Positions 1 to 64,000 of a DNA stretch of 64,000 nt are shown here, one piece after another. The notes beneath the pieces were generated by a model that was not told the origin of the DNA, ran no database searches, and saw only the letters and a list, made by a program, of their open reading frames with translations. The position numbers were made by a program, and so were the translations under genes. How positions within the stretch are numbered: position 1 is the stretch's first letter; the number at the start of each line of letters is the position of its first letter. This stretch comes from an uncultured Oscillospiraceae bacterium (GTDB lineage: Bacteria; Bacillota; Clostridia; Oscillospirales; Oscillospiraceae): assembly GCA_947625045.1 (NCBI GenBank), contig CANQMW010000015.1, positions 1,429 to 65,428 of the forward strand, read 5' to 3'.

Positions 1-1275
1 GGCCTTGCGCCCCTGTGGCAGTACAAGGATGGGGTCAACCGGGTCCTCTTTACCCCCAAGCGGAAAAAGCGCTCCCTCATGGCCTCCCTGGTCGTCGCCC
101 TGGTGCTGGCGGTGGTGCTGGGCCATCTGTGCCGTTTCCTGCCGGAGACGGTCCGGCTGGGGCTTTTGGATAAGCTGGTCACACCCGTATTTGACACCTT
201 CATGGGCCTTCTCACCGCCATATCCGGCCCCATGATATTCCTGTCGGTGACATGGGGCATCTGCTGCATCGGCGACGTGGCCTCCTTCGGCCGCATCGGC
301 AAGCGGATGATCACTATGTTCATCCTGCTCACCGTCATATTGTCGGTCGTCGGAGGGGCGGCCGTGCTGCCCTTCTTCCCCGTGACCGCGGGGGGCGGAC
401 AGGCCTTTGACCCATCGGAGCTGCTGGACATGGTGCTGGACATCGTGCCGGCCAACTTCTTCACCCCCTTCACGGAGGGCAACCCCCTGCAGATCATCTT
501 CGTGGCGGTGCTCATCGGCATAGCGCTGCTGCTTTTGGGGGAAAAGGTCTCTGTGGCGGCCACCTTCGTGGAGCAGTCCAACTACGTGGTCCAGCTCATC
601 ATGGAGGCGGTCAGCTCCCTGGTCCCCTTGTTCGTGTTCGGCAGCGTATTCAAGATGTTCCTGGGCAACGAGTTCCGGCTCCTGGCCCGGTCCTATAAGA
701 TCATCCCCGTCGTAGTCCTGGCCACGGCGGTGGTGATGGTATGCAGCCTGGCGATCGTGTGCGTCCGGCGGAAGGTCGGGCCCATGATCATTCTCAGGAA
801 GACCATGCCCACCTTCCTCATTGGCCTGAGCACCGCGTCCTCCGTGGCGGCCTACCCCACCAACCAGGAGTGCTGCGAAAGGAAACTGGGTATAGACGAG
901 AAGATCACCCGCTTCGGCATCCCTCTGGGGCAGGTCATCTACATGCCCGGCGCGTCGGTGCTGTTTCTGGTTGCGGGCTTTTGTATGGCGGAGACATACG
1001 GCGTGGCCATCACGCCGGCGTGGCTGCTGACGGCACTTTTCATCTGCGTGATGCTGGCCATCGCGGCGCCGCCGGTGCCGGGGTCGACGCTCACCTGCTA
1101 CACGCTGCTGTTCACCCAGCTGGGCATGCCCATGGAGGCCGTAGCCATCATGACGGCTCTGAACGTGATTTTGGAGTTCCTCGCCACGGCGTCGGACCTT
1201 TTCTGCCTGCAGCTGGCACTGACGGACCTGGGCGGCTCGCTGGATATGCTGGATATTGACACCTTGAGAAATTAG
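1..1275 (+). CDS. Dicarboxylate/amino acid:cation symporter (DAACS/SDF-type) transporter, 5'-truncated by window edge; paralog A of a tandem pair
   Basis: Frame 1 is open from nt 1 (GLAPLWQYKDGVNRVLFTPKRKKRS...). It aligns colinearly with roughly residues 103-526 of the downstream paralog. The body is polytopic and hydrophobic with shared blocks (GICCIGDVASFGRIGKRMI, FGIPLGQVIYMPG, LTCYTLLFTQLG). Confidence 0.8.
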   Translation, partial: GLAPLWQYKDGVNRVLFTPKRKKRSLMASLVVALVLAVVLGHLCRFLPETVRLGLLDKLVTPVFDTFMGLLTAISGPMIFLSVTWGICCIGDVASFGRIGKRMITMFILLTVILSVVGGAAVLPFFPVTAGGGQAFDPSELLDMVLDIVPANFFTPFTEGNPLQIIFVAVLIGIALLLLGEKVSVAATFVEQSNYVVQLIMEAVSSLVPLFVFGSVFKMFLGNEFRLLARSYKIIPVVVLATAVVMVCSLAIVCVRRKVGPMIILRKTMPTFLIGLSTASSVAAYPTNQECCERKLGIDEKITRFGIPLGQVIYMPGASVLFLVAGFCMAETYGVAITPAWLLTALFICVMLAIAAPPVPGSTLTCYTLLFTQLGMPMEAVAIMTALNVILEFLATASDLFCLQLALTDLGGSLDMLDIDTLRN

Positions 1276-1357
1276 ATATGGCAAGGAGAACGGACATGAA
1301 AAGAGGGCGAGGCCGCGCAGGCCCCGCCCTCTCCCTATGCATCCGGGCGGCTGGATG

Positions 1358-1412
1358 GCTTAAACGGCAGGTTTGACTGCGTAAACGTCAGATTTGACTG
1401 CGTAAACGTCAG
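1358..1412 (+). repeat. About 2.6 tandem copies of a 21-bp unit (TTTGACTGCGTAAACGTCAG), each with TGAC-N9-GTCA dyad symmetry; candidate operator upstream of paralog B
   Basis: Read directly: full copies at 1372-1391 and 1393-1412, plus a partial degenerate copy (GCTTAAACGGCAG) at 1358-1370. The repeats lie in the 215-bp gap between the two transporter genes. Confidence 0.6.
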
Positions 1413-1490
1413 CCGCCATGCGTTGAAGACGCCTTCGCAACATGATAAAGTTGAAAAAATTAAAAGATTATATGAGGGGAGGGCTGCTCA

Positions 1491-3071
1491 ATGGAGAGTG
1501 TGGACGAGAGATATGACCTGACAGGACCCGGCATCGACGCCGCCGGGGAGGCCGCCTATGGCTTCCTCACGGCGGACAAGGTGGAGCGAAAGAACGCCCT
1601 GCGGGTCTGCCTGGCCATGGAGGAGGCGCTGCTGCGCTATCGGGACAAGGGGACGGCAGAGGGGTTCACCCTGCGCTGCCGCCGGCGTTTTCGTGCCCCG
1701 CGGGTGGAGCTGGCCGTGCCCGGCCAGTCCCTGGACCCCCTGGCGGAGGAGGACGAGCCCAACAGCGGCGCGCTGACAGGCTTGATGGCCCATATGGGCC
1801 TGGCGCCCCTGTGGCAGTACAAGAACGGGGTGAACCGCGTCCTCTTCACCCCCAAGCGGAAAAAGCGCCCCCTTATGGGCTCCATGCTCACTGCTCTGGT
1901 GCTGGCGGTGGTACTAGGCCATCTGTGCAGGCTTCTGCCGGAGGCGGCACGGCTCATGCTTGCGGATAAGCTGGTCTCGCCGGTATTCGACACCTTCATG
2001 GGTTTTCTCACCGCCATATCCGGGCCCATGATATTCCTCTCGGTGACATGGGGCATCTGCTGCATCGGCGACGTGGCCTCCTTCGGCCGCATCGGCAAGC
2101 GGATGATCGCCAAGTTCATCCTGCTCACTGTCATCCTCGCGACCCTGTCGGGGGCGGCCATACTGCCCTTCTTCCCCTTGGCCGCGGGGGGCAGCCACAC
2201 CTTCGACCCGTCAGAGCTGTTGGACATGGTGCTGGATATCGTGCCCGCCAACTTCTTCACCCCCTTTACGGAGGGCAATCCCCTGCAGATCATATTCGTG
2301 GCGGTGCTCATTGGCGTGACCCTGCTGGTTTTGGGGGAGAAGGCCTCCGTGGCGGCTGCGTTCGTGGAGCAGTCCAACTACATGGTCCAGCTCATCATGG
2401 AGGCGGTCAGCTCTCTGGTCCCTGTGTTCGTGTTCGGCAGCGTCTTCAGGATGTTCCTGGGGGACGGATTCCGGCTCCTGGCCCGGTCCTATGAGATCAT
2501 CCCCATCATGGCTCTGGGGTTGGCGGTGGTGATGGCGTGCAGCCTTGCGCTGGTGTGTGTCCGGTGGAAGGCTGGGCCCATGACGGTTCTGAAAAAGACC
2601 ATGCCCACCTTCCTCGTAGGCCTGAGCACCGCGTCCTCCGTTGCGGCCTATCCCGCCAACCAGGAGTGCTGCGAAAACGGGTTGGGCATACATGAAAAAA
2701 TAACCCGCTTCGGCATCCCCCTGGGGCAGGTCATATACATGCCCGGCGGGGCGGTGCAGCTTCTGGTCTCCTGTCTCTGCATGGCGGAGATATACGATGT
2801 GACCATCACGCCGGCGTGGCTGCTGACGGCGCTTTTCATCTGCGTGATGCTGGCCATCGCGGCGCCGCCGGTGCCAGGGGCGCCGCTCACCTGCTACACG
2901 CTGCTGTTCACCCAGCTGGGCGTGCCCATGGAGGCCGTGGCCATCATGACGGCCCTGAACGTGATATTGGAGTTCCTCTCCACGGCAGCGAACCTGTTCT
3001 GTCTGCAGATGGCGCTGACGGACCTGGGCGGCTCGCTGGAGATGCTGGATATTGACACATTGAGAAACTGA
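1491..3071 (+). CDS. DAACS/SDF-type symporter with a ~125-aa cytoplasmic N-terminal extension; paralog B
   Basis: 526-aa ORF. A purine-rich GGGGAGGG lies 9 nt upstream of the ATG. The C-terminal ~400 aa is nearly colinear with 1..1275. The N-terminal soluble domain is MESVDERYDL...RVCLAMEEALLRYRDKG...VELAVPGQSLDPL. Confidence 0.85.
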   Translation: MESVDERYDLTGPGIDAAGEAAYGFLTADKVERKNALRVCLAMEEALLRYRDKGTAEGFTLRCRRRFRAPRVELAVPGQSLDPLAEEDEPNSGALTGLMAHMGLAPLWQYKNGVNRVLFTPKRKKRPLMGSMLTALVLAVVLGHLCRLLPEAARLMLADKLVSPVFDTFMGFLTAISGPMIFLSVTWGICCIGDVASFGRIGKRMIAKFILLTVILATLSGAAILPFFPLAAGGSHTFDPSELLDMVLDIVPANFFTPFTEGNPLQIIFVAVLIGVTLLVLGEKASVAAAFVEQSNYMVQLIMEAVSSLVPVFVFGSVFRMFLGDGFRLLARSYEIIPIMALGLAVVMACSLALVCVRWKAGPMTVLKKTMPTFLVGLSTASSVAAYPANQECCENGLGIHEKITRFGIPLGQVIYMPGGAVQLLVSCLCMAEIYDVTITPAWLLTALFICVMLAIAAPPVPGAPLTCYTLLFTQLGVPMEAVAIMTALNVILEFLSTAANLFCLQMALTDLGGSLEMLDIDTLRN

Positions 3072-3092
3072 CAAAGGGAAAGGAGAACAGAC

Positions 3093-4346
3093 ATGGATAA
3101 CGAAAAAGAACTGCGGGAACGGACAAATCCGGTGTTCAACACCGCCAAGGCGACGGTGATGAACATCTGCCTCTCCGGCGACAGAGACGCCCGCCTGCTG
3201 GCCCAACGGCTTGGTATCGACACCGACTCTGTCATGCACGGCAGCGAGCAGGAGGCCATGTTCGGCCTGGCCAACCGGGCCGTCATCGAGACCCGCTACC
3301 GGACCATGAACGCCCTTATAAGCGCCCTGGGCATGGGCACGGTCCTGGATATCCCCTGCGGCTATACGCCCCGGGCCCTGAACGAGGCCTTCCGGGATAC
3401 GCATTACATAGGCTGCGACCTGCCCGCGGTCATCGACGAGGTGGGCCCGGCCATAGGGGCCATGCTGGAAGAGCGGGGCGTGAAGAACAAGGAGTTCCGC
3501 AGCGCCGACGCCACCAACTACGCCTCCCTGCGCAGCGCCCTGGACACGGTGGAGGGGGAGCTGTGCATCACCACCGAGGGGCTGGTCATGTACCTGAGCG
3601 GCAATGAGCTTTCGGAGCTGTGCGCCAATATCCGGAGCCTTCTCAAAGAATTCGGCGGCTGCTGGGTGACCTATGACCCGGAGTCCAGTTCCATCACCAT
3701 GGCGACCATGAAGAGCATCGTGGGCGAGGAGGCTCTGAAGACCATGCTGGCCTCCTGGAAGGCCCTGTCCGACAAGTCCGACCTGGCCATGAGCACGGAT
3801 CTGAACGTGATGAACGTCAGCGCCTTCGACTACCAAAACGGCGTTGCCAAACTGACGGACTACCTCCGCTCCATGGGCCTCAAAGCCGAGCGCATCCCCG
3901 TGGTCCGCTATATGCCGGAGCTCAATACCACCGCCGACCTGCCTGAGGAGACGAGGGTGGGCGTCAGGAAGGCGCTGGGGCCTCTGTGCATCTGGAAGAT
4001 GACCCTGGACGAGGCGTACGCTCCCGCCCAGCCCGCCGGTGAGGGCGGCCGCTTCGCCGTGGACGTGAAGACGGAGGTTGGCGTCATGACTGTGGCATTG
4101 CGGGGCCGGGTGGACTCCATGACCGCGCCGGGGTTCCTCGCGGCCTACGAGCAGGCCGCGGCGGCAGAAACGCCGGAGAAGATCGTCGTGGACGCCTCCG
4201 CTCTGGAGTACATCTCCTCCGCGGGACTGCGGGTGCTGCTCATCATGATGAAAGCCGTGGGCGGCGGGAACCTCACCGTCACCGGGCAGAACGAGACCGT
4301 GCAGGCCATCTTTGAGCAGACCGGCTTCGCGGACATGATAGGATGA
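3093..4346 (+). CDS. Fusion protein: class I SAM-dependent methyltransferase-like N-domain plus C-terminal STAS (SpoIIAA-like) domain
   Basis: RBS AAAGGAGAA precedes the ATG. VLDIPCGYTP resembles SAM motif I. The C-terminal ~100 aa (MTVALRGRVDSMTAPGF...ALEYISSAGLRVLLIMMK...LTVTGQNETVQAIFEQTGF) reads as a STAS fold. Confidence 0.7.
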   Translation: MDNEKELRERTNPVFNTAKATVMNICLSGDRDARLLAQRLGIDTDSVMHGSEQEAMFGLANRAVIETRYRTMNALISALGMGTVLDIPCGYTPRALNEAFRDTHYIGCDLPAVIDEVGPAIGAMLEERGVKNKEFRSADATNYASLRSALDTVEGELCITTEGLVMYLSGNELSELCANIRSLLKEFGGCWVTYDPESSSITMATMKSIVGEEALKTMLASWKALSDKSDLAMSTDLNVMNVSAFDYQNGVAKLTDYLRSMGLKAERIPVVRYMPELNTTADLPEETRVGVRKALGPLCIWKMTLDEAYAPAQPAGEGGRFAVDVKTEVGVMTVALRGRVDSMTAPGFLAAYEQAAAAETPEKIVVDASALEYISSAGLRVLLIMMKAVGGGNLTVTGQNETVQAIFEQTGFADMIG

Positions 4347-4358
4347 AGAGAAAAACCG

Positions 4359-4387
4359 GGCGCGCTCAGAGCGCGCCTGTTTTTTTC
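4359..4387 (+). terminator. Rho-independent terminator
   Basis: GGCGCGC-TCAGA-GCGCGCC stem-loop followed by TGTTTTTTT, immediately after the 4346 stop. Confidence 0.8.
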
Positions 4388-4464
4388 GCCTTTGCCAGGG
4401 ATGGACGGGACGGGCGGAATGTGATATGATTGGGCGCGGATGATTTTTTTGGGGAGGCATTCCT

Positions 4465-5241
4465 ATGCTCTTAAAGCGCGACATGCTCTTCACACCAGCG
4501 GGGAAAAACCGCCCGCTACATATCTGGCTGCCGGAGGGATACGAGAGCTCCACAGAGCGCTATCCGGTCATGTACTTCTTTGACGGCCACAACCTCTTCT
4601 CCGACGCCGACGCCACCTACGGCAAGAGCTGGGGCCTGCTTGAGTTCCTGCAAGGCTGGGAAAAGCCCCTCATCGTGGTTGGCATTGAGTGCGGCCACGA
4701 GGGCAACGAGCGGCTATATGAGTACTGCCCCTACCACTTCACGGGCAAGTTCTGGGGCGACATCCAGGGCACCGGGGCGGCGACCATGGACTTCATGGCC
4801 TATGAGCTGAAGCCCATGATCGACCGGGAATACCGCACCTACCCCTTCCGGGAGGCCACGGCCATCGGCGGGTCCTCCATGGGCGGGCTGATGAGCCTCT
4901 ACGCCGCCATAAAGTACAACGATGTCTACTCCAAAGCCGCCTGCGTCTCCAGCTCCATCTCCCCCTGCATGCCCGCCCTGCGGGCGGATATCTGGGGCTC
5001 GGCCATGGACCCGGACACCCGGGTCTATCTCTCCTGGGGAACCAAAGAGGCCAACAGCCGCCGCGGCCACGTGGGAGACTACGAGACCACCACGGCGAAA
5101 AATAATCTCGCCGTCGCCAAGATGCTGGAGGAAAAGGGCGCCCGCACCCGGGTCGTCTGCCAGCAGGGCGGCAATCACAACGAGGCCAGCTGGGAGAAGC
5201 TGGTCCCGGGATTCATGGACTTTTTGTGGCTGGACAGATAA
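4465..5241 (+). CDS. Esterase family alpha/beta hydrolase (putative esterase / esterase D-like)
   Basis: 258 aa, RBS GGGGAGG. GGSSMGG matches a GxSxG nucleophile elbow. N-terminal PVMYFFDGHNLF is typical of the putative-esterase family. Confidence 0.7.
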   Translation: MLLKRDMLFTPAGKNRPLHIWLPEGYESSTERYPVMYFFDGHNLFSDADATYGKSWGLLEFLQGWEKPLIVVGIECGHEGNERLYEYCPYHFTGKFWGDIQGTGAATMDFMAYELKPMIDREYRTYPFREATAIGGSSMGGLMSLYAAIKYNDVYSKAACVSSSISPCMPALRADIWGSAMDPDTRVYLSWGTKEANSRRGHVGDYETTTAKNNLAVAKMLEEKGARTRVVCQQGGNHNEASWEKLVPGFMDFLWLDR

Positions 5242-5256
5242 AGAAGGCGATCTTAC

Positions 5257-6723
5257 ATGGTCAAGGCAAAACGGCGCTATACGCTCTTCACGGCGCGGCA
5301 GCTTCTGTGGCTGGTGCTGCCCATCGTCATCGAGCAGATCTTCTCCACCTCCCTAGGCTTTTTCGACTCGCTGATGGTGTCCAACATCCACGCCGCCCAG
5401 GCGGTGCGCAGCAACGCCAGCAATGCCATCGGGAACGTGGACTACATCAACAACCTCATCATCCAGCTCTTTTCCGCCTTCGCCACCGGCGGCGCCATCG
5501 TCACCTCCCAGGCCCTGGGGGCCAAAGACCTGCCCCGGGCCAACAAGGTGGCGAAGCAGCTCTTAGCCCTGGTGGTGTGCATCTCCCTGGCCGTGGGCGG
5601 GGCCTGCCTCATCCTAAATAAGCCCATACTCCGGCTTTTCTACGGCAATGTGGACGGCTCTACCTTCGCCTACCAGCGGACCTACTTTTACGTCACCGCC
5701 GTCTCCTTCCCGTTCATCGGGCTGTTCAATGCCTGCGCGGCGCTGCTGCGGGCCCAGCGGAAGAGCTTTTCCTCCATGGCCAGCGCGGCCATCAGCTGCG
5801 TACTGAACGTGGGGCTGAACGCCCTGTTTTTATTCGTGCTGGGCATGGGCGTGCTGGGCGCGGGCCTGGCCACCCTCTTCTGCCGGGCCATCCCGGCGGT
5901 ATTCATGCTGGGTCTGCTGGCCCGGAAAGACAACCCCGTGCGGGTGCGGATATGGGAGCGGTTCCGCTTCGACGGGGCCATGATAAAGAGCATATTGAAG
6001 CTGGCCATCCCCAGCGGCGTGGAGTCGGCGCTGTTCCAGCTGGGCAAGCTCATGACCAATACCTTTGTGAACGCGGCCGTGTACGCCACCGGGGCCAAGA
6101 GCCTCACTGGCCTGGACGAGGCGGGAAGGGTCATCCACATCAACATCCAGGCCAACGGCAACACCATCGCGAACCAAATAAACAACTTCGCCTCGGTGGT
6201 GGGCGGCGGCGTGGGCACCTCCTGCCTCACGGTCATTGGCCAGGCGGTGGGCGCCGGCGACCCGGACCAGGTCAAGTACTACATGAAGCGGATGCTGGTC
6301 ATATCCTATGTGACCAACGCCCTCTGCGTGGGCACGTTCCTGGCGCTGATGCCCTTCCTCACCGGGCTCTACGGCTACGTGGCCGAGGCCAAGGCGATAG
6401 GAAAACAGTGTCTATTCTTCTGCCTGACGCTGCAGTTTTTCACCTATCCCCTCTCCTTCACCGCCCCGGGGATACTGAAGGCCACCAGCGACGTGAAATA
6501 TGTGATGTACAGCGCGGTCCTCTCCATGTTCCTCATGCGGGTGACGCTGGCGTTTTTGCTCACCACGGACCGCATCCCCGGCATGCCTCAGCTGGGCGCC
6601 ATGGGCTACTGGATCGGCATGGGCTCCGACTGGGCGCTGCGCTCCGTCCTCTTCTCCGCGCGCCTGCTCTCCGGCCGGTGGAAGAAGGCCTCCGGGCTCA
6701 TCCGGGAGAGCGGGACATCTTGA
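5257..6723 (+). CDS. MATE family efflux transporter
   Basis: 488 aa, about 12 predicted TM segments. The N-terminal LWLVLPIVIEQIFSTSLGFFDSLMV pattern is typical of MATE/DinF-like pumps. Confidence 0.75.
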   Translation: MVKAKRRYTLFTARQLLWLVLPIVIEQIFSTSLGFFDSLMVSNIHAAQAVRSNASNAIGNVDYINNLIIQLFSAFATGGAIVTSQALGAKDLPRANKVAKQLLALVVCISLAVGGACLILNKPILRLFYGNVDGSTFAYQRTYFYVTAVSFPFIGLFNACAALLRAQRKSFSSMASAAISCVLNVGLNALFLFVLGMGVLGAGLATLFCRAIPAVFMLGLLARKDNPVRVRIWERFRFDGAMIKSILKLAIPSGVESALFQLGKLMTNTFVNAAVYATGAKSLTGLDEAGRVIHINIQANGNTIANQINNFASVVGGGVGTSCLTVIGQAVGAGDPDQVKYYMKRMLVISYVTNALCVGTFLALMPFLTGLYGYVAEAKAIGKQCLFFCLTLQFFTYPLSFTAPGILKATSDVKYVMYSAVLSMFLMRVTLAFLLTTDRIPGMPQLGAMGYWIGMGSDWALRSVLFSARLLSGRWKKASGLIRESGTS

Positions 6724-6785
6724 TTTCCATAGGGCGTTGGTAGTATAATATCTGTACCACATTTTTTGGAAAAGAGGGTATTTTC

Positions 6786-7304
6786 ATGCTGGATAAAAAG
6801 ATCGCCAAGCTGCTGAACGAGCAGGTCAACAAGGAGCTCTATTCGGCCTATCTCTATCTGGACTTCGCCAACTACTACGCCGACGAGGGGCTGGACGGCT
6901 TCGCCCACTGGTACGAGGTCCAGGCCCAGGAGGAGCGGGACCACGCCTTCATGATCCGCCGCTATCTCATCAACAGCGGCGTGAAGGTGGAGTTCCTGCC
7001 CATCGCCAAGCCCGACAAGGAGTTCAAAAACCACCTGGCACCCCTGGAGGCGGGCTATGAGCACGAGCAGTACGTGACCTCCCTCATCACCGCCATCTAC
7101 CACGAGGCCTTTGAGCAGAAGGACTACAAGACCATGCAGTTCCTCGACTGGTTCATCAAGGAGCAGGGCGAGGAGGAGACCAACGCCGACGATATGGTGA
7201 AGAAGATGAAGCTCTTCGGAACCGACGCCAAGGGCCTGTACGCCCTGAACCAGGAGCTGGCCGCCCGGGTCTATACCCCCTCCGCCACCGGCCCCGCCAT
7301 GTAA
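6786..7304 (+). CDS. ftn: Non-heme ferritin
   Basis: 172 aa. Ferroxidase-centre pattern: NKELYSAYLYL...HWYEVQAQEERDHAF...EHEQYVT... Confidence 0.85.
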   Translation: MLDKKIAKLLNEQVNKELYSAYLYLDFANYYADEGLDGFAHWYEVQAQEERDHAFMIRRYLINSGVKVEFLPIAKPDKEFKNHLAPLEAGYEHEQYVTSLITAIYHEAFEQKDYKTMQFLDWFIKEQGEEETNADDMVKKMKLFGTDAKGLYALNQELAARVYTPSATGPAM

Positions 7305-7322
7305 CAACGCTCTATACGGCAC

Positions 7323-7361
7323 AAAAAACACAGGTACGGAAAAACGTACCTGTGTTTTTTA
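7323..7361. terminator. Bidirectional Rho-independent terminator between convergent genes
   Basis: AAAAAACACAGGTACG-GAAAAA-CGTACCTGTGTTTTTT: an 11-bp stem flanked by an A-run and a T-run. Confidence 0.85.
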
Positions 7362-7419
7362 TATACTTTGGTGTTGGCCGGTTTTGCGGTCCGTTCCGGG
7401 GGACCGGGGCGGGCGGTTT

Positions 7420-7800
7420 TTATTGGGCCTTCTTCAGCTCCGACACTTCCTGCATCAGAGACTTGACGACGGACTTGAGGAAAACGACGTCGTCCTCCAA
7501 GTTGTCGACCCGGCTCTTTGGGGCCAAGGTCTCCAAAAGCGTCTGATGCCCCTCTGCCAGCAGCTGGAAGTTGGGCATAACAGCGGCTTCAATGTAGGCC
7601 ATGATGCGATTCTCCGAGGCGTCGATCTTCGCCGTCATGCGCTCTTCGGAGGCGGCGATGGAGGCGTCGATCTTCGCCGTCATACGCTCTTCGGAGGCGG
7701 CGATGGAGGTGTCGATCTTCGCCGTCATGCGCTCTTCGGAGGCGGCGATAGAGGTGTCTATCAGTTCTTTGATGGCTTGCAGGTCTTGCTTGTCTAACAT
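7420..7800 (-). CDS. Small coiled-coil protein of unknown function with in-frame 15-aa tandem repeats
   Basis: ATG at 7800 preceded by GGAGGT (MLDKQDLQAIKELID...). The unit IDxSIAASEERMTAK occurs three times with partial copies either side. Confidence 0.65.
   Translation of the reverse strand: MLDKQDLQAIKELIDTSIAASEERMTAKIDTSIAASEERMTAKIDASIAASEERMTAKIDASENRIMAYIEAAVMPNFQLLAEGHQTLLETLAPKSRVDNLEDDVVFLKSVVKSLMQEVSELKKAQ
7600..7764 (-). repeat. 45-bp in-frame tandem repeat, about 3.6 copies
   Basis: Units at 7618-7662, 7663-7707 and 7708-7752 are near-identical (GGCGTCGATCTTCGCCGTCATGCGCTCTTCGGAGGCGGCGATGGA). Degenerate partial copies flank them. Confidence 0.9.
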
Positions 7801-7944
7801 GGTATACCTCCAGAAGTGACCACCTGCTCTCTGACAAGAACAGCGATCATTTCGCAAAATCGAGTTAGGCTGGCCGGGACCGGCAGCGCTTTTTGCGCTT
7901 ATAGTATAATCGCCATATCTAAAATCGTCAAGTCCGTTCCGCCT

Positions 7945-8832
7945 TTACGGCAATAGCGCCACCGCCGCCCGGACCGCCGGGCGCAGGGGCTCGGCGCGCC
8001 AATAGATGACGTCGTCGAAGTAGAGGTCGTCCACCGGGATGAGCCGCACGTTGGGGTCGGAAACGATGCGGTTATTCTCCGAGATGACGGAGATGCCGAT
8101 GCCCGCCTCTACGTACAGGAGCAGCGTCTCGATGGAGGCGGCCTCCCGGATGATGCGGGGCTCGAACCCCGCCCGGCGGCACACCTCCTGGAGGGTGCGG
8201 AAGCCCTGGGGCGTCTCCTCCTGGGAAAGGGCGATGAAGCTCTCGTCCCGGAGCATGGGCAATGTCACCGTGTCGTGCTGGGCCATGGGGTCCCGGGCGT
8301 TGATGGCGATGACGCCCCGGCAGGTGCTCATGATGCGCCGGACCATGGACGCGGGGATGGGCGGGGTTATGCCGCTGACCTCGCTGGTGACGATCATGTC
8401 CAGGCGGCCCGCGCCGAACTCCTGCCACAGCTTATGCATGCTGCACCGCTCCAGGCGCAGGAGGATATCCGGGTGCTCATCCTGGAAGCTTCTCAGCTGC
8501 TGAGGCACCATGGAGGACACGTTCACGCCCTCCAGCACCCCCAGAGACAGGACGCTGTCCTGCTCCTGCTGCAGGGCCCGGGCCTCCAGCAGGGACTGGT
8601 CTATCTTGTCCAGGGCCTCGGCCCACTCCTGGCTCAAAAGCCTGCCCGCCTCCGTGAGGCGCACCTGCTTGCCCACCCGGTGGAAAAGCCGCACCCCGGT
8701 GGTGTGCTCCAGCTCCGCGATGCGCTTGCTCAAATTGGGCTGGGCCGTATAGAGCTCGTTGGCTGCCCGGGAGAAGTTCTCATACCGGGCCGCCGTGATG
8801 AAATACCGGATGGCGTTCAGGGAAATGTTCAT
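7945..8832 (-). CDS. LysR family transcriptional regulator
   Basis: 295 aa. The N-terminal wHTH (IRYFITAARYENFSRAANELYTAQPNLSKRIAELE) and a LysR substrate-binding C-domain are both present. The gene is divergent from the glycosidase operon. Confidence 0.9.
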   Translation of the reverse strand: MNISLNAIRYFITAARYENFSRAANELYTAQPNLSKRIAELEHTTGVRLFHRVGKQVRLTEAGRLLSQEWAEALDKIDQSLLEARALQQEQDSVLSLGVLEGVNVSSMVPQQLRSFQDEHPDILLRLERCSMHKLWQEFGAGRLDMIVTSEVSGITPPIPASMVRRIMSTCRGVIAINARDPMAQHDTVTLPMLRDESFIALSQEETPQGFRTLQEVCRRAGFEPRIIREAASIETLLLYVEAGIGISVISENNRIVSDPNVRLIPVDDLYFDDVIYWRAEPLRPAVRAAVALLP

Positions 8833-8913
8833 GCCTTACACATCCTCTCGGGGAGAGTATAGCATATTTATTCCCTTTTGTATATATAAAAATGGAAAAC
8901 AGATATTTCTTAT

Positions 8914-8928
8914 TTGTTTAATGAACAA
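8914..8928. promoter_or_regulatory. Candidate LysR-type box (TTGTT-N5-AACAA dyad) in the divergent promoter region
   Basis: TTGTTTAATGAACAA is read directly in the AT-rich 173-bp region between the LysR gene and the HAD gene. The assignment is by analogy to T-N11-A boxes only. Confidence 0.3.
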
Positions 8929-9005
8929 TTATAATAAGAGAATACGAAGCGTTTTTATGCAATTCTGATATTTTACGGGGCGCTTTTCATCGAAAGGAGG
9001 AGGCT

Positions 9006-9848
9006 ATGGGCGCGTTCAAGGATTTTAAGAGGAAAAAGGACTTTCTGGTGTGCGTGGACTCGGACGGCTGCGCCATGGACACCATGGACTGCAAGCACAT
9101 CCACTGCTTCGGCCCGAAGATCATCGACGAGTGGGGCCTGGAGGCCTGGAAGGACGACATCCTGACCCGCTGGAACGAGATAAACCTCTACTCCATGACC
9201 CGGGGCATCAACCGTTTCAAGGGTCTGAACATGATGCTCACGGAGATCAACGAGAAATATACCCCCATCGAGGGTCTGGCCGACCTGACCGCCTGGGTGA
9301 ATTCCGGCGCGGCCCCCAGCAACGACGCCCTGCAAAAGGCCATCGACGAGACGGGAAGCCTCATCCTCAAAAAGGCGCTGAGCTGGTCCAAGGCGGTGAA
9401 CGAGGCCATCAACGCCCTGCCCGACAGCATGAAGCTGCCCTACCCCGGGGTGCAGGAGGCCCTGGCCCTGGCCCATGAAAAGGCAGACGTGGCCATCGTG
9501 TCCAGCGCCAACCCCGGCGCGGTGCTGGAGGAATGGGAAAAGTACGGCCTGCTGCCCCATACGGACGTGGTCTGCGCCCAGGACGTGGGCAGCAAGGCGT
9601 TCTGCATCGCGGAGCTGTTGAAACAGGGGTACGACCCCGACCACGTGCTCATGTGCGGCGACGCGCCGGGGGACATGGACGCGGCAACGAAAAACGGCGT
9701 GCTCTACTACCCCATCCGGGTCCGGCAGGAGAAGGAGTGCTGGGAAGAGTTCGTGTCCGAGGGCTTCGGCCATCTTCTGGACGGCACATACGCCGGCGCA
9801 TACCAGCAGGCAAAGATAGACGCATTCCTGAAAAATCTGGGGGGCTGA
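9006..9848 (+). CDS. HAD superfamily hydrolase (phosphatase-like)
   Basis: RBS AGGAGGAGG. The N-terminal VCVDSDGCAMDT matches the HAD DxD motif I. A late GDAPGDMD matches motif IV. Confidence 0.7.
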   Translation: MGAFKDFKRKKDFLVCVDSDGCAMDTMDCKHIHCFGPKIIDEWGLEAWKDDILTRWNEINLYSMTRGINRFKGLNMMLTEINEKYTPIEGLADLTAWVNSGAAPSNDALQKAIDETGSLILKKALSWSKAVNEAINALPDSMKLPYPGVQEALALAHEKADVAIVSSANPGAVLEEWEKYGLLPHTDVVCAQDVGSKAFCIAELLKQGYDPDHVLMCGDAPGDMDAATKNGVLYYPIRVRQEKECWEEFVSEGFGHLLDGTYAGAYQQAKIDAFLKNLGG

Positions 9849-9887
9849 GGCCCTGTCATAAGCATTATATAAAAGGAGGAGAAAGCC

Positions 9888-11663
9888 ATGGTAGACATGA
9901 AAGCGAAGCCCTTTTTCCTGACGGATGAGGACTGCAAGTGGGTGGAGGACACCATCGCCGGGATGAGCCTGGACGAGAAGATAGGCCAGCTCTTCTTCAA
10001 CATGGGCGATAGCCGGGACGAGGAATATCTGAAGATGACGGTCAATAAGTACCACATCGGCGGCATCCGCTATAACCCCGGCAAGGCCGACGAGATATAC
10101 GAGCAGAACCGCATCCTCCAGGAGAACAGCAAGATCCCTCTCATCATCGCCTGCAACACCGAAAACGGCGGCAACGGCGCCTGCGTGGACGGCACGCCCA
10201 TCGGCTGCCAGACGAAGATCGGCGCCACCCGGGACCCCAAGTACGCCCACGACCTGGGCTACATGTCCAACAAGGAGGCCGCGGCCATCGGCTGCAATTT
10301 GTCCTTCGCCCCGGTCAGCGACATCTTCCTGAACTGGGAGAACCCGGTCATCGGCCTGCGCACCTACGGCAACGACACCGACCAGGTGGCGGCCATGGCC
10401 AAGGCGTATTTGGAGGGCGCCCATGAGAATCCCGGCTTCGCCTGCGCCGCCAAGCACTTCCCCGGCGACGGCCTGGACTTCCGGGACCAGCACGTGGCAA
10501 ACTCCGTGAACTCCTATTCCTGCGAGGAATGGGACGCCACCTTCGGCAAGGTCTATGAGACGCTGATCGACGCGGGCCTGGAGGCCATCATGGCCGGGCA
10601 CATCATGCAGCCGGCCTATACCCGCCACTTCAATCCCACCATCGCCGACGACGACATCATGCCCGCCACCCTGTCCCCGGAACTGATCACCGGCCTTCTG
10701 CGGGGCAAGCTGGGCTTCAACGGCATGGTCCTCACCGACGCCAGCCACATGGTGGGCCTCACCTGCCGCATGCAGCGCAAGGACCTGATGCCCGCCGCCA
10801 TCGCCGCGGGCGTGGACATGTTCCTGTTCTTCAACGACATGGAGGAGGACTTCAACGCCATGAAGGCGGGCTATCTGGACGGGCGCATCACGGAAGAGCG
10901 CCTCAGCGACGCCCTGCACCGCATCCTGGCCCTCAAGGCCCACATGGGCCTGCACAAAAAGGCCAAGACCGAGATCATGCCCCCCAGGGCGCAGGTCCAT
11001 GAGATCGTGGGTTGCGCGGAGCACAAGGCGGCCCAGAAGGAGATCGCCGACAAGGCCATCACCCTGGTGAAGTACAAGGACGCCGACGTGCTGCCCATGA
11101 TACCGGAGCGCTATAAGCGCATCATGATCGTGTACGTGAAGGGCCTGGAGGCCCCCGGCCTGGGCGCGCTCTTTAACCAGAACGCCGTGTCTCCCGCCGA
11201 CAAGCTGCGGGACCGGCTGAACGCCCGCGGCTTCGACGCCTTTGTGTACGAGAGCCCCATCCAGAAGCTGATGCAGCAGATACAGCGGGGCGAGAAGGCG
11301 GACCTGAACCTCTACTTCGCCGGGAAGTCCGCCATCAAGGACTTCGTGGCCGGCCAGGACCTGATCATCACCATGGTGGACATCGCCGGCGGCTTCCAGC
11401 CGGTGGCCCGGCCCGCCTTCGGCATGACCAAGGGCGGCGGCGAGATCCCCTGGTACGTCCACGAGCTGCCCGTCATTGTTGTGGGCACCCAGCAGCCCTT
11501 CGTCCTGGCGGACATCCCCCAGGCCCGGACCTATATCAACACCTACGACAGCCTGGACACTACCCTGGACGCCCTGGTGGAAAAGCTCATGACCGGCCCG
11601 GAGGCTTTCCACGGCCAGGACCCGGTGGACGCGTTCTGCGGCGTGTGGGACACGCACCTGTAA
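9888..11663 (+). CDS. Glycoside hydrolase family 3 protein (paralog 1)
   Basis: 591 aa, RBS AGGAGGAG. GH3 N-domain signatures are present: KIGQLFF, AKHFPGDG and VLTDASHM. Confidence 0.85.
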   Translation: MVDMKAKPFFLTDEDCKWVEDTIAGMSLDEKIGQLFFNMGDSRDEEYLKMTVNKYHIGGIRYNPGKADEIYEQNRILQENSKIPLIIACNTENGGNGACVDGTPIGCQTKIGATRDPKYAHDLGYMSNKEAAAIGCNLSFAPVSDIFLNWENPVIGLRTYGNDTDQVAAMAKAYLEGAHENPGFACAAKHFPGDGLDFRDQHVANSVNSYSCEEWDATFGKVYETLIDAGLEAIMAGHIMQPAYTRHFNPTIADDDIMPATLSPELITGLLRGKLGFNGMVLTDASHMVGLTCRMQRKDLMPAAIAAGVDMFLFFNDMEEDFNAMKAGYLDGRITEERLSDALHRILALKAHMGLHKKAKTEIMPPRAQVHEIVGCAEHKAAQKEIADKAITLVKYKDADVLPMIPERYKRIMIVYVKGLEAPGLGALFNQNAVSPADKLRDRLNARGFDAFVYESPIQKLMQQIQRGEKADLNLYFAGKSAIKDFVAGQDLIITMVDIAGGFQPVARPAFGMTKGGGEIPWYVHELPVIVVGTQQPFVLADIPQARTYINTYDSLDTTLDALVEKLMTGPEAFHGQDPVDAFCGVWDTHL

Positions 11664-11675
11664 GGAGGATACCCT

Positions 11676-13451
11676 ATGGTCGATCTAAAAGCCAATCCCT
11701 ATTTCCTGTCCGACGAGGACATCGCCTGGGTGGAGAAGACCATCGCGGCCATGACCGACGAGGAGAAGGTGGGCCAGCTCTTCTTCCAGCTCACCTCCAG
11801 CCAGGAGGAGGGCTATCTCAAAGAGCTCATGGAGAAATACCACCTGGGCGGCTGCCGGTATAACGGCATGCCCGGGGCGAAGGTGCTGGAGCAGAACCGC
11901 ATTTTGCAGAAATACGCCAAGGTGCCCCTCATCATCGCCTGCAACACCGAGGCCGGCGGCGACGGCGCCTGCTCCGACGGCGTGAACATCGGCTCCGGCA
12001 TCAAGATAGGCGCCACCGGCAATGCCCAATACGCCCACGACCTGGGCCGCATGGCGAACGAGCAGGCCGCGGCCATCGGCTGCAACATGGCCTTCGCGCC
12101 GGTGTGCGACATCCACTACAACTGGCAGAATGAGGAGATCATCTCCCGGGGCTTCGGCAATGACCCGGAGCGGGTCGCCGCCATGAGCCGGGCCTATCTG
12201 GACGGGGCCCACACCATCCCCGGCTTTGCCTGCGCCGCCAAGCACTTTCCCGGCAACGGCCAGGACTACCGGGACGCCCACATGGCCAACAACGTGAACG
12301 AATTCGACCGGGACCAGTGGATGGCCACCTACGGCATGGTCTACAAGACCCTCATCGACGGCGGCCTGGACGCCATCATGGGCGGGCACATCATGCTGCC
12401 GAAGTACATGCGTGAGGTAAAGCCCGGTATCACCGACGACGAGATGCTGCCCGCCACATTGTGCCCCGAGATCATGACCGGGCTATTGCGGGAGGAACTG
12501 GGCTTCAACGGCATGGTGGTCACCGACGCCAGCCACATGGTGGGCATGACGGACCGTATGAAGCGCCGGGACATGCTGCCCGCCGCCATCAACGCCGGGT
12601 GCGACATGTTCCTGTTCTTCAACGACCCGGATGAGGACTTCTCCACCATGCTGGACGCCTATAAGACCGGCGTCATCAGCGAAGCGCGCATGACCGAGGC
12701 GCTGACCCGCATCCTGGGCCTCAAGGCCCACATGGAGCTGAACAAAAAGGCCAAGGAAGAGCTTGTCCCCTCCCCCGAGGCCCTGCCTGGGGTGCTTTCA
12801 GACCCCAGCTACAAGAAGACCGCCGAGGCCATCAGCCGGGAGGCCCTGACCCTGGTGAAGTACAAGGACGAGGGCGTGCTGCCCCTGGATCCCAGGAAGA
12901 CCCGCCGAGTCATGATCGTGTACGTGAAGGGCGCGGACGGGCCCATGGCGGCCCTGATGGCCATGGCCATGGGCGCCGGCGGCAAGCGGAAAAACCCCGC
13001 CGAGGACCTGCGGGACCGGCTCATCGAAAAGGGCTTCGACGCCTTCATCTATGAGAGCCCCCTGGAGAAGATCAAAAAGCAGATCGCCGCGGGCGAGGCC
13101 CCCAGCCTGAACCTGTACTTCGCCGGGAAGAACGCCATCGCGGACTTCGTCTCCCAGATGGACCTGGTCATCACCCTCTGCGACGTGGCCAATGGGCACC
13201 CCGCCTTCGGCATGAGCAAGGGCGGCGGCGAGATACCCTGGTACGTATTCGAGGTGCCCGTGGTGGCGATAAGCGTGAACCTGCCCACCATGCTGGCGGA
13301 CATCCCCGCCGTGCGCACCTACATCAACGCCTACGACGCCAAGCCCTACACCATGGACGCGCTGGTGGAGGCGCTGGTGACCGGGCCGGAGGCATTCCAC
13401 GGGAAGGACCCCATCGACAGCTTCTGCGGTCTTTGGGATACCCGCATCTAA
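11676..13451 (+). CDS. Glycoside hydrolase family 3 protein (paralog 2)
   Basis: 591 aa, colinear with 9888..11663. Same KVGQLFF, AKHFPGNG and VVTDASHM motifs. Confidence 0.85.
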   Translation: MVDLKANPYFLSDEDIAWVEKTIAAMTDEEKVGQLFFQLTSSQEEGYLKELMEKYHLGGCRYNGMPGAKVLEQNRILQKYAKVPLIIACNTEAGGDGACSDGVNIGSGIKIGATGNAQYAHDLGRMANEQAAAIGCNMAFAPVCDIHYNWQNEEIISRGFGNDPERVAAMSRAYLDGAHTIPGFACAAKHFPGNGQDYRDAHMANNVNEFDRDQWMATYGMVYKTLIDGGLDAIMGGHIMLPKYMREVKPGITDDEMLPATLCPEIMTGLLREELGFNGMVVTDASHMVGMTDRMKRRDMLPAAINAGCDMFLFFNDPDEDFSTMLDAYKTGVISEARMTEALTRILGLKAHMELNKKAKEELVPSPEALPGVLSDPSYKKTAEAISREALTLVKYKDEGVLPLDPRKTRRVMIVYVKGADGPMAALMAMAMGAGGKRKNPAEDLRDRLIEKGFDAFIYESPLEKIKKQIAAGEAPSLNLYFAGKNAIADFVSQMDLVITLCDVANGHPAFGMSKGGGEIPWYVFEVPVVAISVNLPTMLADIPAVRTYINAYDAKPYTMDALVEALVTGPEAFHGKDPIDSFCGLWDTRI

Positions 13452-13468
13452 AGAAAAGGAGGAGAGAA

Positions 13469-15736
13469 ATGCGTCAAGTTATCAACATCGACAAAGGCTG
13501 GAAGTTCATCAAAGCCGATGCGGGCCTGCCCGATAAACTGCCCGCGGACTGGGAGAGCATCGACCTGCCCCACACCTGGAACGCGGTGGACGGCTGCGAC
13601 GGCAACGGCAGCTACTATCGCGGCAAGTGCTGGTACGCCCGCACCTTTGCCACCCCGAAGCAGCCCCTGGCCGGGGACCGGGTATTCGTGGAGGTGCTGG
13701 CCGCGGGCCAGCAGGCCACGGTGTATGTGAACGGAACCGAGGTCATCTACCACGAGGGCGGCTACTCCACCTTCCGGGCGGACGTGACCGACCTTTGCAA
13801 AGAGGGCGAAGAAAACCTGCTGGTGATCGCCTGCTCCAACGAGGAGAAGAGCAGCGTCTATCCCCAGTCCGCCGACTTCACCTTCTACGGCGGCCTCTAT
13901 CGGGGCGTGAACATCATCTCTGTCCCCGACGCCCACTTCGACCTGGAGTACTTCGGCGGGCCGGGCCTGGCCGTGACCCCCAAGCCCCAGCCCTGCGGCG
14001 GCGCCACCTTTGAGCTGAACGCCTGGGTGAAGAACGCCGACGAGAACTTCACGGTCCTGTGGTCCATCGAGGACGAGGAGGGCAACGAGGTGGCCGCGGC
14101 CTGCCGCCCGGCGGCGAGCCCCGCCGTGACCGTATCCGTGCCGGACGCCAACCTCTGGAGCATCGACGAGCCCTACCTCTACACCGTCACCGCCACGCTG
14201 CAGCGGCGGAACGAGGCCTATGACGAGATCGCCTGCCGGGCGGGCGTGCGGAGCTTCTCCGTCACCCCCGACGAGGGCTTCATCTTAAACGGCGTCCAGA
14301 CCCCCCTCCGGGGCGTCAGCCGCCACCAGGACCGGCTCTACAAGGGCAACGCCCTCACCGCCGACGACCACTACGAGGACGCTTACCTCATCAAGGAGCT
14401 GGGGGCCAACACCATCCGCCTGGCCCACTATCAGCATTCCCAGGACTTCTACGACGCCTGCGACGAACTGGGCTTCATCATCTGGGCGGAAATCCCCTTC
14501 ATCAGCGTGTTCAATAAAGACCCCGCCGCCCACGAAAACTGCGTCAGCCAGATGACGGAGCTCATCATCCAGAACTACAACCACCCCTCCATCTGCTTCT
14601 GGGGCGTGTCCAACGAGATACTGATCGGCGGCATCAGTGAGAAGCTTGTGGAAAATCACAAGGAGCTCAATGAGCTCTGCCACAAGCTGGACCCGACGCG
14701 CCTGACCACCATCGCCCACGTGTCCATGACCCCGGTGGAGAGCCCCATGCACCACATCACCGACGTGGAGAGCTACAACCACTACTTCGGCTGGTACGGC
14801 GGCAAGATGGAGGACAACGGGCCTTGGCTGGATAACTTCCACAAAGTCCACCCGGACATCTGCTTGGGCATGAGCGAGTACGGCTGCGAGGGCATCATCA
14901 CCTACCACGGGCCGAACCCCGCCTGCAAGGACTATTCCGAGGAGTATCAGGCCCTGTACCATGAGCACCTGGCGAAGGTCTTCGATGAGCGGCCTTGGAT
15001 ATGGTCCACCCACGTGTGGAACATGTTCGACTTCGGGTGCGCTGCCCGGAACGAGGGCGGCGTGGCCGGCCGGAACAACAAGGGCCTCATGACCATGGAC
15101 CGGAAGACCAAGAAGGACAGTTATTATGTCTACCAGGCCTATTGGACGAAGGAGCCCATGGTGCATATCTGCGGCAAGCGGTACGCCCAGCGGGCCGGGG
15201 AGACCACCCTTGTAAAGGTCTACTCCAACCAGCCCACCGTGGAGCTCTACCTCGACGGGGAGAAGATCGCCGAACAGAGCGGGGAGAAGGTCTTTGAATT
15301 CACCGTCGCCCTCAAGGACGGCTTCAACACCCTCCTGGCCGTGGCGGGGCCCGTGAAGGACACCGCGACCATCGAGAAGGTAGAAAAGGAGCCGGCCATC
15401 TACGTGCTGCCCGAGGTCAACGAGCGGGCCGAGGGTGTGGCCAACTGGTTCAAGATGGTGGGCGACCTGGACCTGACCGCCCCCATGGAGTTCCCCGAGG
15501 GTTACTACAGCGTCAAGGATACCATGGAGGAGCTCTTTAAGAACGAAGAGGTGGGCGCCGTTGTCCGCAAGGCCGTAAAGATGGCCACCAACTTCGACGT
15601 GGCCCCCGGCGAGGGCATGTGGGGCATGATGAAGGGCATGACCCCCGAGGCCATGATGAGCCTTGGCGGCGGCATGCTGCCGGAGGGCTTCCTGGAGAGC
15701 CTGAACGCTCAGCTCATCAAGATCAAAAAGGCGTAA
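13469..15736 (+). CDS. Glycoside hydrolase family 2 protein (beta-galactosidase/glucuronidase-like)
   Basis: Start chosen at MRQVINIDKGW, with AAAGGAGGAG 6 nt upstream. GH2 blocks are present: NTIRLAHYQHS, WGVSNEI (acid/base Glu) and MSEYGCEG (nucleophile Glu). Confidence 0.85.
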   Translation: MRQVINIDKGWKFIKADAGLPDKLPADWESIDLPHTWNAVDGCDGNGSYYRGKCWYARTFATPKQPLAGDRVFVEVLAAGQQATVYVNGTEVIYHEGGYSTFRADVTDLCKEGEENLLVIACSNEEKSSVYPQSADFTFYGGLYRGVNIISVPDAHFDLEYFGGPGLAVTPKPQPCGGATFELNAWVKNADENFTVLWSIEDEEGNEVAAACRPAASPAVTVSVPDANLWSIDEPYLYTVTATLQRRNEAYDEIACRAGVRSFSVTPDEGFILNGVQTPLRGVSRHQDRLYKGNALTADDHYEDAYLIKELGANTIRLAHYQHSQDFYDACDELGFIIWAEIPFISVFNKDPAAHENCVSQMTELIIQNYNHPSICFWGVSNEILIGGISEKLVENHKELNELCHKLDPTRLTTIAHVSMTPVESPMHHITDVESYNHYFGWYGGKMEDNGPWLDNFHKVHPDICLGMSEYGCEGIITYHGPNPACKDYSEEYQALYHEHLAKVFDERPWIWSTHVWNMFDFGCAARNEGGVAGRNNKGLMTMDRKTKKDSYYVYQAYWTKEPMVHICGKRYAQRAGETTLVKVYSNQPTVELYLDGEKIAEQSGEKVFEFTVALKDGFNTLLAVAGPVKDTATIEKVEKEPAIYVLPEVNERAEGVANWFKMVGDLDLTAPMEFPEGYYSVKDTMEELFKNEEVGAVVRKAVKMATNFDVAPGEGMWGMMKGMTPEAMMSLGGGMLPEGFLESLNAQLIKIKKA

Positions 15737-15793
15737 AAAATGTATTTTTGCTCCCGGGGGGAGCTGAAATAAACAAGAAAAGGAGTAAAAACA

Positions 15794-17179
15794 ATGGCAA
15801 ACGAAAACCCCACCCTGCGCCCCTTCGGCATAAGGGATAAGCTGGGCTACATGTTCGGTGACTTCGGCAACGACTTCACCTTCATTTTGTCCTCCTCCCT
15901 GCTGATGAAGTTCTACACGGACGTTATGGGCGTCAGCGCCGGCCTTGTCGGCGTCATGATGATGCTGGCCCGTTTCGTGGACGCGTTCACCGACGTGACC
16001 ATGGGCCAGATCGTGGACCGGTCCAAGCCAACCAAGGACGGCAAGTTCAAGCCCTGGCTCCGCCGGATGTGCGGCCCCGTGGCGGTGGCCTCCTTCCTGC
16101 TGTACGCCACATGGTTCAAGGACATGGCCATGGGCTTCAAGATCTTCTGGATGTTCTTCACCTACCTCCTCTGGGGCAGCGTGTTCTACACCTCCATCAA
16201 CATCCCCTACGGCTCCATGGCGTCCGCCATCTCCGCCGAGCCCAAGGACCGCGCTGAGCTGTCCACCTTCCGTACCATCGGCGCGACCCTGGCCGGCACC
16301 TGCATCGGCGTGATCATGCCCCTCATCATCTACTACACCAACGAAGCCGGTCAGCAGGTCATGGCTCCCAACAAGGTCATCATCTTCTCCCTGATCTGCT
16401 CCGTCGGCGCGGTGGTGTGCTATCTGCTCTGCTTCCACATGACCACCGAGCGTGTGAAGGTCGAGCAGAAGACCGAGAAGTTCAATCTCGGCAAACTGCT
16501 GAAGGGCTTGGTCACCAACAAGGCCCTCATCGGCATCGTGGTGGCCTCCATCTGCCAGCTGTTGGTCCAGCTGACCAGCCAGGGCATGATGGCCTATGTG
16601 TACCCCAACTACTTCGGCAACATCCAGGCGCAGTCCATGGCCGGTCTCGTGGGCACCGCCATCACCCTGATCTGCTCCGTGTTCGTGGTGAAGCTGTCCA
16701 CCATGTTCGGCCGCAAGGAGCTGGGCATCTATGCCTCCATCCTGGGCACCGTGGTGTTCGTCATCGCCTTCATCATGCACACCCATAACGCCTGGGTGTT
16801 CCTGGGCCTGTACTCCGTCAGCTACATAGGCCTGGCCATCTTCTCCCTGATCTGCTGGGCCATGATCACCGACGTCATCGACGACACCGAGGTGCGCACC
16901 GGCTCCCGCTCCGACGGCGAGATCTATTCCGTGTACTCCTTCGCCCGGAAGCTGGGCCAGGCGGCCTCCTCCGGCGTCACCGGCCTGCTGCTGACCATGA
17001 TCGGCTACACCGCCGAGACCCAGTTCGAAGAGAGCGTCACCAACGGCATCTACAACATCACCTGCCTGGTGCCCGCCATCGGCTACGCCTTGCTCGCGGT
17101 GGTGCTGATTTTCCTGTACCCCCTGAACAAGAAGCGCGTGGAGTCCAACGTGGCCACCCTCGCGGAGCGCCGCAAGTAA
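15794..17179 (+). CDS. GPH-family (glycoside-pentoside-hexuronide):cation symporter, MFS superfamily
   Basis: 461 aa, 12 TM. The N-terminal KLGYMFGDFGNDF signature is typical of MelB/YicJ-type transporters. Confidence 0.8.
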   Translation: MANENPTLRPFGIRDKLGYMFGDFGNDFTFILSSSLLMKFYTDVMGVSAGLVGVMMMLARFVDAFTDVTMGQIVDRSKPTKDGKFKPWLRRMCGPVAVASFLLYATWFKDMAMGFKIFWMFFTYLLWGSVFYTSINIPYGSMASAISAEPKDRAELSTFRTIGATLAGTCIGVIMPLIIYYTNEAGQQVMAPNKVIIFSLICSVGAVVCYLLCFHMTTERVKVEQKTEKFNLGKLLKGLVTNKALIGIVVASICQLLVQLTSQGMMAYVYPNYFGNIQAQSMAGLVGTAITLICSVFVVKLSTMFGRKELGIYASILGTVVFVIAFIMHTHNAWVFLGLYSVSYIGLAIFSLICWAMITDVIDDTEVRTGSRSDGEIYSVYSFARKLGQAASSGVTGLLLTMIGYTAETQFEESVTNGIYNITCLVPAIGYALLAVVLIFLYPLNKKRVESNVATLAERRK

Positions 17180-17241
17180 GTCCTGTCCCCGCCGGCGGGT
17201 CCTCCAGGCCCACCGGCGTGAGCGAAAGAAACTCTCCCAAC

Positions 17242-17273
17242 AAAAAAGCTCCGGTAAAAACCGGAGCTTTTTT
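17242..17273. terminator. Bidirectional Rho-independent terminator
   Basis: AAAAAAGCTCCGG-TAAAAA-CCGGAGCTTTTTT. Confidence 0.85.
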
Positions 17274-17343
17274 GTATGGGGTCATCCGTACTCATGCCGA
17301 CCGCCTCTGCGGAAACGCCTGGAAAGATCCGGCCGGACCTATT

Positions 17344-18792
17344 TCACTGTCCCGCCAGCGCGTCCAGACGCGCTTTTACGCCATCCCCCTCTTTCGGGAA
17401 CGGGTATTCATTTCTGTTGCCGAGCTGGAGGGGAAAATCAAACACATAGGTCTCCCCGCCCGGCTGTACAGAGTATTTTCTCTGGGTGTAAGGGATCATC
17501 GGGACCGTATCAAGCGCCCCCATCCATCCATGGGAGACAGAAACGAAGGTGTTCTGCGACGCGATCCTGAAAGAGCTCTCAAACATGCCAAGCATCTCGC
17601 TGACCTTGTATCTGAACTCGCCGTCCGCTTCTCTCATGGAAGTGATCACATAGAGCAGACCGTCGCTCCCCAGGCAGTAATCCCAGGCGGCAGAACAGCC
17701 ATCTTCCTCGATCCGCTCAAAATGCTCCAGCAGCCAGCCATTAAAACGAACGGTGACCTGCTCAAAGGAAGTTACCGTTTTCCTCTCTTTCCGATAACGG
17801 GTCTCCTTTTTGAAAAGCCCCACCTTCACTTCATAAGGCACATCTTCTTCGACTGTTTTTTCCCTCTTTATCCTTCCGCTGACAGATACATCAAACGGTT
17901 TGCTGCATGTCTCTGCGGCATGATGGGCTTTCTTGTACACCGATACTGCTATATCCCGCATCTGCCCAAAGGTCTCGCCGTCTCCGCCCAGCGCGGGAAT
18001 GACCGCGTTATTTCCATAATGAATGATATCCCAAAGCGAGACGGTGATCTGCGTGCACCACATCATCCCGCTGTCTCCCAGCCATTGGAGCCATGACTGA
18101 ACGCCGTTTTTCTGGTACCAATCCAGCATGCTCCCCTCGGGATGCACCGCATGATCCATCTCGTAATCCACGCGGCCGCATTCATCGGCAAGGAGCGTGC
18201 AGCCGGACAGATCCCGCACGCGCTGGACCGGGGTCTTTTTCACATCCTCGAGGCTTTCGCCGAATCCCTCCGCTTTGAGCCGGAAGTAATGCTGGTCCAC
18301 CAGATTGCAGAAGTCGCCCTCATAATTGAGCCCGTACAACGCGGTGGCCAGGACTGTTTGTTCAAACAGGCCCGTTATATCCCCGCCGTTTTCAATGCCC
18401 TGAACAAACGACTCAGCGATGGATCTTTCTGACTCGGAGTAAGTATGTATCAGGATCGCTGCCGCCGCTATCTTGAAGCGTGGTTCCTGTGAAAACGCGG
18501 GGTCCTGAAGCAACCCGTTGTCGGTAACGCCATTGATTATGGCGCTGTACGCAGAAGGATAGGCGTTCGGACCTTTGCTGAGGTCCATGAAGTGATTATA
18601 GATCGGCATAAAATTGGGGTGATCCTGCGCCAGTTTTTCCAAAACAGGCGGAAGCATCAGGACGAACATCACACGGGTCACACCATCCTTATCGTCCTCA
18701 TAGCGCAGCCCGGCATTCTTAAGGTCCCGATTGGCCAAAAGCATTTTTGCGAGCAGGATCGCCTCATTTTCTTTATAGATCTTACCAGCCAT
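17344..18792 (-). CDS. Hypothetical protein, 482 aa, no family recognised
   Basis: Strong RBS AGGAGGT 8 nt upstream of the ATG. Soluble, Trp/Cys-rich, with no motif I can assign. Composition is visibly less GC-rich than the flanks. Confidence 0.6.
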   Translation of the reverse strand: MAGKIYKENEAILLAKMLLANRDLKNAGLRYEDDKDGVTRVMFVLMLPPVLEKLAQDHPNFMPIYNHFMDLSKGPNAYPSAYSAIINGVTDNGLLQDPAFSQEPRFKIAAAAILIHTYSESERSIAESFVQGIENGGDITGLFEQTVLATALYGLNYEGDFCNLVDQHYFRLKAEGFGESLEDVKKTPVQRVRDLSGCTLLADECGRVDYEMDHAVHPEGSMLDWYQKNGVQSWLQWLGDSGMMWCTQITVSLWDIIHYGNNAVIPALGGDGETFGQMRDIAVSVYKKAHHAAETCSKPFDVSVSGRIKREKTVEEDVPYEVKVGLFKKETRYRKERKTVTSFEQVTVRFNGWLLEHFERIEEDGCSAAWDYCLGSDGLLYVITSMREADGEFRYKVSEMLGMFESSFRIASQNTFVSVSHGWMGALDTVPMIPYTQRKYSVQPGGETYVFDFPLQLGNRNEYPFPKEGDGVKARLDALAGQ

Positions 18793-18875
18793 TATCTTTT
18801 ACCTCCTGTCATTCATGCCTCATGAATACGCAGGCAGGGAACAGGCCCTCCGGGCCCGTTCCCTGCCTTTGCCTT

Positions 18876-19028
18876 TCAGCAATACTTGTTAAACTCGTCG
18901 ATAGCGGCGCTCAGAGAGGAGAAGGGACCGTACTTGGACCTGCCGTCCATAACATACACCCAAAAAGTCACACCGTCTCCCTCGATCCAGCAATGGCCAT
19001 AGGAACTATTGCCTTCTCTGTAAACCAT
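18876..19028 (-). CDS. Hypothetical 50-aa protein (below the ORF-track cutoff)
   Basis: Hand translation gives MVYREGNSSYGHCWIEGDGVTFWVYVMDGRSKYGPFSSLSAAIDEFNKYC. RBS GAAGGAGGAG lies 6 nt upstream. The gene is upstream of and co-oriented with the 482-aa gene. Confidence 0.5.
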   Translation of the reverse strand: MVYREGNSSYGHCWIEGDGVTFWVYVMDGRSKYGPFSSLSAAIDEFNKYC

Positions 19029-19162
19029 GATATGCTCCTCCTTCTTTATGATCCTGTTGCAGAGTGTTTCCCCCGCATACTTACATTTATTATCTTATTA
19101 GATGAAAGTACGTTTGTCAAGATGACAATACGTGCAAAAAGCAGGTGGACCGCAGTCCCATG

Positions 19163-19241
19163 CCGCGCCGACAAAAAGCGGTTTTTATGATCGGGCGAAA
19201 ATTGCAGAACATATGGCCGACAAGCCAATAGGGCGGCATTG
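19163..19241 (+). repeat. Copy A of a 79-nt dispersed direct repeat (partner at 41535..41613)
   Basis: An ungapped hand alignment gives 70 of 79 identical positions, same orientation. Both copies lie in non-coding DNA. Confidence 0.8.
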
Positions 19242-19429
19242 TAAAGATGCTCCATCCCATCCCCGGTACCGTGCGCTTCTATTTTTTAACTCCCGCTTTA
19301 CCAGCTCCTCAAAAAGGAACCCGCTGCGGAGCAGCTTTTGGAATATAGTGTCTCTCCGATTTCATCTACAAACATGCTGCTGCATAGTGCCCAACATGCT
19401 GCGATCCAAAGCCGAAGGATCCTGATCGT

Positions 19430-20020
19430 TCAGCACCACTTGCAGATGTTGTACGCCTTGGTGCATACGGCATCCATAATAATGCCGTCTCTCTGCAGCT
19501 GCTGTTTATAGTCCTCCAGTTTCTCCTGCTGACCTTCCAACTCCGGCGACACCATGCACAGCTTATATCCCATGCTTTTCAGTTCCCGGTATATATCGCC
19601 CGTGATCGGAAGGTATGTAAGGCAGTCCACCCACACCCAATCGACGCGTCCAGCCATGTTACGGATGGTATCCAGGCCCTCCAGCTCGGAGAACCTGAGC
19701 GCTATGTTCCTCTCGCCCATATCGGACAGCAGCTTTATCATCGGGAAGCTGCTGTCCAGAAAGAAATACTTTGTAACGCTGTACTTTTTCAGCAGCTCCA
19801 GCGCCCGGTGTTCGATGCGCTCGCTCTTGATATTCAGTATCATTGTTCCGTGATGATACTCTTTCAGATACTCCTCAAAATCTTCTCCAGGCTCGAAGGG
19901 GTTATGAGAGATATATATTCGCCCATTCAGATCGTCCCGCAGGTCCAGTTCCACGCCGTATCGGGCATCCAGCATCCTCAGTTCTTCGACTGTATTTATC
20001 CTGTGCGCGATATACTCCAT
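19430..20020 (-). CDS. GDPD/PI-PLC-like phosphodiesterase domain protein
   Basis: Start MEYIAHRINTVEEL at 20020 shares one nt with the upstream stop (TGATG). HRINT...GVELDLRD resembles the glycerophosphodiester phosphodiesterase active-site region. Confidence 0.6.
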   Translation of the reverse strand: MEYIAHRINTVEELRMLDARYGVELDLRDDLNGRIYISHNPFEPGEDFEEYLKEYHHGTMILNIKSERIEHRALELLKKYSVTKYFFLDSSFPMIKLLSDMGERNIALRFSELEGLDTIRNMAGRVDWVWVDCLTYLPITGDIYRELKSMGYKLCMVSPELEGQQEKLEDYKQQLQRDGIIMDAVCTKAYNICKWC

Positions 20021-20724
20021 CACTCGATCCCCGCTTTTTTCATATTTCTGCTGAATGACAGCGTCCTCTTGATGAACTTCCACTTGGACTTGAGCCCCGT
20101 GTTCCAGTGGGAGCTGCCGTAAAGACGCGGCGGGAAGCGCACGTCGAACCGGATCACGTCCAGCCCCTTTACCTTGGCCATATACAGCACGTACAGGTCC
20201 AGCGCGAAATCATAGGGCGGGTTCTTCCAGCTGTCAAAAAACGCCTTGGAGAAGATATTGGGCTGTGCGTTCACGTCATACAGCCGCTTTCCCAGATAAA
20301 TCGTCTCAAAAACGCCCATGCCGAACGTGAAGAACTCATCCCCCAGACCCCGGCCCTTCCGGTTTCCTTTCACATAGGTATTTGCGTCCCAGTGCCGCTC
20401 CTCCAGGATGTGGTACGCCTTGACCACATCCCCGGGGTCCGTCTGCATATCCGCGTGGGTCCAGCCGATGAAATCGCCCTTTGCCGCTTTCAATCCTTGC
20501 AATATCCCGTAGCCATACCCCTGATTGACCGGCACGAGCACTGTCCGGGCAAAGGGGTATCGGGGCAAAAGCTCTTCCAGCACGGCGGCGCTCCCATCCG
20601 TAGAGCCGTTGTTGACCAGCACCACTTCCATGTCCTCACCGGCGATGCAGGCCTGGAACTTCTCCAAGATCAGCGGTATGTTCTTCTCCTCGTTATAGCA
20701 AGGGATAACGATCGACATCTTCAT
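20020..20724 (-). CDS. GT2 family glycosyltransferase (polyprenol-phosphate sugar synthase, CsbB/GtrB-like)
   Basis: Start MKMSIVIPCYNEEKNI, with RBS GAAGGGAGAA. NNGSTDGS and HADMQTD motifs are present. The gene follows a GtrA gene. Confidence 0.8.
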   Translation of the reverse strand: MKMSIVIPCYNEEKNIPLILEKFQACIAGEDMEVVLVNNGSTDGSAAVLEELLPRYPFARTVLVPVNQGYGYGILQGLKAAKGDFIGWTHADMQTDPGDVVKAYHILEERHWDANTYVKGNRKGRGLGDEFFTFGMGVFETIYLGKRLYDVNAQPNIFSKAFFDSWKNPPYDFALDLYVLYMAKVKGLDVIRFDVRFPPRLYGSSHWNTGLKSKWKFIKRTLSFSRNMKKAGIE

Positions 20725-20738
20725 AGTTCGTTCTCCCT

Positions 20739-21122
20739 TCACTTTCTGAATACAAAGTATTTCTGGCCCAGGAAATTCAATACCGTGCTCACGCCTGTGG
20801 CGCACAGGAACGCCAGCATCTCCATGGCCGTGATCTTCAGCACCAGCCGGTTCACAGCCGCATTGATGACCGCCGTGCATGCGTACAGGATCACATATCG
20901 CAGCACCTCGCCTTTGGAGAATTTGGCGCTCTCAAAGGTCCAGAGCTTATTGATGATGAAGCCCACCGCCGCGCCGCAGATGAAGGAGATGGCCTTGGAT
21001 ATGTCCTGGCTCAGCCCTGTCAGCATCAGCAGCTGATAGACGATATAGTCCACCACGACCGCGCTGCCGCCGCCAAAGAGGAACCGTATCAGTTCCTTCT
21101 TTTTGATCTTAGTGAATCTCAT
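20739..21122 (-). CDS. GtrA family membrane protein (lipid-linked sugar flippase-like)
   Basis: 127 aa, 4 TM. FLFGGGSAVVVDYIVYQLL is a typical GtrA N-terminus. Confidence 0.8.
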   Translation of the reverse strand: MRFTKIKKKELIRFLFGGGSAVVVDYIVYQLLMLTGLSQDISKAISFICGAAVGFIINKLWTFESAKFSKGEVLRYVILYACTAVINAAVNRLVLKITAMEMLAFLCATGVSTVLNFLGQKYFVFRK

Positions 21123-21789
21123 CCAGTATCCTCCTCACATCCCGCAGAGACGCCGCCGTCATGTGTGCGCCGTCATCTTCACCCTGGAACCAAACTGCGT
21201 GCATGCCCATCCGCTCCGGCCCCAGCACGTCCTTTTCCAGGCTGTCACCGATGAATACCGCTTCCTCCGGCTGAACGCGCAGTTTTTCCAGTATCATTTC
21301 GTAGATCGCCCTGCCCGGTTTCTCCACGCCGGCCTCCTCGCTGGTCACGAGCGCATCCACGAAGTCTGACAGTCCCAGCACCCTGAGCTTTCGGTGCTGG
21401 ATGTGAGTGGTCAAGTCGGTACAGATACCTATCCTCAGCCCCTGCTCCCGGCAGTACCCCAGCAGCTCTTCGGTGCCATCCCGCAGGCGCATATGTTCCA
21501 GCATATAGCCCCAGTATGTCTCGTACATATCCAGTGCCAGGCCCGCCGGCGGCTGGCCCAGATATTCCAGCGTTTTCTGGCAATACAGCAGCCGGTTGTG
21601 GCTGGCCCCCGTATGGCCGAGAACGCGCTTCGTCTCCCCGCGGCCCCGGTCAAAGGCCTCCCGGAACTGCCGCTGTGTGACACCCAGCTTTTCACAAACG
21701 AAGGCGCACAGTTTCTCTATGGCCGCCCGGTTCAGCCTCTCATATTCGTACAGGGTGTCGTCCAGATCGAAAATGACCGCCCGCAGCAT
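21109..21789 (-). CDS. HAD family hydrolase
   Basis: MLRAVIFDLDDTLY (motif I) and GDSLEKDV (motif IV). Confidence 0.75.
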   Translation of the reverse strand: MLRAVIFDLDDTLYEYERLNRAAIEKLCAFVCEKLGVTQRQFREAFDRGRGETKRVLGHTGASHNRLLYCQKTLEYLGQPPAGLALDMYETYWGYMLEHMRLRDGTEELLGYCREQGLRIGICTDLTTHIQHRKLRVLGLSDFVDALVTSEEAGVEKPGRAIYEMILEKLRVQPEEAVFIGDSLEKDVLGPERMGMHAVWFQGEDDGAHMTAASLRDVRRILDEIH

Positions 21790-21793
21790 CTTA

Positions 21794-23893
21794 TCAGCCC
21801 TCTTTCAGCTTCTGTCCCACCATCATCAGCAGCACGATCGCCATGATACCGTGAAGGGCATCGTTGGCCTGCAGAGGTCTGCTGATAAGTTCGTCCAGCC
21901 GCGGGATCGTCTCATAGGCGATCTGGGATATGGGGAGCCTCTTGCTCTCCAGGTCCTCTCCCTCAACAATAATGGACTGCTTCGTCAGGCTCTCGTCATA
22001 TTCGTACTGCACAGATATGCCATAGCGGGTCAGCTTCTGCATCAAGGGCTCCAGGTCCACGGAAAGGTCGATCGTCGCCTTCAGTCCCAGTTTTACCTCG
22101 TGCTCCTGGTCCATAGGGTCCATAAGTCCCCGGTCAAAATAGGAGAACACGACGTCGGCGTACTTTTTCTGCGGATAGATGTACTTTTCCGCGTCGCCAA
22201 GCCGACCCATGATCTGGTCCATGATCGCGGTCATGTCATAGCCTCTTTTTGCTGTATCCCGTTGGATCTTCCAATACCGCCGCAGCGTCTCGTCCACATC
22301 CATATAGATCTTCAGGTCCAGGTTATGGCGCACCTGTGGCAGGTACAGCGCGTGCAGTCCACACAGTAAAAGATACGGCTTTGGCCTTATCCTCTGCTCC
22401 GCCGTGAACCTTCCTGTGTCATGGTCATACTCCGTCCGGACCACGCTCTCGTTGTTCTTCAGCTGGGCCAGGTCCCGGGCCTGCCGGTAGAGGTAATTCG
22501 ACTTCGGGTCCAGATGGGAGACCTGCTCCCACATCGCGTTGCCCCGCTCCCACCGGTGGTCGCCGTCTCCCTCGACGACAAGCACCTTCTTTTCGCCGAA
22601 TATCTGCTTTATGAGATCTGTGAACGTGCTCTTTCCGCTGCCGCTGTCCCCCGCCACGCCGATGGCGAAGGGCATGTTCCGCCTCTTATAAAACGAATTG
22701 CTGGCCACGCCGGACTGGTACATCATATAGATGCAGTAAACCAGTACCGCGGTCATCATTGTGAACAGCCCGTTGATGACGAACGAAGAGTCTGTCTTCA
22801 GCCACATCAGGCTGTCTTCCAGGAAGTAGAGGTCCACATATTCCGTGCGGTGGGCGACAAGGAAATACAGCAGATACAGCCCGTTCAGCGCGGCGAATAT
22901 CACCACGTCACAGTACCGGTCGCTGGTCATATCGATAAAGTAGATCGTGATGAACGGGACGATCCACACATACCAGCCGGGCATGGGCGGTATCAGCACC
23001 AAAAAGACCGCGAATAGGATCCCACATAGGCTGTAAAGCAGGTCCTTGTTCAGCCGGCTGATCGTAAACGTCTTCATGTACACCAGCGCCAGGGCCAGGA
23101 TGGGAATGTAGATCTTTATGTCCAGATAGTCCATCGTGATCTTCGTCAGGACAGACTGCTCATTGTTGAGAAGGACGTTCTGACGGAATCCCTCTCCCCA
23201 GAACGGGACCACGCACAGGACTACCGCCGCCACGGGTATGGCCGTCTCCACGACAGCCTTCGTCCACCCCTCCCGTTTCGCGATGTAGACGAGCAGGATG
23301 GGCAGCACCGCGAATATATGGAACTTGCTGGCCAGCGCCAGGGCCAGGAGCAGCATGTATTTTACAGTCTTATTCTGTCTGGCGTCCGTCAGGCAGGCGA
23401 TCGCCCCCAGCAGCAGCGTGGTCGGGATGATATCCAGCTGCCCGTGCATGTAGGTGGAATAGACGATGATGGGCGAGGCAAAGTACAGCAACGCCACATA
23501 CCGCCTCTTCCGCGGGAACATCACCATAAGATAGTGCATCCCCAGGCAGTCGAAAAACAGGCTGGGCAGCTTGAACAGCACGTTCCGCAGGAAGATGGAC
23601 CCCCCCCCGAGCCCGGAAAGCGCCCCTCCCACGCATTCCACCGCCAGCATCACCGGCGGATAGGGAAACAGGCCCGGCTCCGCCTTGAAGAACTCATAGG
23701 GGTTTATCCAGTTCCCCCGCCGGACCTCATCCAGAAAACCGTTGACGAACCGCATGAACATGGCGTTCTGGTAGTCCGAGGAAAACAGGCCCATGAGCAC
23801 GATCTTGACCGCAAATACCGCCGCGATAAAAATATGAAATTTATGTATGGAACGTCTTCCGCCGCGCAGGATATCCATCAGCTCATCTGGCAC
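21794..23893 (-). CDS. Fusion: polytopic GT-C-like membrane domain plus C-terminal uridine kinase/phosphoribulokinase-family P-loop domain
   Basis: About 400 aa with at least 10 TM segments, followed by IGVAGDSGSGKST (Walker A) and a PRK/UDK-like body. An alternative start at 23878 abuts the upstream stop. Confidence 0.65.
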   Translation of the reverse strand: MPDELMDILRGGRRSIHKFHIFIAAVFAVKIVLMGLFSSDYQNAMFMRFVNGFLDEVRRGNWINPYEFFKAEPGLFPYPPVMLAVECVGGALSGLGGGSIFLRNVLFKLPSLFFDCLGMHYLMVMFPRKRRYVALLYFASPIIVYSTYMHGQLDIIPTTLLLGAIACLTDARQNKTVKYMLLLALALASKFHIFAVLPILLVYIAKREGWTKAVVETAIPVAAVVLCVVPFWGEGFRQNVLLNNEQSVLTKITMDYLDIKIYIPILALALVYMKTFTISRLNKDLLYSLCGILFAVFLVLIPPMPGWYVWIVPFITIYFIDMTSDRYCDVVIFAALNGLYLLYFLVAHRTEYVDLYFLEDSLMWLKTDSSFVINGLFTMMTAVLVYCIYMMYQSGVASNSFYKRRNMPFAIGVAGDSGSGKSTFTDLIKQIFGEKKVLVVEGDGDHRWERGNAMWEQVSHLDPKSNYLYRQARDLAQLKNNESVVRTEYDHDTGRFTAEQRIRPKPYLLLCGLHALYLPQVRHNLDLKIYMDVDETLRRYWKIQRDTAKRGYDMTAIMDQIMGRLGDAEKYIYPQKKYADVVFSYFDRGLMDPMDQEHEVKLGLKATIDLSVDLEPLMQKLTRYGISVQYEYDESLTKQSIIVEGEDLESKRLPISQIAYETIPRLDELISRPLQANDALHGIMAIVLLMMVGQKLKEG

Positions 23894-24684
23894 CTTTCAT
23901 CCCGGACGAATCTCTCCCAGTATCGGATCGTCTTCATGTAATCTTCGTAGTCCCTGGGCGTGCCCCAGCCGATATAGCGCTCTATCTCGAACACCTTTGC
24001 CCTATAACCCAGCCGGAGCACGTGCTTTATCACTTCATCCACATAAAACTCGCCGTTGACCCGGTCATTCTCCCGGATCATCTTCTCTGCCGCCTCCACG
24101 AAGATGCGGCCTTTTTTGAACCAGAACGTGGCCACCACCGCGTGGTCATGGACCGGGTCGTCCGATATGGCCTTTTTGATGGACATGCCCGTGATATTTT
24201 CTTCGCTGTCCACGATCATCCATCCGTAGGCGTTGGGGTTCGCCAGGACGGCCTCGTTGTTCCGGTAGGTGAACACCAGGCAGTCCGCCTCCTGCGTACT
24301 CCGCTCGAACCGCTCCCGGTCGAACGCCATCCCGTTATCGCACCCCGCGATCAGAAGGGCTTCGTCGTTATCGATCCTCTCCTTCGCCAGCAGGCAGGTA
24401 CAGGCCTGTCCCTCCGTCAGGTGGTCCACGGTGATGAAGCCGGCGCCGGGGAATTTCTCCCGGATGGCCTCCTCCACCCCGTCCCGCCTGTGAAAGTCCC
24501 GGTCCACAAAGATCACGTTGCTCCCGTCCGGCTCCACACCGGGCAGATCCAGCGCGGCGCACACCACCATCGGCAGCGTCTCGCCCGTGCCGCGGTATAT
24601 GGTCGGTATCGCGGGCTTGGGCGTGGTATATCCCTCGTCCTGGAAACGCTGACCGGCGCCCGCCATCGGTATAAGTATGTTCAT
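23878..24684 (-). CDS. Nucleotidyltransferase-fold (GT-A-like) sugar-phosphate nucleotidyltransferase family protein
   Basis: MNILIPMAGAGQRF...PKP is the G-rich NTP-binding loop. ATGA overlap with the upstream gene. Confidence 0.65.
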   Translation of the reverse strand: MNILIPMAGAGQRFQDEGYTTPKPAIPTIYRGTGETLPMVVCAALDLPGVEPDGSNVIFVDRDFHRRDGVEEAIREKFPGAGFITVDHLTEGQACTCLLAKERIDNDEALLIAGCDNGMAFDRERFERSTQEADCLVFTYRNNEAVLANPNAYGWMIVDSEENITGMSIKKAISDDPVHDHAVVATFWFKKGRIFVEAAEKMIRENDRVNGEFYVDEVIKHVLRLGYRAKVFEIERYIGWGTPRDYEDYMKTIRYWERFVRDERCQMS

Positions 24685-25463
24685 TTCCCCTCATACCTCC
24701 TGACCGATTCCGTCCAAAACAGGTATTCCTCCAGGTCCTCCGGTGTGCCCCACTGGCAGAACTGCTCCGCGTTGGTCGGCACCCATACCTTCAGGCCGTC
24801 CCGCACCATGAAGTTATAAGGAAGGCTCGCGTAATACTCGCCCTTCAACGTCTCCCCGCTGTCCACCAGCGCCTGACAGTATTTTTTCAGCAGCGCGCCG
24901 GTCTTGAAATAGTACACGCCAGGGGAATGTCTGCCCCTCATCTTGTCCTTCTCGAAGGAGAACTTCTCCCGTATCTCGATGAGGTCGTCGTTCTCATCCG
25001 TCAGGCAGGAGGCATACAGATTCTTCTCCGGCAGCAGGTGGGGATGGAACCCCGTATAGCAGGGCACGCAGCCCTCGCAGCCCCGGGCGATGACGTCCCT
25101 TTTGAACGCCTCCCAATCCCAGTACATGAAGAAGTCGCAGTAATTGATGATGCAGGGCTCGTCGTCCGGTATGCGCTCCGCCGCCCGGAGCACATCATAG
25201 ACCGGGCCTTTCTTCACCCAGTCGCCGATGGCGAATATCTCCGCCGTGGGCGCGATGGCCATGAGCCGCTCCCGCATGTCCGGTATCGTGTCCAGATGCT
25301 CGCCCCGGCAGACGAAGAGGATATCCTTCTCCCCGGGATACATGCCGTCCACGATCCACTGGATGATGGGTTTTCCCTGGACCCGGATAAAGGGTTTCAG
25401 CTCCTTATACCCGGCCGCCACGAACCGGGAGCCATAGCCCGTCATGGGTATGATGATCTTCAT
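24681..25463 (-). CDS. Sugar/alditol-phosphate nucleotidyltransferase family protein
   Basis: MKIIIPMTGYGSRF...LKPFI is the signature loop. RBS AGGAGA. Confidence 0.65.
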   Translation of the reverse strand: MKIIIPMTGYGSRFVAAGYKELKPFIRVQGKPIIQWIVDGMYPGEKDILFVCRGEHLDTIPDMRERLMAIAPTAEIFAIGDWVKKGPVYDVLRAAERIPDDEPCIINYCDFFMYWDWEAFKRDVIARGCEGCVPCYTGFHPHLLPEKNLYASCLTDENDDLIEIREKFSFEKDKMRGRHSPGVYYFKTGALLKKYCQALVDSGETLKGEYYASLPYNFMVRDGLKVWVPTNAEQFCQWGTPEDLEEYLFWTESVRRYEGK

Positions 25464-25472
25464 AGCCGTCTC

Positions 25473-26555
25473 CTACTGTATATTTCTTCTGTACTTTTCC
25501 GCGTCCCAGTTCAGGAGGAACCCTTGCTCCTGCTCCGTGAGCCTGTCCATGGCATGGCCGCCGTTGCATGCGGCGATGCGGGCGCTGAACGCCAGCACGC
25601 TCTCGATCTCCCGGGCCTTTTTCACGCTGTCCGCCCGGATGAACAGGTCGTCTCCGCTTTGGATAATGACCGGCTCCCCATAGGCGCTCAGAAAGCTGTC
25701 CAGCCGCTCTTCCAGTCCCTCCGGCCCCTCGTAGCAAAACGCCTTCATGCCGCAGAACACGACGCAGTCCGGGCACACCTGATGGTCCCACAGGGAGTGC
25801 CCGAGGCGTTCATAGGTATCCAGAACGGTCCTGTTTTCCGCCTTTACGATGATCTTTCCATCGTCCAGGCCGCAGGCGCCCATGGCCGCGTATATCTCAT
25901 ACGCCTTCCGATAGGCGCCGCAGTCCATGCCGATATACCGCTCCACGGTCCGGCATACCCGCTCCGTCTCTTCGATGACCTGCGCCGCGGTATCGCCGCT
26001 GACCACGAGCCCGTGGTTTTTCAGGAAGATCACCGGGAAGCCCGCCTCGGACATGCGCGCGCTCTTTTCGTGCAGATATGTACTGTGATACAGCCGCGCC
26101 AGGTCCAGCCCGGGCGTGGCATAGCCCACCGTCAGCGCCTCCGGGAACAGCTTTTGCAGCTTGTCCATCCCCCCGGCCCGCGCCGCCAGCACGTTGACCG
26201 CCACGGGATGGGTATGCAGCGTCACCCGCCCGGTGATGGCGTGCAGGAACGTCTCGATGGACGGCCGCTTTCCCTCCAGCAGCGCCTTTTCCAATATCTC
26301 GCCGGCGGTATACCGGTCCGGGTCCTCCAGCAGCTCGTCCATATACTGCCCTATCCGTGTGTAGTCCGCCACGGAATACCCCGCCGTCTCCGTCACGTCC
26401 GCCATCTGTATGCCGGAGGCCTTGATGAACATACGTCCCCCGTCCGCTTTTACAGAGCTGTTGCCTCCGCCGGCCTGGACCAGGTCCTCCCGCATCCCGG
26501 CGTATTTTGATATCTCCTTTAATTCTCTTCGGGCGCCGCCGCAGCAGTCCGCCAT
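25473..26555 (-). CDS. Class II aldolase/adducin-domain protein
   Basis: GGGNSSVK near the N-terminus and FLKNHGLVVSGDT resemble the aldolase domain of bifunctional rhamnulose-1-P aldolase-type proteins. The start is uncertain. Confidence 0.6.
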   Translation of the reverse strand: MADCCGGARRELKEISKYAGMREDLVQAGGGNSSVKADGGRMFIKASGIQMADVTETAGYSVADYTRIGQYMDELLEDPDRYTAGEILEKALLEGKRPSIETFLHAITGRVTLHTHPVAVNVLAARAGGMDKLQKLFPEALTVGYATPGLDLARLYHSTYLHEKSARMSEAGFPVIFLKNHGLVVSGDTAAQVIEETERVCRTVERYIGMDCGAYRKAYEIYAAMGACGLDDGKIIVKAENRTVLDTYERLGHSLWDHQVCPDCVVFCGMKAFCYEGPEGLEERLDSFLSAYGEPVIIQSGDDLFIRADSVKKAREIESVLAFSARIAACNGGHAMDRLTEQEQGFLLNWDAEKYRRNIQ

Positions 26556-26594
26556 CCATGAACACCTGCCTTGCTATAATGTCGTATCGCTTTC

Positions 26595-27143
26595 TCACCC
26601 GCCGGTATTGTTTTGGATCTCCTCTTTCATCTCGTTATACGTCTCCATAGAGCCCGTCAGATCGCCCAGCGGCTTTAATGTGTAATACATCAGCTTCGCC
26701 TTAAACGAGGGCGACAGGCTTCCGTCGTCGTTCACCGTCAAAAAGCCGGTTTCCGTCGCATCGTGTATCCTCTTTTCAAAGATGCTCCTTGAGAACGCCT
26801 CTTCGATATCATCGACATTGACCTTCCCCTCCTCCACGGCATAAAAAGCGATATGATAGGAGATGCTTCTGTCGATAAAGGTCGGGCCAAACACCGACAG
26901 GCCGATGACCCCGAAAAGATACACGACGCCCATGACAAAAACGGTGAACCTGTCGTACAGCCCGCGTGTCACCTTGGCGAGCAGCAGGCAAACAGCCGCC
27001 GCGACGATCAGCCCGATCACCAGAGACGCAAAGAAAACGATCGGATCCTCTGAAACGCGGGTATATATCCCGATACCCAAACAATAGAGCACGATCACAG
27101 CGATCCCGCCCAGGACAAATCCGCCTGCTTTTTTCATGTTCAT
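26595..27143 (-). CDS. Hypothetical membrane protein (4 TM plus a soluble tail)
   Basis: 182 aa, RBS GGAAGGGAGA. No family recognised. Confidence 0.55.
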   Translation of the reverse strand: MNMKKAGGFVLGGIAVIVLYCLGIGIYTRVSEDPIVFFASLVIGLIVAAAVCLLLAKVTRGLYDRFTVFVMGVVYLFGVIGLSVFGPTFIDRSISYHIAFYAVEEGKVNVDDIEEAFSRSIFEKRIHDATETGFLTVNDDGSLSPSFKAKLMYYTLKPLGDLTGSMETYNEMKEEIQNNTGG

Positions 27144-27221
27144 TCTCCCTTCCTCATCTTGGTTTGCCGCATCCCGCAGCCCCGCTTATTGAATTCTTGC
27201 CGAGGGGCAGCCGGGGCTTGT

Positions 27222-29945
27222 TTATGCATTTCCTTTTGCCCGTCTCCGTTTTTCCAGCGCGAACATGACGCCGACGGCGCACAGGCTCAGGGCCGTTATG
27301 CCTATGCCCAGCTTCAGGCCGGGGGAGCAGTAGTGGAATTCGATGTCATGGTGTCCCGCCGTCAGAGGCAGGCACATGAACATATAGTTGCCCCGGAGTA
27401 TCTCAACTTCCTCTCCGTCCACCGTGGCGGTCCAGCCCTTGCTGTAGGGCACGCTGACGCACAGGACCTTGTCCCCGGACAGGTCCACCGTGCCGGTCAG
27501 TTCATTGGTCCCCCAGTGGATGTTCTCCATGGGCTCCGCCCGCAGGGCCTCCACCTGCTCGGGATAATTGTCCATGGGCAGGGCGTAGAGTTCAATATCG
27601 TCAAGTTTGTATGTGCCCGTCTCCTGGAAGGTGATGGTCAGCTCGTGCCGCGCCTCGCCGCTGTAGCCCAGGTTGATCAAGTAGTTCTCCCGGCCGTCAA
27701 ACATGAAGTACGTCTCCGGCACGAATCTGCTCAGCTTCGATATATCGCCGGATTCATTCTTCAGATAAACATGCCGCATAACGCCGTCATAAGCTTCGTT
27801 TCCCAGCGGGACGATACCCTTCAGCCGGACGTAGCCCTCCGTTCCGGGCTCCATGTCGAACTGTAATGTCACCGTGGCTTTGGCCTTGGTGACCACGAGC
27901 TCTCCGTCCTCCCAGGTGCAGTTCTTATACTTGGCCTCATAGGGCAGGCGCTCTTCGTCAAAGGTCAAGCTCTCAGCATCCAATCGCGCCGGGCCCTTCC
28001 CTTCCTCCAGGGCCACCGCCTGGAGCATGGCCTGCTGCTTCTTCAGGCCGTTCATGGCGTCCAGGTCGTCATAGGAGATGACGGTGTCGTAGGTGTATCC
28101 CCAAGGCAGGGCATACTGGTTTTCAAAGATGATATTGCCTTTTTCGGTCGTCTCAATGGCCTCATAGCCAAAGGGGACGTAGGCCGCTTTTTTCTCCGTC
28201 TCCACCTGGTACTTGGTGGAGAGCAGGGTGTTGACCGCCGTGCGCTGGTCCGTCCTCCACACTCTGGTAGGCATGTCGTTTCCGGCGGCCTCGACCTGCC
28301 CCCAGAAGTCGATCACGTTTCCGTTGACCATGGAGCTGTAGTACAGCGGCGTAGGAATATGCCACAGGAGATCCGTACCCATCTCAAATGTGCTTCCGTC
28401 GCCCCTGCCATCCGGATCGCCCAGCAGATAGGGCTCCAGCTCCCGCTCCGTCGCATTTTCCAAGAGGGGTACCGCGCCGCCGAAGTCAACAAGGTTTTTC
28501 ATGTAGTTGCCTTTATCGGCCGCATCCTTATATATTCTGTTGACCCCTACGTTGACCGCTACCAGGAGCAGGCAGGCCAGCGCCCGGCCATTGGCGCCGC
28601 GCCGCCCCTTTTCCTCTGAAAACAGTGTCAGCACGATCACGGTCAGGGCCAGGAAGACCGCCCCCACCGGCAGATAGTTGATCCCTCTGGTGGCCGTGGG
28701 GAGCAGGACGGCAGCCGTATACACGCAGAGGATCAAAAGGCATATCCACTTCTGCCTCCTGGACAGCTCCAGCAGCTCCGGCAGCATCTCCACCACTGTG
28801 TACGCCACGACCAGGGCCACCCCAAATGCAAAACGGTTGTTGGGGTATTGGAACCCGTTCATAATCGTAGCGATCGCGCTGCTGAACAGACTGAATACCG
28901 CAATGGCGGAGAGGATCTTGAGCGTCCGCCGTTTTTTGGAGCACAGCAGCAGTACGAAGGCCGGCAGCGCGATGACCGCGAACGACATATTTCCCGCGTT
29001 GCCGATCGATAAACTGAAAGGTGGTGCGATAAATCTTAGAGCCGCGCTCACGATATCGATCAGGTTATAATGCCCCTGATAATGGCTGAACCCGCTCCTG
29101 CCGGAAGACAGGAACATGAGGGCCGCCGGGAGAAAGACCGCCGCCGAGAGGCCTACGCCCAGGAGGAAGGCTCCCGCGCTCCGTCCCACCGCGGAGAGAA
29201 ACTCCCGCCAGCGTTTTTCGTGGTAGATATCGAAAAACCGCACCAGGGCGTACAAAGCGATCATGATTGCCAGCATATACAGGATGTAGTAGCTGCACAG
29301 CGCCCCGTACATCGTGGAGAAGACGAGTAGATAGGGCCGTTTTTTGCAGAGCGTCTTGTCGACCCCCACGATCATCAGCGGCAGGATGATCATGGCGCTC
29401 ATAAGCCACGGATGGCTCAAGACGAAGAACGCATACCCGGAAAAGATATAGACCAGACTGCCGATCAGCGCGTGGAGAGCCCGCTTGTGAAAGTAGCCGC
29501 ACAGATAGGAAAAGGCAAGCCCCGTCAGATATATATGAAGCACCAATATAAAGGTATAGGTGAACTCCGCATATCTGGTTGGCACGAAGGCCTGCAGGAT
29601 ATAGAGTGGATCAAATGCACCCCAGGGGAGCAGCGACCCGATGATATCGCTGCCCTCGCCGAAGCTGATATCAAAAAGCGGGACGCCATCCCCACTGAGC
29701 AGGCTTGACGCCGCCTGCCGCAGATACCGCCCCATATAGGCCAGATACGGCAGATGCAGCCTCTTGCCATCCGTATTGTTTACAAATGCCTTGCCTCCCA
29801 GCAGAAGCGGGCTGTAGGCAATTAAAAACGCTATCAAAAAGACCAGGGTATACACGCCGATATACATGAATACCCGCTTCTTTTTCGACGCTCTGCTCCA
29901 GCGGAAAAAGAACCGGTCCCACGGCCGTGCGGCTAGACGTCTCAT
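27222..29945 (-). CDS. YfhO family membrane protein (extracytoplasmic glycopolymer glycosyltransferase-like)
   Basis: Start MRRLAARPWD at 29945 has an ATGA overlap with the upstream stop. About 907 aa, with many N-terminal TM helices, a large extracytoplasmic C-domain and a terminal TM. Confidence 0.7.
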   Translation of the reverse strand: MRRLAARPWDRFFFRWSRASKKKRVFMYIGVYTLVFLIAFLIAYSPLLLGGKAFVNNTDGKRLHLPYLAYMGRYLRQAASSLLSGDGVPLFDISFGEGSDIIGSLLPWGAFDPLYILQAFVPTRYAEFTYTFILVLHIYLTGLAFSYLCGYFHKRALHALIGSLVYIFSGYAFFVLSHPWLMSAMIILPLMIVGVDKTLCKKRPYLLVFSTMYGALCSYYILYMLAIMIALYALVRFFDIYHEKRWREFLSAVGRSAGAFLLGVGLSAAVFLPAALMFLSSGRSGFSHYQGHYNLIDIVSAALRFIAPPFSLSIGNAGNMSFAVIALPAFVLLLCSKKRRTLKILSAIAVFSLFSSAIATIMNGFQYPNNRFAFGVALVVAYTVVEMLPELLELSRRQKWICLLILCVYTAAVLLPTATRGINYLPVGAVFLALTVIVLTLFSEEKGRRGANGRALACLLLVAVNVGVNRIYKDAADKGNYMKNLVDFGGAVPLLENATERELEPYLLGDPDGRGDGSTFEMGTDLLWHIPTPLYYSSMVNGNVIDFWGQVEAAGNDMPTRVWRTDQRTAVNTLLSTKYQVETEKKAAYVPFGYEAIETTEKGNIIFENQYALPWGYTYDTVISYDDLDAMNGLKKQQAMLQAVALEEGKGPARLDAESLTFDEERLPYEAKYKNCTWEDGELVVTKAKATVTLQFDMEPGTEGYVRLKGIVPLGNEAYDGVMRHVYLKNESGDISKLSRFVPETYFMFDGRENYLINLGYSGEARHELTITFQETGTYKLDDIELYALPMDNYPEQVEALRAEPMENIHWGTNELTGTVDLSGDKVLCVSVPYSKGWTATVDGEEVEILRGNYMFMCLPLTAGHHDIEFHYCSPGLKLGIGITALSLCAVGVMFALEKRRRAKGNA

Positions 29946-31138
29946 CCGTTCTCTCCTTCTTCTCCCCGCTCTTCCTGTTCCGGCAGCGGGCTTGCTTCGT
30001 CCTGCTCCCCGTGCATGTGCAGGTCCGTCCCTTTCAGCGTCCGGTACACCCGCTTGGCCCAGGACTTCGTGGGGCTCAGGGCGGTCTTGTACGCATCCCG
30101 CTCCGACCTTTTGAACATGCTCAGCGGCGTATGCTCCCCGGTGAGCCGGTCCATCACGCCCTGATAGGCCGGCGAGGGCGAGCCCAGCGTCACGGTCGGG
30201 TCGTTCAGCGTCTTTTCCAGGCTCATTTTGAGGCACTCCTTCAGGTCGCCGAACACGAACTCCTCCCCGCACAGCTCGTTGAGCTTGGCCGTGGAGAAGC
30301 ACCGGTCATAGAACCGGTCCCGGGCGATGGGGTCATACTGGCTGGGGATGTCCCGCCAGATCAGGGAGGCGTCCGGCAGCAGATACAGCTTCATCACCTC
30401 GCCCCGCAGCTCATACAGCACCTGCTGGTAGGTCTCCACCGCCTCGGCCCAGGTCATCCACTTGTTGGACGCGATGTTCACGATCTGCCCGTAGGCCTTG
30501 GGGTTGCCCACCATCTTCCCGATGGCCCGCGCCGCGTCCCCGCCGTAGGTCAGCGAGCACTTCTTGTCCATCACCTGCTGGGGCAGGACGATCGTCCTGC
30601 CGTGCAGATACCGCCACATCCACACGCTCAGCGGCACGGTGACCAAGGGGTTTTTCCGGGCGTTATAGGTGACCCAGGGGCGGATGATCGTCCAGTTGCC
30701 CCCCTCCGACGCCATGATCAGGTCGTCGTCCTTCGACTTTTTGATGTGGTAGCGGCCGCCCTGCCGGCGCTCCTCGGTGCTGTAGGCGTCATAGAGCCTC
30801 GGCGTCTCCTCCGTGATGAGGCCGTCCACGGGCGCGTACTCCGAGGATGTGCCCATGGTGATGTACTGGCCGCAGTTGGCATAGATATGCTTCAGCCGCT
30901 TTCTCAGCACCTTGGGCGGCCAGATGATAAAGTCCACGACCACGTCATACCTTTTCCGGATGAGCTCATGGAAAAAGGCGTCGCTCTTGATATTGCCCCG
31001 GATGTAAAACACATTGCTCTCCCGGGAAAAATGCTCGTGCCGGGAGACGATGTAAACGCTGTTGTCTTTGTCCTCGCTCAGGTATTTCGTCAGGGGGCTC
31101 CCCATGGCACCGGTGCCGCCGATGATAAGAATCTTCAT
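29942..31138 (-). CDS. NAD(P)-dependent epimerase/dehydratase/reductase (SDR) family protein with C-terminal extension
   Basis: MKILIIGGTGAMGSPL is a Rossmann GxxGxxG motif. ATGA overlap with the upstream HAD gene. Confidence 0.7.
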   Translation of the reverse strand: MKILIIGGTGAMGSPLTKYLSEDKDNSVYIVSRHEHFSRESNVFYIRGNIKSDAFFHELIRKRYDVVVDFIIWPPKVLRKRLKHIYANCGQYITMGTSSEYAPVDGLITEETPRLYDAYSTEERRQGGRYHIKKSKDDDLIMASEGGNWTIIRPWVTYNARKNPLVTVPLSVWMWRYLHGRTIVLPQQVMDKKCSLTYGGDAARAIGKMVGNPKAYGQIVNIASNKWMTWAEAVETYQQVLYELRGEVMKLYLLPDASLIWRDIPSQYDPIARDRFYDRCFSTAKLNELCGEEFVFGDLKECLKMSLEKTLNDPTVTLGSPSPAYQGVMDRLTGEHTPLSMFKRSERDAYKTALSPTKSWAKRVYRTLKGTDLHMHGEQDEASPLPEQEERGEEGENG

Positions 31139-31830
31139 TTCCGCTGTCCTCTCTCTGTTCCGCTGTAATATTGAAAGCCCCGGCCGTTCCACGCCGCCAG
31201 GGCGTCTTCCCTTATGGCCTGGAGCACTGTCTCCAGGCCCGCCGGCTTTTCAAGCAAAACGCCGTCCCCGCCCAGTTCAAGCAGCGGCCGGATATCCGAC
31301 TCATACCGGTCGCCGGCGGACAGCGCCGCCCCGGCCGGGACGCCGTATCGCTCAAGGAGCATCCCCACGGCGTCCCGCTTGCTGAACGGCCCCGCCCCGG
31401 CATACGCCGTCGGGCAGACGATATCGTCGAAAAGCGCGCCGTCGATGCCCAGCCACGCCAGCGTATCCTGTATATTTTTGCGCGTATTGCTCGACAGGAG
31501 CACCAGCGGCGCGAGGGCCGCGAAGCCCCGGAGCGTCTCATTGGAGACGGCCTTCTCCCTGTCGATGTGCGCCGGCGACGTGTGCGCGTCGCAGTACGCC
31601 GTCCAGGCCGCCGGGTCGATGCCGCTGCGCAGGAAGAACTCCGTGGCCGAGCGGGCTTTTTCCGACTTGTAGGGGAGGATGCCCTCCCAGGCGAAGATGC
31701 GTTCCGTCTCCTCCCGCGTCAGGCCCTTTTCCGCCGCGAAGAAATCGGCCCGCATATCGTAATTGGCCCGGACCACGTCCTCCAGGTCATAGAACGTGCC
31801 GTCCACGTCAAAGAGTATCAGGCTATACAT
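31135..31830 (-). CDS. HAD family hydrolase/phosphatase
   Basis: MYSLILFDVDGTFYD (motif I) and GDRYESDI (motif IV). Confidence 0.75.
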   Translation of the reverse strand: MYSLILFDVDGTFYDLEDVVRANYDMRADFFAAEKGLTREETERIFAWEGILPYKSEKARSATEFFLRSGIDPAAWTAYCDAHTSPAHIDREKAVSNETLRGFAALAPLVLLSSNTRKNIQDTLAWLGIDGALFDDIVCPTAYAGAGPFSKRDAVGMLLERYGVPAGAALSAGDRYESDIRPLLELGGDGVLLEKPAGLETVLQAIREDALAAWNGRGFQYYSGTERGQRK

Positions 31831-33479
31831 CCTGTCCCTCCGTCATGGGCCGCAAGTATCGCCCGGAAGTCCGGCAGATCGGCCGGGTCGTTCATCCGCC
31901 TGCCGTCGCCGCCGAAGAATATGGAACGCACCGTGTCCAGACACCACCGGGCCAGCCTGTTGTTGTCCTCCTTCTGGAAGCAGTAGTCATTGGTCTTGTA
32001 AACGAAGAAGAAAAACAGCGCCGCCAGATATCTCTCCCCGTCCACATACTTCCTGAAGTAGTCGAACATCTCCCAAAACCGCTCTTCCGTATGGGCCTGG
32101 TCGTCCCGTATCTCGATCACGGGCTGGATGACGTACTCAAATTCCCGGGGCCCCACGGCGCCTCTGGGGTCTATCGCCCGGATGCTGTCGCCGTCCTTCA
32201 AAAGATTGCGCTTATGCAGGTCCCTGTGAAGGTAAAACAGCGGCGCGCCGTCAAAATAGGCGTGATACACCCGCCGGCATTTGTCCTCCAGTATCTTCCT
32301 GGTCTGGTAGGAAAAGGTGCGCCTGCTGGCGGAGTCCACATACTCCTCGAATTCCGACAGGACGTTGGGCAGCGCCGTGTCCCCGCAGAGCGCCGCCTCC
32401 GGGATAAGGGCGTCGTTCACGCTGTCAAAAAAGCTCCTGAGCGCGCTGTTTTCAGGGTCGAACCTGACCTGCAGGCCCGGTTTGACCGTTTTGAGGACCA
32501 GCATATGATAGCTCTCGTCATAGCCCAGCATCTCCGCCATGGTGTCCTTCGCCGCCAGCCGGTAATATGTGTACTCCTTGTGGAAGAAGAATTCCGACGG
32601 CGTGAACTTGACGATGATGCTGCCGTAGGCGCTGGACTGCGCCTCATACACGATGTTCGCTTCCGTCTGGAAGTTCATGGAATAGCTGGTGATGCCGTAC
32701 AGCGGCGCCACTTCCTCGTGCATGATGTTCTGCACGTTTCTGATCCACTGCGCCACGTTCCCGTTCTGGCTGCTGGCGGAGAGATACTTGTTTATGACCT
32801 GCAGCGCCTTTTCCTTTTCCGGCCCCCGGATGATCTTCTCATACAGCGCCTCCAGGAGGGGGATATCATGGGAATAGGTGACCTTCATCGTGTAGGGGTA
32901 ATCGAAGCAGAAATACCCCTTGGCGTCGGCCGGCATGTTATGGAATATGTACTTTTTCAGATGCCCGAAGTCATAGGACGCATACAGCAGCGGGAACCGG
33001 TAGGCGTCCGGCTCCATGACGTTGAAAAAGTCATCCCTGTCCACCCTCGTCCCGTCGAAACGGTGCAGCGCGGGCGCCAGCTTCCATGTCGTCAGCACAT
33101 AGTCGTATTCGTCCAGCAGCCCGAAATACTTGTCATACTGCTCCGTCGTGGCCAGCGGACAGACCGCGTTGGTGACGATGAGCTTTTCGCACGCATAGTT
33201 TTCATGAATATACCTGACGCCGTTGGCGACGGACTCAGGCCGGGAGCTGCCGCCCTGCACCGCCGGCGTATGATAGCGCTCTCTCAGCTCCTCCACATAG
33301 TTCCCCGACGCGACGATCACGATCTCGTCCGCGAAAACAGACTTCCTGCAGGCGTCGAATACATAGTCGATAACAGGCCGCCCATTCATATAGGTATACT
33401 GCTTGGGGCAGTCGGCGCCGAAGCGGGAGCCGATCCCCGCCGACATGATCATGATGATGTTCCTGCCGTGTTTTTTCAT
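31818..33479 (-). CDS. Fusion: IspD/TarI-like cytidylyltransferase plus APH/choline-kinase-like phosphotransferase
   Basis: The N-terminal IMSAGIGSRFGADCPKQY is the IspD signature. The C-terminal half has LHRDLHKRNLL (HxDxxxxN catalytic loop) and AIDPRG. Confidence 0.7.
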   Translation of the reverse strand: MKKHGRNIIMIMSAGIGSRFGADCPKQYTYMNGRPVIDYVFDACRKSVFADEIVIVASGNYVEELRERYHTPAVQGGSSRPESVANGVRYIHENYACEKLIVTNAVCPLATTEQYDKYFGLLDEYDYVLTTWKLAPALHRFDGTRVDRDDFFNVMEPDAYRFPLLYASYDFGHLKKYIFHNMPADAKGYFCFDYPYTMKVTYSHDIPLLEALYEKIIRGPEKEKALQVINKYLSASSQNGNVAQWIRNVQNIMHEEVAPLYGITSYSMNFQTEANIVYEAQSSAYGSIIVKFTPSEFFFHKEYTYYRLAAKDTMAEMLGYDESYHMLVLKTVKPGLQVRFDPENSALRSFFDSVNDALIPEAALCGDTALPNVLSEFEEYVDSASRRTFSYQTRKILEDKCRRVYHAYFDGAPLFYLHRDLHKRNLLKDGDSIRAIDPRGAVGPREFEYVIQPVIEIRDDQAHTEERFWEMFDYFRKYVDGERYLAALFFFFVYKTNDYCFQKEDNNRLARWCLDTVRSIFFGGDGRRMNDPADLPDFRAILAAHDGGTGCIA

Positions 33480-34945
33480 AAGGAGTCCGTCCCTCCCGTG
33501 GGAAGGACGCCCGTCATCCGGTCCATTCGCCCGTAGTAGTCCTTCTTCAAAAACGCGATGATCCGCTCGCCGCTCTTCCCGTCATGCTTCATGTGCTCCC
33601 GGACATATTTCACCCGCTCTTCCCGCTTGGGGTCCTGCCCCGCCAGCAGCGACTCCAGCTGCGAGATCAGTCCCTGTTTGTTCCGCACCGGATACATGTG
33701 ACGCGCCCACTGCTTGGCATCGGTATCAAAGTGCCACATGACCCCGCAGAAGATGATCGGCTTACCGGTAATAAATTCCTCGACCAGGAGCGACGTCGTA
33801 TCAGAAATAAAAACATCCGCCTCTTCAAAAGAGGGAAGATAGTCGCTATACTCGTCCAAATGTAAATTGTCCGTCTCTTCAAACAGTTTTTTGAATGCCG
33901 CGACATCATCCTCGGTCATCTCACCGGTCGCTATAAAATTGCCAAACATTTTAGGATGAGGACGGCATATCAGCTTATATTCCGGGTGATGGAGGAAGAA
34001 ATCGATCAAGGTATCCTTATACTTGAAAAAAGTACTTGCCTCCAGCCTTCCCTCCGTCAGCCACCGGGGAAGCCAAAGGACTGTCGGCTTTTCTTTGTTT
34101 ACTGCTTTCGTCTCTGTCTCATACAGATCAAACCGCGGATATCCGACGAACTCGATCTTTTTCCATTTTGCGCCGTACAGATCATGGTAGATCTTTTTGA
34201 GCATGTTTTGATACATCTCATTCTCAGTAAAAACAGCATAGGTATAGTCGGTCAGATTTTCCCTGTACACGGCCCGGCTGTCCCAATTCATTTTGCAATA
34301 CGCGTAAGGGATATGGACGACTTTCGTATAGGTAGAGAGCACTTCAGAACGGTACTGCGGCGGAAGATAGTTTTGATTCGACCTGGAGATCACAACATAG
34401 TCTGGATGCAATGCCCGCAGATCAAACCACGTATCCGTTTCGGCGTCATATCCGTTGATCGTCTCAGGATAAAAGCTCTTGCAGTACTCGTACGCGACAT
34501 TTTCTTCGCCATATATATTTGCTGTTATATCCGAAACATGTTTACTTTTACCCGTCTGCATCACCTTCTCCGGCAGCGCCAACAGGGTAACGTCAAAATC
34601 AGCATCCTTTACAGCCGCACGGAAGGCTGACATGCAGGCATTCCATGCCGCATGAAACTGGCAGATGAATACAATAGATACTTTTTTATCCCTATCTTTC
34701 TCCTTGTCGATCTTATCAACATACCAAAACATGCGGTTGCTTACTGCCGTGCGCATTCTCCTGTACGCAGGACGACGCCTGCACTTGAGTTCTTTCTCGT
34801 ATGCAAGCGTGGTAAATCTGCGGAAATAATGATTATTGATAAATGCGCTGACCTTTGCTCTTAGCCTTTTGATAGGTTTCCTTATAAACTTGTCAAAACA
34901 CCGTTTCAACGGAAGAACGATATGGTTCTTTATAAGCGCTTTCAA
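33476..34945 (-). CDS. CDP-glycerol/alditol-phosphate glycerophosphotransferase (TagB/TagF/TarL family), paralog 1
   Basis: 489 aa. VLWLPRW, ICRPHP and ISDTSSLLVEF blocks are present. The probable TTG start overlaps the upstream stop (TTGA). Confidence 0.75.
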   Translation of the reverse strand: MKALIKNHIVLPLKRCFDKFIRKPIKRLRAKVSAFINNHYFRRFTTLAYEKELKCRRRPAYRRMRTAVSNRMFWYVDKIDKEKDRDKKVSIVFICQFHAAWNACMSAFRAAVKDADFDVTLLALPEKVMQTGKSKHVSDITANIYGEENVAYEYCKSFYPETINGYDAETDTWFDLRALHPDYVVISRSNQNYLPPQYRSEVLSTYTKVVHIPYAYCKMNWDSRAVYRENLTDYTYAVFTENEMYQNMLKKIYHDLYGAKWKKIEFVGYPRFDLYETETKAVNKEKPTVLWLPRWLTEGRLEASTFFKYKDTLIDFFLHHPEYKLICRPHPKMFGNFIATGEMTEDDVAAFKKLFEETDNLHLDEYSDYLPSFEEADVFISDTTSLLVEEFITGKPIIFCGVMWHFDTDAKQWARHMYPVRNKQGLISQLESLLAGQDPKREERVKYVREHMKHDGKSGERIIAFLKKDYYGRMDRMTGVLPTGGTDSL

Positions 34946-36261
34946 GTGTTGGCCTCCTGTTTACTATTTAAATAATCTTTTTTGATATAATCGATAACCC
35001 TTTTTCCACTCATACCGTCAAAGTTTATCGAAGTATGTATATACGCGCCGCGGGCGGTCTTTTTGGGGTCGTCCCCCTCCAGCAGGCGGCAGAGACAGCT
35101 TTCTGCCTCATCCCAGCTCCCCGCCTGATACATCAGCCGGGCCCATTTCCGGGCCGCCCGGTCAAAATGGGATATCCTCCCGCAGTAAATGACCGGCTTT
35201 CCCGTGACAAAGGCCTCTATCAGCAGAGAGGACGTGTCGGACACGAAGATATCCGCCGCCGCGAACGCCGGCAGATAGTCGCCGGACTCGTCCAGCTCCA
35301 GCCCCGGCGTCTCGGAAAACAGCTTTCTGAACGCGGCCTCGTCCGCCGGGCTCATCTCGCCGGTGGATATGAAATTCTGGAACATCAGCGGGTGCGGCCG
35401 GCATATGAGCCGCGTCCCGGGATGGCCCCGGACGAACCGGACCAGCGCGTCCCTGTACCGGAAAAACGTGGACGGCTCCAGCAGGTCCCTGGTCGTCCAC
35501 CGGGGCAGCCACAGGATGGTCTTCTGCCCCGTATCCGGCGCCTTTTCCAGACCCTGGCACAGGTCCAGCCGCGGGTATCCCACGCATTGCACCTGCTTCC
35601 AGCCAGCTTTGAACATGCCCCGGAATATCCGTTCCACCATGGCCCGGTACGTCTCGTTTTCCGTGAACACGGCGTAGACGCTGTCCATGAAGTCGCAGCC
35701 GTACACCATCCTGCTGTCCCAGTTCATCTTGCAGTAGGAATAGGGGACATAGCATATCTTCGCGTAGGACGCGATGACCGCGCTGGCATAGCCCGGCTGC
35801 ACCTCTTTGTCATAGGGCCGGGACAGCACCACATAGTCCGGCGCCAGGCTCTCCAGGTCGAACCAGCGCCCCGACGACTCGTCATAGGCGTTGATCGTAT
35901 CCGGGTAAAACGCCCGGCAGAACTCATAGGCCAGGTTCTCCCCGAAGCCCTCCGCGGCCATGCCGTCCTTCGTCACCGCGCCGGCCGGGAGCGCCAGGAG
36001 GTATACCTCCAGCGCCGGGTCCTTCACCGCCGCCTCGAATACCGGCCTGCTGGCATTCCAATAGGCCGGAGAATAGCAGAAGAACGCCACCCGTATCCTC
36101 CGGCCGTCCCGGGGCCGCTGTTCGAGCCGGGCGACATGTTGGGCGGTCTGTGCCGCCCGGGCGATGTGCCGCCTCTTAAACCCCGGCTGCAGCATGCACC
36201 GCAGGCGTATCTCCCCGTCGTAGGGCACGAGCCGCCAGAAGATCCCCTTCAGTCTCTCCAT
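34942..36261 (-). CDS. TagB/TagF/TarL-family polyol-phosphate transferase, paralog 2
   Basis: 439 aa, colinear with paralog 1 (ILWLPRW, ICRPHP, VSDTSSLLIEAF). Confidence 0.75.
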   Translation of the reverse strand: MERLKGIFWRLVPYDGEIRLRCMLQPGFKRRHIARAAQTAQHVARLEQRPRDGRRIRVAFFCYSPAYWNASRPVFEAAVKDPALEVYLLALPAGAVTKDGMAAEGFGENLAYEFCRAFYPDTINAYDESSGRWFDLESLAPDYVVLSRPYDKEVQPGYASAVIASYAKICYVPYSYCKMNWDSRMVYGCDFMDSVYAVFTENETYRAMVERIFRGMFKAGWKQVQCVGYPRLDLCQGLEKAPDTGQKTILWLPRWTTRDLLEPSTFFRYRDALVRFVRGHPGTRLICRPHPLMFQNFISTGEMSPADEAAFRKLFSETPGLELDESGDYLPAFAAADIFVSDTSSLLIEAFVTGKPVIYCGRISHFDRAARKWARLMYQAGSWDEAESCLCRLLEGDDPKKTARGAYIHTSINFDGMSGKRVIDYIKKDYLNSKQEANT

Positions 36262-37364
36262 GAACGCCCATCCCCTCGCTCCGCTCCGTATCCCGCGGCG
36301 ACCTGCTCCGCCACGGCGGCCAGCTCAAAACCCGCCAGGGCCGCGGCGGCGCTCCCGGGCGCTCCCGAGAGGGCCGTTATCTCCGCCGCCCAGGTGCCCG
36401 CGTCCAGCGGCAGCAGCCTGCATCCGGCGACGCGGGCTTCCTCCGGCACATGCTCTGAGCAGACAACAGGCAGCCCCGCCGCCCGGGCCTCGATGACCGC
36501 GATGCCGAAGCCCTCAAAGAGGCTGGGGAACGCGAACGCGTCCATGGCCCAGTAGAGCCGCTCTATATGCTCCGAAACGCCGGCAAACAGCACCCGGTCC
36601 GCTATCCCCAGGCGCCGGGCCTTTTCCTCCAGCGCGGGCTTGTCCTCGCCCTCGCCCGCCAGCAGCAGAACAGCCTCCGGCTTATGCTTCACCGCCTCTG
36701 CCAGCACGTCCAGCAGGAAGCCCTGGTTCTTCTGGCAGCACAGCCGTCCCACATGGCCAATGACGAATCTTCCGTCCAGGCCCAGCTCCCGGCGCACCTC
36801 TTCCCGCGCCGCCGGGTCGAATCGGAATCTGTCCACATCTATCCCGTTGGGGATGAACTGAAAGCCACGTTTATCCAACTCATGAGCAGCAAACAGGAAC
36901 GCCGCCGCGTCCCCAGAGCAGGCCCAGAGGGCCGTTGCGTCCTTCGTATACCGCTCTCGCGCCCAGCTATGTATGGCCAGCTTTATTGGCCGGGTGGCAC
37001 TTTTCCGCAATGCCGTGTTGTGGCTATGGGCGATGCGCACCGGCACGCCTTCTTCCCTCGCGATGCGAAGGTAGGCAAGGGATAAGCCCTGAAAGGCGTT
37101 CAGGTGCAGCACGTCATAATGCCGCTCCCGCAGGAGCGCCCGGAACCGCCGGTGGTTCTCCCCTACATTTCGCATATTTCCGGACAGCTCATAAAACCGC
37201 ACGCCCCGGGCCTTGAGCCTGTCCGTGAACACACTGTCACAAAGCTGCGCCGCCGCGATATCCACTTCCAGCGCCGGCACATCCAGCCGCGTCAGCACGC
37301 TGCAGAGGAACGACTCTATCCCCCCGGACGCCCAGTTCTCGCACAGGCAGCATACCCGTCTCAT
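36249..37364 (-). CDS. GT4 (GT-B fold) glycosyltransferase
   Basis: The FPSLFEGFGIAVIEARAAGLPVVCS block contains the E-x7-E motif. The ATG directly follows the upstream stop (TGAATG). Confidence 0.8.
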   Translation of the reverse strand: MRRVCCLCENWASGGIESFLCSVLTRLDVPALEVDIAAAQLCDSVFTDRLKARGVRFYELSGNMRNVGENHRRFRALLRERHYDVLHLNAFQGLSLAYLRIAREEGVPVRIAHSHNTALRKSATRPIKLAIHSWARERYTKDATALWACSGDAAAFLFAAHELDKRGFQFIPNGIDVDRFRFDPAAREEVRRELGLDGRFVIGHVGRLCCQKNQGFLLDVLAEAVKHKPEAVLLLAGEGEDKPALEEKARRLGIADRVLFAGVSEHIERLYWAMDAFAFPSLFEGFGIAVIEARAAGLPVVCSEHVPEEARVAGCRLLPLDAGTWAAEITALSGAPGSAAAALAGFELAAVAEQVAAGYGAERGDGRSWRD

Positions 37365-37928
37365 TCAGCTCTCCCAGCCGTGTTCCGTCTGCTCCGCGTC
37401 CAGCTGCTCCTGCATGAGCCGCTGTACGGTCTTCTCCATCAGCTCGGCACGGGTGGTCTCATACAGCTTTTGCAGCGCACGAGCGCTTGTCACGCCGCCG
37501 TCTATGCCCGCGGCCCTGCTCACGGCCTTTATCTGCTCCCGGACCGTCGACAAGCCCGTGATCGCGCCCGTTTTTCCCACAAATATGGCCCCGCTGGAAA
37601 CGCCGTTCCGCCGGGCATAGGCCAAAAGCTCCTCCCGCAGACTCTCCGGCAGATGGATGACCCGCTCCGCTGTCCTGATCTCGCCGGAATTGACCTCCTC
37701 CACCGTCAGCGCCAAAAGCTCCTGCGGCCGGATGCCCGCAGAGACCGTCGCCCGCATAGCGAGATAGGCCAGTACTTTGCGCATCCTCCTCGCCGTCTTC
37801 AAAAGCGCAAGATACTGATCCCGCGTGAGCTCGTTTTGCTCCGGCGCCTGCGCGTCGGCCGGTTTCTGAAGTCTTTCCCTGGAAAGGCGCCTTGCCGTTT
37901 GCTTTTGTACCTGAAGTATCTCCTGCAT
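37365..37928 (-). CDS. Integrase-fold protein lacking the HxxR box and the Tyr-bearing C-terminal segment (single module)
   Basis: Start MQEILQ at 37928, with GGGAGG 7 nt upstream. LTRDQYLALLKTA...SAGIRPQELLALTVEEV matches box I of tyrosine recombinases. The HxLRH position reads SARALQK, and the protein ends in LMQEQLDAEQTEHGWES with no LGH...Y segment. Confidence 0.6.
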   Translation of the reverse strand: MQEILQVQKQTARRLSRERLQKPADAQAPEQNELTRDQYLALLKTARRMRKVLAYLAMRATVSAGIRPQELLALTVEEVNSGEIRTAERVIHLPESLREELLAYARRNGVSSGAIFVGKTGAITGLSTVREQIKAVSRAAGIDGGVTSARALQKLYETTRAELMEKTVQRLMQEQLDAEQTEHGWES

Positions 37929-37930
37929 CC

Positions 37931-39430
37931 TCAAACCTCCCAGCCCGCTGTGAGCTGCTCCTGCTCCGCCTGCCGGTCCATCGTCTGCTCCACCAGCAGG
38001 GCAAAATTGGCCTCCACCGCCGCTTTCGTGGACTTATAAAGCCGCCGCAGACACTGGGGATTGCACTTCTCGCCGGGCAGTCCCGCCTCCTCGCCCAGTT
38101 TCGCGATGGACTGCACGATGCCAGCACGGCACATGGGCCTGTTCTGGTTCGACAAAAAGATGGGCCCCGCGCCGATGTCCTGCCGCTCCGCGTAGGCCAG
38201 AAGCTCCCGGCACAGACACCCGGGCAGATGCAGCATGCTGCGCGTGCCGCTGGAGACCACCGTCATGCCGCCGGCCTTCGCCGCCTCCACCGTCACCTTA
38301 TCCAGCTGCTGCACCGGCAGGTCGCAGGAGGCGAACAGCTTCACCAGCAGATACTCCCGCTCCTTGTCCAGCCGCTTCGCCGTTTGCAGCAGCTGTAAAT
38401 ATTCGTTCCGGGTCAGCTCCGGCTGGGGGTTGTCCTCCTGCTTTGGCAGTTCCGAAAGCTGATACTCCCGGTGGCCCATATAGTCCAGAAACCCATTCGC
38501 CACGATGGCAAAGCCGTTGATCGTGTTGGGGGCATAGCCTTTTTCCCGCAGCAATTCGACCCACTGGGCAAGGGTCCCCCGGCGGATACGCTTATCCGCC
38601 GGCAGATCCTGATAGAACTGCTTCAGAATGCCGCTGTACTGCTGGGGAGCAGATATACGTCCTTTGGCTTGCAGCCCGGCCATGTATCCCTCAATGTCCT
38701 CGTGGGTCATCCGGACGCCGGGATCATCTATGACTGCCCCGCGCTCGGTCTTTTGCGCCGGAAGCGGTTTCCCGCGCCGTTTTGGGAGAACAGGCAGGCG
38801 CTCGGCCTCCGCCTGCCGATCCATGAGCTGTACCGCCATATCGACGGCCCGGGCCTCCGCATCCGCCTGCCGGTTCATGAGCCGTTCCACCATGCCGGGA
38901 GCCTGAGCCTCCGCATCCGCCTGCCGGGCCATGAGTCGTTCCACTGTATCGGCGGCCCGGGCCTCCGCGTCCGCCTGCCGATTCATGATCTGTTCCATCA
39001 TATCGGCAGCCCGGGCCTCCGCATCCGCCTTCGCGGCCCGATACAGCTTCCGCAGCGCGCTGGGACGGCACTTCTCTTCGTCCAGCTCTGCCGAACAGCA
39101 TAGGTTATGCAGGAACCTGGATACCTGCGTCGCGTTGTAAGGCCGCCCGCTTCGCGTGATGAACACAGGTCCGGACCGGACGCTCTTCCACGCGGCATAC
39201 TCCTCCAGTTCCTCCCGCAGGCCCGCTGCCAGCGGCACCACGTCATGTTCCACTTTCAGCTTGCCCGCCCGGACGGCTTCCACCGTCAGCTCCGGCAATC
39301 CCAGTATGGACACGCCGGTGGTCGCCATCACCTTCACCAGCAGGTAAGCACGCTCATCATTCGATCCCTTTGCCGTGTCCAGAAGATGCAGATACTCCTC
39401 CCGGGTGATATCCGCGCCCACAGTCCACAT
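37931..39430 (-). CDS. Integrase-fold protein with two nucleophile-less modules, a SAM-like N-domain insert and an 18-aa repeat linker
   Basis: Start MWTVGADITREEY at 39430, with GGAGAAAGGAGA upstream. The modules start at ITREEYLHLLDTAK and LTRNEYLQLLQTAK. The middle has an integrase N-terminal-like segment (HEDIEGYMAGLQAKG...NTINGFAIVANGFLDYM). The HxxR positions read SALRK and QCLRR, and no catalytic Tyr helix is present. Confidence 0.6.
   Translation of the reverse strand: MWTVGADITREEYLHLLDTAKGSNDERAYLLVKVMATTGVSILGLPELTVEAVRAGKLKVEHDVVPLAAGLREELEEYAAWKSVRSGPVFITRSGRPYNATQVSRFLHNLCCSAELDEEKCRPSALRKLYRAAKADAEARAADMMEQIMNRQADAEARAADTVERLMARQADAEAQAPGMVERLMNRQADAEARAVDMAVQLMDRQAEAERLPVLPKRRGKPLPAQKTERGAVIDDPGVRMTHEDIEGYMAGLQAKGRISAPQQYSGILKQFYQDLPADKRIRRGTLAQWVELLREKGYAPNTINGFAIVANGFLDYMGHREYQLSELPKQEDNPQPELTRNEYLQLLQTAKRLDKEREYLLVKLFASCDLPVQQLDKVTVEAAKAGGMTVVSSGTRSMLHLPGCLCRELLAYAERQDIGAGPIFLSNQNRPMCRAGIVQSIAKLGEEAGLPGEKCNPQCLRRLYKSTKAAVEANFALLVEQTMDRQAEQEQLTAGWEV
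38798..39031 (-). repeat. 54-bp in-frame tandem repeat, about 4.3 copies (18-aa unit, consensus like hhERLMNRQADAEARAxD)
   Basis: Read directly in both DNA and protein: MMEQIMNRQADAEARAAD / TVERLMARQADAEAQAPG / MVERLMNRQADAEARAVD / MAVQLMDRQAEAE. Confidence 0.85.
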
Positions 39431-39513
39431 CTTCTTGGATCTCCTTTCTCCGCCCGCGGAAGGATAGGTCAGAATTGCACTACCGTTCCCCATGACAGAG
39501 GTCTGACCCCTCC

Positions 39514-39553
39514 AAAATGAAAAACCATCCTGCATGTGGACCATGCAGGATGG
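39514..39553 (-). terminator. Rho-independent terminator (minus strand)
   Basis: Perfect 12-bp stem CCATCCTGCATG-TGGAC-CATGCAGGATGG, followed on the minus strand by TTTTTCATTTT. Confidence 0.8.
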
Positions 39554-39575
39554 AAAAATGAGACGCCATGGGTAT

Positions 39576-39613
39576 AGAAAAGCAGGCCGTTGAAGGGCAT
39601 TGTTTCAACGGCC
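39576..39613 (-). terminator. Rho-independent terminator (minus strand), first of two in tandem after the recombinase gene
   Basis: 10-bp stem GGCCGTTGAA...TTCAACGGCC, followed on the minus strand by TGCTTTTCT. Confidence 0.65.
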
Positions 39614-39782
39614 TCAATGCGTATGCCAAGTTTGCTTGATTTGGATGTTTTTTACCGCCGTATACAGAGCATACCACTTGATTAATCTGTAGGGATGTGG
39701 TAATATTCTCTCAACTGTTAGGGCGGATTATCAGATATAATTATAATGTTTGTCGCTTAAGTGCAATTTTGTTGATGCTTCG

Positions 39783-40622
39783 CTAACTGACAAGTCCCAG
39801 CCGCTCCAGCGTCCTGGCATGCTCCGCACCGGTGGTGATGAGGTATATCCGCGTGGTGTTGATGGATGAGTGCCCCAGCACGTCCGCCAGCTTTACGATA
39901 TCGTGACAGGCCCGGTAGAACGTAGTGGCAAACAGGTGCCGCAGGTTGTGGGGAAACACCTTCCCCGGCTCCACCCCCGCCAGCGCGCACACCGCCTTCA
40001 TCTCCGCCCATATCTGCCGCCGGCTCAGACTCTTCCCGCTTCTGGTGAGAAATATCTCGCCGGAGGCGATTTTTCGTTTCCGGGCATATTTCAGCAGCTT
40101 CCGGCATAGCTTCCCCGGCAGCATGATGGTCCGTATCTTCCCCTTCAGCGCTATCTCCGCCCGGCCCATCTGAGCCGCCTCCACCGTTATGTACCGTACC
40201 TCGGAGACACGGATGCCTGTTCCGCATATGGTCTCCATGAGCAGGGCAAGCCTGGGTCTTCCGCTGTCTCGGGCCGCTGTCACCAGCTTTTCATATTCCG
40301 CCTTGGTGAGGTCCTTTCCCGGATCCCGGAAGGCCCGGCGCTGGAGGCGCAGGGCCCTGACGCAGCAGTCCTGCCGGCCGCAGAACTTAAAGAACGCGTT
40401 CACCGCCGCCACCTTCACGTTCACTGTGGCCGGCGTATAGTCCTGGGTGAGCAGATGTTCCTTCCAGGCCACAGCGGCCTCCTTCGTCACCTCACGGCCG
40501 GCCAGCCAGGCCATGAACTCCCCTATGATCCGCACATACATCTTCACCGTGGCCGGCGCCCGCTCCTCTTCCGCCAAAAAGCAAGTAAACTCTTTGACCC
40601 GTCTCTCTGTGATGGTGTGCAT
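39783..40622 (-). CDS. Tyrosine site-specific recombinase (XerC/XerD-like), apparently catalytically intact
   Basis: Start MHTITERRVKEF. TGIRVSE (Arg), KGK, PHNLRHLF (HxxR) and LGHSSINTTRIYL (His/Tyr) are all present. Confidence 0.85.
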   Translation of the reverse strand: MHTITERRVKEFTCFLAEEERAPATVKMYVRIIGEFMAWLAGREVTKEAAVAWKEHLLTQDYTPATVNVKVAAVNAFFKFCGRQDCCVRALRLQRRAFRDPGKDLTKAEYEKLVTAARDSGRPRLALLMETICGTGIRVSEVRYITVEAAQMGRAEIALKGKIRTIMLPGKLCRKLLKYARKRKIASGEIFLTRSGKSLSRRQIWAEMKAVCALAGVEPGKVFPHNLRHLFATTFYRACHDIVKLADVLGHSSINTTRIYLITTGAEHARTLERLGLVS

Positions 40623-40802
40623 ACCAACACCCCCGTTTCTTGTAGTAGCTCTCATTTTACACAAGCCGGGGGCACTTTCCCAAGCCCATCTCACGGGGAC
40701 AACCATCAAAATCGCCGAAATTCCGGCCCATTAAACCGAAAAATCGTCCATCCATAATCCATATTTTCCCTTATCCTCTTATGTGCAAAGGGGGAGGATC
40801 AT

Positions 40803-41144
40803 GTGGAAAAGACCAATCACCTGTCAGATAATCTGAGGGCCTATCAATACACCCAGGGCAAGTCCCTGGCAGAGCTTTCTCTGGAATTCGGCATTGCCAG
40901 ATCCACCATCCAGTCGGTCATGGCAGATGGAAATACCACTCTCGATACCCTGATCCGTATAGCATGCGCCATGCACTGCTCGCTGGATGAATTGGTCTTT
41001 GGCGGCCGGCCTGCCAAACAGATGGACGGCATCCATTCCTTCATGGGCCGGTTGGAGTGGTTCGCCGGTCTCCCGGCTGAAAAGCAGGAAAAGTTCGTGT
41101 TCCATCTGCTGGAAATGCTCAAGCTGCTGGAACATGATGAATGA
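40803..41144 (+). CDS. XRE-family helix-turn-helix transcriptional regulator
   Basis: GTG start, with GGGGGAGGA upstream. QGKSLAELSLEFGIARSTIQSVMADGNTTLDTLIRIACAM is an HTH_3 pattern. The gene is divergent from the recombinase. Confidence 0.75.
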   Translation: MEKTNHLSDNLRAYQYTQGKSLAELSLEFGIARSTIQSVMADGNTTLDTLIRIACAMHCSLDELVFGGRPAKQMDGIHSFMGRLEWFAGLPAEKQEKFVFHLLEMLKLLEHDE

Positions 41145-41496
41145 CGTATCCATCCCGGTGGAAGATATCGTTCAGATATATGATCTGTTGTACCGCCTTG
41201 GCATCACCGCCAGCCATACCGGTTTCTTCCATACCGTTTATGCCGTTTACCTCGCCGCAAAGCAGCCTGACCGTTTGCTGCTGGCCGCAAAGTGGCTCTA
41301 TCCTGAAGTGGCCCGGCACTACGGCATCACCTGTTACTGCGCGGTGCGCAGTATCTACATTGCCTCCAGGACCGCCTGGCTTACGAACCGGGACCTTCTG
41401 GAGGAGCTGGCTGCGCGCCCATTGCCTCACAGGCCGGCCGCCGCGGAGTTTCTCGCCATTCTGGCCTCCTATTTCAACTGCCGCTTCGCCGCATAG
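41134..41496 (+). CDS. Spo0A C-terminal (DNA-binding) domain-like protein without receiver domain
   Basis: Start MMNDV overlaps the XRE gene's 3' end. LGITASHTGFFHTVYAVYL...AKWLYPEVARHYGIT...AVRSIYIASRTAW parallels the Spo0A_C helix pattern (GY.YL..AI ... LYP.VA..Y.TT...VERAIRHAI). Confidence 0.6.
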   Translation: MMNDVSIPVEDIVQIYDLLYRLGITASHTGFFHTVYAVYLAAKQPDRLLLAAKWLYPEVARHYGITCYCAVRSIYIASRTAWLTNRDLLEELAARPLPHRPAAAEFLAILASYFNCRFAA

Positions 41497-41534
41497 AGGC
41501 TGTACTCCCCAGCCTCAGCTCTGCTGCGCCTTTC

Positions 41535-41613
41535 CCGCGCCGACAAAAATTGGTTTTTATAATCGGATGAAAAATGCAGAACATATAGCCGACAAGCAAA
41601 CAGGGCGGCATTG
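41535..41613 (+). repeat. Copy B of the 79-nt dispersed direct repeat (partner at 19163..19241)
   Basis: See copy A. Located between the Spo0A_C-like and SASP-like genes. Confidence 0.8.
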
Positions 41614-41687
41614 CGAAATGGCCGCGAGACCGTTTTGGACAGCCGATCCTCTGCCTGTCAATGCAGCGGAAAGGAGTAGAAACGAAA

Positions 41688-41948
41688 ATGGCTAAGAATT
41701 CCAATCAGCTTGTGAACCCCAATGCCCGTGACGCGATGGACCGCTTTAAGATGGAAGCCGCCACCGAGGTGGGCGTCAACCTGAAGCAGGGCTACAACGG
41801 CGACCTGACCAGCAAGCAGGCCGGTTCCGTCGGCGGCCAGATGGTCAAAAAGATGTGTCCCGTACGAACTGTGAAATTTAGGAGGAACGACAGAAATGCG
41901 ATGGGGCATGAAGTGGAGATAAAGTACATAACAGGGATCACGATTTAG
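41688..41948 (+). CDS. Alpha/beta-type small acid-soluble spore protein (SASP)-like protein with a non-canonical C-terminus
   Basis: RBS AAAGGAG. NPNARDAMDRFKMEAATEVGVNL...TSKQAGSVGGQMVKKM matches both SASP signature blocks. After MVKKM the sequence (CPVRTVKFRRNDRN...) no longer resembles SASPs. Confidence 0.6.
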   Translation: MAKNSNQLVNPNARDAMDRFKMEAATEVGVNLKQGYNGDLTSKQAGSVGGQMVKKMCPVRTVKFRRNDRNAMGHEVEIKYITGITI

Positions 41949-41960
41949 GAGGGCTTTGAG

Positions 41961-42206
41961 ATGCGAAAACTGGTCAAGTGTGCGTTCAATATGGACACTG
42001 CCTGCGTGGAACTGCGCTTCTCTGATGGCAGCCGGATCGACATCGACACCGTTGGCGTGGAGAACGAGATTGCCGACAATCTGTATCAGCGCAGCGATCT
42101 GGACTGGCTGATCGATAACAAGCCGCTGGAATACGCCAGGCTCGTCCTTGGAGGCAAGTTGGAGGGATATGTACAAGGGACAGCGGAACATAGGTTGGAA
42201 GATTGA
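41961..42206 (+). CDS. Small conserved hypothetical protein, MGE-associated type
   Basis: 81 aa, RBS TAGGAGGG. From memory MRKLVKCAFNMDTACVELRFSDGS...NLYQRSDLDWLI resembles a small family common on clostridial elements. This is unverified. Confidence 0.5.
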   Translation: MRKLVKCAFNMDTACVELRFSDGSRIDIDTVGVENEIADNLYQRSDLDWLIDNKPLEYARLVLGGKLEGYVQGTAEHRLED

Positions 42207-42222
42207 GCAACGCAAAGAACAC

Positions 42223-42252
42223 GCCCTGCCAGTTGAGCTTGATTGGCAGGGC
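42223..42252. terminator. Hairpin between convergent genes; marks the left edge of the AT-richer cassette
   Basis: GCCCTGCCA-12 nt-TGGCAGGGC, followed by ATTGTTTC. Confidence 0.5.
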
Positions 42253-42273
42253 ATTGTTTCATACTCTTCTTAT

Positions 42274-43239
42274 TCACTCAGTCCGTTCCGAATTTTGAAC
42301 GATTTGCTTTTTCATTTCGTCAACATCCGCCTCTGTCAAACTTGCGCGATAGTCAATGTGCTTTGGATTGATTTGCTCCGATAAATCATTTACATTGCAA
42401 CAATCATAGACCACATTTTGTACTCTAATTATTCTTTCTGGCTTTTTTTGCAGTTCTAAATCGTCCTGAGAAAAAATAACGAAGTTCATCCCCACATGAC
42501 TTTGGAAGCTCGGATACGATATCCCCTGAACTGAAGCATCTTTATCCCTAAGAGCATTAACCAAATATTGTGTTGGTAGATACTCCAAATCTGCGTCTCC
42601 TCTACGAATGGGACGCGAGAACTGGAATGACAACTCTCTTGCGGTTGCATTTAAGTAAATGTTTATATCCTCGTCATCTATGAGCATCGCCTTTAAGTCT
42701 TGCCCGGTGCGTGGTAACTTAATTATCTTAATTGGCGACGGGTTTACATACTCTACTACATTCACAAGCTCTAAGATTGACGGACGAACCTCCGAGACTG
42801 CTGTGTATATGTTATCTGTTACATATAAGTCGGGAATTCCCTTTGGACTGGCTCGGTTTGGACCGGCCTTCTCTACGGGTGGCACGCCAACATCAGAAGG
42901 ATCAGAATACCCTCTGATTAGGCTCTTTCTAGGTATCCAAACCGGCATTTTCTCATTATCATGTCCCAAATAATCTATGTGCTTTTGAACTGTTAATTTC
43001 CACCCTGGGATAATCCTTGCTCTATAGAATACCGATCCCACAGGAACTTCAACTGTGAAGTACTTTGCTAGCAAGTCCGTAACTTCATCAATGAACTCTC
43101 TGTCTTCCTTTCGGGGAATAAAACGTGCATTGTGAATCAGGTTATAACAAAACATGTTCCATCGATGATGGAAATATGTACTTTTTGCCGCAAATTCAAA
43201 GTTCTTCATTCTCTTTTTTAGTTCTTGCTCTTCCTTCAT
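42274..43239 (-). CDS. RES domain protein with helical N-terminal extension; no adjacent Xre/DUF2384-type antitoxin
   Basis: The R-E-S triad is in context: SVFYRARI, NRASPKGIPDLYVTDNIYTAVSEV and QGISYPS. The start is either ATG 43239 (RBS AGAGGAAG) or GTG 43266, which overlaps the hsdR stop (GTGA). Confidence 0.7.
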   Translation of the reverse strand: MKEEQELKKRMKNFEFAAKSTYFHHRWNMFCYNLIHNARFIPRKEDREFIDEVTDLLAKYFTVEVPVGSVFYRARIIPGWKLTVQKHIDYLGHDNEKMPVWIPRKSLIRGYSDPSDVGVPPVEKAGPNRASPKGIPDLYVTDNIYTAVSEVRPSILELVNVVEYVNPSPIKIIKLPRTGQDLKAMLIDDEDINIYLNATARELSFQFSRPIRRGDADLEYLPTQYLVNALRDKDASVQGISYPSFQSHVGMNFVIFSQDDLELQKKPERIIRVQNVVYDCCNVNDLSEQINPKHIDYRASLTEADVDEMKKQIVQNSERTE

Positions 43240-43262
43240 TTCATCTTCCTCTAAAGCAAAAA

Positions 43263-46232
43263 TCACTGCGCTTCTCTCAAGCTTTTATAAATCTCTTCCG
43301 TAAATATTCCCAGCACCTGGCGTTTGAGTTCCTCGTCACTCAGGAGCAGCGAGAAGAAATCCTGGTTTTGTGAGAGACCCTCAATCAGCGCGTCATCGAT
43401 GTCATCGAAATAGGAAAACTCAAAATCCTTAACGGTATTGCTCTTGGCGCTGGCCCGCAGTTTTTCCGACTTCAAGAGAATATCCCGTATCTGGAGCATC
43501 GCCTTGACCGCCACATCCGTGTCATAGGCCCTGCCGGTGCGGCTGTTTATCTCAGCAATAATTTCGGACAGGCGCTCTTCCTTTGCTTCTGTGAGGCCGA
43601 ATGTCTCCGCCGTCGGGAGTTTCACCACCGGCTGTGCGACGAGCTTCGGCTCGACGTGTTCCGCTTCTTTCTTCTGCACAAAGTTGGTTGCCCTGATTTT
43701 ACCGTCCAGATCATAGCCGCCGCCCGGATGCTTGATATTGATATACGCCAGCAGATATGTAATGAAATTGTACTTTTTATGCAGGTCAGTGTCTTCAAAA
43801 CAGGATACCTGCAGCAAAAACTCATAGAACCGAACAAAGTGCCGCAGCTGGGCAACGATCTCCTGCTGGGTAAGCGGCTCATATTGCTCGATCATGTTCT
43901 TTGCCCGTTTGAAATAGAACGTGAGTTTCTGCTTGTCCCTGGGCGTTATATTCGCCTTATAGAGCAGTCCGTTTGCCCTATCAATATCATCGGGATCGAG
44001 TACGGCATAGGCGTCGATCCTAGCTTCCAGATCATAGATCGCTGTCGGCGTTACGGAATTGGACAGCAACGTGGTCGTATAATACGGCGCAAAGGCAGTC
44101 TTGATTTCCTCATAGCTGTTCACAAAATCCAGCACAAAAGTCTTTTTCTCAAAGGGCGGACAGATACGGTTCAGCCTGGAGAGTGTCTGTACCGCCGACA
44201 CTCCTTTGAGTTTTTTCAGCACATACATCGCGCAGAGTTTCGGCTGGTCGAACCCGGTCTGATACTTGTTCGCTACCAGCAGAACCTGATACTCATTCTC
44301 GTCAAACTCTCTCGGAAGCCGATTCTCCGGGAACCCGTTCATGGACGCCTCGGTGTACTCCGTCTCGTCGTCCGGCAGGGTCACCTTGCCAGAGAATGCC
44401 ACCAGTGCCTTAATATCGGTATAACCCTTCTTCTTGGTGTAATCCTCAAAAGCCTGCCGGTACTTCACTGCTCCCTGCCGGGAGGCAGTTATCACCATGG
44501 CCTTTGCCATGCCGCCAAGTTCCGGCATTACCGTGGTACGGAAATGCTCAACTATGACTTCCACTCGCTGGGCGATATTTGTCTCATGCAGTTCTACGAA
44601 ACGTGCAATCTGCCGCTTGGCGTCCGATGTTTTGCAGCGAGGGTCCTCCTCGATCTCCTTGTTGATTTGATAAAAAGTCTTATACGTCGTGTAATTCTGG
44701 AGCACATCAAGTATAAAACCTTCCTCAATAGCCTGCTTCATAGAATAGATGTGGAAAGCCTCCCGCTGCCCCTTTTTGTTCAACCGACCGAAAAGCTGGA
44801 TAGTCGTAGGCTTAGGCGTGGCCGTGAAAGCGAACATGGACACGTTCGCCTGTTTGCCATTCCTGCGAATCTCATCGGTAATCATGTCCTCGACATCGCC
44901 GTAATCCGGTTCGCCAGCACCAAGAGACTTGGTTACGGCGGCCATATCCTTGCCAGCCGTGGAGGAGTGCGCCTCGTCAATGATCACAGCAAACCGTTTT
45001 TCTTTCAGCCCCTTTACGCTGTCCACAATATAGGGGAATTTCTGAATGGTGGTAGCGATGATCTTCGTGTTGCCATTGAGTGCATTCGCCAGATCGTTGG
45101 AATTACACTTGTCATCCATCACTCGAATCAGGCCAGCCTTGTGTTCCATGCCCATGATCGCCTTTTGCAGCTGCCGATCCACTACTACCCGGTCAGTGAC
45201 TATGATAATATTATCAAATATAATATGGTTGTTCGCGTCATGCAACGATGTCAATCGGTGCGCCAGCCAGGCGATGGAGTTGGTCTTGCCGGAACCGGCG
45301 CTGTGCTGGATCAGGTAATTCTGTGTGGTGCCGTTCGTGCGCACATCCGCCAGAAGCTGGCGGATAACGTCAAGCTGGTGGTAACGGGGGAATATGATGT
45401 TCTCCGACTTCTTCGTCTTGCCAGTCAGTTCGTCGCGGCTCTCGTTCGCGTCAATGAAGATGAACTTGCTGACAAGGTCGAGAATCGTATCCTTTTTCAG
45501 GATGTCCTCCCACATATAAGAGACGCTGTACTTATCCTCAAAAACAGGGTTGCCCGCACCGGCATTCACGCCCTCGTCGCGGCCCATGTTGAACGGCAGA
45601 AAGAATGTGGCATTTCCGGCCAGTTTGGTGGTCATATAGACCTGCTCAAGGTCCAGAGCGAAGCAGACAAGGCACCCAGCTTTAAAGCGGAACAAGCGGG
45701 TCCCAGGATCACGATCCGTGCGGAACTGATAAATCGCGTCCTGATAAGATTGCCCGGCGAGGTTGCATTTCAGTTCAAAGGACATAATGGCAAGGCCGTT
45801 GAGGAAGATTACAAGGTCGATGCGTTCCTCATCGCTTGCCCATACTTCCTCCATTACAGAGAATATATTCTTTTCGTACTTAGCCAACAGTTCCTTGTTG
45901 AAAGTGGTCGCCGGTTTTGTGTACATTAGTTCCAACTGCATATTGGAGATCTCGACGCCATGCTTCAATATATCCAGCAGACTGCCGTGCGCCTTCGTCG
46001 CCTCAGCATTGATGAAGCTGACGATTGTTTCCTCCAAATCGGCCTTGTATATCTTCCGCAGGGCGTCCATCGTCTCTGCCTGGGTATCCCATAGGAACCG
46101 AAACAGCATCTCCCGGTCCATGGCGAAGCGATGGTCATAGTCCGTTTGGCTGCGGATGATATATCCATTATCCTGGGAGAGGCGCTCCATTATGTAGTGC
46201 TGATATTCTTTTTCGGATAGGATGTAATTCAT
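43263..46232 (-). CDS. hsdR: Type I restriction enzyme R subunit
   Basis: 989 aa. N-terminal PD-(D/E)xK (IDLVIFLNGLAIMSFELK), SF2 helicase motifs (QHSAGSGKT, VIIDEAHSS) and a C-terminal helical domain are present. Confidence 0.9.
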   Translation of the reverse strand: MNYILSEKEYQHYIMERLSQDNGYIIRSQTDYDHRFAMDREMLFRFLWDTQAETMDALRKIYKADLEETIVSFINAEATKAHGSLLDILKHGVEISNMQLELMYTKPATTFNKELLAKYEKNIFSVMEEVWASDEERIDLVIFLNGLAIMSFELKCNLAGQSYQDAIYQFRTDRDPGTRLFRFKAGCLVCFALDLEQVYMTTKLAGNATFFLPFNMGRDEGVNAGAGNPVFEDKYSVSYMWEDILKKDTILDLVSKFIFIDANESRDELTGKTKKSENIIFPRYHQLDVIRQLLADVRTNGTTQNYLIQHSAGSGKTNSIAWLAHRLTSLHDANNHIIFDNIIIVTDRVVVDRQLQKAIMGMEHKAGLIRVMDDKCNSNDLANALNGNTKIIATTIQKFPYIVDSVKGLKEKRFAVIIDEAHSSTAGKDMAAVTKSLGAGEPDYGDVEDMITDEIRRNGKQANVSMFAFTATPKPTTIQLFGRLNKKGQREAFHIYSMKQAIEEGFILDVLQNYTTYKTFYQINKEIEEDPRCKTSDAKRQIARFVELHETNIAQRVEVIVEHFRTTVMPELGGMAKAMVITASRQGAVKYRQAFEDYTKKKGYTDIKALVAFSGKVTLPDDETEYTEASMNGFPENRLPREFDENEYQVLLVANKYQTGFDQPKLCAMYVLKKLKGVSAVQTLSRLNRICPPFEKKTFVLDFVNSYEEIKTAFAPYYTTTLLSNSVTPTAIYDLEARIDAYAVLDPDDIDRANGLLYKANITPRDKQKLTFYFKRAKNMIEQYEPLTQQEIVAQLRHFVRFYEFLLQVSCFEDTDLHKKYNFITYLLAYINIKHPGGGYDLDGKIRATNFVQKKEAEHVEPKLVAQPVVKLPTAETFGLTEAKEERLSEIIAEINSRTGRAYDTDVAVKAMLQIRDILLKSEKLRASAKSNTVKDFEFSYFDDIDDALIEGLSQNQDFFSLLLSDEELKRQVLGIFTEEIYKSLREAQ

Positions 46233-46275
46233 AATCCGTACCCCTTCTCATATGTTACGCTATGTTCAAAATAAA

Positions 46276-47316
46276 TTATTGATCTCTAAGCCTCTTAATT
46301 AGTTGCCTTGCAAAGAGAATTGCGATTTGGTCACAGGTATAATCGTTGGATTTTATGCCTTGGATATCCACTATGGATGGATAGTGGTTCTGTAAGTCTG
46401 TTCTTGTAATGTTATGCAGTATTGGCAATATCACCTTTTGCCCATTCTTGTTCTGTCTTCCAAGAAACTCTGTCAGTTCGCGCTCAGTCCATTCCCTTCC
46501 GAAGAAGTTTTCAGATATTACGATAATAGCAAACTCGGACTTCTCTGTCCCCTCAAGTATGCGCTCCTTCCAGTTATCTCCCCATTCGAGCGATTCTTTG
46601 TCATAAAAAATCTTAATGTCAAGCATATTCAAAGATTGATACAGTTTATCAACTAGTTCAACCTTATCTTTACTAGCATGAGAAATGAAAACGTCATATT
46701 TACTCAACTGCATTCCTATATTATCAGATGCAAGGTTTTCTTGATTAATATGTTTACGTTTTCTATATTCTGTGTCACCACATATACTCTCCAAGACAGA
46801 GACCAAATCATTATAAGTACTCAATTTACGATGAAACAAAATGGATTCAATTCGTTTTGCAAGAGGATGATCCGTCAAATACCTATGGTAGAATATTTCA
46901 AAATCATTGATCCAAATATTACTTGGACGGTTGTATTCGTTCATATCAGTGCCAATCGGAGCAGCATTAATCGGAGAATTAATCATCTTGGTTCTGTGAA
47001 GAAGTTCAAACAGTTCCCTCTCAAAAGGGGAAAAATGAGCTTCCGTTTTCAATTTATCTAATTCAGCCCTGTAAATGCGTTCTTCATATGTATAACCATC
47101 TTTCAGGACTTGAATGTGATATGGAATATCATCGGCCCAAAGCACGGAAATTAGGTTATTATTCTTTAGTTCTCCAAAACAGCCACGTACAATTATTTCT
47201 TCCTTATATTGCATTTTTTCAAATCGTTTCCGCCAATAGTCCGGCTCCGTCTCATGCTCTATTATTTCTGCAAGAAGTTTTCTTGCCTCGTCTGAGATAT
47301 ACGTAGCCTCTTTCAT
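46276..47316 (-). CDS. TIR-domain protein with an unassigned ~200-aa N-terminal domain
   Basis: The C-terminal region is YDVFISHASKDKVELVDKLYQSLNMLDIKIFYDKESLEWGDNW...FAIIVISENFFGREWTERELTEF, matching the TIR beta-A/BB-loop/alpha-C pattern. The ATG overlaps the hsdS stop (ATGA). Confidence 0.75.
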   Translation of the reverse strand: MKEATYISDEARKLLAEIIEHETEPDYWRKRFEKMQYKEEIIVRGCFGELKNNNLISVLWADDIPYHIQVLKDGYTYEERIYRAELDKLKTEAHFSPFERELFELLHRTKMINSPINAAPIGTDMNEYNRPSNIWINDFEIFYHRYLTDHPLAKRIESILFHRKLSTYNDLVSVLESICGDTEYRKRKHINQENLASDNIGMQLSKYDVFISHASKDKVELVDKLYQSLNMLDIKIFYDKESLEWGDNWKERILEGTEKSEFAIIVISENFFGREWTERELTEFLGRQNKNGQKVILPILHNITRTDLQNHYPSIVDIQGIKSNDYTCDQIAILFARQLIKRLRDQ

Positions 47317-47969
47317 TGCTCAATTCCCTTCTTCCCTGTGACACATTCAAAAACAATAGACTGTCTATATTTCTCAAGAGCATCAAGTTGTCTCTGCAAA
47401 CTAGATGATAATTCCGCAATCTTACTACAACGACTATCTAAAAAGTCAGCTATTGATTCTTGCTCGTCTAAGGGGGGATAAGGAATGTATGTATTTCCAA
47501 AATCTTCAAAAGCAATGTTTTTCCCATCACGTAAACTCATAGTATGAGAATTCATTTCACTAATAAAACACTTGTCCTTAAACAGGTACTTGTAGAATCG
47601 ATCACAGATCTGTCGAACCGGATAAAACACCTGATAAGCAGGTGAAACTACACCTTCATATTTTGAGTACTCAAAGCCACCTTGAAAACTTCTAAGGCTA
47701 ATACAAAAATCGCCTTTATGAATTGTTTTGAAGGCCGAGAGGTCTGTGTCATCTTTCACTTTAACGACATTAGCACTTGTCAGTTCTTCAAGTAATGCCT
47801 GCGGAATAACGCCAAAATGTTGTGTTGGCGAAAGAAGCTGCAATTCAATATTATTTCCCTTTTCATTTCGCTGAGTAAATATGTACTTTCCTTTGTAGAA
47901 TTCCCAATAGTCAGGGACTTCACCAAGCCACTCAGCAAGAGGATTAACTGTCAGTGCCATAATCATCAC
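47313..47969 (-). CDS. hsdS: Type I R-M specificity subunit, half-size (single target-recognition domain)
   Basis: About 215 aa with one TRD plus a conserved helix (PPLDEQESIADFLDSRCSKIAEL...IVFECVTGKKGI). The best-spaced start is ATG 47960, 8 nt after AAGGAG. Confidence 0.8.
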   Translation of the reverse strand: MMIMALTVNPLAEWLGEVPDYWEFYKGKYIFTQRNEKGNNIELQLLSPTQHFGVIPQALLEELTSANVVKVKDDTDLSAFKTIHKGDFCISLRSFQGGFEYSKYEGVVSPAYQVFYPVRQICDRFYKYLFKDKCFISEMNSHTMSLRDGKNIAFEDFGNTYIPYPPLDEQESIADFLDSRCSKIAELSSSLQRQLDALEKYRQSIVFECVTGKKGIEQ

Positions 47970-47981
47970 TCCTTATACGCC

Positions 47982-50084
47982 TTATACGAACAAATCCCTT
48001 GTCTGCATTATTATATCTTGTGCTAAACTCTCAAGTTCATTTTTTAAGAGATCACTGTTCTCTGGGAATTTAGGTTTATAAAATTTCCGGGTAAAAATAA
48101 TTTCGGCTCCCGTTTTAATAATTTGATTCTTTGCCGTTAAGTTTTCCTCAAAGAAAGCTGCTGCATCAGGGATATATGGAAGTACTTCCCGACGCATATA
48201 GGTCTCTATATCGATCTTTACTGGAACTTTCTCCGTATCTTTCGATTCTTTGTCATATAATGTATATCCTTTTCGATCACGCTGTATCTCAGCCCGCTTG
48301 TCCATCGCGGAAAGCCCATCCGCAATTTTTTCAAGCAGCTTCTTATCGCTTGTTACCTGTGTAAGGGCAGCCGTCAGCACCGGCATAAAGGCAGCCGGAG
48401 AATAGTAGATGCTCTCGGAAACTGCATCCTGCAACGCGGCAAGGATAGCATCATAAACCGATTTGTTGTCTTGGTACTTCTCCAGTTTTCTCTGATTCTT
48501 TCCGGACAGTTCCTCGACGTTTTCCAATTCACTGACCTTCGCTTCGTCATAAAGCGAAGACAGTGACCCTTTTGAGAGCATGGAAGCAATGCGCCCTTCT
48601 GTGATAGCATAGCTACGCTGGAGAGGCTGCATCACCGTGTACTCTCGATAGATGAACTCCTCATTGTCATAGATTTTACAGTATTCATTCTCTACAAAAT
48701 TAGCATATAGTTTAGTAATGACAGAACGATCCATAGGGGTAATTTCATTTTTCTTGTCGCCAAGTCCACGTCTCAACTTGTGAAAACAGGACGACGCATC
48801 AATCAATTGTATCTTTCCTTTGCGTTCCTTTCGCTTGTTTTTTGAAAGAACCCAAATATATGTTGCTATTCCCGTATTGTAGAACAAATCACTTGGTAGC
48901 TGTATTATTGATTCAATAAAATCGTTTTCCAAAAACCATTTTCTTATCTGGCTCTCACCAGAAGACGCTCCACCGGTAAACAGCGGGCTACTGTTCTCTA
49001 TTATGGCGGCGCGGCCAAATTCATCGTCCATTTTGTCGATAGCGGATTGCAGAAACAGCATCTGCATATCGCCCGCACTGGGCAACCCTGCGCCCCAACG
49101 ACCAGAAAAACCCTTCTGATGCTCAGCCCTAACCGCTTCCTCTACGCCGTCGGCAGCATCGCTGCCGCCCCACGCCTGTCCAAACGGCGGGTTCTCCAGA
49201 ACAAAGCGCATTTTGGTGTCTTTGAATCGGTCTGCAACCATAGTGTCCTGATAACAAATTCTATCTGCACTCTGCCCCTTAATGAGCATCTCCGCCAAAC
49301 ACATAGCATAAGATTCAGGATTGTTTTCCTGCCCAAATAGGCGCACGTCGGCGGTCGGATTATATCGCTTTATAAAGTTATATCCTGTGGACAGCATGCC
49401 GCCCGTGCCGCAAGCCTGATCCAAGATGGTAATGACCTTACCATCGTCAAAAATGTCGTCACAGCCCTCGGCCAGCAGGATGTTGACCATCAGTTTGATG
49501 ATGTCGCGGCCGGTGTAGTGGTCGCCAGCTTCGGCGTTTTCAGAGAACTTCCGGATCAGTTCCTCAAAGATATACCCCATCTTTACGTTGTCGATGGTGC
49601 GCGGATCTAAATCCAATTCAGAGAATGCTTTCACGACAGATAGCAGACGGTTGTTCTTGTCCATCTTGTCGATCTCTTCACCAAAGTTCAGTCCTCGCTC
49701 CTTAGACAACAATATTTCCAGCACATTGGCAGAGAACCCTTCCAGGTAGCTTTTGAAGTTAGCGGCAATATGATCCGCATCGTTCACAAGCTCGGCAAGG
49801 TCATACTCGCTGGTATTGTAGAACGGGAAGCCGGAAACACGGTACATTGCCTTTGCCGGGTAATTTGGATTGGCCTTATACTGAGCCACGACAGCCTGCT
49901 TTGTCGGCGCAAGGGCACACTCGAACCGTCGAATGATCGTCATAGGGATGATGACGTCCTTATACTTGTCGCTCCGGTACGGCCCGCGCAGTTTGTTGGC
50001 GATGGACCAGATGAAGTTTACCTCGGTAGAGACATCTATGGGAGAATCATCCCACATCGCGTCAATGATTTTTCTGTCAGCCAT
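47982..50084 (-). CDS. hsdM: Type I R-M DNA methyltransferase subunit (N6-adenine), long form
   Basis: 700 aa. LDQACGTGGML (motif I) and VLENPPFGQAWGG (motif IV, NPPF) are present. The HsdM N-domain includes IWSIANKLRG. A ~200-aa C-terminal extension follows. Confidence 0.9.
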   Translation of the reverse strand: MADRKIIDAMWDDSPIDVSTEVNFIWSIANKLRGPYRSDKYKDVIIPMTIIRRFECALAPTKQAVVAQYKANPNYPAKAMYRVSGFPFYNTSEYDLAELVNDADHIAANFKSYLEGFSANVLEILLSKERGLNFGEEIDKMDKNNRLLSVVKAFSELDLDPRTIDNVKMGYIFEELIRKFSENAEAGDHYTGRDIIKLMVNILLAEGCDDIFDDGKVITILDQACGTGGMLSTGYNFIKRYNPTADVRLFGQENNPESYAMCLAEMLIKGQSADRICYQDTMVADRFKDTKMRFVLENPPFGQAWGGSDAADGVEEAVRAEHQKGFSGRWGAGLPSAGDMQMLFLQSAIDKMDDEFGRAAIIENSSPLFTGGASSGESQIRKWFLENDFIESIIQLPSDLFYNTGIATYIWVLSKNKRKERKGKIQLIDASSCFHKLRRGLGDKKNEITPMDRSVITKLYANFVENEYCKIYDNEEFIYREYTVMQPLQRSYAITEGRIASMLSKGSLSSLYDEAKVSELENVEELSGKNQRKLEKYQDNKSVYDAILAALQDAVSESIYYSPAAFMPVLTAALTQVTSDKKLLEKIADGLSAMDKRAEIQRDRKGYTLYDKESKDTEKVPVKIDIETYMRREVLPYIPDAAAFFEENLTAKNQIIKTGAEIIFTRKFYKPKFPENSDLLKNELESLAQDIIMQTRDLFV

Positions 50085-50193
50085 TACTTTGTCCTCTTTT
50101 TATTCTTACAGTATCAAGATTAATCATTGCAACCCCAATCAGCCTGTCCACCTGCTTACCATGACCATGTGGGTGTTCAAAACAAAGAATCAG

Positions 50194-51204
50194 TCAAAAG
50201 GGGAGAGCTTCCTCCTCGTCTGGTTCGTCATCTCCTTCGAGGCCAAGCAACTGTCTTGCGCGAAGAAGGAGTTGATCATAAGTCATAATATGAAGCTGGT
50301 GATATGAGGCATTAAGTATTCTCAACGCTTTTGATTTGTCCTCTCCCCAGTCGTTTGATCGTCCATACACAAGTAAGCATTGCGGTTTAACCGTCTTTGT
50401 GCCTCCAACGCGCTCTAAGAACTCGACTGAATTCGACTGAAGTTCAATCTTATATAAATAGTTTAGACACTGCATTATTGCACCTGAGAGTGTTGCCGAT
50501 GGACAATAGTTACCGTGTGAATCGGGACCAACCCAGAAAGGAATCGTTGGTTTTTTTATCTCTACAACATCCAAAAAACCGTCGAGTGAACGCATAAGAT
50601 AGTCCGCAATATCATCAACATCAATATCTCTTTCCGGAAGTATATTTAGGAACTCAGATCCCAGAATCCATTTATTATGCTCAAACCATTCCTGCCAATA
50701 TGATTCAGGGTAGTTTTGCTCAATGGCATTCCTGAACTCTTGTATGGCATAGTTTCTTCTTGCAGCCGTAATTGCAACACTCAGGTTTTCGGTAAGTACG
50801 CCCGATTCCAACAGCTTGTCCACTACTTCGTCATCTGAAATCCCAAGTTCGCGTACTTTGGAGAATAACTTTGCTGCATCCTCATCAGCTGCAATGAATT
50901 CGGTCATTCCCACATTCAACGGCACATAATAATCCTGAATATAGTCAATCAAATTATCTAGCTCAGGTGTTGTAAGTGTAATCGATTTATCAACTTTCTC
51001 TTTGAATCCTTCAGCGATTTTACTCATTCTTGCAATTTTCAGAGATACGATTTTCTCCCCTGTTGAGTTGTGCGTATTTCTAAAAAACACAGCCCGGCAA
51101 GAACTTCTCACTCCGGAACTCAATTCTTTTGCTTCAACATATTCTTGCCCACTCCTAGATGTTTTAACTATTTTCCACTCCTGCATAACAACTCTCTCTT
51201 TCAA
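50194..51204 (-). CDS. Shedu-like DUF4263 (PD-(D/E)xK nuclease) defence protein
   Basis: The C-terminal half is WQEWFEHNKWILGSEF...DGFLDVVEIKKP...QCLNYLY...PQCLLVYGRS...IMTYDQLL, which follows the SduA/DUF4263 layout. The start is either TTG 51204 or ATG 51186. Confidence 0.65.
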   Translation of the reverse strand: MKERVVMQEWKIVKTSRSGQEYVEAKELSSGVRSSCRAVFFRNTHNSTGEKIVSLKIARMSKIAEGFKEKVDKSITLTTPELDNLIDYIQDYYVPLNVGMTEFIAADEDAAKLFSKVRELGISDDEVVDKLLESGVLTENLSVAITAARRNYAIQEFRNAIEQNYPESYWQEWFEHNKWILGSEFLNILPERDIDVDDIADYLMRSLDGFLDVVEIKKPTIPFWVGPDSHGNYCPSATLSGAIMQCLNYLYKIELQSNSVEFLERVGGTKTVKPQCLLVYGRSNDWGEDKSKALRILNASYHQLHIMTYDQLLLRARQLLGLEGDDEPDEEEALPF

Positions 51205-51259
51205 AGATTAGGTTCATGTCGATACAATATGATTGACCAACCCCAAGCTTAGACTATAT

Positions 51260-52609
51260 CTATAACCTTTGTTTCTTCAACCCCACCCCGATCAATCTGT
51301 CCGCCTGATCCGCCATAAACAACGGGATATTCAGCACGTCATCGTCCAGCTTCAGGTTGTCCAGAGAAAACCGAATACGGAGCTTAACTTCCTCCGGGAA
51401 CAGTTCCTTGAACTTCCGCAGGCTTCGGCTGGCGGTATTGGCCTCGGACTTGACCTCCACCGGGAAAATGTCGTTCTCCCGTTGGATCAGGAAATCCACC
51501 TCATATGGCGGGTTGGTCTGGCTCCAATAGCGGGGCATGACCTCGAACTGGGTGATGAGCGTTTGCAGCACATAGTTTTCCGTCAGCGCGCCTTTAAACT
51601 CCGTGAACAAGCGGTTCCCCTCGCCAAAGGCGGTCGGCGCCAGCTGTGCCAGCCGCCGCAAGACGCCCACATCCGCCAGGTAGATCTTGAACGCGGACAA
51701 ATCATCATAGGCCGACACGGGCAGCCGTGGCGCGGAACTGCGGTAGACCTTATGCACCAAGCGGGCGTCCACCAGCCATTGCAGGGCGTCTTCGTACTCC
51801 CTGGCCCGGGCCCCCTCCTTCACGACCTTGTAGATGAACTTTTTATTCTCGCGCGCAAGCTGCGAGGGAATGGACTTCCATACCATGGATATTTTCGGGA
51901 ATTCTTTCACGTCCGGGTGCTTGCCGAAATCCCGCTCATAGGCCCCGATGATGTTGGACAGCGCCTCCTGCATGGCCTCCACGTCCCGCTCCTGGGTCCA
52001 CATAGCCACCGGCTCCGGCATGCCGCCCGTGACGTAATACATCTTCAACCGCTCATAAAGCGGGTTGAAAAAGGCGTCCGGTATCGGCTCAATGGCATCC
52101 ACGCGGTCCATATACTCCACAAGATTCCCGTCCCCGTTGGCCAGCAGAAATTCTGTGAACGTCATGGGGTCGATCTGCATGAAGTTGACCTTGCCCACCG
52201 GGAAGGAGGCCGGCTTCGCCAGCGCGATGCCCAGCAGGGACCCGGCGCAGGCGACGTGATACTGCGGCGCGTTCTCACAAAAATACTTCATGGAATTGAT
52301 GACCTTCGGGCAGTCCTGCACCTCGTCGAAGATGATCAGGGTCTTCTCCGGGACGATTTTCTGCCCGCTGGCCAGCATCAAATTTTGCAGGATGCGCTCC
52401 ACGTCCTTGGTGGTCTCGAAAAACTGCTTATATTCCTCGTTCTCGTCAAAGTTGAAGTAGGCAGTGTTGTCATAGTACCGCCGCCCGAACTCTTTGAGCA
52501 CCCAGGTCTTGCCCACTTGCCGTACGCCTTTCAGGATCAGCGGCTTGCGGTGCTTGGAATTTTTCCACTTCAACAGGTCATTTAAGATCGATCGCTCCAC
52601 AAAAGACAC
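51260..52609 (-). CDS. AAA-type ATPase with DUF4143-like C-terminal domain
   Basis: GTG start. ILKGVRQVGKTW (Walker A) and LIIFDEVQ (Walker B) are present. The architecture is typical of the AAA_14/DUF4143 ATP-binding proteins. Confidence 0.7.
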   Translation of the reverse strand: MSFVERSILNDLLKWKNSKHRKPLILKGVRQVGKTWVLKEFGRRYYDNTAYFNFDENEEYKQFFETTKDVERILQNLMLASGQKIVPEKTLIIFDEVQDCPKVINSMKYFCENAPQYHVACAGSLLGIALAKPASFPVGKVNFMQIDPMTFTEFLLANGDGNLVEYMDRVDAIEPIPDAFFNPLYERLKMYYVTGGMPEPVAMWTQERDVEAMQEALSNIIGAYERDFGKHPDVKEFPKISMVWKSIPSQLARENKKFIYKVVKEGARAREYEDALQWLVDARLVHKVYRSSAPRLPVSAYDDLSAFKIYLADVGVLRRLAQLAPTAFGEGNRLFTEFKGALTENYVLQTLITQFEVMPRYWSQTNPPYEVDFLIQRENDIFPVEVKSEANTASRSLRKFKELFPEEVKLRIRFSLDNLKLDDDVLNIPLFMADQADRLIGVGLKKQRL

Positions 52610-52700
52610 CTCATCACACTTTTATACCAGAATTAGCGCTTTATAATCACACTTTTATAGAATTATACGCCGGGACAGCTAAAAAAGCAAGTAAGAATGC

Positions 52701-52729
52701 AAAAAATAAGGGCACGGTTTCCCGTGCCC
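52701..52729 (-). terminator. Rho-independent terminator (minus strand) ending the mobilisation operon
   Basis: GGGCACGG-TTTC-CCGTGCCC, followed on the minus strand by TTATTTTTT. Confidence 0.8.
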
Positions 52730-52733
52730 CTAT

Positions 52734-52901
52734 TCATGCTGTCGGTTTGCCAGGCCCTGTCCAGGCGTTGATCTTCAAGGCCATCTTATTGCGCTCGCGT
52801 TCTGTGATCAGTCCGCGCTCAAACAGGACCTGATTATAATAATGAAGCCATGTGCGTGATGCAACGATCTCCTTGGTTTTTAGTGCGCTCTGCTTTGCCA
52901 C
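52734..52901 (-). CDS. Small hypothetical protein (55 aa) downstream of the relaxase
   Basis: Hand translation from a GTG start gives AKQSALKTKEIVASRTWLHYYNQVLFERGLITERERNKMALKINAWTGPGKPTA. RBS GAGGGTGAGG. Confidence 0.45.
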   Translation of the reverse strand: MAKQSALKTKEIVASRTWLHYYNQVLFERGLITERERNKMALKINAWTGPGKPTA

Positions 52902-52980
52902 ACGGCCTCACCCTCTTTGATCATTCCCACTTTGCGGATCAAGAATCCCTCCTTTTGCCAAAAAAGTTTGATCTACTCAT

Positions 52981-54450
52981 TCAACGTTCTCTTTTGTCAT
53001 TTTGTCTTTCCTGCTCGATTATCGGCTGGCCGCGCTGATCCAGCGCTACATTGACGTGGTGCCGGACCTGCAGCAGCTTCGTGAGATCATCCCGCAGGGG
53101 CTTGTACTTGGCGTAGGCCGCCTCATGCTCCCGCGCCAGCCTTTCCATCTCCCGCTGCCAAGCGGAGATGGGCAGCTTGCCGTCCGGCGTGAGGACATCC
53201 TTCAACTTGCGCCTGGTCATATAGAACAGCCGCAGCTCGCGTTCATGCTCCTGTCTGTATTTCTCCCGCTGGCCCTTCCAGCGGATGCTGTTCATCTCGT
53301 CAAAGACAGGCTTTAGCCGGGCGTAGTTCTCCGCCTGCTGGAGCAGGTCCTTCAGCTCCTTCTGGCGTTTGTTGGAATCATCAAGCTCCGCCTTCAGCGC
53401 GGCGACCTGACCGCTGATGAAATCGACCCGCTCCGTCAGCGCCTCCACCGTGAACAGTTTGTTCTCCATGATGTAGTTATAGGCTTCCACAAACTGCTTC
53501 AGATTGCCCAGCTTTGCCTTCTGGCTCCACGCTCCGGCGTTTCTCATGGCAATGTAATCGCCCAGAAGCTGGCCCAGGTTGGGCTGCTGGGGCTGGGACA
53601 GCTCACGTCTGACATCTTTCAGCCAGTCCAGCAACATGGTGATCTTCTTCCGCAGGCTGCGGATGGCCGCGTTGGCAGAGCGAATCCAGCGGTTGAGATC
53701 GCCCTTGTCGGTAGGGATGCCCTTTGCCTCCATCTGGCGGACGGCGGGACCCTCATGGACCGTCGGTATCTGGTCGATGCCTTGACGTTCATAGGAGCGG
53801 TGGTCTATCCGGCAGTCCAGGCCCTTTTCCTCAAACTTGGCGTTGCACAGCGCGGCCCACGCCTCCCGCCAGGATCCCAGCCGCTCCGGGCTGCCCCAAT
53901 CAGTGGTAGGCACAGCGTCAAAGGTCGCCTTGCCGTTCTCGTCAAGAATGCGGTCGCCGTTCTCGTCCAAGTGATACACGCGGCGCTGCTTGTATCCCCA
54001 CTTCCCGTTCTCTTTCAACGGCCGGATTGGACAGAGGATGTGGAAGTGGGGATTTTGTATCTCTTTGTCCGGCTTATGGATGGAGAAGTCTGCGATCATA
54101 CCCCGGCTGACAAGCTGCTCCGATACAAATTGCCTTGCAAGAGCGATGTTCTCCTCCAGGGAAAACTCGTTCTGCAAGGCAACGTCAAAGCTGTATGCAA
54201 GCTGGGCGTCTTTGTTCCGCTCTGCCTGCTCCAAGGCGTTCCATAGGGTCTGCCGGTCCGCGTATTCCAGCGGCGCATTTGTCGGGAGAAGTATCTCGGA
54301 ACAGATCACGCCTTTCTTGTGGCTGTAATCGCTGGTCTCGCCGTAGTATTCGCTGTAAAGTTTCTCTCCGGCGCGGTAGGCGGCGGAAGCGATGGCGGAC
54401 TGACCGGCGCTGCGCTGGATCTGGGTGACGTGGAAATGATAGAGGACCAT
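52981..54450 (-). CDS. MobA/MobL-family (MOBQ-type) relaxase
   Basis: The N-terminus MVLYHFHVTQIQRSAGQSAIASAAYRAGEKL and the HxH-type block (NPHFHIL) are present, followed by a coiled-coil C-terminus. Confidence 0.85.
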   Translation of the reverse strand: MVLYHFHVTQIQRSAGQSAIASAAYRAGEKLYSEYYGETSDYSHKKGVICSEILLPTNAPLEYADRQTLWNALEQAERNKDAQLAYSFDVALQNEFSLEENIALARQFVSEQLVSRGMIADFSIHKPDKEIQNPHFHILCPIRPLKENGKWGYKQRRVYHLDENGDRILDENGKATFDAVPTTDWGSPERLGSWREAWAALCNAKFEEKGLDCRIDHRSYERQGIDQIPTVHEGPAVRQMEAKGIPTDKGDLNRWIRSANAAIRSLRKKITMLLDWLKDVRRELSQPQQPNLGQLLGDYIAMRNAGAWSQKAKLGNLKQFVEAYNYIMENKLFTVEALTERVDFISGQVAALKAELDDSNKRQKELKDLLQQAENYARLKPVFDEMNSIRWKGQREKYRQEHERELRLFYMTRRKLKDVLTPDGKLPISAWQREMERLAREHEAAYAKYKPLRDDLTKLLQVRHHVNVALDQRGQPIIEQERQNDKRER

Positions 54451-54741
54451 TTACAAATCCTCCCCTTGCAGCGTCCTACGGATAACGGCCTGGGCTTCCG
54501 GCAGGGATAGTATCTGCTCCATGAGGCCATAGAATGGCACTTCCTCCATGCTCTTGACCTCCGGGACGATGCTCTCCACGGCGGCCCCACGGGTGATGAG
54601 CCGGTGCGCCCGTGCGGTCCGCTCGGCATGGTTCAGATACTTCGCCCGATTCTCCAGCCGCTGGATGCGGTGTTGGTACTGTTCCAACAGAGCCTTGTCT
54701 CTGGCCTGTTCCGCTCTCAGCTGCTCCAGCGTCTTGCTCAT
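54451..54741 (-). CDS. Relaxase-associated coiled-coil protein (DUF3847-like)
   Basis: 96 aa. Its stop directly abuts the relaxase ATG (TAAATG). The family name is from memory of similar clostridial Mob modules. Confidence 0.55.
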   Translation of the reverse strand: MSKTLEQLRAEQARDKALLEQYQHRIQRLENRAKYLNHAERTARAHRLITRGAAVESIVPEVKSMEEVPFYGLMEQILSLPEAQAVIRRTLQGEDL

Positions 54742-55001
54742 CTGCGTTCCTCCCGGGGCTTCCAGCGTTTGGACCAGTAACGATCACAGACGACGATGCC
54801 CATGCGGAAGCTCTGCTTGCAGTCCTGGGTGCAGCCTCTACAGATAGGGCATAACAGCCGCTTTGCGCTGTTATGCCCAAGTAATACCAGTCGTACTCCC
54901 GGCTCGCGCCGGAACCGCACGACATGGTACTGCATGATACGATTACGGCGGTTGAGGAAAAAAGACCATTCCTCCCGCCGTTTCTTGCTCATACGCGGCA
55001 T
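54738..55001 (-). CDS. Small basic Cys-containing hypothetical protein
   Basis: 87 aa, RBS AAAGGAG 7 nt upstream. Contains CPICRGCTQDC. ATGA-type overlap with the next gene. Confidence 0.45.
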   Translation of the reverse strand: MPRMSKKRREEWSFFLNRRNRIMQYHVVRFRREPGVRLVLLGHNSAKRLLCPICRGCTQDCKQSFRMGIVVCDRYWSKRWKPREERR

Positions 55002-55262
55002 TGTTACTCCTTTTCATACGATAATTGAGATTTGGTGGACCGGGAAGATTTCTGTATGTTCCCGGTGTCATTTTGGCGATTTTTCGGCGCTGTGAGCGCG
55101 TTTTCGCCTTCCCGCCGTGCCGGGACAGCGGGGCGGCGAAAAGCGGCATTTTGTATCTTGTTGGGAACATTGTGATCCCTCCTTCAGAATGGATTTCCGA
55201 CATGGGGATAGAAAAAGCAGCCACGAGCTGTCTCGTGACTGCAATTTGCATCTCTGTCTGAT

Positions 55263-55715
55263 TTAGTGTTCGCTTAGAAAATCGTTATACTGGCTATGGG
55301 CAAACACCTCATACCCGGCGGCGATCTTGGCGATCCGTTTGGAGATGGCCCCGGTAGTCTTAAAGCCTAGCTTGTCCGCGATCTGCTGCTGGGTGAAGCC
55401 CTCCATCCTCATCCGCAGGATCGTCTGATCGTCCGGGGACAGGCTGGCGAAAAACGAATCCACCGCATCCCGCGACATGACCTTCTTCTCATACTCCGCC
55501 CGCGGGTCCTCAATGTCATACAGCATGTCGCCATCCAGCTTGGTCCCGTTCTGTGCGATGTCCTCCAGGGAAAGGTGCGTGGCCGTCCGGTCATGATACC
55601 AGGAGCGGAGGAAATCCCGTTTCTTTGAGTTTTTCCCGCGGTTGTAATCCTCCGCTTGCCGATCAAGCCATATCTCGTCGATGATGGGCTGCCAGTTTTC
55701 CTCAGCGACGATCAT
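55263..55715 (-). CDS. Sigma-70 region-4-like / LuxR-type HTH protein (MGE sigma-like factor)
   Basis: LSPDDQTILRMRMEGFTQQQIADKLGFKTTGAISKRIAKI is a region-4 HTH pattern. Confidence 0.55.
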   Translation of the reverse strand: MIVAEENWQPIIDEIWLDRQAEDYNRGKNSKKRDFLRSWYHDRTATHLSLEDIAQNGTKLDGDMLYDIEDPRAEYEKKVMSRDAVDSFFASLSPDDQTILRMRMEGFTQQQIADKLGFKTTGAISKRIAKIAAGYEVFAHSQYNDFLSEH

Positions 55716-56211
55716 ATCCGTGAGATTCCCGATAAGGTTGCTGAACTGCTGCCAGTTCAGCCAGGGGGACCTCTACGTTCTCCGGCATGAGGAACAGCCG
55801 CTGGAAGCTCCAATCCATCTCCGTCTCAAACTTCTTGCGGAAGTGCCGGATGATGTCATAGGACATTCGCCAGAGCGGGAAGTCGCCGGAGTAGTCCTGC
55901 CACTCGCCGGGGATGTCGTGATACGTTCCGCCTTTGAAGGGAACTAGGAAAAACTGCCACGCCGCCCATGCGTAACAGTCCCAAACCAGCTCCAAAAACG
56001 AATCGTCCTCGATGAGCTTTCTGGCCGCCTCATCCGACAGGAGTTTTACGATGTTCCGAGGGAGAGTGAGAAAGACCGGCCGCTTCTCCACAAGCTCTCT
56101 GGGCAAAGCGTAAAACAGTGTCATCCACGACAGATAGCTGTCCTGGGGTATCTCCATGATCCCATCTGCCAGCATAACGATGAAACCGGAAGGGCCGTTC
56201 TGGTCTGCCAT
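55702..56211 (-). CDS. Hypothetical protein, first gene of the mobilisation operon
   Basis: 169 aa, RBS GAAGGAGG upstream of the ATG. 14-nt overlap with the sigma-like gene. Confidence 0.55.
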   Translation of the reverse strand: MADQNGPSGFIVMLADGIMEIPQDSYLSWMTLFYALPRELVEKRPVFLTLPRNIVKLLSDEAARKLIEDDSFLELVWDCYAWAAWQFFLVPFKGGTYHDIPGEWQDYSGDFPLWRMSYDIIRHFRKKFETEMDWSFQRLFLMPENVEVPLAELAAVQQPYRESHGYDRR

Positions 56212-56318
56212 ATGCTCACCTCCTTCGGCTCAGGGAATGGCCCCTCCATAATAAATGGGCATGAGAAGGGCCAAATTGTTCCGGGAACGCGAAAAAATTT
56301 TTGAAAAATTTCAAAAAC

Positions 56319-56347
56319 ATTATAACTGTCTCTCTGTTGCTTGTCCA
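56319..56347 (-). promoter_or_regulatory. Sigma-A-type promoter for the minus-strand mobilisation operon
   Basis: On the minus strand: TGGACA, 17 nt, TATAAT. A TTGAAA-AA-TTTCAA palindrome lies just downstream in the leader. Confidence 0.6.
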
Positions 56348-56668
56348 GCCGCCTCTTTCACGGCTCATCAGGAAGCAGGCAGCAGGGGGGATAGCCTCAT
56401 GGGGTCCCCGCAAAACATGGTTTTGTGGGGAGAGGAGGAGCAAGGGAGCGTGTGCAGTTTTCGCTTTAGCGGAAACGGAACAGAGCGGACTTTGCGACGA
56501 CGAGGCGCAAGGGGGCCGCCCCTTGAACGGAGCAGCAGCGACGCAAAACAGCCCGGACATTCGCCTGTCCGGGCTGTGCCTCGCAGAGCGCACATGCATG
56601 GTCGTCAGACCATGTATAGAAGTGCGCCCTTTGTTCCAAAGGGACTTTCCCTGCGTTTCAGTTTGCAG

Positions 56669-56697
56669 TTGACCTATTCGCCAATATCTGATATAAT
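56669..56697 (+). promoter_or_regulatory. Sigma-A-type promoter for the serine recombinase gene
   Basis: TTGACC, 17 nt, TATAAT, about 50 nt upstream of the ATG at 56748. Confidence 0.7.
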
Positions 56698-56747
56698 CTT
56701 TGTAGTAATGATAATATGACTAACAAAAATAAAATGGAGGAATTGCG

Positions 56748-58487
56748 ATGGACATACATACCATACGCCAGCAGCTGCGGACGAAGTCGCTCTATGACAT
56801 CAGACTGCGGGTGACGTACTATGCCCGCGTGTCCTCCGAGTCGGATGAGCAGCTCAACTCCCTTGGCAACCAGATCACCTACTACGAAGACCTGATCCGG
56901 AAAAACAAGGCATGGACTTTTGTTCCCGGCTACATCGACGAGGGCATCTCCGGCATCAGCACCCGGCATCGGAAAAACTTCAACCTGATGATCCAGGACG
57001 CGGCGGAGGACAAATTCGACCTCATCATCACAAAGGAGATCTCCCGTTTTGCCCGCAACACCCTGGACTCCATCCAGTACACCCGCCAGCTTTTGGACTG
57101 CGGCGTGGGGGTGTTCTTCCAAAACGACAACATCAACACTTTGGACGAGGACTCCGAACTTCGGCTGGCCATTATGAGCTCCATCGCCCAGGACGAGCTG
57201 CGCAAGCTGTCCAGCCGTATCAAGTTCGGCCACCAGCAGGCCATCAAATCCAAGGTCGTGCTGGGCAACAACCGCATCTTCGGCTACCGGAAGGACAACA
57301 AGCGCCTGGTCATCGACGAGACCCAGGCGCCCATGGTGCGGGAGCTGTTCGAGCTATACGCCACCGGCGAGTACAGCATGAAGCAGTTGGAGCGGATATT
57401 CTGGGACAAGGGCTATCGGAACAGCAACGGCAACAAGATCGCCCACACCACCATGAGCGGCATCATCTCCAACCCCAAGTACAAGGGGTACTATGTGGGC
57501 AACAAAGTCAAAGTCGTGGACATGTTTACGAAAAAGCAGAAGTTCCTCCCGCCTGACGAGTGGGTCATGTTCAAGGACGAGACGGGCCAGATCGTGCCCG
57601 CCATCGTGCCCGAGGAACTGTGGGAACAGGCCAACACTGTCCTGCGCCGGCGCAGCGAGGATGTGAAGTCCCGGCAGGGCATCTGCAATCACGCAAACCT
57701 CCTCACTGGCAAACTTATATGCACCCAGTGCGGAAAGCCTTATTACCGCCGGGAGTCCAGAGACCGGAAGGGCAACGTCAACAGCCGCTGGGTCTGCGCC
57801 GGGAAGATCAACAACGGGGCCGACTCCTGCGACAGCTTCGCCATCTACGAGGACGAGATCAAGCCCCTGCTTTTTGAGGTGTTCCGGGACACGGAGGTAG
57901 ACGCCGAGGCCATGATCGGAGAGTACGTCCGGATGTATCAGGAGATCACCGACGACGACCGGCTGCCGGAGCAGATCAAGACCCTGCGGCAGACCATCGA
58001 CCTGGCGGAGAAGAAGAAATCCAAGCTGCTGGATTACAACGTCACCGGCCAGATCAGCGACAACGACTTTGTGACCATGACCCGCGCCTGCAACGAGGAC
58101 ATCGACGCAGCCCAGGAGCAGCTGGAAGAACTGGAGAACAGAGAGCAGACCGGGCGGGAATTTCAGAAGCACATCGCCTCTATCCGCGCCACGCTGGAAT
58201 CCGCCCGCCGGGACGCCGCCAAGGGCATCATCACAAAAAATTATGTAAACCAATATATTGATAAAATCTTCGTCACACCGGTGGACGAGCACACCATGAA
58301 ATTGGAGATCAAGATCTTTACCGGAGAGACCACGGCAAAATTCCTGCAAAAGCTCCGTCAGCACGAACAAAGTCTAAAAGCCGCAAACCCGCCTGTACCA
58401 ACGGTTTCCGGCTCTGACGATGAATTCTGTCATGTGGGTCACACGTCTAAAAAGATGATCGAGGCCTACGAGAACGGCATGAAGTGA
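56748..58487 (+). CDS. Large serine recombinase (resolvase domain, recombinase domain and zinc ribbon)
   Basis: RVTYYARVSSESDEQLNSLGNQ carries the catalytic Ser. A Cys cluster (CTQCGKPYYRR...WVCAG...CDS) and a coiled-coil C-terminus are present. Confidence 0.9.
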   Translation: MDIHTIRQQLRTKSLYDIRLRVTYYARVSSESDEQLNSLGNQITYYEDLIRKNKAWTFVPGYIDEGISGISTRHRKNFNLMIQDAAEDKFDLIITKEISRFARNTLDSIQYTRQLLDCGVGVFFQNDNINTLDEDSELRLAIMSSIAQDELRKLSSRIKFGHQQAIKSKVVLGNNRIFGYRKDNKRLVIDETQAPMVRELFELYATGEYSMKQLERIFWDKGYRNSNGNKIAHTTMSGIISNPKYKGYYVGNKVKVVDMFTKKQKFLPPDEWVMFKDETGQIVPAIVPEELWEQANTVLRRRSEDVKSRQGICNHANLLTGKLICTQCGKPYYRRESRDRKGNVNSRWVCAGKINNGADSCDSFAIYEDEIKPLLFEVFRDTEVDAEAMIGEYVRMYQEITDDDRLPEQIKTLRQTIDLAEKKKSKLLDYNVTGQISDNDFVTMTRACNEDIDAAQEQLEELENREQTGREFQKHIASIRATLESARRDAAKGIITKNYVNQYIDKIFVTPVDEHTMKLEIKIFTGETTAKFLQKLRQHEQSLKAANPPVPTVSGSDDEFCHVGHTSKKMIEAYENGMK

Positions 58488-58507
58488 GTTCCTCTGTAAC
58501 AAGAGGG

Positions 58508-58539
58508 GCGGCGCGGCAGAAATGCCGCGCCGCTTTTTT
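58508..58539. terminator. Rho-independent terminator overlapping the stop codon of the convergent peptidase gene
   Basis: GCGGCGCGGCA-GAAA-TGCCGCGCCGC followed by TTTTTT. Confidence 0.8.
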
Positions 58540-59158
58540 ACTTATTAGGGTATCGCACACTCACGGCCATGGCCCGCTGGGCCAAGTGCCGCTGCTCCGT
58601 GAGTTCTTTTGGATAATGTATGAGCCCGTGGTCCTCCCAGGGGTCGTTGAACCAGTACCCCTCCTTATCATATCCCACCAGGAGCATGCAGTGCTCGTTG
58701 GAGGTCCATTCAAACGTCTCCCCGCTGTCCCAAAGCCGCCAGAAAGGCCCCTTGACCGGCGGGCGCATGTCGATGCAGGCCCAGAATACCACGGGGACAT
58801 CATGGTTTACATAATTTTCTATCAGTGCCTCCATAGATGTTCCCGTTTCGTCCACCACAAGGGGCGGGTCGGCCATGCGGTCCGCCAGGACCTTTTCCAG
58901 GGCCGCGCGGATCACAGGGGCATAGCAGCCCATGCCGTCTTCGTCATAGGGACTGCCGCAAAATACCTTTCGGGGGTCCGGGCCCCAAAGCTCTCCGTCC
59001 CGGGTCTCAAAGCTGCCCATAGGCAGGTAATTTTGGATGAACGCATCCACCGTGATATCCACCCCCAGATGGCGCAGCAGCATCACCGCGCTGACGCTCT
59101 CGCAGCCGGTGGGAAAAGTCCCCTTTTGCCCGATATACGGGGCGTGTATCAGTTTCAC
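58538..59158 (-). CDS. C39-like cysteine peptidase (YvpB-like)
   Basis: TGCESVSAVMLL holds the candidate Cys and NEHCMLLVGYD holds the candidate His. Confidence 0.6.
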   Translation of the reverse strand: MKLIHAPYIGQKGTFPTGCESVSAVMLLRHLGVDITVDAFIQNYLPMGSFETRDGELWGPDPRKVFCGSPYDEDGMGCYAPVIRAALEKVLADRMADPPLVVDETGTSMEALIENYVNHDVPVVFWACIDMRPPVKGPFWRLWDSGETFEWTSNEHCMLLVGYDKEGYWFNDPWEDHGLIHYPKELTEQRHLAQRAMAVSVRYPNK

Positions 59159-59160
59159 GC

Positions 59161-60852
59161 TCAGTCCGCCGCAACGGCGTAGGCCTCCAGGATGGCGGGG
59201 TCGGTCCCCTCCTCCGGCAGGGCGTGGGAGATGGTCACCTCATCGCCCTCGCTGAGGACGATGACGTTCCTGTCCTGGGCGGCGGAGACGGCGTAGAACA
59301 CGTCCTCGCCCTTGAGACGGATATAGTACCAGCTTGTGCCCTCCAGCACCGCCGTGCGTATCTCCTCAACGACGCCCTTTGCCTCGCCCTGCTCCTCGGG
59401 CAGGCCGCCGCCGGTGACCACACTGCGCTCGTTGAGAAGGTTTACATAAGTTCTCTCGCAGGCGGACACCGTGGAGCCGGTGGCCACGATCTGATACTGG
59501 GCCACGTTCACCATGGCGTAGCTCTTCACCAGGTTGGTGGCGTCCATGAGGGGAATGAAGTAGGTGGGCTGGCCGGAGATGTTGAGCAGCAGCGGGAACG
59601 TGGCCGTGTAGCCCAGGTCCTGGACCACGCCCATGGCGGAGGCCCGGGCGGCCGCCTCGGTGGCGCCGGGGGCCACGTAGTACTTCGTCTCCTTAGTGCG
59701 CATATTGCATAGCAGGAACCCCAGGTTGGACTGGTCCGCGTTGGCGCTGGTGACGCCGGTATAGACGTACACGTCGTCGTTCATGGCGATATAGTTATAC
59801 CCGTCCGTGGTCATGGTCACGTCCCGCTGGCCCAGGATGGAGTTGATGAAGCCCCGGACCAGGGTGCCGTGGTAGTCATACTGCTCCATGATGAGCTGGG
59901 GGGTGTAGAGGGTGTCCACCCAGGTGGGCACGGTCTCATAATACTCGCTCTCGCCGGTGACCGCGTCCATGAGCACCGCGCCCTGGATGTCCCGGCCGCC
60001 GAAGAGGCCGATGGTCTTCACCAGCCGCGGCGCGATCCACCAGGGATGACCTTCCTCGTCGATCTCGAATTCCGGCGTGGAGAACATCATTGTGGGATAC
60101 TGGAACCGCAGATGGCGCAGCACGTTCCGGTTCAGAGGTTCGGAGAAGGAGTACTTCATCCCCTCTCCCGCCGGCAGGCGCACCACGCTGGCCTCCTGGG
60201 TCACCATGTCCACCACCACATAGGCGGGCAGGCCAGTGCCCCGGTTGGTGAACCATTTGAACAGGTCCGCATACCCAATAGGGGCCACCCGCACGGGCCG
60301 GCCCTGGTAGTTTATTTGGGTGGAATCGTTGGAGTACTCGAATTGGCTCACCATGTCGGACAGCGTGCCCATCTGCCGGTCGCCCAGGTAGTTGGCGCTG
60401 GTCCTGTCCAGGGTGGGTATCTCGTTGAAGGAGATCTGGGCCACATCCTCGGCGAAGTCCCCGGTCTGCACGTCCAAGAGCTCCCGGTAGGCCCCGGCAC
60501 GGAACATGGGCAGGGATATGACCTTGCCCACGAGGGCCGCCAGCAGCACCAGCGCCAGGGCGATGCCCACGGGCAGGCAGTGGGTCTTGATGAAGGCGAA
60601 GCCGCCCTTGATCTTCCCCTTCACCGACGCGTCGTCCAAAAGCCCGGAGATGCCCGTCGTCAGCACCACGCAGGCGATATAGACCACGCACAGGAAGATG
60701 AGGAAGCCGTAGAATTCCCCGTCGTGCAGGTTGATGGCCGGCAGGGACACATAGAAGTACACGAAGCCCGCCAGGACCGTGATGAGGATGCAGAAGACCG
60801 TCCTTCCCACCCGGCCCTTGGGCAGATGGAACCCGTGCTTTTTCCCGTCCAT
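59161..60852 (-). CDS. Membrane protein of unknown function (3-4 N-terminal TM plus a large extracytoplasmic domain)
   Basis: Start MDGKKHGF, with GGGAGGAAA upstream. Co-oriented with and adjacent to the peptidase gene. Confidence 0.6.
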   Translation of the reverse strand: MDGKKHGFHLPKGRVGRTVFCILITVLAGFVYFYVSLPAINLHDGEFYGFLIFLCVVYIACVVLTTGISGLLDDASVKGKIKGGFAFIKTHCLPVGIALALVLLAALVGKVISLPMFRAGAYRELLDVQTGDFAEDVAQISFNEIPTLDRTSANYLGDRQMGTLSDMVSQFEYSNDSTQINYQGRPVRVAPIGYADLFKWFTNRGTGLPAYVVVDMVTQEASVVRLPAGEGMKYSFSEPLNRNVLRHLRFQYPTMMFSTPEFEIDEEGHPWWIAPRLVKTIGLFGGRDIQGAVLMDAVTGESEYYETVPTWVDTLYTPQLIMEQYDYHGTLVRGFINSILGQRDVTMTTDGYNYIAMNDDVYVYTGVTSANADQSNLGFLLCNMRTKETKYYVAPGATEAAARASAMGVVQDLGYTATFPLLLNISGQPTYFIPLMDATNLVKSYAMVNVAQYQIVATGSTVSACERTYVNLLNERSVVTGGGLPEEQGEAKGVVEEIRTAVLEGTSWYYIRLKGEDVFYAVSAAQDRNVIVLSEGDEVTISHALPEEGTDPAILEAYAVAAD

Positions 60853-61042
60853 AAGCGTTTCCTCCCGTATCAGCTGTCTTTTTCTGTATTTCACCACATC
60901 TTTCTGTATTTTACCACATCCGGCCTCTTCTTACAACCGGCAGGGCCCGCGCATTTTATGTTGCAATCCGCCGTACATATATGTTAATATATAAGTTAAA
61001 GGTCCGGCGGACCGGACCCATAAAAAAGCAATTGGGAGTCCT

Positions 61043-63604
61043 ATGAAAGCTAAACAGCAGAAAAAGAATCGTATCAGCCCCTGGGACGCGGCGGTCATCG
61101 GCGTACTGCTGGCGTTCGTGTTCGTGTCCTTTTACCTGTTCATCCGGGACAACCGGGCGCGCATCCTGGCCCAGAACGACAGCTTCATCCAGGCCGCCAC
61201 AAGGCAGAAGGCGGACAGGCTGGACGATCTGGTGGACACAGCGATGATGGACGCCCAGGCCATGGCCCACCTCTATGGCCAGACGCTGACGGAGCCCAAG
61301 GTGGAGCCCGGCATGCTGGAGGACCTCACGGCCCGGACCAACTTCGACTACGCCGAGTTCATCGGCAAAAACGGCATGGACCTCACCGCCGACGGCAAGA
61401 GCGTGGACCTTTCCGACCGGGATTACTTCCAGGACGGCATGAAGGGAAATTCCGCCCAGATCATCCTCTACCACTCCCGCGTCACCGATGAGACCCTTCT
61501 CATCTCCTACGCCCCGTTCTACTATGAGGATGAGATCATCGGCGTGCTCAGCTGCATCATGAAGGAGAGCACCGTCATGGACGTGCTGGGCGCCAACTAT
61601 CTGGGCGTGCAGGGCGACACCTATCTGCTGGACCGGGAGGGCCGCATCCTCTTCACCACCAGCGCCGGCACGCCGGGCGTCGACCTTATCCAGTCCATGG
61701 CCCGGGGCGGGTATATCAACAGCGAGACCATGCGGGCCTTTAAGTCGGTGCTGAGCACGGACAACGACATCGATGAGGTCAGCATCAACTATGAGGGCAC
61801 CAGCGGCGCCGGCAACGCCTATATCACCACGCTCCATGACGGCCGGTGGGTGCTGATGCAGACCCTGTCCTCCACCGCGACCACCGATATGGCCCGGGGA
61901 GCCAACACCCTCGCCTTCCGGCTGGCGATATCCCTTGCGGCCGCGTTTTTGGTCTATGTCATCTACCTGATCGTGAAAAACTGGCTGCAAAGGCGGCAGC
62001 TGGAAGAGGAAAAGCAGGCCGTGACCCAGATCGTGGACGCGGTCACCTCCCTATTCGCCCGGTTCATCCTGGTGGACTACGAGAAGGATACATACGAGTA
62101 CTTGAAGCAGGACGACGTCCTGACCATCCCGGACAAGGGTTCGTTTAAGAAGCTGATGGCCCACCTCTCCCCCATGTACGTGGAGGACGGGGAGCGGATG
62201 ACCGCTTTCGTGTCCCCGGACTATGTGCGGGAGCACCTCACCGAGGACGTGCCCTACCTGCAGACCGAGTACCAGCTGGACGCCGGCGGCGCCCGCCGGT
62301 GGGAGAACCTGTCCATCCTGTGCCTGCGCCGGGAGGACGGCGTGCCCGTGGGCGTGCTGTACGCCATCCAGGACGTGACCGTGCTGAAGGAGCGGGAGCT
62401 GGAGATCCGGGCCGCCATGCAGGAGGCCTCCGACGCGGCCCAGGCCGCCAACCGGGCCAAGAGCGACTTCCTCGCCCGCATGAGCCACGATATCCGCACC
62501 CCTATGAACGCCATCATGGGCATGACGGCGGTTGCCGCCATGCACCTGGACGAGCCGGAGCGGCTCAAGGACTGCCTGAACAAGATCACCATCGCCAGCC
62601 GCCATCTTCTGGCGCTCATCAACGACGTGCTGGACATGTCCAAGATCGAGAGCGGCAAGGCCACCTTGGACGAGGCGCCCTTCACCGTGCCCGACGTGGT
62701 CCGGAGCGTGCAGACCATCATCCAGCCCCAGGCGGACAGGAAGGACCAGCAGCTGGAGGTCATCACCGAGGCGCTGGAGCACCCCGCCGTGGTGGGCGAC
62801 GCCCCCCGCATCCAGCAGGTGCTGGTGAATATCCTGGGCAATGCCGTGAAGTTCACCCCCGAGGGCGGGCATATCACCTTCTCCGTCCGGGAGCTCAGCT
62901 CCACGGTCCATGGCATGGGCTGTTACCGGTTCGTCTGCAGGGACAACGGCATGGGCATGGACGAGCAGTTCATCAAGACCATCTTCGAGCCCTTCACCCG
63001 GGCCGATAACTCCGCCACCCGGAATATCGAGGGCACGGGCCTGGGCATGAGCATCACCCGCAGCATCGTGCAGATGATGGAGGGCGACATCCGGGTGGAG
63101 AGCAAGCCCGGCCAGGGCTCCACCTTCACCGTGGAGATACACTTAAAGCTCCAGGACAGCGGCCGGCAGACCGCCCCCGCCGGGGAGGAGCCGGAGCTGG
63201 GAGAGGACCTTTCCGAACCCTCCTTCGAGGGCAAGCGGGTGCTGCTGGTGGAGGACAACGAGCTCAACCGGGAGATCGCCGAGGAGCTCCTCACCGCCAT
63301 GGGCGTCACGGTGGAGCAGGCGGAGGACGGCAAACAGGCCGTGGACATGGTGTCCCAGGCCCCGCCTCACTATTACGACCTGGTGCTCATGGACGTGCAG
63401 ATGCCCGTCATGAACGGCTACGAGGCCGCCCGGGCCATCCGGGCTCTGGACCGGCCCGACGCCGGGGAGCTTCCTATGGTGGCCATGACCGCCAACGCCT
63501 TCGCCACGGACATCCGCGCGGCCCTGGACGCGGGCATGAACGGCCACCTGGCCAAGCCCGTGGAGGTGGCGAAGCTGGCCCAGACGCTGAAGCGCTGGCT
63601 GTGA
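61043..63604 (+). CDS. Hybrid sensor histidine kinase/response regulator with a periplasmic Cache-like sensor
   Basis: Two TM segments flank a ~270-aa sensor. H-box FLARMSHDIRTPMNAIMG, G-box GTGLGMSI and a C-terminal REC domain (LVLMDVQMPVMNG) are present. Confidence 0.85.
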   Translation: MKAKQQKKNRISPWDAAVIGVLLAFVFVSFYLFIRDNRARILAQNDSFIQAATRQKADRLDDLVDTAMMDAQAMAHLYGQTLTEPKVEPGMLEDLTARTNFDYAEFIGKNGMDLTADGKSVDLSDRDYFQDGMKGNSAQIILYHSRVTDETLLISYAPFYYEDEIIGVLSCIMKESTVMDVLGANYLGVQGDTYLLDREGRILFTTSAGTPGVDLIQSMARGGYINSETMRAFKSVLSTDNDIDEVSINYEGTSGAGNAYITTLHDGRWVLMQTLSSTATTDMARGANTLAFRLAISLAAAFLVYVIYLIVKNWLQRRQLEEEKQAVTQIVDAVTSLFARFILVDYEKDTYEYLKQDDVLTIPDKGSFKKLMAHLSPMYVEDGERMTAFVSPDYVREHLTEDVPYLQTEYQLDAGGARRWENLSILCLRREDGVPVGVLYAIQDVTVLKERELEIRAAMQEASDAAQAANRAKSDFLARMSHDIRTPMNAIMGMTAVAAMHLDEPERLKDCLNKITIASRHLLALINDVLDMSKIESGKATLDEAPFTVPDVVRSVQTIIQPQADRKDQQLEVITEALEHPAVVGDAPRIQQVLVNILGNAVKFTPEGGHITFSVRELSSTVHGMGCYRFVCRDNGMGMDEQFIKTIFEPFTRADNSATRNIEGTGLGMSITRSIVQMMEGDIRVESKPGQGSTFTVEIHLKLQDSGRQTAPAGEEPELGEDLSEPSFEGKRVLLVEDNELNREIAEELLTAMGVTVEQAEDGKQAVDMVSQAPPHYYDLVLMDVQMPVMNGYEAARAIRALDRPDAGELPMVAMTANAFATDIRAALDAGMNGHLAKPVEVAKLAQTLKRWL

Positions 63605-63617
63605 CCGGGAGGGCGCT

Positions 63618-64000
63618 ATGTTCAACAAGGGAAAGATCCTGATCGTCGACGACTCCGAGATGAACCGCTCCATCCTGGCGGACATGCTGGAGGAGGAGTA
63701 CGTCATCCTGGAGGCGGAGGACGGAGAGCAGGCCGTCTCCGTCCTGGAGGAGCGCCACGAGGAGATAGCCCTGGTGCTCCTGGACATCGTCATGCCCCGG
63801 ATGGACGGCTTCGGCGTCCTGGAGACCATGAACCGGCGGGACTGGATCGAGGACGTGCCCGTCATCATGATATCCGCCGAGAGCGGCTCCGCCTCCGTGG
63901 CCCGGGCCTACGACATGGGCGTCACCGACTTCATCGCCCGGCCCTTCGACGCGCTCATTGTGCGAAAGCGCGTGGTCAACACCCTGCTTCTCTACGCCAA
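63618..64000 (+). CDS. Response regulator receiver domain protein, 3'-truncated by window edge
   Basis: KILIVDDSEMNR...LVLLDIVMPRMDG...VIMISA is a REC pattern. The output domain lies beyond the window. Confidence 0.8.
   Translation, partial: MFNKGKILIVDDSEMNRSILADMLEEEYVILEAEDGEQAVSVLEERHEEIALVLLDIVMPRMDGFGVLETMNRRDWIEDVPVIMISAESGSASVARAYDMGVTDFIARPFDALIVRKRVVNTLLLYA

Follow-up and report, generated by a model that had tools for sequence, protein, structure and literature searches.

Organization of the locus

The window, that is, the whole stretch of 64,000 nucleotides analysed, comes from an uncultured Oscillospiraceae bacterium. A tyrosine recombinase gene, a short invertible segment, two inactive recombinase paralogs and a surface-polymer operon are found side by side in it.

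39783-40622, minus strand: intact tyrosine recombinase, 279 aa, presumed invertase of the adjoining switch
39470-39771, no strand: invertible segment with a predicted promoter (inverton), 302 bp with both repeats, in the OFF orientation in the window
37931-39430, minus strand: dead recombinase paralog, 499 aa, ATG start with ribosome-binding site GGAGAAAGGAG
37365-37934, minus strand: second dead paralog, 187-189 aa, consisting of a catalytic-domain-like module only
36249-37364: GT4 gene, with a TGA/ATG junction to the dead-paralog gene
19430-37364, minus strand: cargo, a teichoic-acid-like glycopolymer operon (lower boundary approximate)

The 279-aa recombinase matches Phage_integrase (1e-25) and Phage_int_SAM_1 in Pfam. 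Its catalytic set, R138, K160/K162, H225, R228, H251 and Y260, is invariant in 15 homologs, and intact recombinases run ∼19 residues past the tyrosine (..EH.R.LERLGLV). The left repeat of the inverton begins 11 nt past the recombinase stop codon; in 123 related loci the median distance is 5 nt. Because the gene is encoded immediately upstream of the switch, and because its family is tied to such switches, this recombinase is presumably the enzyme that flips the 39470-39771 segment. A reading of the gene as the integrase of the neighbouring low-GC defence/mobilisation island (42-54 kb) was rejected, as members of the family accompany the inverton in over 120 loci whose upstream contexts are unrelated.

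The glycopolymer operon encodes the GT4 protein, two TagF-like phosphotransferases (Glyphos_transf), an IspD-like cytidylyltransferase, HAD proteins, an epimerase, YfhO, an aldolase and a PRK-type kinase. A first-pass annotation of this DNA had described the dead genes as contiguous with the GT4 gene and co-transcribed with the glycopolymer genes; both statements are borne out.

Recombinase paralogs without an active site

The 537-aa open reading frame of the first-pass annotation is an upstream extension of the 499-aa frame used here. The parts of the 499-aa protein, and the repeat within its gene, are as follows.

aa 1-122: catalytic-domain-like module 1
aa 123-209: long repeat helix, followed by a disordered linker
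aa 241-335: SAM-like core-binding domain
aa 336-457: catalytic-domain-like module 2, followed by a helical tail ending in GWEV
38801-39030, minus strand: tandem repeat of 54 nt (18 aa), 4.3 copies, which duplicates the tail-helix motif

Searches of Pfam and NCBIfam with the dead genes return recombinase families only. The two proteins score 28.1 and 34.2 bits against Phage_integrase (PF00589; cut-off 27.1), and in both the match spans only profile positions 3-125/134 of 172. A SAM-like domain had been proposed for the 537-aa frame, and residues 278-315 do give a weak match to Phage_int_SAM_4. The three modules are ∼32% identical to each other, and each is 29-31% identical to the intact recombinase (tblastn). 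Alignment to the six catalytic positions of the intact enzyme gives the following residues.

Intact recombinase: R138, K160/K162, H225, R228, H251, Y260
Module 2 of the 499-aa protein: P, S/T, Q, R, D, T
Module 1 of the 499-aa protein: S, gap, S, R, N, repeat region
189-aa protein: R, gap, R, Q, Q, E/H

Of the two arginines, the 189-aa protein alone keeps Arg I, and Arg II is confined to the pair of modules in the 499-aa protein. The histidine and tyrosine are absent from all three, and there is no tyrosine past the '..LY' of the former HxxR helix. Distant members of the dead family display the same pattern of loss. The earlier proposal of three recombinase-fold modules incapable of strand exchange thus agrees with Pfam, tblastn and the residue alignment.

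The nucleophile segment is replaced rather than merely deleted, as had also been proposed. An AlphaFold2 model (pLDDT 83.5) places a long single helix, residues 231-270 of the C-terminal module, where the segment would lie, and in module 1 the replacement is an 87-residue helix made of 4.3 tandem 18-aa repeats, a unit present in 1, 4-5 or 7 copies among orthologs. The dead proteins stop 2-5 residues past a conserved GW and do not have the segment that follows the tyrosine in intact enzymes. The two-domain recombinase fold, a SAM-like core-binding domain plus a catalytic domain, is present: the best 46 Foldseek matches of the model in the PDB are all tyrosine recombinases, and a dead-family profile finds XerA/XerD, the closest solved structures, at 1e-13 to 6e-9. 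The two gene products are, on this evidence, paralogs of the adjoining tyrosine recombinase that have lost catalytic function. Genes of this kind are currently annotated as 'hypothetical protein' or 'integrase/recombinase XerD'.

The disappearance of every catalytic residue but one would fit functionless, decaying duplicates of the recombinase gene. Such decay is very improbable here. The reading frames are intact in all 10-11 orthologs of the dead genes, and dN/dS is 0.25 and 0.31 for the two genes, near the 0.21 of the active recombinase. The family comprises 648 clusters at 50% identity (E ≤ 1e-30), the best 150 of which all extend to the conserved ..EQEQL..GW tail, and its hundreds of diverged members share invariant residues that include L252, E254, Q265 and W270 of the new tail. 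Sequence comparison among orthologs therefore confirms purifying selection on the dead paralogs and agrees with the earlier view that they are maintained.

An invertible segment with a predicted promoter between the recombinase and the dead genes

The 352-bp spacer between the recombinase and the dead genes contains the inverton, which is flanked by the inverted repeat CA(A/G)AATTGCACT.

39760-39771, minus strand: left inverted repeat CAAAATTGCACT, with outer arm ACAAAAT and centre TGCA
39470-39481, plus strand: right inverted repeat CAGAATTGCACT
39678-39706, plus strand: predicted sigma-70-type promoter, TTGATT-17 nt-TG-n-TAATAT, a single exact match
39576-39614, minus strand: terminator-like hairpin 1 with T-run (AGGCCGTTGAA...TTCAACGGCCT GCTTTTCT), read from the sequence
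39515-39553, minus strand: terminator-like hairpin 2, 12-bp stem with T-run

The 12-bp repeat was first found by comparing homologous spacers and then confirmed by inverted alignment and by pattern count; it was not among the 25 longest pairs returned by a generic repeat finder for positions 37000-41500. The pattern CARAATTGCACT has exactly two matches in the 64-kb window, in inverted orientation, where 0.03 would be expected by chance. The left repeat fits the family core-site consensus ACRRAAT-N4-ATTYYGT. No known RNA family was found anywhere in the window with Rfam.

The predicted promoter, for which the evidence is at the level of consensus, points from the operon toward the 3′ end of the recombinase gene; in loci L015, L009 and L010 the homologous predicted promoter is directed at the dead genes. 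Hairpin 1 is kept in L003 and L014 and is inverted in L015. Both terminators belong to the switch and face the operon in the OFF orientation only. With the promoter aimed at the recombinase gene and a pair of terminators turned toward the operon, the switch in the window is read as OFF. The two terminators had been noted in the first-pass annotation and are present, but they are not part of a mere spacer from an unrelated XerC-like gene, since the spacer holds a predicted invertible promoter with its presumed invertase adjoining.

Inversion is seen in comparisons of homologous loci. Between L015 and the window, the 39470-39771 segment aligns in reverse, at 80.7% across 306 nt, and the flanking DNA in the direct orientation, at 91%. 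L003 and L015 differ in the same way (segment inverted, 90.8%; flank collinear, 92.9%), as do L029 and L032 (97% and 85%), and both orientations exist between strains or paralogous loci, L025 and L029 included. For the window's own allele, the other two contigs that carry its protein or a 98% relative are both OFF, and its predicted ON junction had no match when metagenome contigs were scanned. The dead paralogs are the first genes behind the predicted invertible promoter at 39470-39771. Flipping the segment would place that promoter before the dead paralogs and the glycopolymer genes.

Recurrence across Oscillospiraceae

The order intact recombinase, inverton, dead paralog and surface cargo is found in at least 80 Oscillospiraceae loci, and a single genome has at least 4-5 of them. 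Cultivable carriers include Anaerotruncus sp. G3(2012) (L074) and Oscillospiraceae bacterium 50-16 (L022, L025, L027, L029 and L032). Of 139 related loci, 123 have repeats in the corresponding position. In these 123, the inner segment has a median of 238 bp, the core consensus is palindromic, and a promoter with a 17-nt spacer, mostly with an extended -10, is predicted at a conserved position in most; it is cargo-facing in 35, away-facing in 81 and ambiguous in seven. Among dead-gene loci with 8 kb of upstream DNA, the intact recombinase is upstream on the same strand in 38 of 43. Five dead-gene loci may have longer cargo or be orphaned copies: within 8 kb upstream of the dead gene, L046, L064, L070 and L077 show no recombinase and L054 only a degenerate recombinase fragment, and none of the five has a convincing repeat just upstream of the dead gene.

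The cargo of related loci comprises glycopolymer enzymes, S-layer (SLH) proteins, pilins, FIVAR and VWA adhesins, MMPL transporters and ABC-2 exporters. Related loci likewise open with the dead genes, but a tie specific to glycopolymer synthesis is contradicted by the S-layer, adhesin, pilin and MMPL cargos. In a variant arrangement, type B, the dead gene comes after a large FIVAR surface-protein gene, with the inverton still ahead of the dead gene. In three genomes with one head class, paralogous heads are 91-98% identical in the intact protein and 93-100% in the dead protein, with differing cargo. Comparison of these loci establishes, from their sequences, that one head module is reused before differing cell-surface cargos several times per Oscillospiraceae genome.

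When the search begins from the intact recombinase and enough downstream DNA is available, invertons are present in all of ∼56 loci and a clear dead paralog in ∼24 (∼45%). This proportion makes the dead paralog an accessory part of the system and not an obligate partner. An obligate structural role, in which the paralog is the silent subunit of an XerC/XerD-like heterotetramer and is needed for inversion of its own switch, is accordingly improbable. The shared two-domain architecture and the constant position beside a switch would suit such a role, and degenerate inner arms of the core site in the window's clade could call for a second binding specificity. Core sites are, however, mostly symmetric palindromes suited to a homotetramer. 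In addition, a tetramer with two dead subunits could not complete both strand exchanges, and in the OFF state the dead genes are behind two terminators, so that OFF-to-ON inversion would proceed without them.

Two further comparisons were made across loci. The numbers assembled in the ON orientation do not differ between loci with a dead paralog (5 of 26) and those without (7 of 26; p = 0.74). Distances between intact proteins and between dead proteins correlate modestly (Pearson 0.43, Spearman 0.17), a result that does not discriminate between models.

Possible roles of the dead paralogs

The reading favoured here, which we hold with about even confidence, is that the dead paralogs, encoded behind the predicted invertible promoter, would be produced in the ON state alone and would modulate switching non-catalytically. 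When a locus is ON, the paralogs would be made, and when it is OFF they would not. By joining or capping complexes of invertase and DNA, or by sequestering subunits of the invertase, they could then change how fast or in which direction the segment inverts. Active recombinase subunits donate the segment C-terminal to the tyrosine to a neighbouring subunit. The dead paralogs keep both recombinase domains, have lost the active site and the post-Tyr segment, and carry a long conserved amphipathic helix instead; a protein so built could join, cap or sequester the invertase. The targets would be the protein's own switch and its near-identical sister switches. As head modules are 91-100% identical within a genome, the product of one ON locus should reach the sister switches, and the result may be a feedback on the number of surface loci that are ON. 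Since numerous invertons of this class function with no dead paralog, the paralog may affect switching only slightly, or act on something else. The loss of most of the invertase's positive charge in the dead family, the similar share of ON assemblies with and without a dead paralog, the modest distance correlation and the OFF orientation of all copies of the window's allele also weigh against the favoured reading. The earlier suggestion of accessory factors for recombinase-mediated phase variation pointed in the right direction but missed the invertible promoter itself.

A more specific and tentative proposal is that the dead invertase copies, expressed from switches in the ON state alone, are diffusible 'state reporters'. 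By binding to the invertase, or to the core sites that all sister switches have in common, they would count or limit the loci that are ON, or latch the ON state.

Regulation at the level of transcription seems rather unlikely. Here the paralogs would be activators, antiterminators, roadblocks or trans-locus repressors that use the recombinase clamp as a DNA-binding scaffold and leave inversion untouched. Their place at the head of phase-variable surface loci, like that of upxY/upxZ in Bacteroides, is consistent with this, as are the kept signature residues of the SAM-like domain and the frequent first gene of invertons without a dead paralog, which in 7 of 23 cases encodes a DUF4379 treble-clef zinc finger, putatively nucleic-acid-binding. 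In type B loci, however, the dead gene is downstream of a cargo gene, and besides the recombinase core sites no operator-like conserved DNA was identified. The positive charge is also strongly lowered: net charge in the dead family is -2 to +13, compared with +19 to +27 in intact invertases, a loss of 10-25 positive charges relative to the invertase. The earlier description of the paralogs as DNA-binding proteins meets the same objection.

The 499-aa protein of the window is slightly acidic (net charge -3, pI 6.2). Near-neutral or acidic charge could also indicate work outside nucleic acids, for example as a coiled-coil scaffold or adaptor that helps to assemble or export surface structures. 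The long conserved amphipathic tail helix, the 18-aa helical repeat with its variable copy number and the constant co-expression with surface cargo could all be accommodated by a scaffold. Such a role is nevertheless improbable, since the cargo is biochemically unrelated between loci yet the dead protein is nearly identical within a genome. Nothing but the invertase and the switch accompanies the dead protein throughout, and no signal peptide or membrane segment is evident in the sequences of the dead proteins.

Significance

Surface phase variation shapes the dealings of gut bacteria with phages, immunity and adhesion. To our knowledge, the control logic of multiple switches in one genome is largely unknown outside Bacteroides. 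Oscillospiraceae, a gut family that is abundant yet poorly studied, place the modular head of invertase, inverton and dead paralog repeatedly ahead of genes for teichoic-acid-like polymers, S-layer proteins, pili and adhesins. Modulation of switching by the dead paralogs, if it occurs, would represent a clear case of a pseudo-enzyme that regulates its parent enzyme and would offer a means to lock surface phenotypes in either state. In annotation, dead-paralog genes should be scored neither as integrases nor as evidence of a mobile element.

Comparison with known systems

A study of the hCom2 community describes a Clostridia inverton 'group 139' with an adjoining tyrosine recombinase of 'invertase group 35' (Microbiome 2025; PMC11892184). 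In its account of this group, the hosts are Firmicutes_A/Clostridia, including Intestinimonas (Oscillospiraceae), the repeats are 14-26 bp, the inner segment is ∼206-228 bp, a tyrosine recombinase lies beside nearly every member and both orientations are supported by reads (PMC11892184). The same account lists the recombinase merely as a 'non-regulatable' neighbour and makes no mention of dead paralogs under the promoter (PMC11892184). The present class resembles group 139, as there described, in its Clostridia host, short inner segment and adjoining tyrosine recombinase, and is probably the same by taxonomy, geometry and adjoining recombinase. In the literature on inactive or pseudo tyrosine recombinases and on Oscillospiraceae invertons, no paper on the dead paralogs was found, and the arrangement of invertase, inverton and dead paralog is apparently undescribed.

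In Clostridioides difficile, the tyrosine recombinase RecV inverts a short element upstream of the surface and motility genes cwpV, flgB and cmrRST, and termination contributes to the OFF state. Host class, recombinase type, a short element ahead of surface genes and termination in the OFF state are thus common to both systems. RecV differs in that one distant recombinase serves all switches, the cwpV promoter is outside the invertible element and no dead paralog is known to take part.

The fim system of E. coli has two paralogous tyrosine recombinases, FimB and FimE, beside a ∼300-bp invertible promoter, and the expression of one depends on switch orientation, which results in directional bias. 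The likeness extends to the pair of paralogs, the size of the promoter segment and the orientation dependence of one paralog, predicted here; both Fim recombinases, however, are catalytically active and encoded upstream of the switch.

XerC/XerD-type tetramers have half-of-the-sites activity and exchange C-terminal segments between neighbouring subunits. It supplies the structural rationale for the present proposal, in which a subunit with no segment to donate would cap or poison the complex. Both Xer partners are catalytically competent, whereas the dead paralogs are without R, K, H, H and Y; this absence of catalytic residues, like the occurrence of a dead paralog in only part of the invertons, sets them apart from obligate partners of the XerC/XerD type.

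Bacteroides capsular polysaccharide loci have invertible promoters followed by upxY/upxZ, with several phase-variable surface-glycan loci per genome. UpxY and UpxZ are small locus-leading regulators, made only when the locus is ON and able to act on other loci; UpxY resembles NusG and UpxZ has no kinship with recombinases; transcription elongation is the target of both. Common to the two systems are several phase-variable surface loci per genome, headed by genes whose expression is confined, here by prediction, to the ON state. Like UpxY/UpxZ, the dead paralogs are placed in the phase-variable transcript and have a multi-copy distribution. By Pfam and NCBIfam, however, they are neither NusG/KOW-like, as UpxY is, nor of the UpxZ family; they are dead invertase copies, and each locus brings its own invertase. 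In function, the proposed feedback would resemble UpxZ cross-talk, with recombination as the step affected. State reporters of the kind suggested above would, if real, use a pseudo-enzyme to bring about, at the level of recombination, a counterpart of UpxZ mutual exclusion.

The switch and its genes in the window

On the minus strand, an intact tyrosine recombinase gene is followed by a 352 bp spacer, two genes for recombinase-like proteins that have lost the active site (here called dead paralogs) and an extended series of teichoic-acid-like glycopolymer genes:

39783-40622, minus: intact tyrosine recombinase, 279 aa, first in minus-strand order
39771-39760, minus: left repeat, CAAAATTGCACT
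39678-39706, plus: putative sigma-70-type promoter with extended -10, TTGATT-17 nt-TGgTAATAT, between the repeats
39614-39576 and 39553-39515: hairpin plus T-run terminators between the repeats, facing the operon in the window orientation
39470-39481, plus: right repeat, CAGAATTGCACT
37931-39430, minus: 499-aa ORF, ATG with GGAGAAAGGAG directly 5′
37365-37934, minus: small ORF, 187-189 aa
Abutting the small ORF with zero gap, minus: GT4 glycosyltransferase gene
After GT4, minus: two TagF-like phosphotransferases, IspD-like cytidylyltransferase, epimerase, YfhO, HAD proteins, kinase

The first-pass annotation correctly described the dead genes as contiguous with the GT4 and glycopolymer genes. 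It also placed two tandem terminators between them and the recombinase; these are present, but the spacer itself appears to be an invertible promoter, which is the main new point of the analysis. Side-by-side comparison of the spacers of ∼40 related loci located inverted repeats in every spacer, a few bases past the recombinase stop codon and again ∼240 bp further on. The repeat pattern has exactly two matches within the 64-kb window, with 0.03 expected by chance. The 302 bp that the repeats bound is flipped between close relatives, with collinear flanks.

Inversion of the inner segment between related loci (L numbers denote loci in other genomes)
L015 vs window: inner segment inverted, 80.7%; flank direct, 91%
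L003 vs L015: inner segment inverted, 90.8%; flank direct, 92.9%
L029 vs L032, both from a single isolate genome: inner segment inverted, 97%; flank direct, 85%

As the predicted promoter reads into the recombinase gene from its 3′ end and the terminators face the operon, the window sequence is read as the OFF state. The ON arrangement, with the promoter before the dead genes, is found in L015, L009 and L010. In the clade of the window, the repeated part is limited to the outer arm and centre, with degenerate inner arms. The unit is best described as a putative phase-variation switch, with invertase, repeats, promoter and terminators in and beside the spacer. The earlier reading was right in its observation and partly right in its interpretation; it took the region for a spacer, and the two genes it pointed out are dead invertase paralogs, predicted to be under the switch, with a proposed role in switching.

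When OFF, the predicted switch promoter is antisense to the recombinase gene at its 3′ end (39678-39783); the amount of invertase in such cells could be reduced by the resulting convergent transcription.

Directly upstream of the recombinase is a defence/mobilisation island of low GC (38-52%; 42274-54450, minus). It encodes a RES-domain protein, a Shedu SduA-like protein, an AAA_14/DUF4143 ATPase and a MobA/MobL relaxase, together with a type I R-M system (HsdR, HsdS, HsdM) in which a TIR-domain gene sits between hsdR and hsdS. The small genes between island and recombinase (40803-42206, plus) indicate a spore-forming Clostridia host: they encode a Spo0A_C-like protein, an alpha/beta-type SASP, a DUF6061 protein and an HTH_3 regulator whose gene is divergent from that of the recombinase.

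Dead recombinase paralogs

Both dead ORFs score slightly over the Pfam cut-off for Phage_integrase, with matches ending at profile position 125-134 of 172, and the larger ORF weakly matches the SAM-like N-terminal domain. The three modules in the two ORFs are ∼32% identical to one another and 29-31% to the intact neighbour (tblastn). In an alignment of the window enzyme with its homologs, R138, K160/K162, H225, R228, H251 and Y260 are invariant. For the 499-aa protein, the six positions read P, S/T, Q, R, D, T in the C-terminal module and S, gap, S, R, N in the N-terminal one, which then enters a repeat; the 189-aa protein has R, gap, R, Q, Q, E/H. The residue alignment thus bears out two integrase-fold proteins with altered active sites. 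The claimed loss of R-H-R-Y holds for His and Tyr in all modules and needs two refinements: Arg I is kept in the 189-aa protein, and Arg II in both 499-aa modules.

The nucleophile region is replaced by other sequence, not merely truncated, and the ∼19-residue segment that follows Tyr in intact enzymes is absent. In the AlphaFold2 model (pLDDT 83.5), the former HxxR helix and all that follows it form a single 40-residue helix with a conserved ..EQEQL..GW at its end. In the N-terminal module the corresponding helix is lengthened to 87 residues by 4.3 tandem copies of an 18-aa repeat (54 nt; 38801-39030). Copy number is 1, 4-5 or 7 among orthologs otherwise 65-98% identical, and helix length may be a tunable or fast-evolving property.

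The best 46 Foldseek PDB matches of the model are all tyrosine recombinases, and a profile search with the dead family matches XerA and XerD. The predicted fold is therefore that of a tyrosine recombinase apart from the replaced nucleophile region; both recombinase domains are retained and a new conserved amphipathic helix is added. Net charge is -2 to +13 in the dead family (-3 and +5 for the 499-aa and 189-aa proteins) and +19 to +27 in invertases, and the reduced positive charge counts against a simple DNA-binding picture.

Maintenance and origin

That the dead genes are decaying duplicates is contradicted by ORFs intact in all 10-11 orthologs and by median pairwise dN/dS of 0.25 (499-aa gene) and 0.31 (189-aa gene), with 0.21 for the intact recombinase. 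Decay is also at odds with a family of 648 cluster representatives, found by profile search (E≤1e-30, of 1.84 billion), the best 150 of which all reach the tail and stop there. The genes thus appear to be maintained, as the first-pass annotation supposed. The family core is a protein of ∼285 aa, made up of a SAM-like domain, a dead catalytic domain and the tail; distant members display identical catalytic losses and the identical ..GW end. Sequence sources name the dead proteins 'hypothetical protein' or 'integrase/recombinase XerD'.

Sequence relationships place the origin of the dead genes in the invertase family. One family protein, P0268, is a chimera with an invertase-like N-half (45% identical to the window recombinase, GIRVSE and KGK kept) and a dead-type C-half (NPRCLRKLY...EQEQLLVGWNV), which suggests recombination between adjacent paralogs.

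Recurrence of the head module

Of the 130 matches from a dead-family profile scan, with one genome per species, 80 were kept; almost all of these are in Oscillospiraceae from animal and human guts. Several MAGs and the isolate Oscillospiraceae bacterium 50-16 carry at least 4-5 loci each. Of the 43 loci whose sequence extends 8 kb upstream, 38 have an intact recombinase there on the same strand. Within that distance, L046, L064, L070 and L077 have none and L054 has only a degenerate fragment; no convincing inverted repeat lies just upstream of the dead gene in these five, whose dead genes may be orphaned or may follow an unusually long cargo.

Two layouts occur: recombinase, inverton (the invertible promoter segment) and dead gene (type A), or the same with a FIVAR surface protein of 900-1400 aa before the dead gene (type B). 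Type B repeats are 20-29 bp palindromes, e.g. ACCACAGAAT-TCAC-ATTCTGTGGT. The first gene past the dead gene(s), tallied in 59 loci, encodes GT2 (9 loci), an ABC-2 exporter (9), GT4 (7), nucleotidyl transferase (6), MMPL (4), SLH S-layer protein (4) or VWA adhesin (4), with Tip pilin, BspA-LRR and others in the remainder. Within one genome, heads of a single class are 91-98% (intact) and 93-100% (dead) identical and the cargo differs.

Across 123 invertons, the repeat starts a median 5 nt past the recombinase stop codon, with medians of 19 bp for repeat length and 238 bp (range 187-367) for the inner segment. By promoter direction, 35 are assembled ON, 81 OFF and 7 are ambiguous. In a comparison of 26 loci with a dead paralog and 26 without, orientation shows no bias tied to its presence. 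The repeats conform to a palindromic core site, ACRRAAT-N4-ATTYYGT, of a kind typical of tyrosine-recombinase substrates. In isolate 50-16, invertible segments are 92-97% alike and flanks 85-88% (L029 vs L032, L025 vs L029), which suggests concerted evolution of paralogous switches or exchange between them.

A metagenome scan with the intact recombinase as query gave at least 590 matches. In ∼56 loci the downstream sequence is long enough to judge; of these, ∼24 carry a clear dead paralog directly past the inverton and 3 more a weak one; elsewhere the inverton is followed by a DUF4379 zinc-finger protein, SLH proteins or a divergent partial-integrase protein. The DUF4379 treble-clef protein (∼385 aa; L096:7197-8348, L108:7088-8242 and L135:5706-6872, among loci L091-L170) comes first behind the switch in 7 of 23 invertons that lack a dead paralog. 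L091:2523-3791 encodes a different protein with a partial Phage_integrase match (423-435 aa with its L165 relative); L165:4122-5426, whose product is 43% identical, probably encodes this type too.

Since only ∼24 of the ∼56 loci carry a clear dead paralog, it is a frequent accessory of the switch family and not an obligate part. A role as obligate partner of the invertase is unlikely on this count; the symmetry of the core sites and the terminators ahead of the dead genes when the switch is OFF also argue against it.

Proposed role and known systems

By their position, the dead genes belong to a transcript predicted to be made only when the switch is ON. We infer that the dead paralogs modulate switching: they might join invertase-DNA assemblies, or bind invertase subunits, non-catalytically and so alter the rate or direction of switching. 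As sister heads are almost identical, they could act at all sister switches, and the number of ON loci would then be subject to feedback or cross-talk. Rival roles are those of transcription-level regulators or of an envelope scaffold.

Invertible promoters adjoining tyrosine recombinases are a known kind of element, and the present switch is a new member of a kind that was catalogued recently. In 2025, a survey of a defined gut community described a Clostridia-dominated 'inverton group 139' with a previously unpublished repeat motif, tightly linked to an adjoining tyrosine recombinase group (PMC11892184). Examples come from Intestinimonas butyriciproducens and Clostridium sp. D5, with repeats of 14-26 bp, inner segments of 206-228 bp and reads in both orientations; the recombinase is treated as a non-regulated neighbour and dead paralogs are not mentioned (PMC11892184). 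The geometry matches that of the present class, and on geometry, taxonomy and the adjoining recombinase, identity with group 139 is probable. Literature searches otherwise returned nothing on dead paralogs, and a conserved, widespread dead paralog under switch control is, as far as found, undescribed.

In Bacteroides, an upxY/upxZ pair leads each phase-variable capsule locus, and this pair might be the closest functional analogy to the dead paralogs. The closest mechanistic analogies would be the orientation-dependent FimE of the fim switch and the silent subunits of Xer-type tetramers.

Follow-up and report, generated by a model that had tools for sequence, protein, structure and literature searches.

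A gene for a RES-domain protein is the last of a restriction operon in the DNA analysed here, a 64,000-nucleotide window from an uncultured Oscillospiraceae bacterium. The locus raises the question of whether such a gene, with no antitoxin gene on either side, relies for its neutralization on the restriction-modification (R-M) complex or on the TIR protein of the same operon, as the preliminary description of this DNA had proposed, or acts on its own. We found that its product is best read as a rare short-form relative of the stand-alone aRES proteins, and as an independent module that ends the restriction operon.

The gene and its defence cluster

The open reading frame occupies positions 42274..43266 of the minus strand and encodes 330 amino acids when read from a GTG at 43266, which overlaps the stop codon of hsdR (43263..46232, minus strand) by 4 nt. 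The preliminary description had allowed either for this GTGA-type overlap or for a later start behind its own ribosome binding site. Both are present, and the ATG at 43239 is probably the true start, since homologue N-termini begin there, since at a locus where a 98%-identical protein is encoded (L019) the GTG has mutated to GTA while the ribosome binding site and the ATG were retained, and since the 321-aa version is the longest open reading frame at that locus. A Shine-Dalgarno-like AGAGGAAG (43245..43252, minus strand), read from the sequence and kept in L019, lies 5 nt 5' of this ATG. In this preferred reading, drawn from the open reading frame list, Pfam and the homologue N-termini, the gene spans 42274..43239 (minus strand, stop codon at 42274-42276) and encodes 321 amino acids, whose numbering is used below unless stated.

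Downstream, a G+C-rich hairpin assigned to neither strand (42223..42252) separates the gene from a convergent one. A terminator scan gave it a 13-pair stem, which on the RES strand reads as a 10-pair G+C-rich stem followed by a weak U-tract, and RNA folding gave -29.3 kcal/mol (z -3.6). It is likely a bidirectional terminator common to both genes, in keeping with the earlier placement of the RES gene as the last of its operon. The convergent gene, the nearest downstream, encodes a DUF6061 protein (41961-42206, plus strand), and beyond it lies one for a SASP (41661-41948, plus strand). Both, assigned by Pfam, are backbone genes of the mobile element, and the pair (41661..42206) recurs next to the RES gene in L010-L012 and L019. 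With hsdR and DUF6061 as its neighbours, the RES gene has no HTH, Xre or DUF2384 open reading frame beside it in the window.

The upstream neighbour, hsdR (989 aa; Pfam HSDR_N, SWI2_SNF2, ResIII and T1R_D3-like domains, PADLOC REase_I), is context of the RES gene rather than its demonstrated partner. Beyond it, on the same strand, Pfam and PADLOC scans identified a defence cluster (46276..52609, minus strand) encoding a TIR protein (46276-47316), a half-size HsdS (47313-47969), HsdM (47982-50084), Shedu SduA (50194-51204) and a PDC-S01 AAA_14/DUF4143 protein (51260-52609). This variable defence cargo, at whose margin the RES gene lies, belongs to an integrative mobilisable element and has tyrosine recombinases, a MobA/MobL relaxase and a serine recombinase on its flanks.

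The RES domain and its additions

Assignment of the protein to the RES family was borne out by Pfam: the PF08808 match scored 41.7-41.8 bits against a gathering cut-off of 23.2 (E 1.4e-10 to 1.5e-10), spanned residues 132-271 of the 330-aa frame and model positions 20-143 of 157, and a precomputed match was present in 16 of 16 close homologues. Pfam, hhalign, BLASTP, a joint alignment and Foldseek together place the RES catalytic domain, a member of the ART superfamily, at residues ~61-290 (42370..43059, minus strand). Invariant between this domain and the validated aRES proteins are R73, R75, P120, R129, Y139, E150, R152, Y220, Q224, G239, S244 and N252; in the joint alignment R73, R75, R129, Y139, E150, S244 and N252, together with W27, are invariant across the clade of the window protein, its NTD1-RES relatives and two validated aRES. 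The R/E/S triad previously assigned held for the glutamate (E150 in AVSEV, or SEVRP) and the serine (S244 in YPS) and shifted for the arginine: the residue aligned with the GGRWN arginine of ParT is R129 (NRASPKG), and FYRAR, which opens the domain, constitutes a second arginine motif (R73/R75), also invariant. Y139 and N252, both invariant in the clade, take ART positions, which in RES domains are occupied by Tyr and Asn (PMC9503650). Judged by alignment, the conserved RES residues are all retained in the window protein.

The AF2 model of the protein (pLDDT 79, pTM 0.78) gave as top Foldseek matches the diphtheria toxin catalytic domain and the RES toxins 6gw6, 9r35 and 8gug, all of them weak (E 0.009-1.8, TM 0.21-0.24 on the query). 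Neither the window protein nor the clade profile had a significant sequence match among RES chains in the PDB, and a profile of the wider family matched only the ParT chains 6d0h/6d0i there, very weakly (E about 1).

The helical N-terminal extension noted earlier is a helical hairpin in the model (residues 1-60, 43060..43239, minus strand; helices 2-37 and 44-60). By sequence comparison, its residues ~17-42, with the motif W27..F30..RF, are what is left of the last HEPN/RES-NTD1 helix, as hhalign of the N-terminal regions indicates (probability 92%, E 6e-7). Profile searches for both domains had been suggested in the preliminary description, and only RES rose above threshold: hmmscan gave no match of the window protein to PF18870, the NTD1 model, at E<=10, one homologue (P0009) matched it weakly at model positions 105-130 of 131 only (E 0.17), and a surrogate profile of NTD1 alone, made from relatives with a PF18870 match and standing in for the Pfam HMM in an HHsearch-type comparison, aligned over 23 columns (probability 16.6%). 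The window protein has neither the zinc ribbon nor the first ~100 aa of NTD1. It also carries a clade-specific insertion of ~35 aa after FYRARI in the RES domain and a C-terminal tail (residues ~291-321, 42277..42369, minus strand; alignments and AF2 secondary structure) with a conserved amphipathic helix (303-320); the tail is shared within the clade, and the ~340-aa NTD1-RES relatives lack it.

A profile-profile comparison with 24 ZnR/NTD1-RES proteins by hhalign gave a probability of 100% (E 2e-45, 231 columns). Homology to validated aRES, taken as their first ~400 residues as printed in Table S4, was found both by pairwise BLASTP against E. coli UC5 aRES (E 8e-10, 23% over 231 aa) and by hhalign of the clade profile (probability 95.3%, E 2e-8), at an identity of ~19-23%. 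The aRES class has been defined by a RES protein of 300-600 aa bearing HEPN/RES-NTD1 (PF18870) at an HHsearch probability >80% (Osterman et al. 2026). At 321 aa (330 from the GTG) and with PF08808 present, the window protein falls within the size range, yet, for want of the zinc ribbon and about 100 aa of NTD1, PF18870 was detected neither by hmmscan nor with the surrogate profile. The current detection rules for aRES, which combine RES with PF18870, would overlook the clade along with other short forms.

Homologue contexts and competing explanations

The preliminary description had called for a survey of hsdR adjacency among homologues, and hsdR proved to be one neighbour among several. R-M genes adjoin the RES gene in five of eight independent contexts, on the same strand and directly upstream: type I in the window/L018 and in L010-13, type III in L019, hsdM-hsdS in L005, a type II HindVP/Dcm/Vsr system in L044 and, within two genes, an Eco57I-like gene in L014. 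In L010-L012 a 99%-identical protein is encoded in an hsd operon devoid of the TIR gene, and in L019 the 98%-identical one follows a type III mod/res pair, hsdR being a dead 55-codon remnant. Homologues at 42-62% identity were found behind type II R-M genes, behind hsdM-hsdS, beside SIR2, in ICEs, where two clade members sit between nikA-like and relaxase genes beside giant helicase/methylase genes, and in one case alone after a tRNA-Leu gene. None of the ten clade contexts examined has an Xre/DUF2384 or other antitoxin-like neighbour, which upholds the earlier view that no antitoxin flanks the gene; a RelB/ParE pair at L043 is a separate, divergent module.

The upstream genes vary among all contexts and there is no conserved operonic partner, in agreement with the stand-alone and defence-island character of aRES. 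The RES gene is 98.2-98.8% identical at the nucleotide level as compared to 81-94% for its flanks, and is inherited and exchanged as a module of its own, regardless of the type of the upstream R-M system. It is independent of hsdR and of TIR, and the proposal that the R-M complex or the TIR protein is needed as a neutralizer is not supported. It is not favoured either by the homologues outside R-M loci, including the solitary copy, or by aRES, which when expressed alone in E. coli works without any partner (bioRxiv 10.64898/2026.01.28.702374).

On balance, the window protein is probably a shortened effector of the aRES kind, one that brings about abortive infection autonomously, as a single protein. 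Proteins of that kind are stand-alone, lie in defence islands and upon infection convert NAD+ to nicotinamide and ADPR-1''-phosphate, causing growth arrest (bioRxiv 10.64898/2026.01.28.702374). For the window protein we infer an NAD+ phosphorylase chemistry, an anti-phage role, self-silencing and a trigger. Its synthesis would accompany or closely follow expression of the restriction operon, and the protein would be catalytically silent by itself before infection, either because the N-terminal helical hairpin, the C-terminal helix or both hold it off within the molecule or because it requires a phage-derived trigger. Upon phage infection the RES domain would cleave NAD+, most likely by phosphorolysis to nicotinamide and ADPR-1''-phosphate, and the loss of NAD+ would stop the growth of the infected cell and block phage replication. 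The zinc ribbon and most of NTD1 presumably regulate aRES, and since both are absent here, the regulation of the window protein may differ.

Given that R-M genes adjoin the RES gene in most contexts, there may be a functional link to restriction. We regard it as improbable that this link is one in which the enzyme is silenced by contact with, or by the activity of, the restriction complex and is fired as a second line of defence by a phage anti-restriction protein. Such a guard would suit a gene lying directly downstream of R-M genes with a start that abuts or overlaps the hsdR stop, and a clade that, having lost the aRES N-terminal domain, needs some other control; it also has a precedent in the PrrC/EcoprrI anticodon nuclease, which a type Ic R-M system both harbours and silences (PMC3710099). 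However, with R-M partners that belong to the unrelated types I, II and III, there is no shared protein surface by which the enzyme could be silenced; the protein persists under purifying selection after the replacement of hsdR in L019; other clade members are solitary or lie in the transfer regions of ICEs, away from any R-M gene; PrrC, unlike this clade, occurs almost exclusively in type I loci (bioRxiv 10.1101/2024.01.29.577857); and aRES relatives are enriched in defence islands in general (bioRxiv 10.64898/2026.01.28.702374). A looser arrangement, which we find no easier to credit, is that short-form RES proteins, devoid of the zinc-ribbon/NTD1 sensor, are a distinct NAD+-depleting class activated by failure of the upstream restriction system, whatever its type. 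They might respond to some product or state that overwhelmed R-M systems have in common, or be governed by translational coupling, and would then be generic back-ups for R-M types I, II and III rather than autonomous aRES-like sensors.

RES domains can also act as protein ADP-ribosyltransferases, as in ParT. The window protein could accordingly be a ParT-like or other NAD+-consuming transferase, possibly defensive, that modifies a host or phage macromolecule instead of phosphorolysing bulk NAD+, an unlikely reading with some points in its favour: ParT and the diphtheria toxin domains head the PDB and Foldseek matches, and the ~35-aa insertion and the C-terminal tail could form a substrate-binding surface. 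Yet these matches fall below significance, the closest characterised relatives are the ADPR-1P-producing aRES, and most characterised RES toxins (MbcT, NatT and P. putida RES) degrade NAD+ (bioRxiv 10.64898/2026.01.28.702374, PMC9503650). Quite improbable, in our view, is that the gene serves the mobile element rather than the host, be it in addiction, in exclusion or by way of an anti-defence enzyme that ICEs/IMEs carry and deliver with them. The ICE-borne clade members, the relaxase and recombinases around the window copy, the frequent occurrence of related 499-aa RES genes on conjugative IncI/K plasmids and a conservation exceeding that of the flanks agree with such a role, but defence genes are routine cargo of such elements, the window gene is part of a run of recognised defence genes and has no partner to form an addiction module, and the validated relatives act in host defence. 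The missing antitoxin gene, lastly, might suggest a decaying orphan toxin of a RES-Xre pair, an outcome that the preliminary description named as one that would overturn its proposal and that we find scarcely credible. With a dN/dS of 0.09-0.13 the gene is under purifying selection and hence is not a decaying remnant; its frame is intact in 16 of 16 close homologues, conservation spans the full length, no homologue has an Xre/DUF2384 neighbour, and a 321-aa protein with an NTD1 remnant is unlike the ~150-190-aa toxins of such pairs. We therefore rejected this candidate.

Should the short form be active, silencing and triggering of a RES NADase would be possible without the zinc ribbon and NTD1, narrowing down the regulatory and sensing determinants, and RES-based NAD+ depletion would extend to gut Clostridia and their mobile elements; otherwise, the gene is an expected kind of defence-island cargo. 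Its recurrence behind three R-M types offers a cheap test of NAD+-depleting effectors layered behind restriction.

Comparison with known systems

Like aRES, the window gene is a single gene in a defence island, has no antitoxin and shares the invariant RES residues, with homology that sets in at the last NTD1 helix and runs through the whole RES domain. In contrast to aRES, which have a zinc ribbon and a full NTD1, the window protein lacks both and adds the insertion after the first arginine motif and a C-terminal helical tail of its own; moreover, the tested aRES come from Enterobacteria, whereas this protein comes from Oscillospiraceae. The fusions of ZnR, HEPN/RES-NTD1 and RES, an architecture reported by Anantharaman et al. 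2013 (PMC3710099), share with it the motifs W..F..NRFF, FYRARI, GRANPKG..YLY, EVRP and YLPTQYL, and R-M or defence neighbours are frequent in both groups, though the window clade retains only the last helix of NTD1. Some long NTD1-RES relatives belong to three-gene cassettes with a P4 cII-like protein, an arrangement not seen in the window clade.

The RES-Xre type II TA systems (MbcT-MbcA, P. putida RES-Xre, NatT-NatR and ParT-ParS) belong to the same PF08808 family, and the NAD+-directed chemistry is presumably common to them and the window protein. They are, however, two-gene modules in which an Xre/DUF2384 antitoxin lies adjacent and co-oriented, and their single-domain toxins are half the size of the window protein and have none of its N-terminal helices, insertion or C-terminal tail, whereas the window gene has no such antitoxin and is part of the defence island that a mobile element carries. 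PrrC/EcoprrI resembles the locus in that a suicidal effector gene lies in or beside an hsd operon, with which it probably shares a transcript, but its enzyme is a HEPN RNase acting with an ABC ATPase, and its near-restriction to type I loci contrasts with the window clade, whose members accompany R-M types I, II and III, SIR2 or ICEs, or stand alone.

Reading frame and genomic setting of the RES gene

The open reading frame at 42274-43266 (minus strand) encodes 330 amino acids when read from a GTG that, in line with one of the two starts given in the preliminary description, shares four bases with the TGA of hsdR. The N-termini of its homologues coincide instead with an internal ATG at 43239, preceded by AGAGGAAG, and in L019, the locus of a 98% identical relative, GTA stands in place of the GTG but the ribosome-binding site and ATG are retained, the longest RES frame there being 321 aa. 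We therefore adopted the 321-aa numbering and, of the two starts originally offered, favour the later one with its own ribosome-binding site over the overlapping GTG. The terminator hairpin proposed downstream (42223-42252) is real: a terminator scan gave it a 13-pair stem, and folding on the RES strand a 10-pair G+C-rich stem (z = -3.6) with a weak U-tract. It is common to the RES gene and the convergent DUF6061 gene. An ORF at 41658-42254 (minus strand), 20 nt below the RES stop, was rejected as a gene because it matches no family, starts inside the terminator stem and runs antisense to the SASP and DUF6061 genes.

Upstream of the RES gene, all on the minus strand, lie genes for type I HsdR (989 aa; Pfam HSDR_N, SWI2_SNF2, ResIII and T1R_D3-like; PADLOC REase_I), a TIR protein (46276-47316) with a ThsB-like/PDC-S66 C-terminus and an uncharacterised ~200-aa N-domain, a half-size HsdS (47313-47969; 218 aa, one target-recognition domain), HsdM (47982-50084), Shedu SduA (50194-51204; PADLOC E 3e-121), a PDC-S01 AAA_14/DUF4143 protein (51260-52609) and, farther upstream, a MobA/MobL relaxase, beyond which is a serine recombinase. 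Downstream of the RES gene, the genes for DUF6061 and SASP run convergently, and that side also encodes a Spo0A_C-only protein and a pair of tyrosine recombinases. This flanking gene content makes the RES gene the last gene of a defence cluster on an integrative mobilisable element of a Clostridia genome, in line with its earlier placement as the last of its operon before the hairpin. Between the element's relaxase and its recombinases, SduA, the PDC-S01 protein, type I R-M, TIR and RES form a stack of five defence modules. A rabbit-gut MAG of an uncultured Oscillospiraceae contains near-identical DNA (95.9% over 11.7 kb).

Several further features of the element were observed. The TIR gene is embedded between the half-size HsdS and hsdR (46276-47969), and the SduA and PDC-S01 genes (50194-52609) directly precede hsdM. 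Sporulation-related genes, namely those of the Spo0A protein, which consists of the C-terminal DNA-binding domain only, and of an alpha/beta-type SASP (40987-41948), are also carried by the mobile element. G+C is 0.36-0.47 in the defence cargo (42000-51500) and near 34-35 kb, in surroundings of ~0.6; both stretches look like foreign insertions, the second (34000-35000) lying inside a glycosyl/glycerophosphotransferase cluster.

The RES domain and the N-terminal region

The RES assignment held under profile search, with a score of 41.7 bits (E 1.5e-10) against a Pfam gathering score of 23.2; PADLOC 2.0 and NCBIfam scans gave no match. Of the catalytic triad formerly read as FYRAR, AVSEV and ISYPS, the glutamate (AVSEV) and serine (YPS) stood and the arginine did not, since the residue aligning with the arginine of ParT GGRWN is that of NRASPKG, which we take to be the triad arginine. 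FYRAR is a second invariant arginine motif (Pfam RES model positions ~2-6), separated from the remaining RES domain by an insertion of ~35 residues specific to the clade formed by this protein and 16 close relatives. In a joint alignment of the clade, of more distant relatives (27-33% identity) and of two aRES proteins, which are stand-alone antiphage RES-domain proteins, W27, R73, R75, P120, R129, Y139, E150, R152, Y220, Q224, G239, S244 and N252 are invariant.

In an AF2 model (pLDDT 79, pTM 0.78), a mixed beta core is preceded by two N-terminal helices and followed by a C-terminal helix spanning 303-320. Its best Foldseek matches in the PDB were the diphtheria toxin catalytic domain and the RES toxins 9r35, 6gw6 and 8gug; since these matches are weak (E 0.009-1.8), the predicted fold is consistent with an ART/RES assignment without deciding it. 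The C-terminal tail was considered as a fused DUF2384-like antitoxin segment and rejected, there being no Pfam match at E<=10.

The more distant relatives are ~340 aa long and consist of an N-terminal CxxC...CxxC zinc ribbon, HEPN/RES-NTD1 (PF18870; NTD1) and RES, a fusion described bioinformatically in 2013 (PMC3710099). The clade profile matched one built from 24 such proteins, with a probability of 100% (E 2e-45), over residues 17 to 286 of the window protein. The clade's N-terminal region alone also matched (probability 92%, E 6e-7), the match being confined to the final third of the N-region in the long proteins, and a surrogate profile restricted to the PF18870-matched part aligned 23 columns at a probability of 16.6%. 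By hmmscan, PF18870 was absent from clade members except for a weak match in one relative, P0009, to model positions 105-130 of 131. The helical N-terminal extension previously noted is thus present and, judging from where the profile match is confined, is identified as the stump of NTD1, made up of the final NTD1 helix, which carries the invariant Trp, and a linker helix; missing are the zinc ribbon and some 100 residues of NTD1. Regarding the N-domain search suggested earlier, the last NTD1 helix region was recovered, but PF18870 itself went undetected in the window protein.

Close relatives and their neighbourhoods

The 16 close relatives found by database search (41-99% identity, about 320-336 aa) are conserved over their whole length and occur in diverse contexts. 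Those with 99% identity (L010-L012) follow the same hsdR in an operon that has a full-length HsdS and two uncharacterised genes of 234 and 132 aa and is without the TIR gene; in the sister operon L010 the HsdS is 424 aa, the 132-aa gene takes the TIR place and the 234-aa gene lies between hsdM and hsdS. The 98% relative (L019) follows a type III mod/res pair. Relatives with 60% identity follow hsdM-hsdS (L005) or a type II HindVP/Dcm/Vsr set (L044), or diverge from an unrelated RelB/ParE pair (L043); a 59% relative (L014) follows an Eco57I-like methylase, a SIR2 protein and a 73-aa ORF. Two reside in ICEs, adjoining nikA and relaxase genes (50%, L003) or a giant helicase gene and small uncharacterised ORFs (42%, L009), and a 62% relative (L001) is solitary, flanked by a tRNA-Leu gene and an ABC transporter. 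The hsdR adjacency recurs in L010-L012; the other relatives are found next to other R-M genes, in ICEs, beside SIR2 or a RelB/ParE pair, or alone.

Two of these loci deserve a description of their own. At L019, the RES gene is separated from type III res by a remnant of the hsdR 3' end (9831-10000), 55 codons long, in frame and headless; a type I system was swapped for a type III one by recombination inside hsdR, the RES gene being left intact. At L005 (6973-10990), the homologue directly follows hsdM-hsdS with no hsdR called in the 13-kb contig; a large SIR2_2 protein and a DUF2971 protein are encoded upstream, and an HD-domain protein convergently downstream.

No flanking antitoxin had been seen in the window, and an Xre/DUF2384 neighbour is likewise missing from every context surveyed, contrary to a scenario in which close homologues always carry a small antitoxin. 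The small ORFs that might have hidden one (73 aa in L014 and 86 aa in L009, both upstream, and 101 aa downstream in L003) gave no HTH/DUF2384 match and share no mutual similarity, and in L001 the gene upstream of the solitary copy is that of tRNA-Leu, not an ORF.

The RES gene is under purifying selection (dN/dS 0.09-0.13). Comparing window 41961-43431 with L010, L018 and L019, its nucleotide identity is 98.2-98.8%, against 85-94% for the hsdR 3' end and 81-91% for DUF6061, which fits a discrete module kept or exchanged on its own; this contrast may reflect recent cassette exchange between related elements or unusually strong constraint. The relatives' contexts, the selection and the conservation of the gene above its flanks exclude a decaying remnant.

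In a profile search covering 1.84 billion representative proteins, E<=1e-10 was reached by 2,546 and E<=0.001 by 5,394; just five full-length representatives exceeded 260 bits, followed by a gap down to 123 bits. Some more distant matches (e.g., P0165, P0221 and P0243) are also short forms of about 230-310 aa that align from the N-terminus, these three having a C-terminal helical tail as well, and the small clade of the window protein accordingly forms part of a loose group of short-form aRES relatives. A viral-contig scan yielded no relative, a phage collection two distant partial matches, and a JGI metagenome scan relatives no closer than 24-31%.

Proposed function and comparison with aRES proteins

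A Sorek laboratory preprint of January 2026 (Osterman et al., bioRxiv 10.64898/2026.01.28.702374) defined aRES as RES proteins of 300-600 aa matching both RES and PF18870. They occur often in defence islands, show no operonic link to other genes, and have homologues in about 4% of genomes. Each of three aRES proteins, alone in E. coli, gave phage protection with growth arrest; infection led to NAD+ depletion and ADPR-1''-phosphate accumulation, and active-site mutations abolished defence. Using sequences from its Table S4, we matched the window protein to E. coli UC5 aRES (BLASTP E 8e-10, 23% over 231 aa) and the clade profile to aRES (probability 95.3%, E 2e-8).

The best-supported reading, which we consider probable, makes the RES protein a shortened NADase of the aRES kind that acts autonomously in abortive infection. 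Before infection it would stay silent; thereafter it would cleave NAD+, probably to nicotinamide and ADPR-1P, while its N-terminal hairpin or C-terminal helix may provide self-silencing. The preliminary description, confirmed in its observation and partly supported in its interpretation, had held that such a toxin needs a neutralising partner. This was not borne out: since aRES proteins act alone, a free-standing RES enzyme needs no separate neutralising gene. HsdR, as part of the R-M complex, or TIR, its candidates for that role, are argued against by the relatives' contexts (a 99% relative without TIR, a 98% relative behind type III R-M), by selection and by the module-like conservation.

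A looser functional coupling to restriction could be proposed, given that the RES gene adjoins R-M genes, downstream of them, in five of eight independent contexts, yet these are of types I, II and III, making a specific silencing contact implausible, and we regard such coupling as quite improbable. A ParT-like transferase activity is unlikely, though slightly less so; PDB sequence searches with the protein and the clade profile returned no RES chain, and a wider family profile brought up ParT alone, at E about 1. Less likely than either is an element-serving role. RES is absent from a published account of genes embedded in defence systems (bioRxiv 10.1101/2024.01.29.577857).

Two other RES arrangements were encountered. 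An E. coli IncK2/Z plasmid (NZ_LR890609.1; L045, 2823-4322) carries a solitary 499-aa 'RES family NAD+ phosphorylase' (WP_001542563.1; 33% identity to aRES UC5, E 1e-60), found also on ~85 other Escherichia/Shigella plasmids; given this spread on conjugative plasmids, aRES-type genes are common plasmid cargo. Four loci (L034, 4192-7020; L036, 4126-7023; L037; L038) hold three abutting genes, those of a P4 cII-like protein (PADLOC 'cll', E 2e-17), a ~310-aa protein without family and a zinc-ribbon/NTD1-RES protein (P0020, P0053), adjoining type ISP R-M or a Gabija-like pair. Unlike published aRES, these RES genes look operonic, and the cassette resembles a gop-beta-cII-type system with RES as effector.

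As to the probable NADase of the window, the clade and the two aRES proteins have the invariant RES-domain residues in common, whereas the clade has lost most of NTD1, the domain that defines aRES, so that the off/on control of its members is not accounted for by the aRES precedent and current aRES detection rules would miss the window protein. Now that aRES proteins are known, the surprise is moderate to low: the gene is a short-form variant of RES proteins already described.

Follow-up and report, generated by a model that had tools for sequence, protein, structure and literature searches.

A type I restriction-modification locus with an embedded TIR gene and an adjacent RES gene on an integrative mobilisable element

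RESULTS

A five-gene row within a mobile defence island

In the window, i.e. the whole stretch of 64 000 nucleotides that was analysed, ORF and domain searches identified a row of five genes, hsdM-hsdS-TIR-hsdR-RES, at positions 42274-50084; all five open reading frames lie co-oriented on the minus strand, as an earlier note on this DNA had described. The row is part of an integrative mobilisable element (37365-58487, no strand assigned) that was delimited from Pfam matches, GC content and the gene table of contig L106, which is 99.99% identical to positions 36276-57316 of the window. A serine recombinase gene (56748-58487, plus strand) marks one end of the element and three tyrosine-recombinase genes (37365-40709, minus strand) the other, a MobA/MobL relaxase is encoded at 52981-54450 (minus strand), and the GC content falls to 38-52% inside the element against a background of ~60%. 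Two further minus-strand defence genes adjoin the row outside the hsd unit: a Shedu SduA gene (50194-51204; Pfam SduA_C 1.7e-24, PADLOC SduA 3.1e-121) and a gene for an AAA_14/DUF4143 ATPase that matches the PADLOC candidate system PDC-S01 (51260-52609; PADLOC 4.4e-184, and Pfam). On the other side a DUF6061 gene (41961-42206, plus strand), mapped from contig L106, converges on RES; a SASP gene was mapped from the same contig. Long antisense ORFs at 43656-45929 within hsdR and at 51269-52585 within the PDC-S01 gene (both plus strand) are taken to be non-coding shadows.

Read from hsdM to RES, the gaps at the four junctions are 12, -4, 43 and 23 nt, the negative value reflecting a TIR start that lies over the hsdS stop. 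The first three agree with the short gaps and overlaps claimed before, but RES is separated from hsdR and does not overlap it. This follows from the RES start codon, which is most likely the ATG at 43239 (MKEEQ), because AGAGGAAG precedes it, homologues begin there and gene callers give a length of 321 aa (read from a contig 99.99% identical to the window); the alternative GTG at 43266 would yield 330 aa. The earlier claim that the row contains no internal terminator also holds: terminator-like matches across the region number 11, compared with 11.3 expected from shuffled sequence, and the sole strong hairpin (42223-42252, no strand assigned; 13 stem pairs, 7 of them G-C) is found immediately beyond the RES stop, between it and the convergent DUF6061 stop, where it likely serves as a bidirectional terminator. 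In the 109-nt gap upstream of hsdM, a consensus scan gave a weak promoter-like site at 50123-50150 on the minus strand (TGGACA, 16 nt, AATGAT, with a TG extension). From their spacing alone, the five genes would be expected to be transcribed as a single unit. Their GC content is mosaic, with 37-38% for hsdS and TIR (hsdS 37.7%), 46-51% for hsdM and hsdR, and 41% for RES.

The hsd genes form a type I system with a half-size HsdS

The hsdM gene (47982-50084, minus strand) encodes a methyltransferase subunit of 700 aa with the N6-adenine methyltransferase domain and the HsdM_N domain that characterise type I enzymes (Pfam N6_Mtase 1.3e-56, HsdM_N 1.7e-21; PADLOC MTase_I PDLC03029 8.8e-230). Likewise, the 989-aa restriction/translocase subunit encoded by hsdR (43263-46232, minus strand) combines an N-terminal nuclease with an SF2 translocase, seen as the Pfam domains HSDR_N, ResIII, SWI2_SNF2 and T1R_D3-like; it matches PADLOC REase_I at 3.7e-32 and TIGR00348 at 4.6e-58, the latter under that model's curated cut-off. 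The hsdS gene (47313-47969, minus strand) was correctly named as such in the earlier note (Pfam Methylase_S 1.6e-10; PADLOC Specificity_I 5.4e-49), but its product is half-size, with 218 aa (215 aa according to gene callers) compared with ~415-435 aa for HsdS of homologous loci. The Specificity_I alignment covers model positions 232-430 of 436 only, so that in place of the usual two target-recognition domains (TRDs) a single one is found, matching the C-terminal half of the full-length model. Truncated HsdS proteins that work as homodimers are on record, and the half HsdS of the window presumably acts in this way. Their domain content marks out hsdM, the half hsdS and hsdR as an ordinary type I R-M system.

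The embedded protein joins a winged-helix-like module to an AbTir-like domain

The TIR gene (46276-47316, minus strand) encodes a protein of 346 aa (Pfam TIR_2 1e-19) in which a winged-helix-like module is followed by a helical bundle and a TIR domain. The latter, at residues 206-345 (46282-46701, minus strand), is C-terminal, which corrects the earlier description. The winged-helix-like module (residues 9-70; 47107-47292, minus strand) was recognised in AF2 models by a helix-helix-helix-strand-strand pattern predicted with a pLDDT of ~90; modelled separately, the N-terminal domain reached 87.8. No Pfam match was obtained for residues 1-197, a search at E<=10 giving nothing meaningful, and a Foldseek search of the N-terminal domain against the PDB returned nothing below E 0.1, only weak MarR, GntR and ORC winged-helix look-alikes. 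The helical bundle (residues 72-197; 46726-47103, minus strand; AF2 models) is common to family variants of 252 aa and 415 aa, which lack or replace the winged helix. The winged-helix (wHTH) module in turn was also found fused to CAP12-type TIR domains and to HEPN-Ymh: in one case it is borne by a gene of this different TIR subfamily flanked by the Mod and Res genes of a type III-like R-M system, and together with the HEPN domain it occurs in a phage-like context. The wHTH-CAP12-TIR relatives match PDC-S35 at ~1e-75, and one of them (P0274) has flanks that are not hsd, on a contig of only 1.4 kb.

Structural comparison of the TIR domain by Foldseek retrieved BtTir, PdTIR, TcpB and AbTir (E 7e-10 to 1e-7, TM(target) ~0.8). 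By phmmer the protein matches 'NAD(+) hydrolase AbTIR' at 3e-25, its WTEREL being aligned to WTNYEL. The W276-x3-E280 motif is invariant, and E280 (codon 46477-46479) is unchanged in all 27 sequences aligned. Having both the TIR fold and the catalytic Glu within W-x3-E, the protein is a putative AbTir/BtTir-like NADase contained in a single chain. AbTir and BtTir themselves reportedly produce cADPR isomers. PADLOC matches to PDC-S66 (2e-43) and ThsB (2.5e-23) are both confined to the TIR domain; as the PDC-S66 alignment covers model positions 138-274 of 282 only, for the 252-aa and 415-aa variants as well, the N-terminal half of that model is unmatched and the sensor part is therefore probably different.

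The TIR gene is a recurrent but optional component of one hsd clade

The TIR protein family comprises 1553 homologous protein clusters and 451 confirmed metagenome loci. A survey seeded with the TIR protein yielded 75 informative loci from Ruminococcus, Oscillospiraceae and Lachnospiraceae, representing 33 TIR clusters at 90% identity. At 72 of them (96%) the TIR gene is situated immediately 5' of hsdR within an hsd operon, the order being hsdS-TIR-hsdR in 67 and hsdM..TIR-hsdR in 5; 60 of the 67 show either an overlap of hsdS with TIR or a distance of at most 20 nt between them. Both the slot between hsdS and hsdR and the near-constant embedding correspond to what is seen for PrrC. A full-length homologue is also carried by another mobile element, with no hsd operon around it (L034, L035). 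Pairwise identities of TIR correlate with those of HsdR and HsdM (Spearman 0.35-0.38) to about the same degree as those of HsdR and HsdM with each other (0.37). The slots around TIR hold varied genes, with no conserved third gene beside it in the TIR-seeded loci; elsewhere the slot after hsdR is filled by an EVE-AAA_5 McrB-like gene, GmrSD or an OLD-family gene. A tblastn search of a plasmid database with the TIR protein retrieved TIR-domain proteins that were all unrelated, for the most part of the DUF1883-TIR kind from Enterobacteriaceae.

The reverse question was addressed with an HsdR-seeded sample from IMG/VR containing 21 close relatives (58-90% identity) and 31 distant ones. TIR is present in 3 of the 21 close operons and in none of the 31 distant ones, and operons without it have HsdR identities of up to 88%. 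The possibility that TIR is an integral subunit of this hsd family is ruled out by the 3 in 21; the gene is a recurrent but optional plug-in of one hsd clade.

The RES gene is a free-moving neighbour

The last gene of the row (42274-43239, minus strand) encodes a RES-domain protein (Pfam RES 1.5e-10, residues 132-271) with extensions on both the N- and the C-terminal side of the domain. The Arg, Glu and Ser residues of the family are intact (R138, E159 and S253, invariant in 25 homologues); the chemistry of RES proteins is NAD+ phosphorolysis or degradation, or ADP-ribosylation. Neither PADLOC nor NCBIfam models matched the protein, sequence comparison with solved structures gave no real match, the N-terminus had no Pfam match at E<=10, and no SLOG, Macro, SAVED or other known nucleotide-sensor domain was recognisable.

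The earlier note had called for a census of TIR and RES homologues in hsd operons. TIR recurs there, as described above, and its placement exceeds what chance would give; that of RES does not, the gene being absent from the other TIR loci among the 75 except for copies of the same island. Conversely, we found the RES clade in eight independent contexts (three different R-M types, a SIR2 gene, a ParE/RelB pair, two conjugative-element contexts and one housekeeping context), never with TIR as a neighbour. Because each occurs without the other in this way, a TIR-RES pair is unsupported, and RES is an unrelated, free-moving neighbour of the TIR-hsd genes rather than a member of a conserved unit. 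That two NAD+-linked families would hardly come together by chance, as the earlier note argued, carries little weight, since SIR2 and TIR genes abound in the neighbouring loci sampled. RES-clade genes lie directly 3' of three different kinds of R-M system, type I in the window, type IIG in L013 and HindVP/C5-MTase/Vsr in L118; five of the eight contexts lack an adjacent R-M system. In L100 and L129, distant RES-family ORFs follow hsdR at a distance of ~4 kb.

DISCUSSION

Possible roles of the TIR and RES genes

Taking these data together, we consider the following explanation the most probable one as a whole, if well short of certain. The island would be carried by an integrative mobilisable element of a rabbit-gut Oscillospiraceae-like bacterium and would be built of separable cassettes: Shedu, PDC-S01, a type I R-M system with an embedded TIR gene, and a separate single-gene RES toxin. 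The TIR protein would most likely be a second-line abortive-infection effector, by analogy with PrrC of EcoprrI. It would be guarded by the R-M complex, remaining inactive as long as restriction works, and would be triggered by a phage that evades or inhibits restriction, or that is sensed directly via the N-terminal module; its TIR domains would then oligomerise, hydrolyse NAD+ and halt the infected cell. We regard it as an effector and not as a signal generator because the operons hold no conserved reader of a TIR-made nucleotide. RES would be an independent toxin-type cassette that happens to come last in the transcription unit and that travels alone among R-M tails, defence islands and conjugative elements. 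Against this explanation, the link between TIR and an Hsd complex is drawn from gene position, and a full-length homologue exists outside hsd. The wHTH module is reused on another TIR subfamily in the type III-like R-M system and on HEPN, which argues for the sensing of something besides a specific Hsd subunit. As AbTir-like TIRs can make cADPR isomers, signalling to a receptor encoded elsewhere is also conceivable.

Several of these points favour an alternative that we find quite possible, though on balance doubtful: TIR may be an autonomous single-gene sensor-effector of the PDC-S66 type that directly recognises a phage component through its N-terminal module, in which case the location within hsd would serve co-transfer and co-expression only, without functional dependence on the R-M complex. 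The homologue on another mobile element (L034, L035), the closely related hsd backbones that do without TIR and the combination of the module with CAP12-type TIR and HEPN are all consistent with this, as is the view of Payne et al. that most embedded genes are self-contained systems. On the other hand, 96% embedding, in a single hsd clade and with the TIR start placed over the hsdS stop, is tighter than is usual for island neighbours, and TIR has diverged along with HsdR and HsdM as much as these two Hsd subunits have with one another.

A broader version of the back-up idea can be put forward only tentatively. wHTH-TIR proteins might form a class of restriction guards, inserted between the modification/specificity and the restriction genes of type I and type III-like R-M systems and answering failed restriction by NAD+ depletion, with RES as a looser back-up trailing R-M genes; possible cues would be DNA-mimic anti-restriction proteins that bind the winged helix, or unrestricted foreign DNA. 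Such guards would amount to a NADase equivalent of PrrC, common across gut Clostridia.

The first reading offered in the earlier note, a single five-gene unit in which the R-M complex restrains both TIR and RES, is plausible for TIR alone, RES falling outside any conserved unit, and in its full form we judge it improbable. Its attraction lies in the 23 nt between hsdR and RES, with no terminator between them and a hairpin after RES, in the three R-M types that RES-clade genes directly follow, and in the distant RES-family ORFs of L100 and L129. However, all other TIR-hsd loci have different genes after hsdR, most RES contexts have no R-M system at their side, and three R-M types of unrelated structure would hardly all serve as docking partners for one protein. 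In the second reading the pair would be Thoeris-like: TIR would sense infection, and RES, replacing ThsA, would respond to a cADPR-type signal made by TIR. This reading could appeal to the ThsB match, to AbTir and BtTir as closest solved relatives and to the apparently shared transcription unit, but was rejected after the context surveys seeded from TIR and from RES and is now very improbable, given that the pair is confined to this island and near-identical copies across the 75 loci and eight contexts, an outcome that the earlier note had itself named as refuting, that RES has no recognisable nucleotide sensor, and that the two genes differ in GC content, with hsdR lying between them.

If the embedded TIR protein is indeed a restriction back-up, suicide effectors guarded by R-M systems, of which PrrC has been the only well-understood one, would extend to NAD+ depletion and to the abundant Clostridia of human and animal guts. 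The locus would then also offer a compact, well-defined system for studying how bacterial TIR enzymes are switched on: it has four genes and a single catalytic Glu, and operons with and without TIR occur naturally at 88% HsdR identity. More generally, conservation needs to be tested before two adjacent NAD+-linked genes of a defence island are interpreted as a signalling pair.

Comparison with known systems

For RES, the obvious reference is the Xre-RES toxin-antitoxin group (MbcTA, ParST, Pseudomonas putida Xre-RES), with which the window protein shares a RES domain with Arg, Glu and Ser. It is about twice the size of these toxins owing to its N- and C-terminal extensions, and the upstream Xre/COG5642 antitoxin gene is lacking, hsdR being found instead; other members of the clade are also without one. 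Among the HEPN/RES-NTD1-RES proteins (Anantharaman et al. 2013, PF18870) are more distant homologues (27-33% identity) that align with the window protein across the pre-RES region; these carry PF18870 and an N-terminal Zn ribbon, whereas the window protein has no Zn ribbon and its own clade adds a Cys-containing C-terminal extension.

With Thoeris, the TIR protein has a ThsB-type TIR in common at the domain level only. ThsA (a SIR2 or TM effector with a SLOG or Macro sensor) is absent from the window operon and from the TIR-seeded loci examined, and there is no conserved two-gene pairing, TIR-RES being confined to this island and its copies. AbTir, BtTir, TcpB and PdTIR have the same TIR fold (31-36% identity), keep the W-x3-E motif and also place an N-terminal helical region before a C-terminal TIR domain. 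In contrast to the window protein, they occur as stand-alone or virulence-associated proteins outside R-M systems, and their N-terminus is a coiled coil instead of a winged helix and bundle. Payne et al. (2024) put forward PDC-S66 and PDC-S35 as single-gene TIR candidates on account of their embedding in BREX, DISARM or type I R-M systems; PDC-S66, named in two genome surveys, is matched by the window protein over the TIR domain only.

The closest parallel in genomic position is PrrC (EcoprrI, prrA-D). It is likewise a suicide-type effector encoded between hsdS and hsdR, almost exclusively embedded, optional for R-M and proposed as a back-up once restriction is defeated. Its make-up is different, an ABC-ATPase with a HEPN tRNA (anticodon) nuclease as opposed to a wHTH, a helical bundle and TIR. 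PrrC and guilt-by-embedding provide the precedent for embedded back-up systems (bioRxiv 10.1101/2024.01.29.577857), and HEPN effectors linked to R-M provide a further one (PMC3710099). DarTG2, located between hsdS and hsdR (PMC12255303), and TgvAB, another defence module embedded in a type I R-M operon (PMC11411939), are independent modules among hsd genes for which defence has been demonstrated experimentally (PMC12255303, PMC11411939). They differ from the single TIR gene in being two-gene modules with other chemistry, i.e. DNA ADP-ribosylation and type IV restriction, respectively.

Organization of the hsd-TIR-RES gene row

At positions 42274-50084 we found five ORFs, all on the minus strand and in the same orientation, and ORF calls, Pfam and PADLOC agree on the five genes named in the earlier note. 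HsdM (700 aa) matches N6_Mtase (1e-56) and HsdM_N of Pfam as well as MTase_I of PADLOC (9e-230). It is followed by HsdS (47313-47969; 218 aa, only one target-recognition domain, TRD), the TIR protein (346 aa; Pfam TIR_2, 1e-19), HsdR (989 aa; Pfam HSDR_N, ResIII/SWI2_SNF2 and T1R_D3) and the RES protein (Pfam RES, 1.5e-10). The genes are separated by 12 nt (hsdM/hsdS) and 43 nt (TIR/hsdR), and hsdS and TIR overlap by 4 nt; hsdR and RES likewise overlap by 4 nt if RES starts at GTG 43266 (42274-43266), or are 23 nt apart if it starts at ATG 43239 (42274-43239). The start is probably ATG 43239: this codon is preceded by AGAGGAAG, the starts of the RES homologues align with it in the homologue alignment, and gene callers report a RES protein of 321 aa on a 99.99% identical contig. 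Thus the earlier description stands once three points are amended: HsdS has one TRD and is half-size, the TIR protein carries its TIR domain at the C-terminus, and RES probably begins 27 nt further in. Terminator-like hits in the region are as many as expected from shuffled sequence, and the sole strong hairpin (42223-42252) lies directly past RES, ahead of a convergent DUF6061 gene. Antisense to hsdR (43656-45929, plus strand) and to the PDC-S01 gene (51269-52585, plus strand) run two very long ORFs, of 757 aa and 438 aa respectively, which we assume not to be coding but to mirror the sense genes.

With 218 aa and one TRD, HsdS is about half the size of its counterparts in related operons (about 415-435 aa), and its length is identical in every island copy. 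A functional HsdS of this size would be expected to act as a homodimer with a palindromic recognition site.

The G/C content of the island is 38-52%, compared with about 60% for the window. Directly upstream of the hsd row, Pfam and PADLOC identify a Shedu SduA gene and a gene matching the phage-defence candidate model PDC-S01 (AAA_14/DUF4143; both within 50194-52609, minus strand), so that 10 kb of the element hold four or more defence modules. A MobA/MobL relaxase gene (minus strand; Pfam, PADLOC) also lies upstream of the row, a serine recombinase gene is found at 56748-58487 and three tyrosine-recombinase genes at 37365-40709. The hsd-TIR-RES genes are defence cargo of an integrative mobilisable element, which we also found on rabbit-gut assembly contigs (95.7-100% identity), one of them from an uncultured Oscillospiraceae MAG. 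Outside the element, cell-envelope genes occupy 21794-37364 (minus strand; YfhO, two Glyphos_transf, an IspD-like cytidylyltransferase and a GT4 glycosyltransferase), and the G/C content of the window falls sharply to 44% at 34-35 kb.

The TIR gene is an optional insert at a conserved position

Homologues of the TIR protein fall into 1553 clusters, most of them full-length with 54-71% identity, and occur in Ruminococcus, Oscillospiraceae, Lachnospiraceae, Roseburia and Ruminiclostridium. We collected 8 TIR-seeded loci from reference genomes and kept 80 of 451 confirmed ones from metagenomes, searched them with phmmer for homologues of the window's Hsd proteins and considered a locus informative if it extended 1.5 kb or more to either side (n = 75). 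The order hsdS-TIR-hsdR is present in 67 of these, and 5 more show hsdM followed by TIR-hsdR with HsdS unrecognised; the TIR gene lies off hsd in only 3, namely one fragment and another mobile element seen twice, which carries genes for a MobL relaxase and for a C5 methylase. Where the order is hsdS-TIR-hsdR, the TIR start mostly overlaps the hsdS stop or lies no more than 20 nt away (60/67 loci). The TIR sequences form 33 clusters at 90% identity; pairwise identities of TIR correlate with those of HsdR and HsdM at rho 0.35-0.38, much like those of HsdR with HsdM (0.37), and HsdS is, as expected, hypervariable. The position of the TIR gene inside hsd is therefore conserved. The co-occurrence in hsd operons that the earlier note proposed to count holds for TIR (embedded in 72/75 loci) but not for RES, as the TIR-seeded loci lack this RES except in copies of the island.

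In an unbiased HsdR-seeded sample from IMG/VR, a TIR gene is present in 3 of 21 close operons (58-90% HsdR identity) and in none of 31 distant ones, which rules out TIR as part of the R-M machine. Operons without it reach up to 88% HsdR identity, and in them hsdS abuts hsdR. The TIR gene is an optional insert. The G/C content varies from gene to gene (hsdM 46%, hsdS 37.7%, TIR 36.9%, hsdR 51%, RES 41%), and the same hsd operons hold other inserts, namely a Zn-ribbon protein, GmrSD and, in the space from hsdM to hsdS, small membrane proteins. In 22 loci of the clade, with TIR present or absent, a conserved ORF of about 142-149 aa abuts the hsdR start (e.g. L076 4089-4538, L052 9106-9549 and L129 6462-6890); it has no Pfam or PADLOC match and is absent from the window. 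Four loci (L022-L025, e.g. L022 3986-18408) contain a heavily stuffed operon around a 415-aa TIR variant, in the order GmrSD, hsdM, a 275-aa unknown protein, hsdS, TIR, a 434-aa membrane protein, hsdR, an OLD-family ATPase-TOPRIM and a UvrD-like helicase. Taken together, the real entity is a four-gene hsd-TIR module, widespread in gut Clostridia and catalogued only indirectly.

Architecture of the TIR protein

In the AF2 model, residues 9-70 form a helix-helix-helix-strand-strand, winged-helix-like fold, residues 72-197 a helical bundle and residues 206-345 the TIR domain. The latter superposes with BtTir, PdTIR, TcpB and AbTir (E 7e-10 to 1e-7, TM about 0.8, 31-36% identity); its alignment with 'NAD(+) hydrolase AbTIR' (3e-25) pairs WTEREL with WTNYEL. 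W276 and E280 are invariant among the homologues, and E280 is aligned with the catalytic E208 of AbTir; the catalytic residues are intact. The N-domain has no Pfam family and no significant neighbour in the PDB, where only weak MarR/GntR/ORC winged helices were retrieved. A profile search with it found 368 representative proteins, and among these its two modules, winged-helix (positions 3-90) and helical (88-190), are also encountered apart from each other. Effector domains in the 43 scanned matches of about 230 aa or more were mostly TIR_2/TIR, besides CAP12/Pycsar-type TIR (6), HEPN-Ymh (2) and an ABC ATPase (1). In one CAP12/Pycsar-type protein (P0372; PADLOC PDC-S35 match) this winged-helix module is present twice; the gene lies between an N6_N4 methylase and a ResIII/RE_endonuc gene in a type III-like R-M cluster (L114 and L115, 6002-12277). 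This cluster also holds SNF2, DUF4391, AbiH, AbiJ_NTD4 and Fic genes.

RES is a mobile single-gene cassette

The three residues behind the name of the RES family, Arg, Glu and Ser (R138, E159 and S253), are invariant in 25 RES sequences, and the protein keeps the FYRAR and YLPTQY motifs; its catalytic residues are intact. No Xre antitoxin adjoins the gene. The protein has extensions of about 75 residues N-terminally and about 55 C-terminally, and matches no PADLOC or NCBIfam model and, by sequence, no solved structure. In homologues at 27-33% identity we found a Zn ribbon together with Pfam HEPN_RES_NTD1; proteins built in this way were reported in 2013 (PMC3710099).

For the close clade (41-69% identity) we found eight settings independent of one another. 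RES trails three types of R-M system: the type I hsdR of the window, a type IIG enzyme with its S subunit (L013 6973-10990, from the MAG in which the island copy L001 is also found) and a module of HindVP REase, C5 methylase and Vsr (L118 207-4024), the RES proteins of the latter two being paralogues at 60% identity. In the other settings, RES follows the SIR2 candidate PDC-S25 and a 73-aa ORF, adjoins RelB/ParE, stands alone amid housekeeping genes, or lies in one of two conjugative-element contexts. Direct R-M adjacency thus amounts to 3/8 contexts, too few to tell from ordinary defence-island clustering. A DUF6061 and SASP gene pair stands beside both RES loci of this organism (41661-42206 of the window, plus strand, convergent with RES; L013 5726-6200, upstream of the type IIG genes; 78% nucleotide identity).

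In none of the eight settings is TIR a neighbour of RES, and TIR-seeded loci hold this RES only in island copies; in L100 and L129, RES-family ORFs of more distant kinship are located some 4 kb downstream of hsdR. RES contexts without TIR and TIR loci without RES together indicate a mobile single-gene cassette. The five genes are hence not the interleaved NAD+ system that the earlier note had proposed, and its Thoeris-like TIR-RES pair fails in the comparative count, which found the pairing only in this island and its copies.

Proposed mechanism

As there is no conserved signal-reading partner, we regard TIR as an effector. It may serve as a second-line abortive effector that would deplete NAD+ once its TIR domains assemble, with the N-terminal modules setting the trigger. 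We prefer loss of the R-M complex as this trigger, which would resemble PrrC; its confinement to one hsd clade and the close overlap of its gene with hsdS point to such a dependence, and both argue against an autonomous TIR protein that senses a phage component directly. Autonomy would nevertheless fit the off-hsd homologue and the fact that the winged helix is used again with HEPN and within a type III-like R-M system. RES would be an independent, self-regulated toxin-type gene for defence or addiction.

Comparison with known systems

Two of the three defining features of Thoeris are lacking in the TIR/RES island. Among catalogued entities, PADLOC PDC-S66 comes closest, a model that the TIR protein matches in part only, namely in its TIR part. 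Judging from the PDC naming, we take PDC-S66 and PDC-S35 to be among the 145 candidates that Payne et al. 2024 put forward by 'guilt-by-embedding'. Modules embedded in type I operons have been shown by experiment for DarTG2 (PMC12255303) and TgvAB (PMC11411939). The closest functional analogue is PrrC, the suicide anticodon nuclease encoded in the EcoprrI type I R-M locus: its domains differ from those of the TIR protein, but the two have their slot, near-exclusive embedding and optional status in common.
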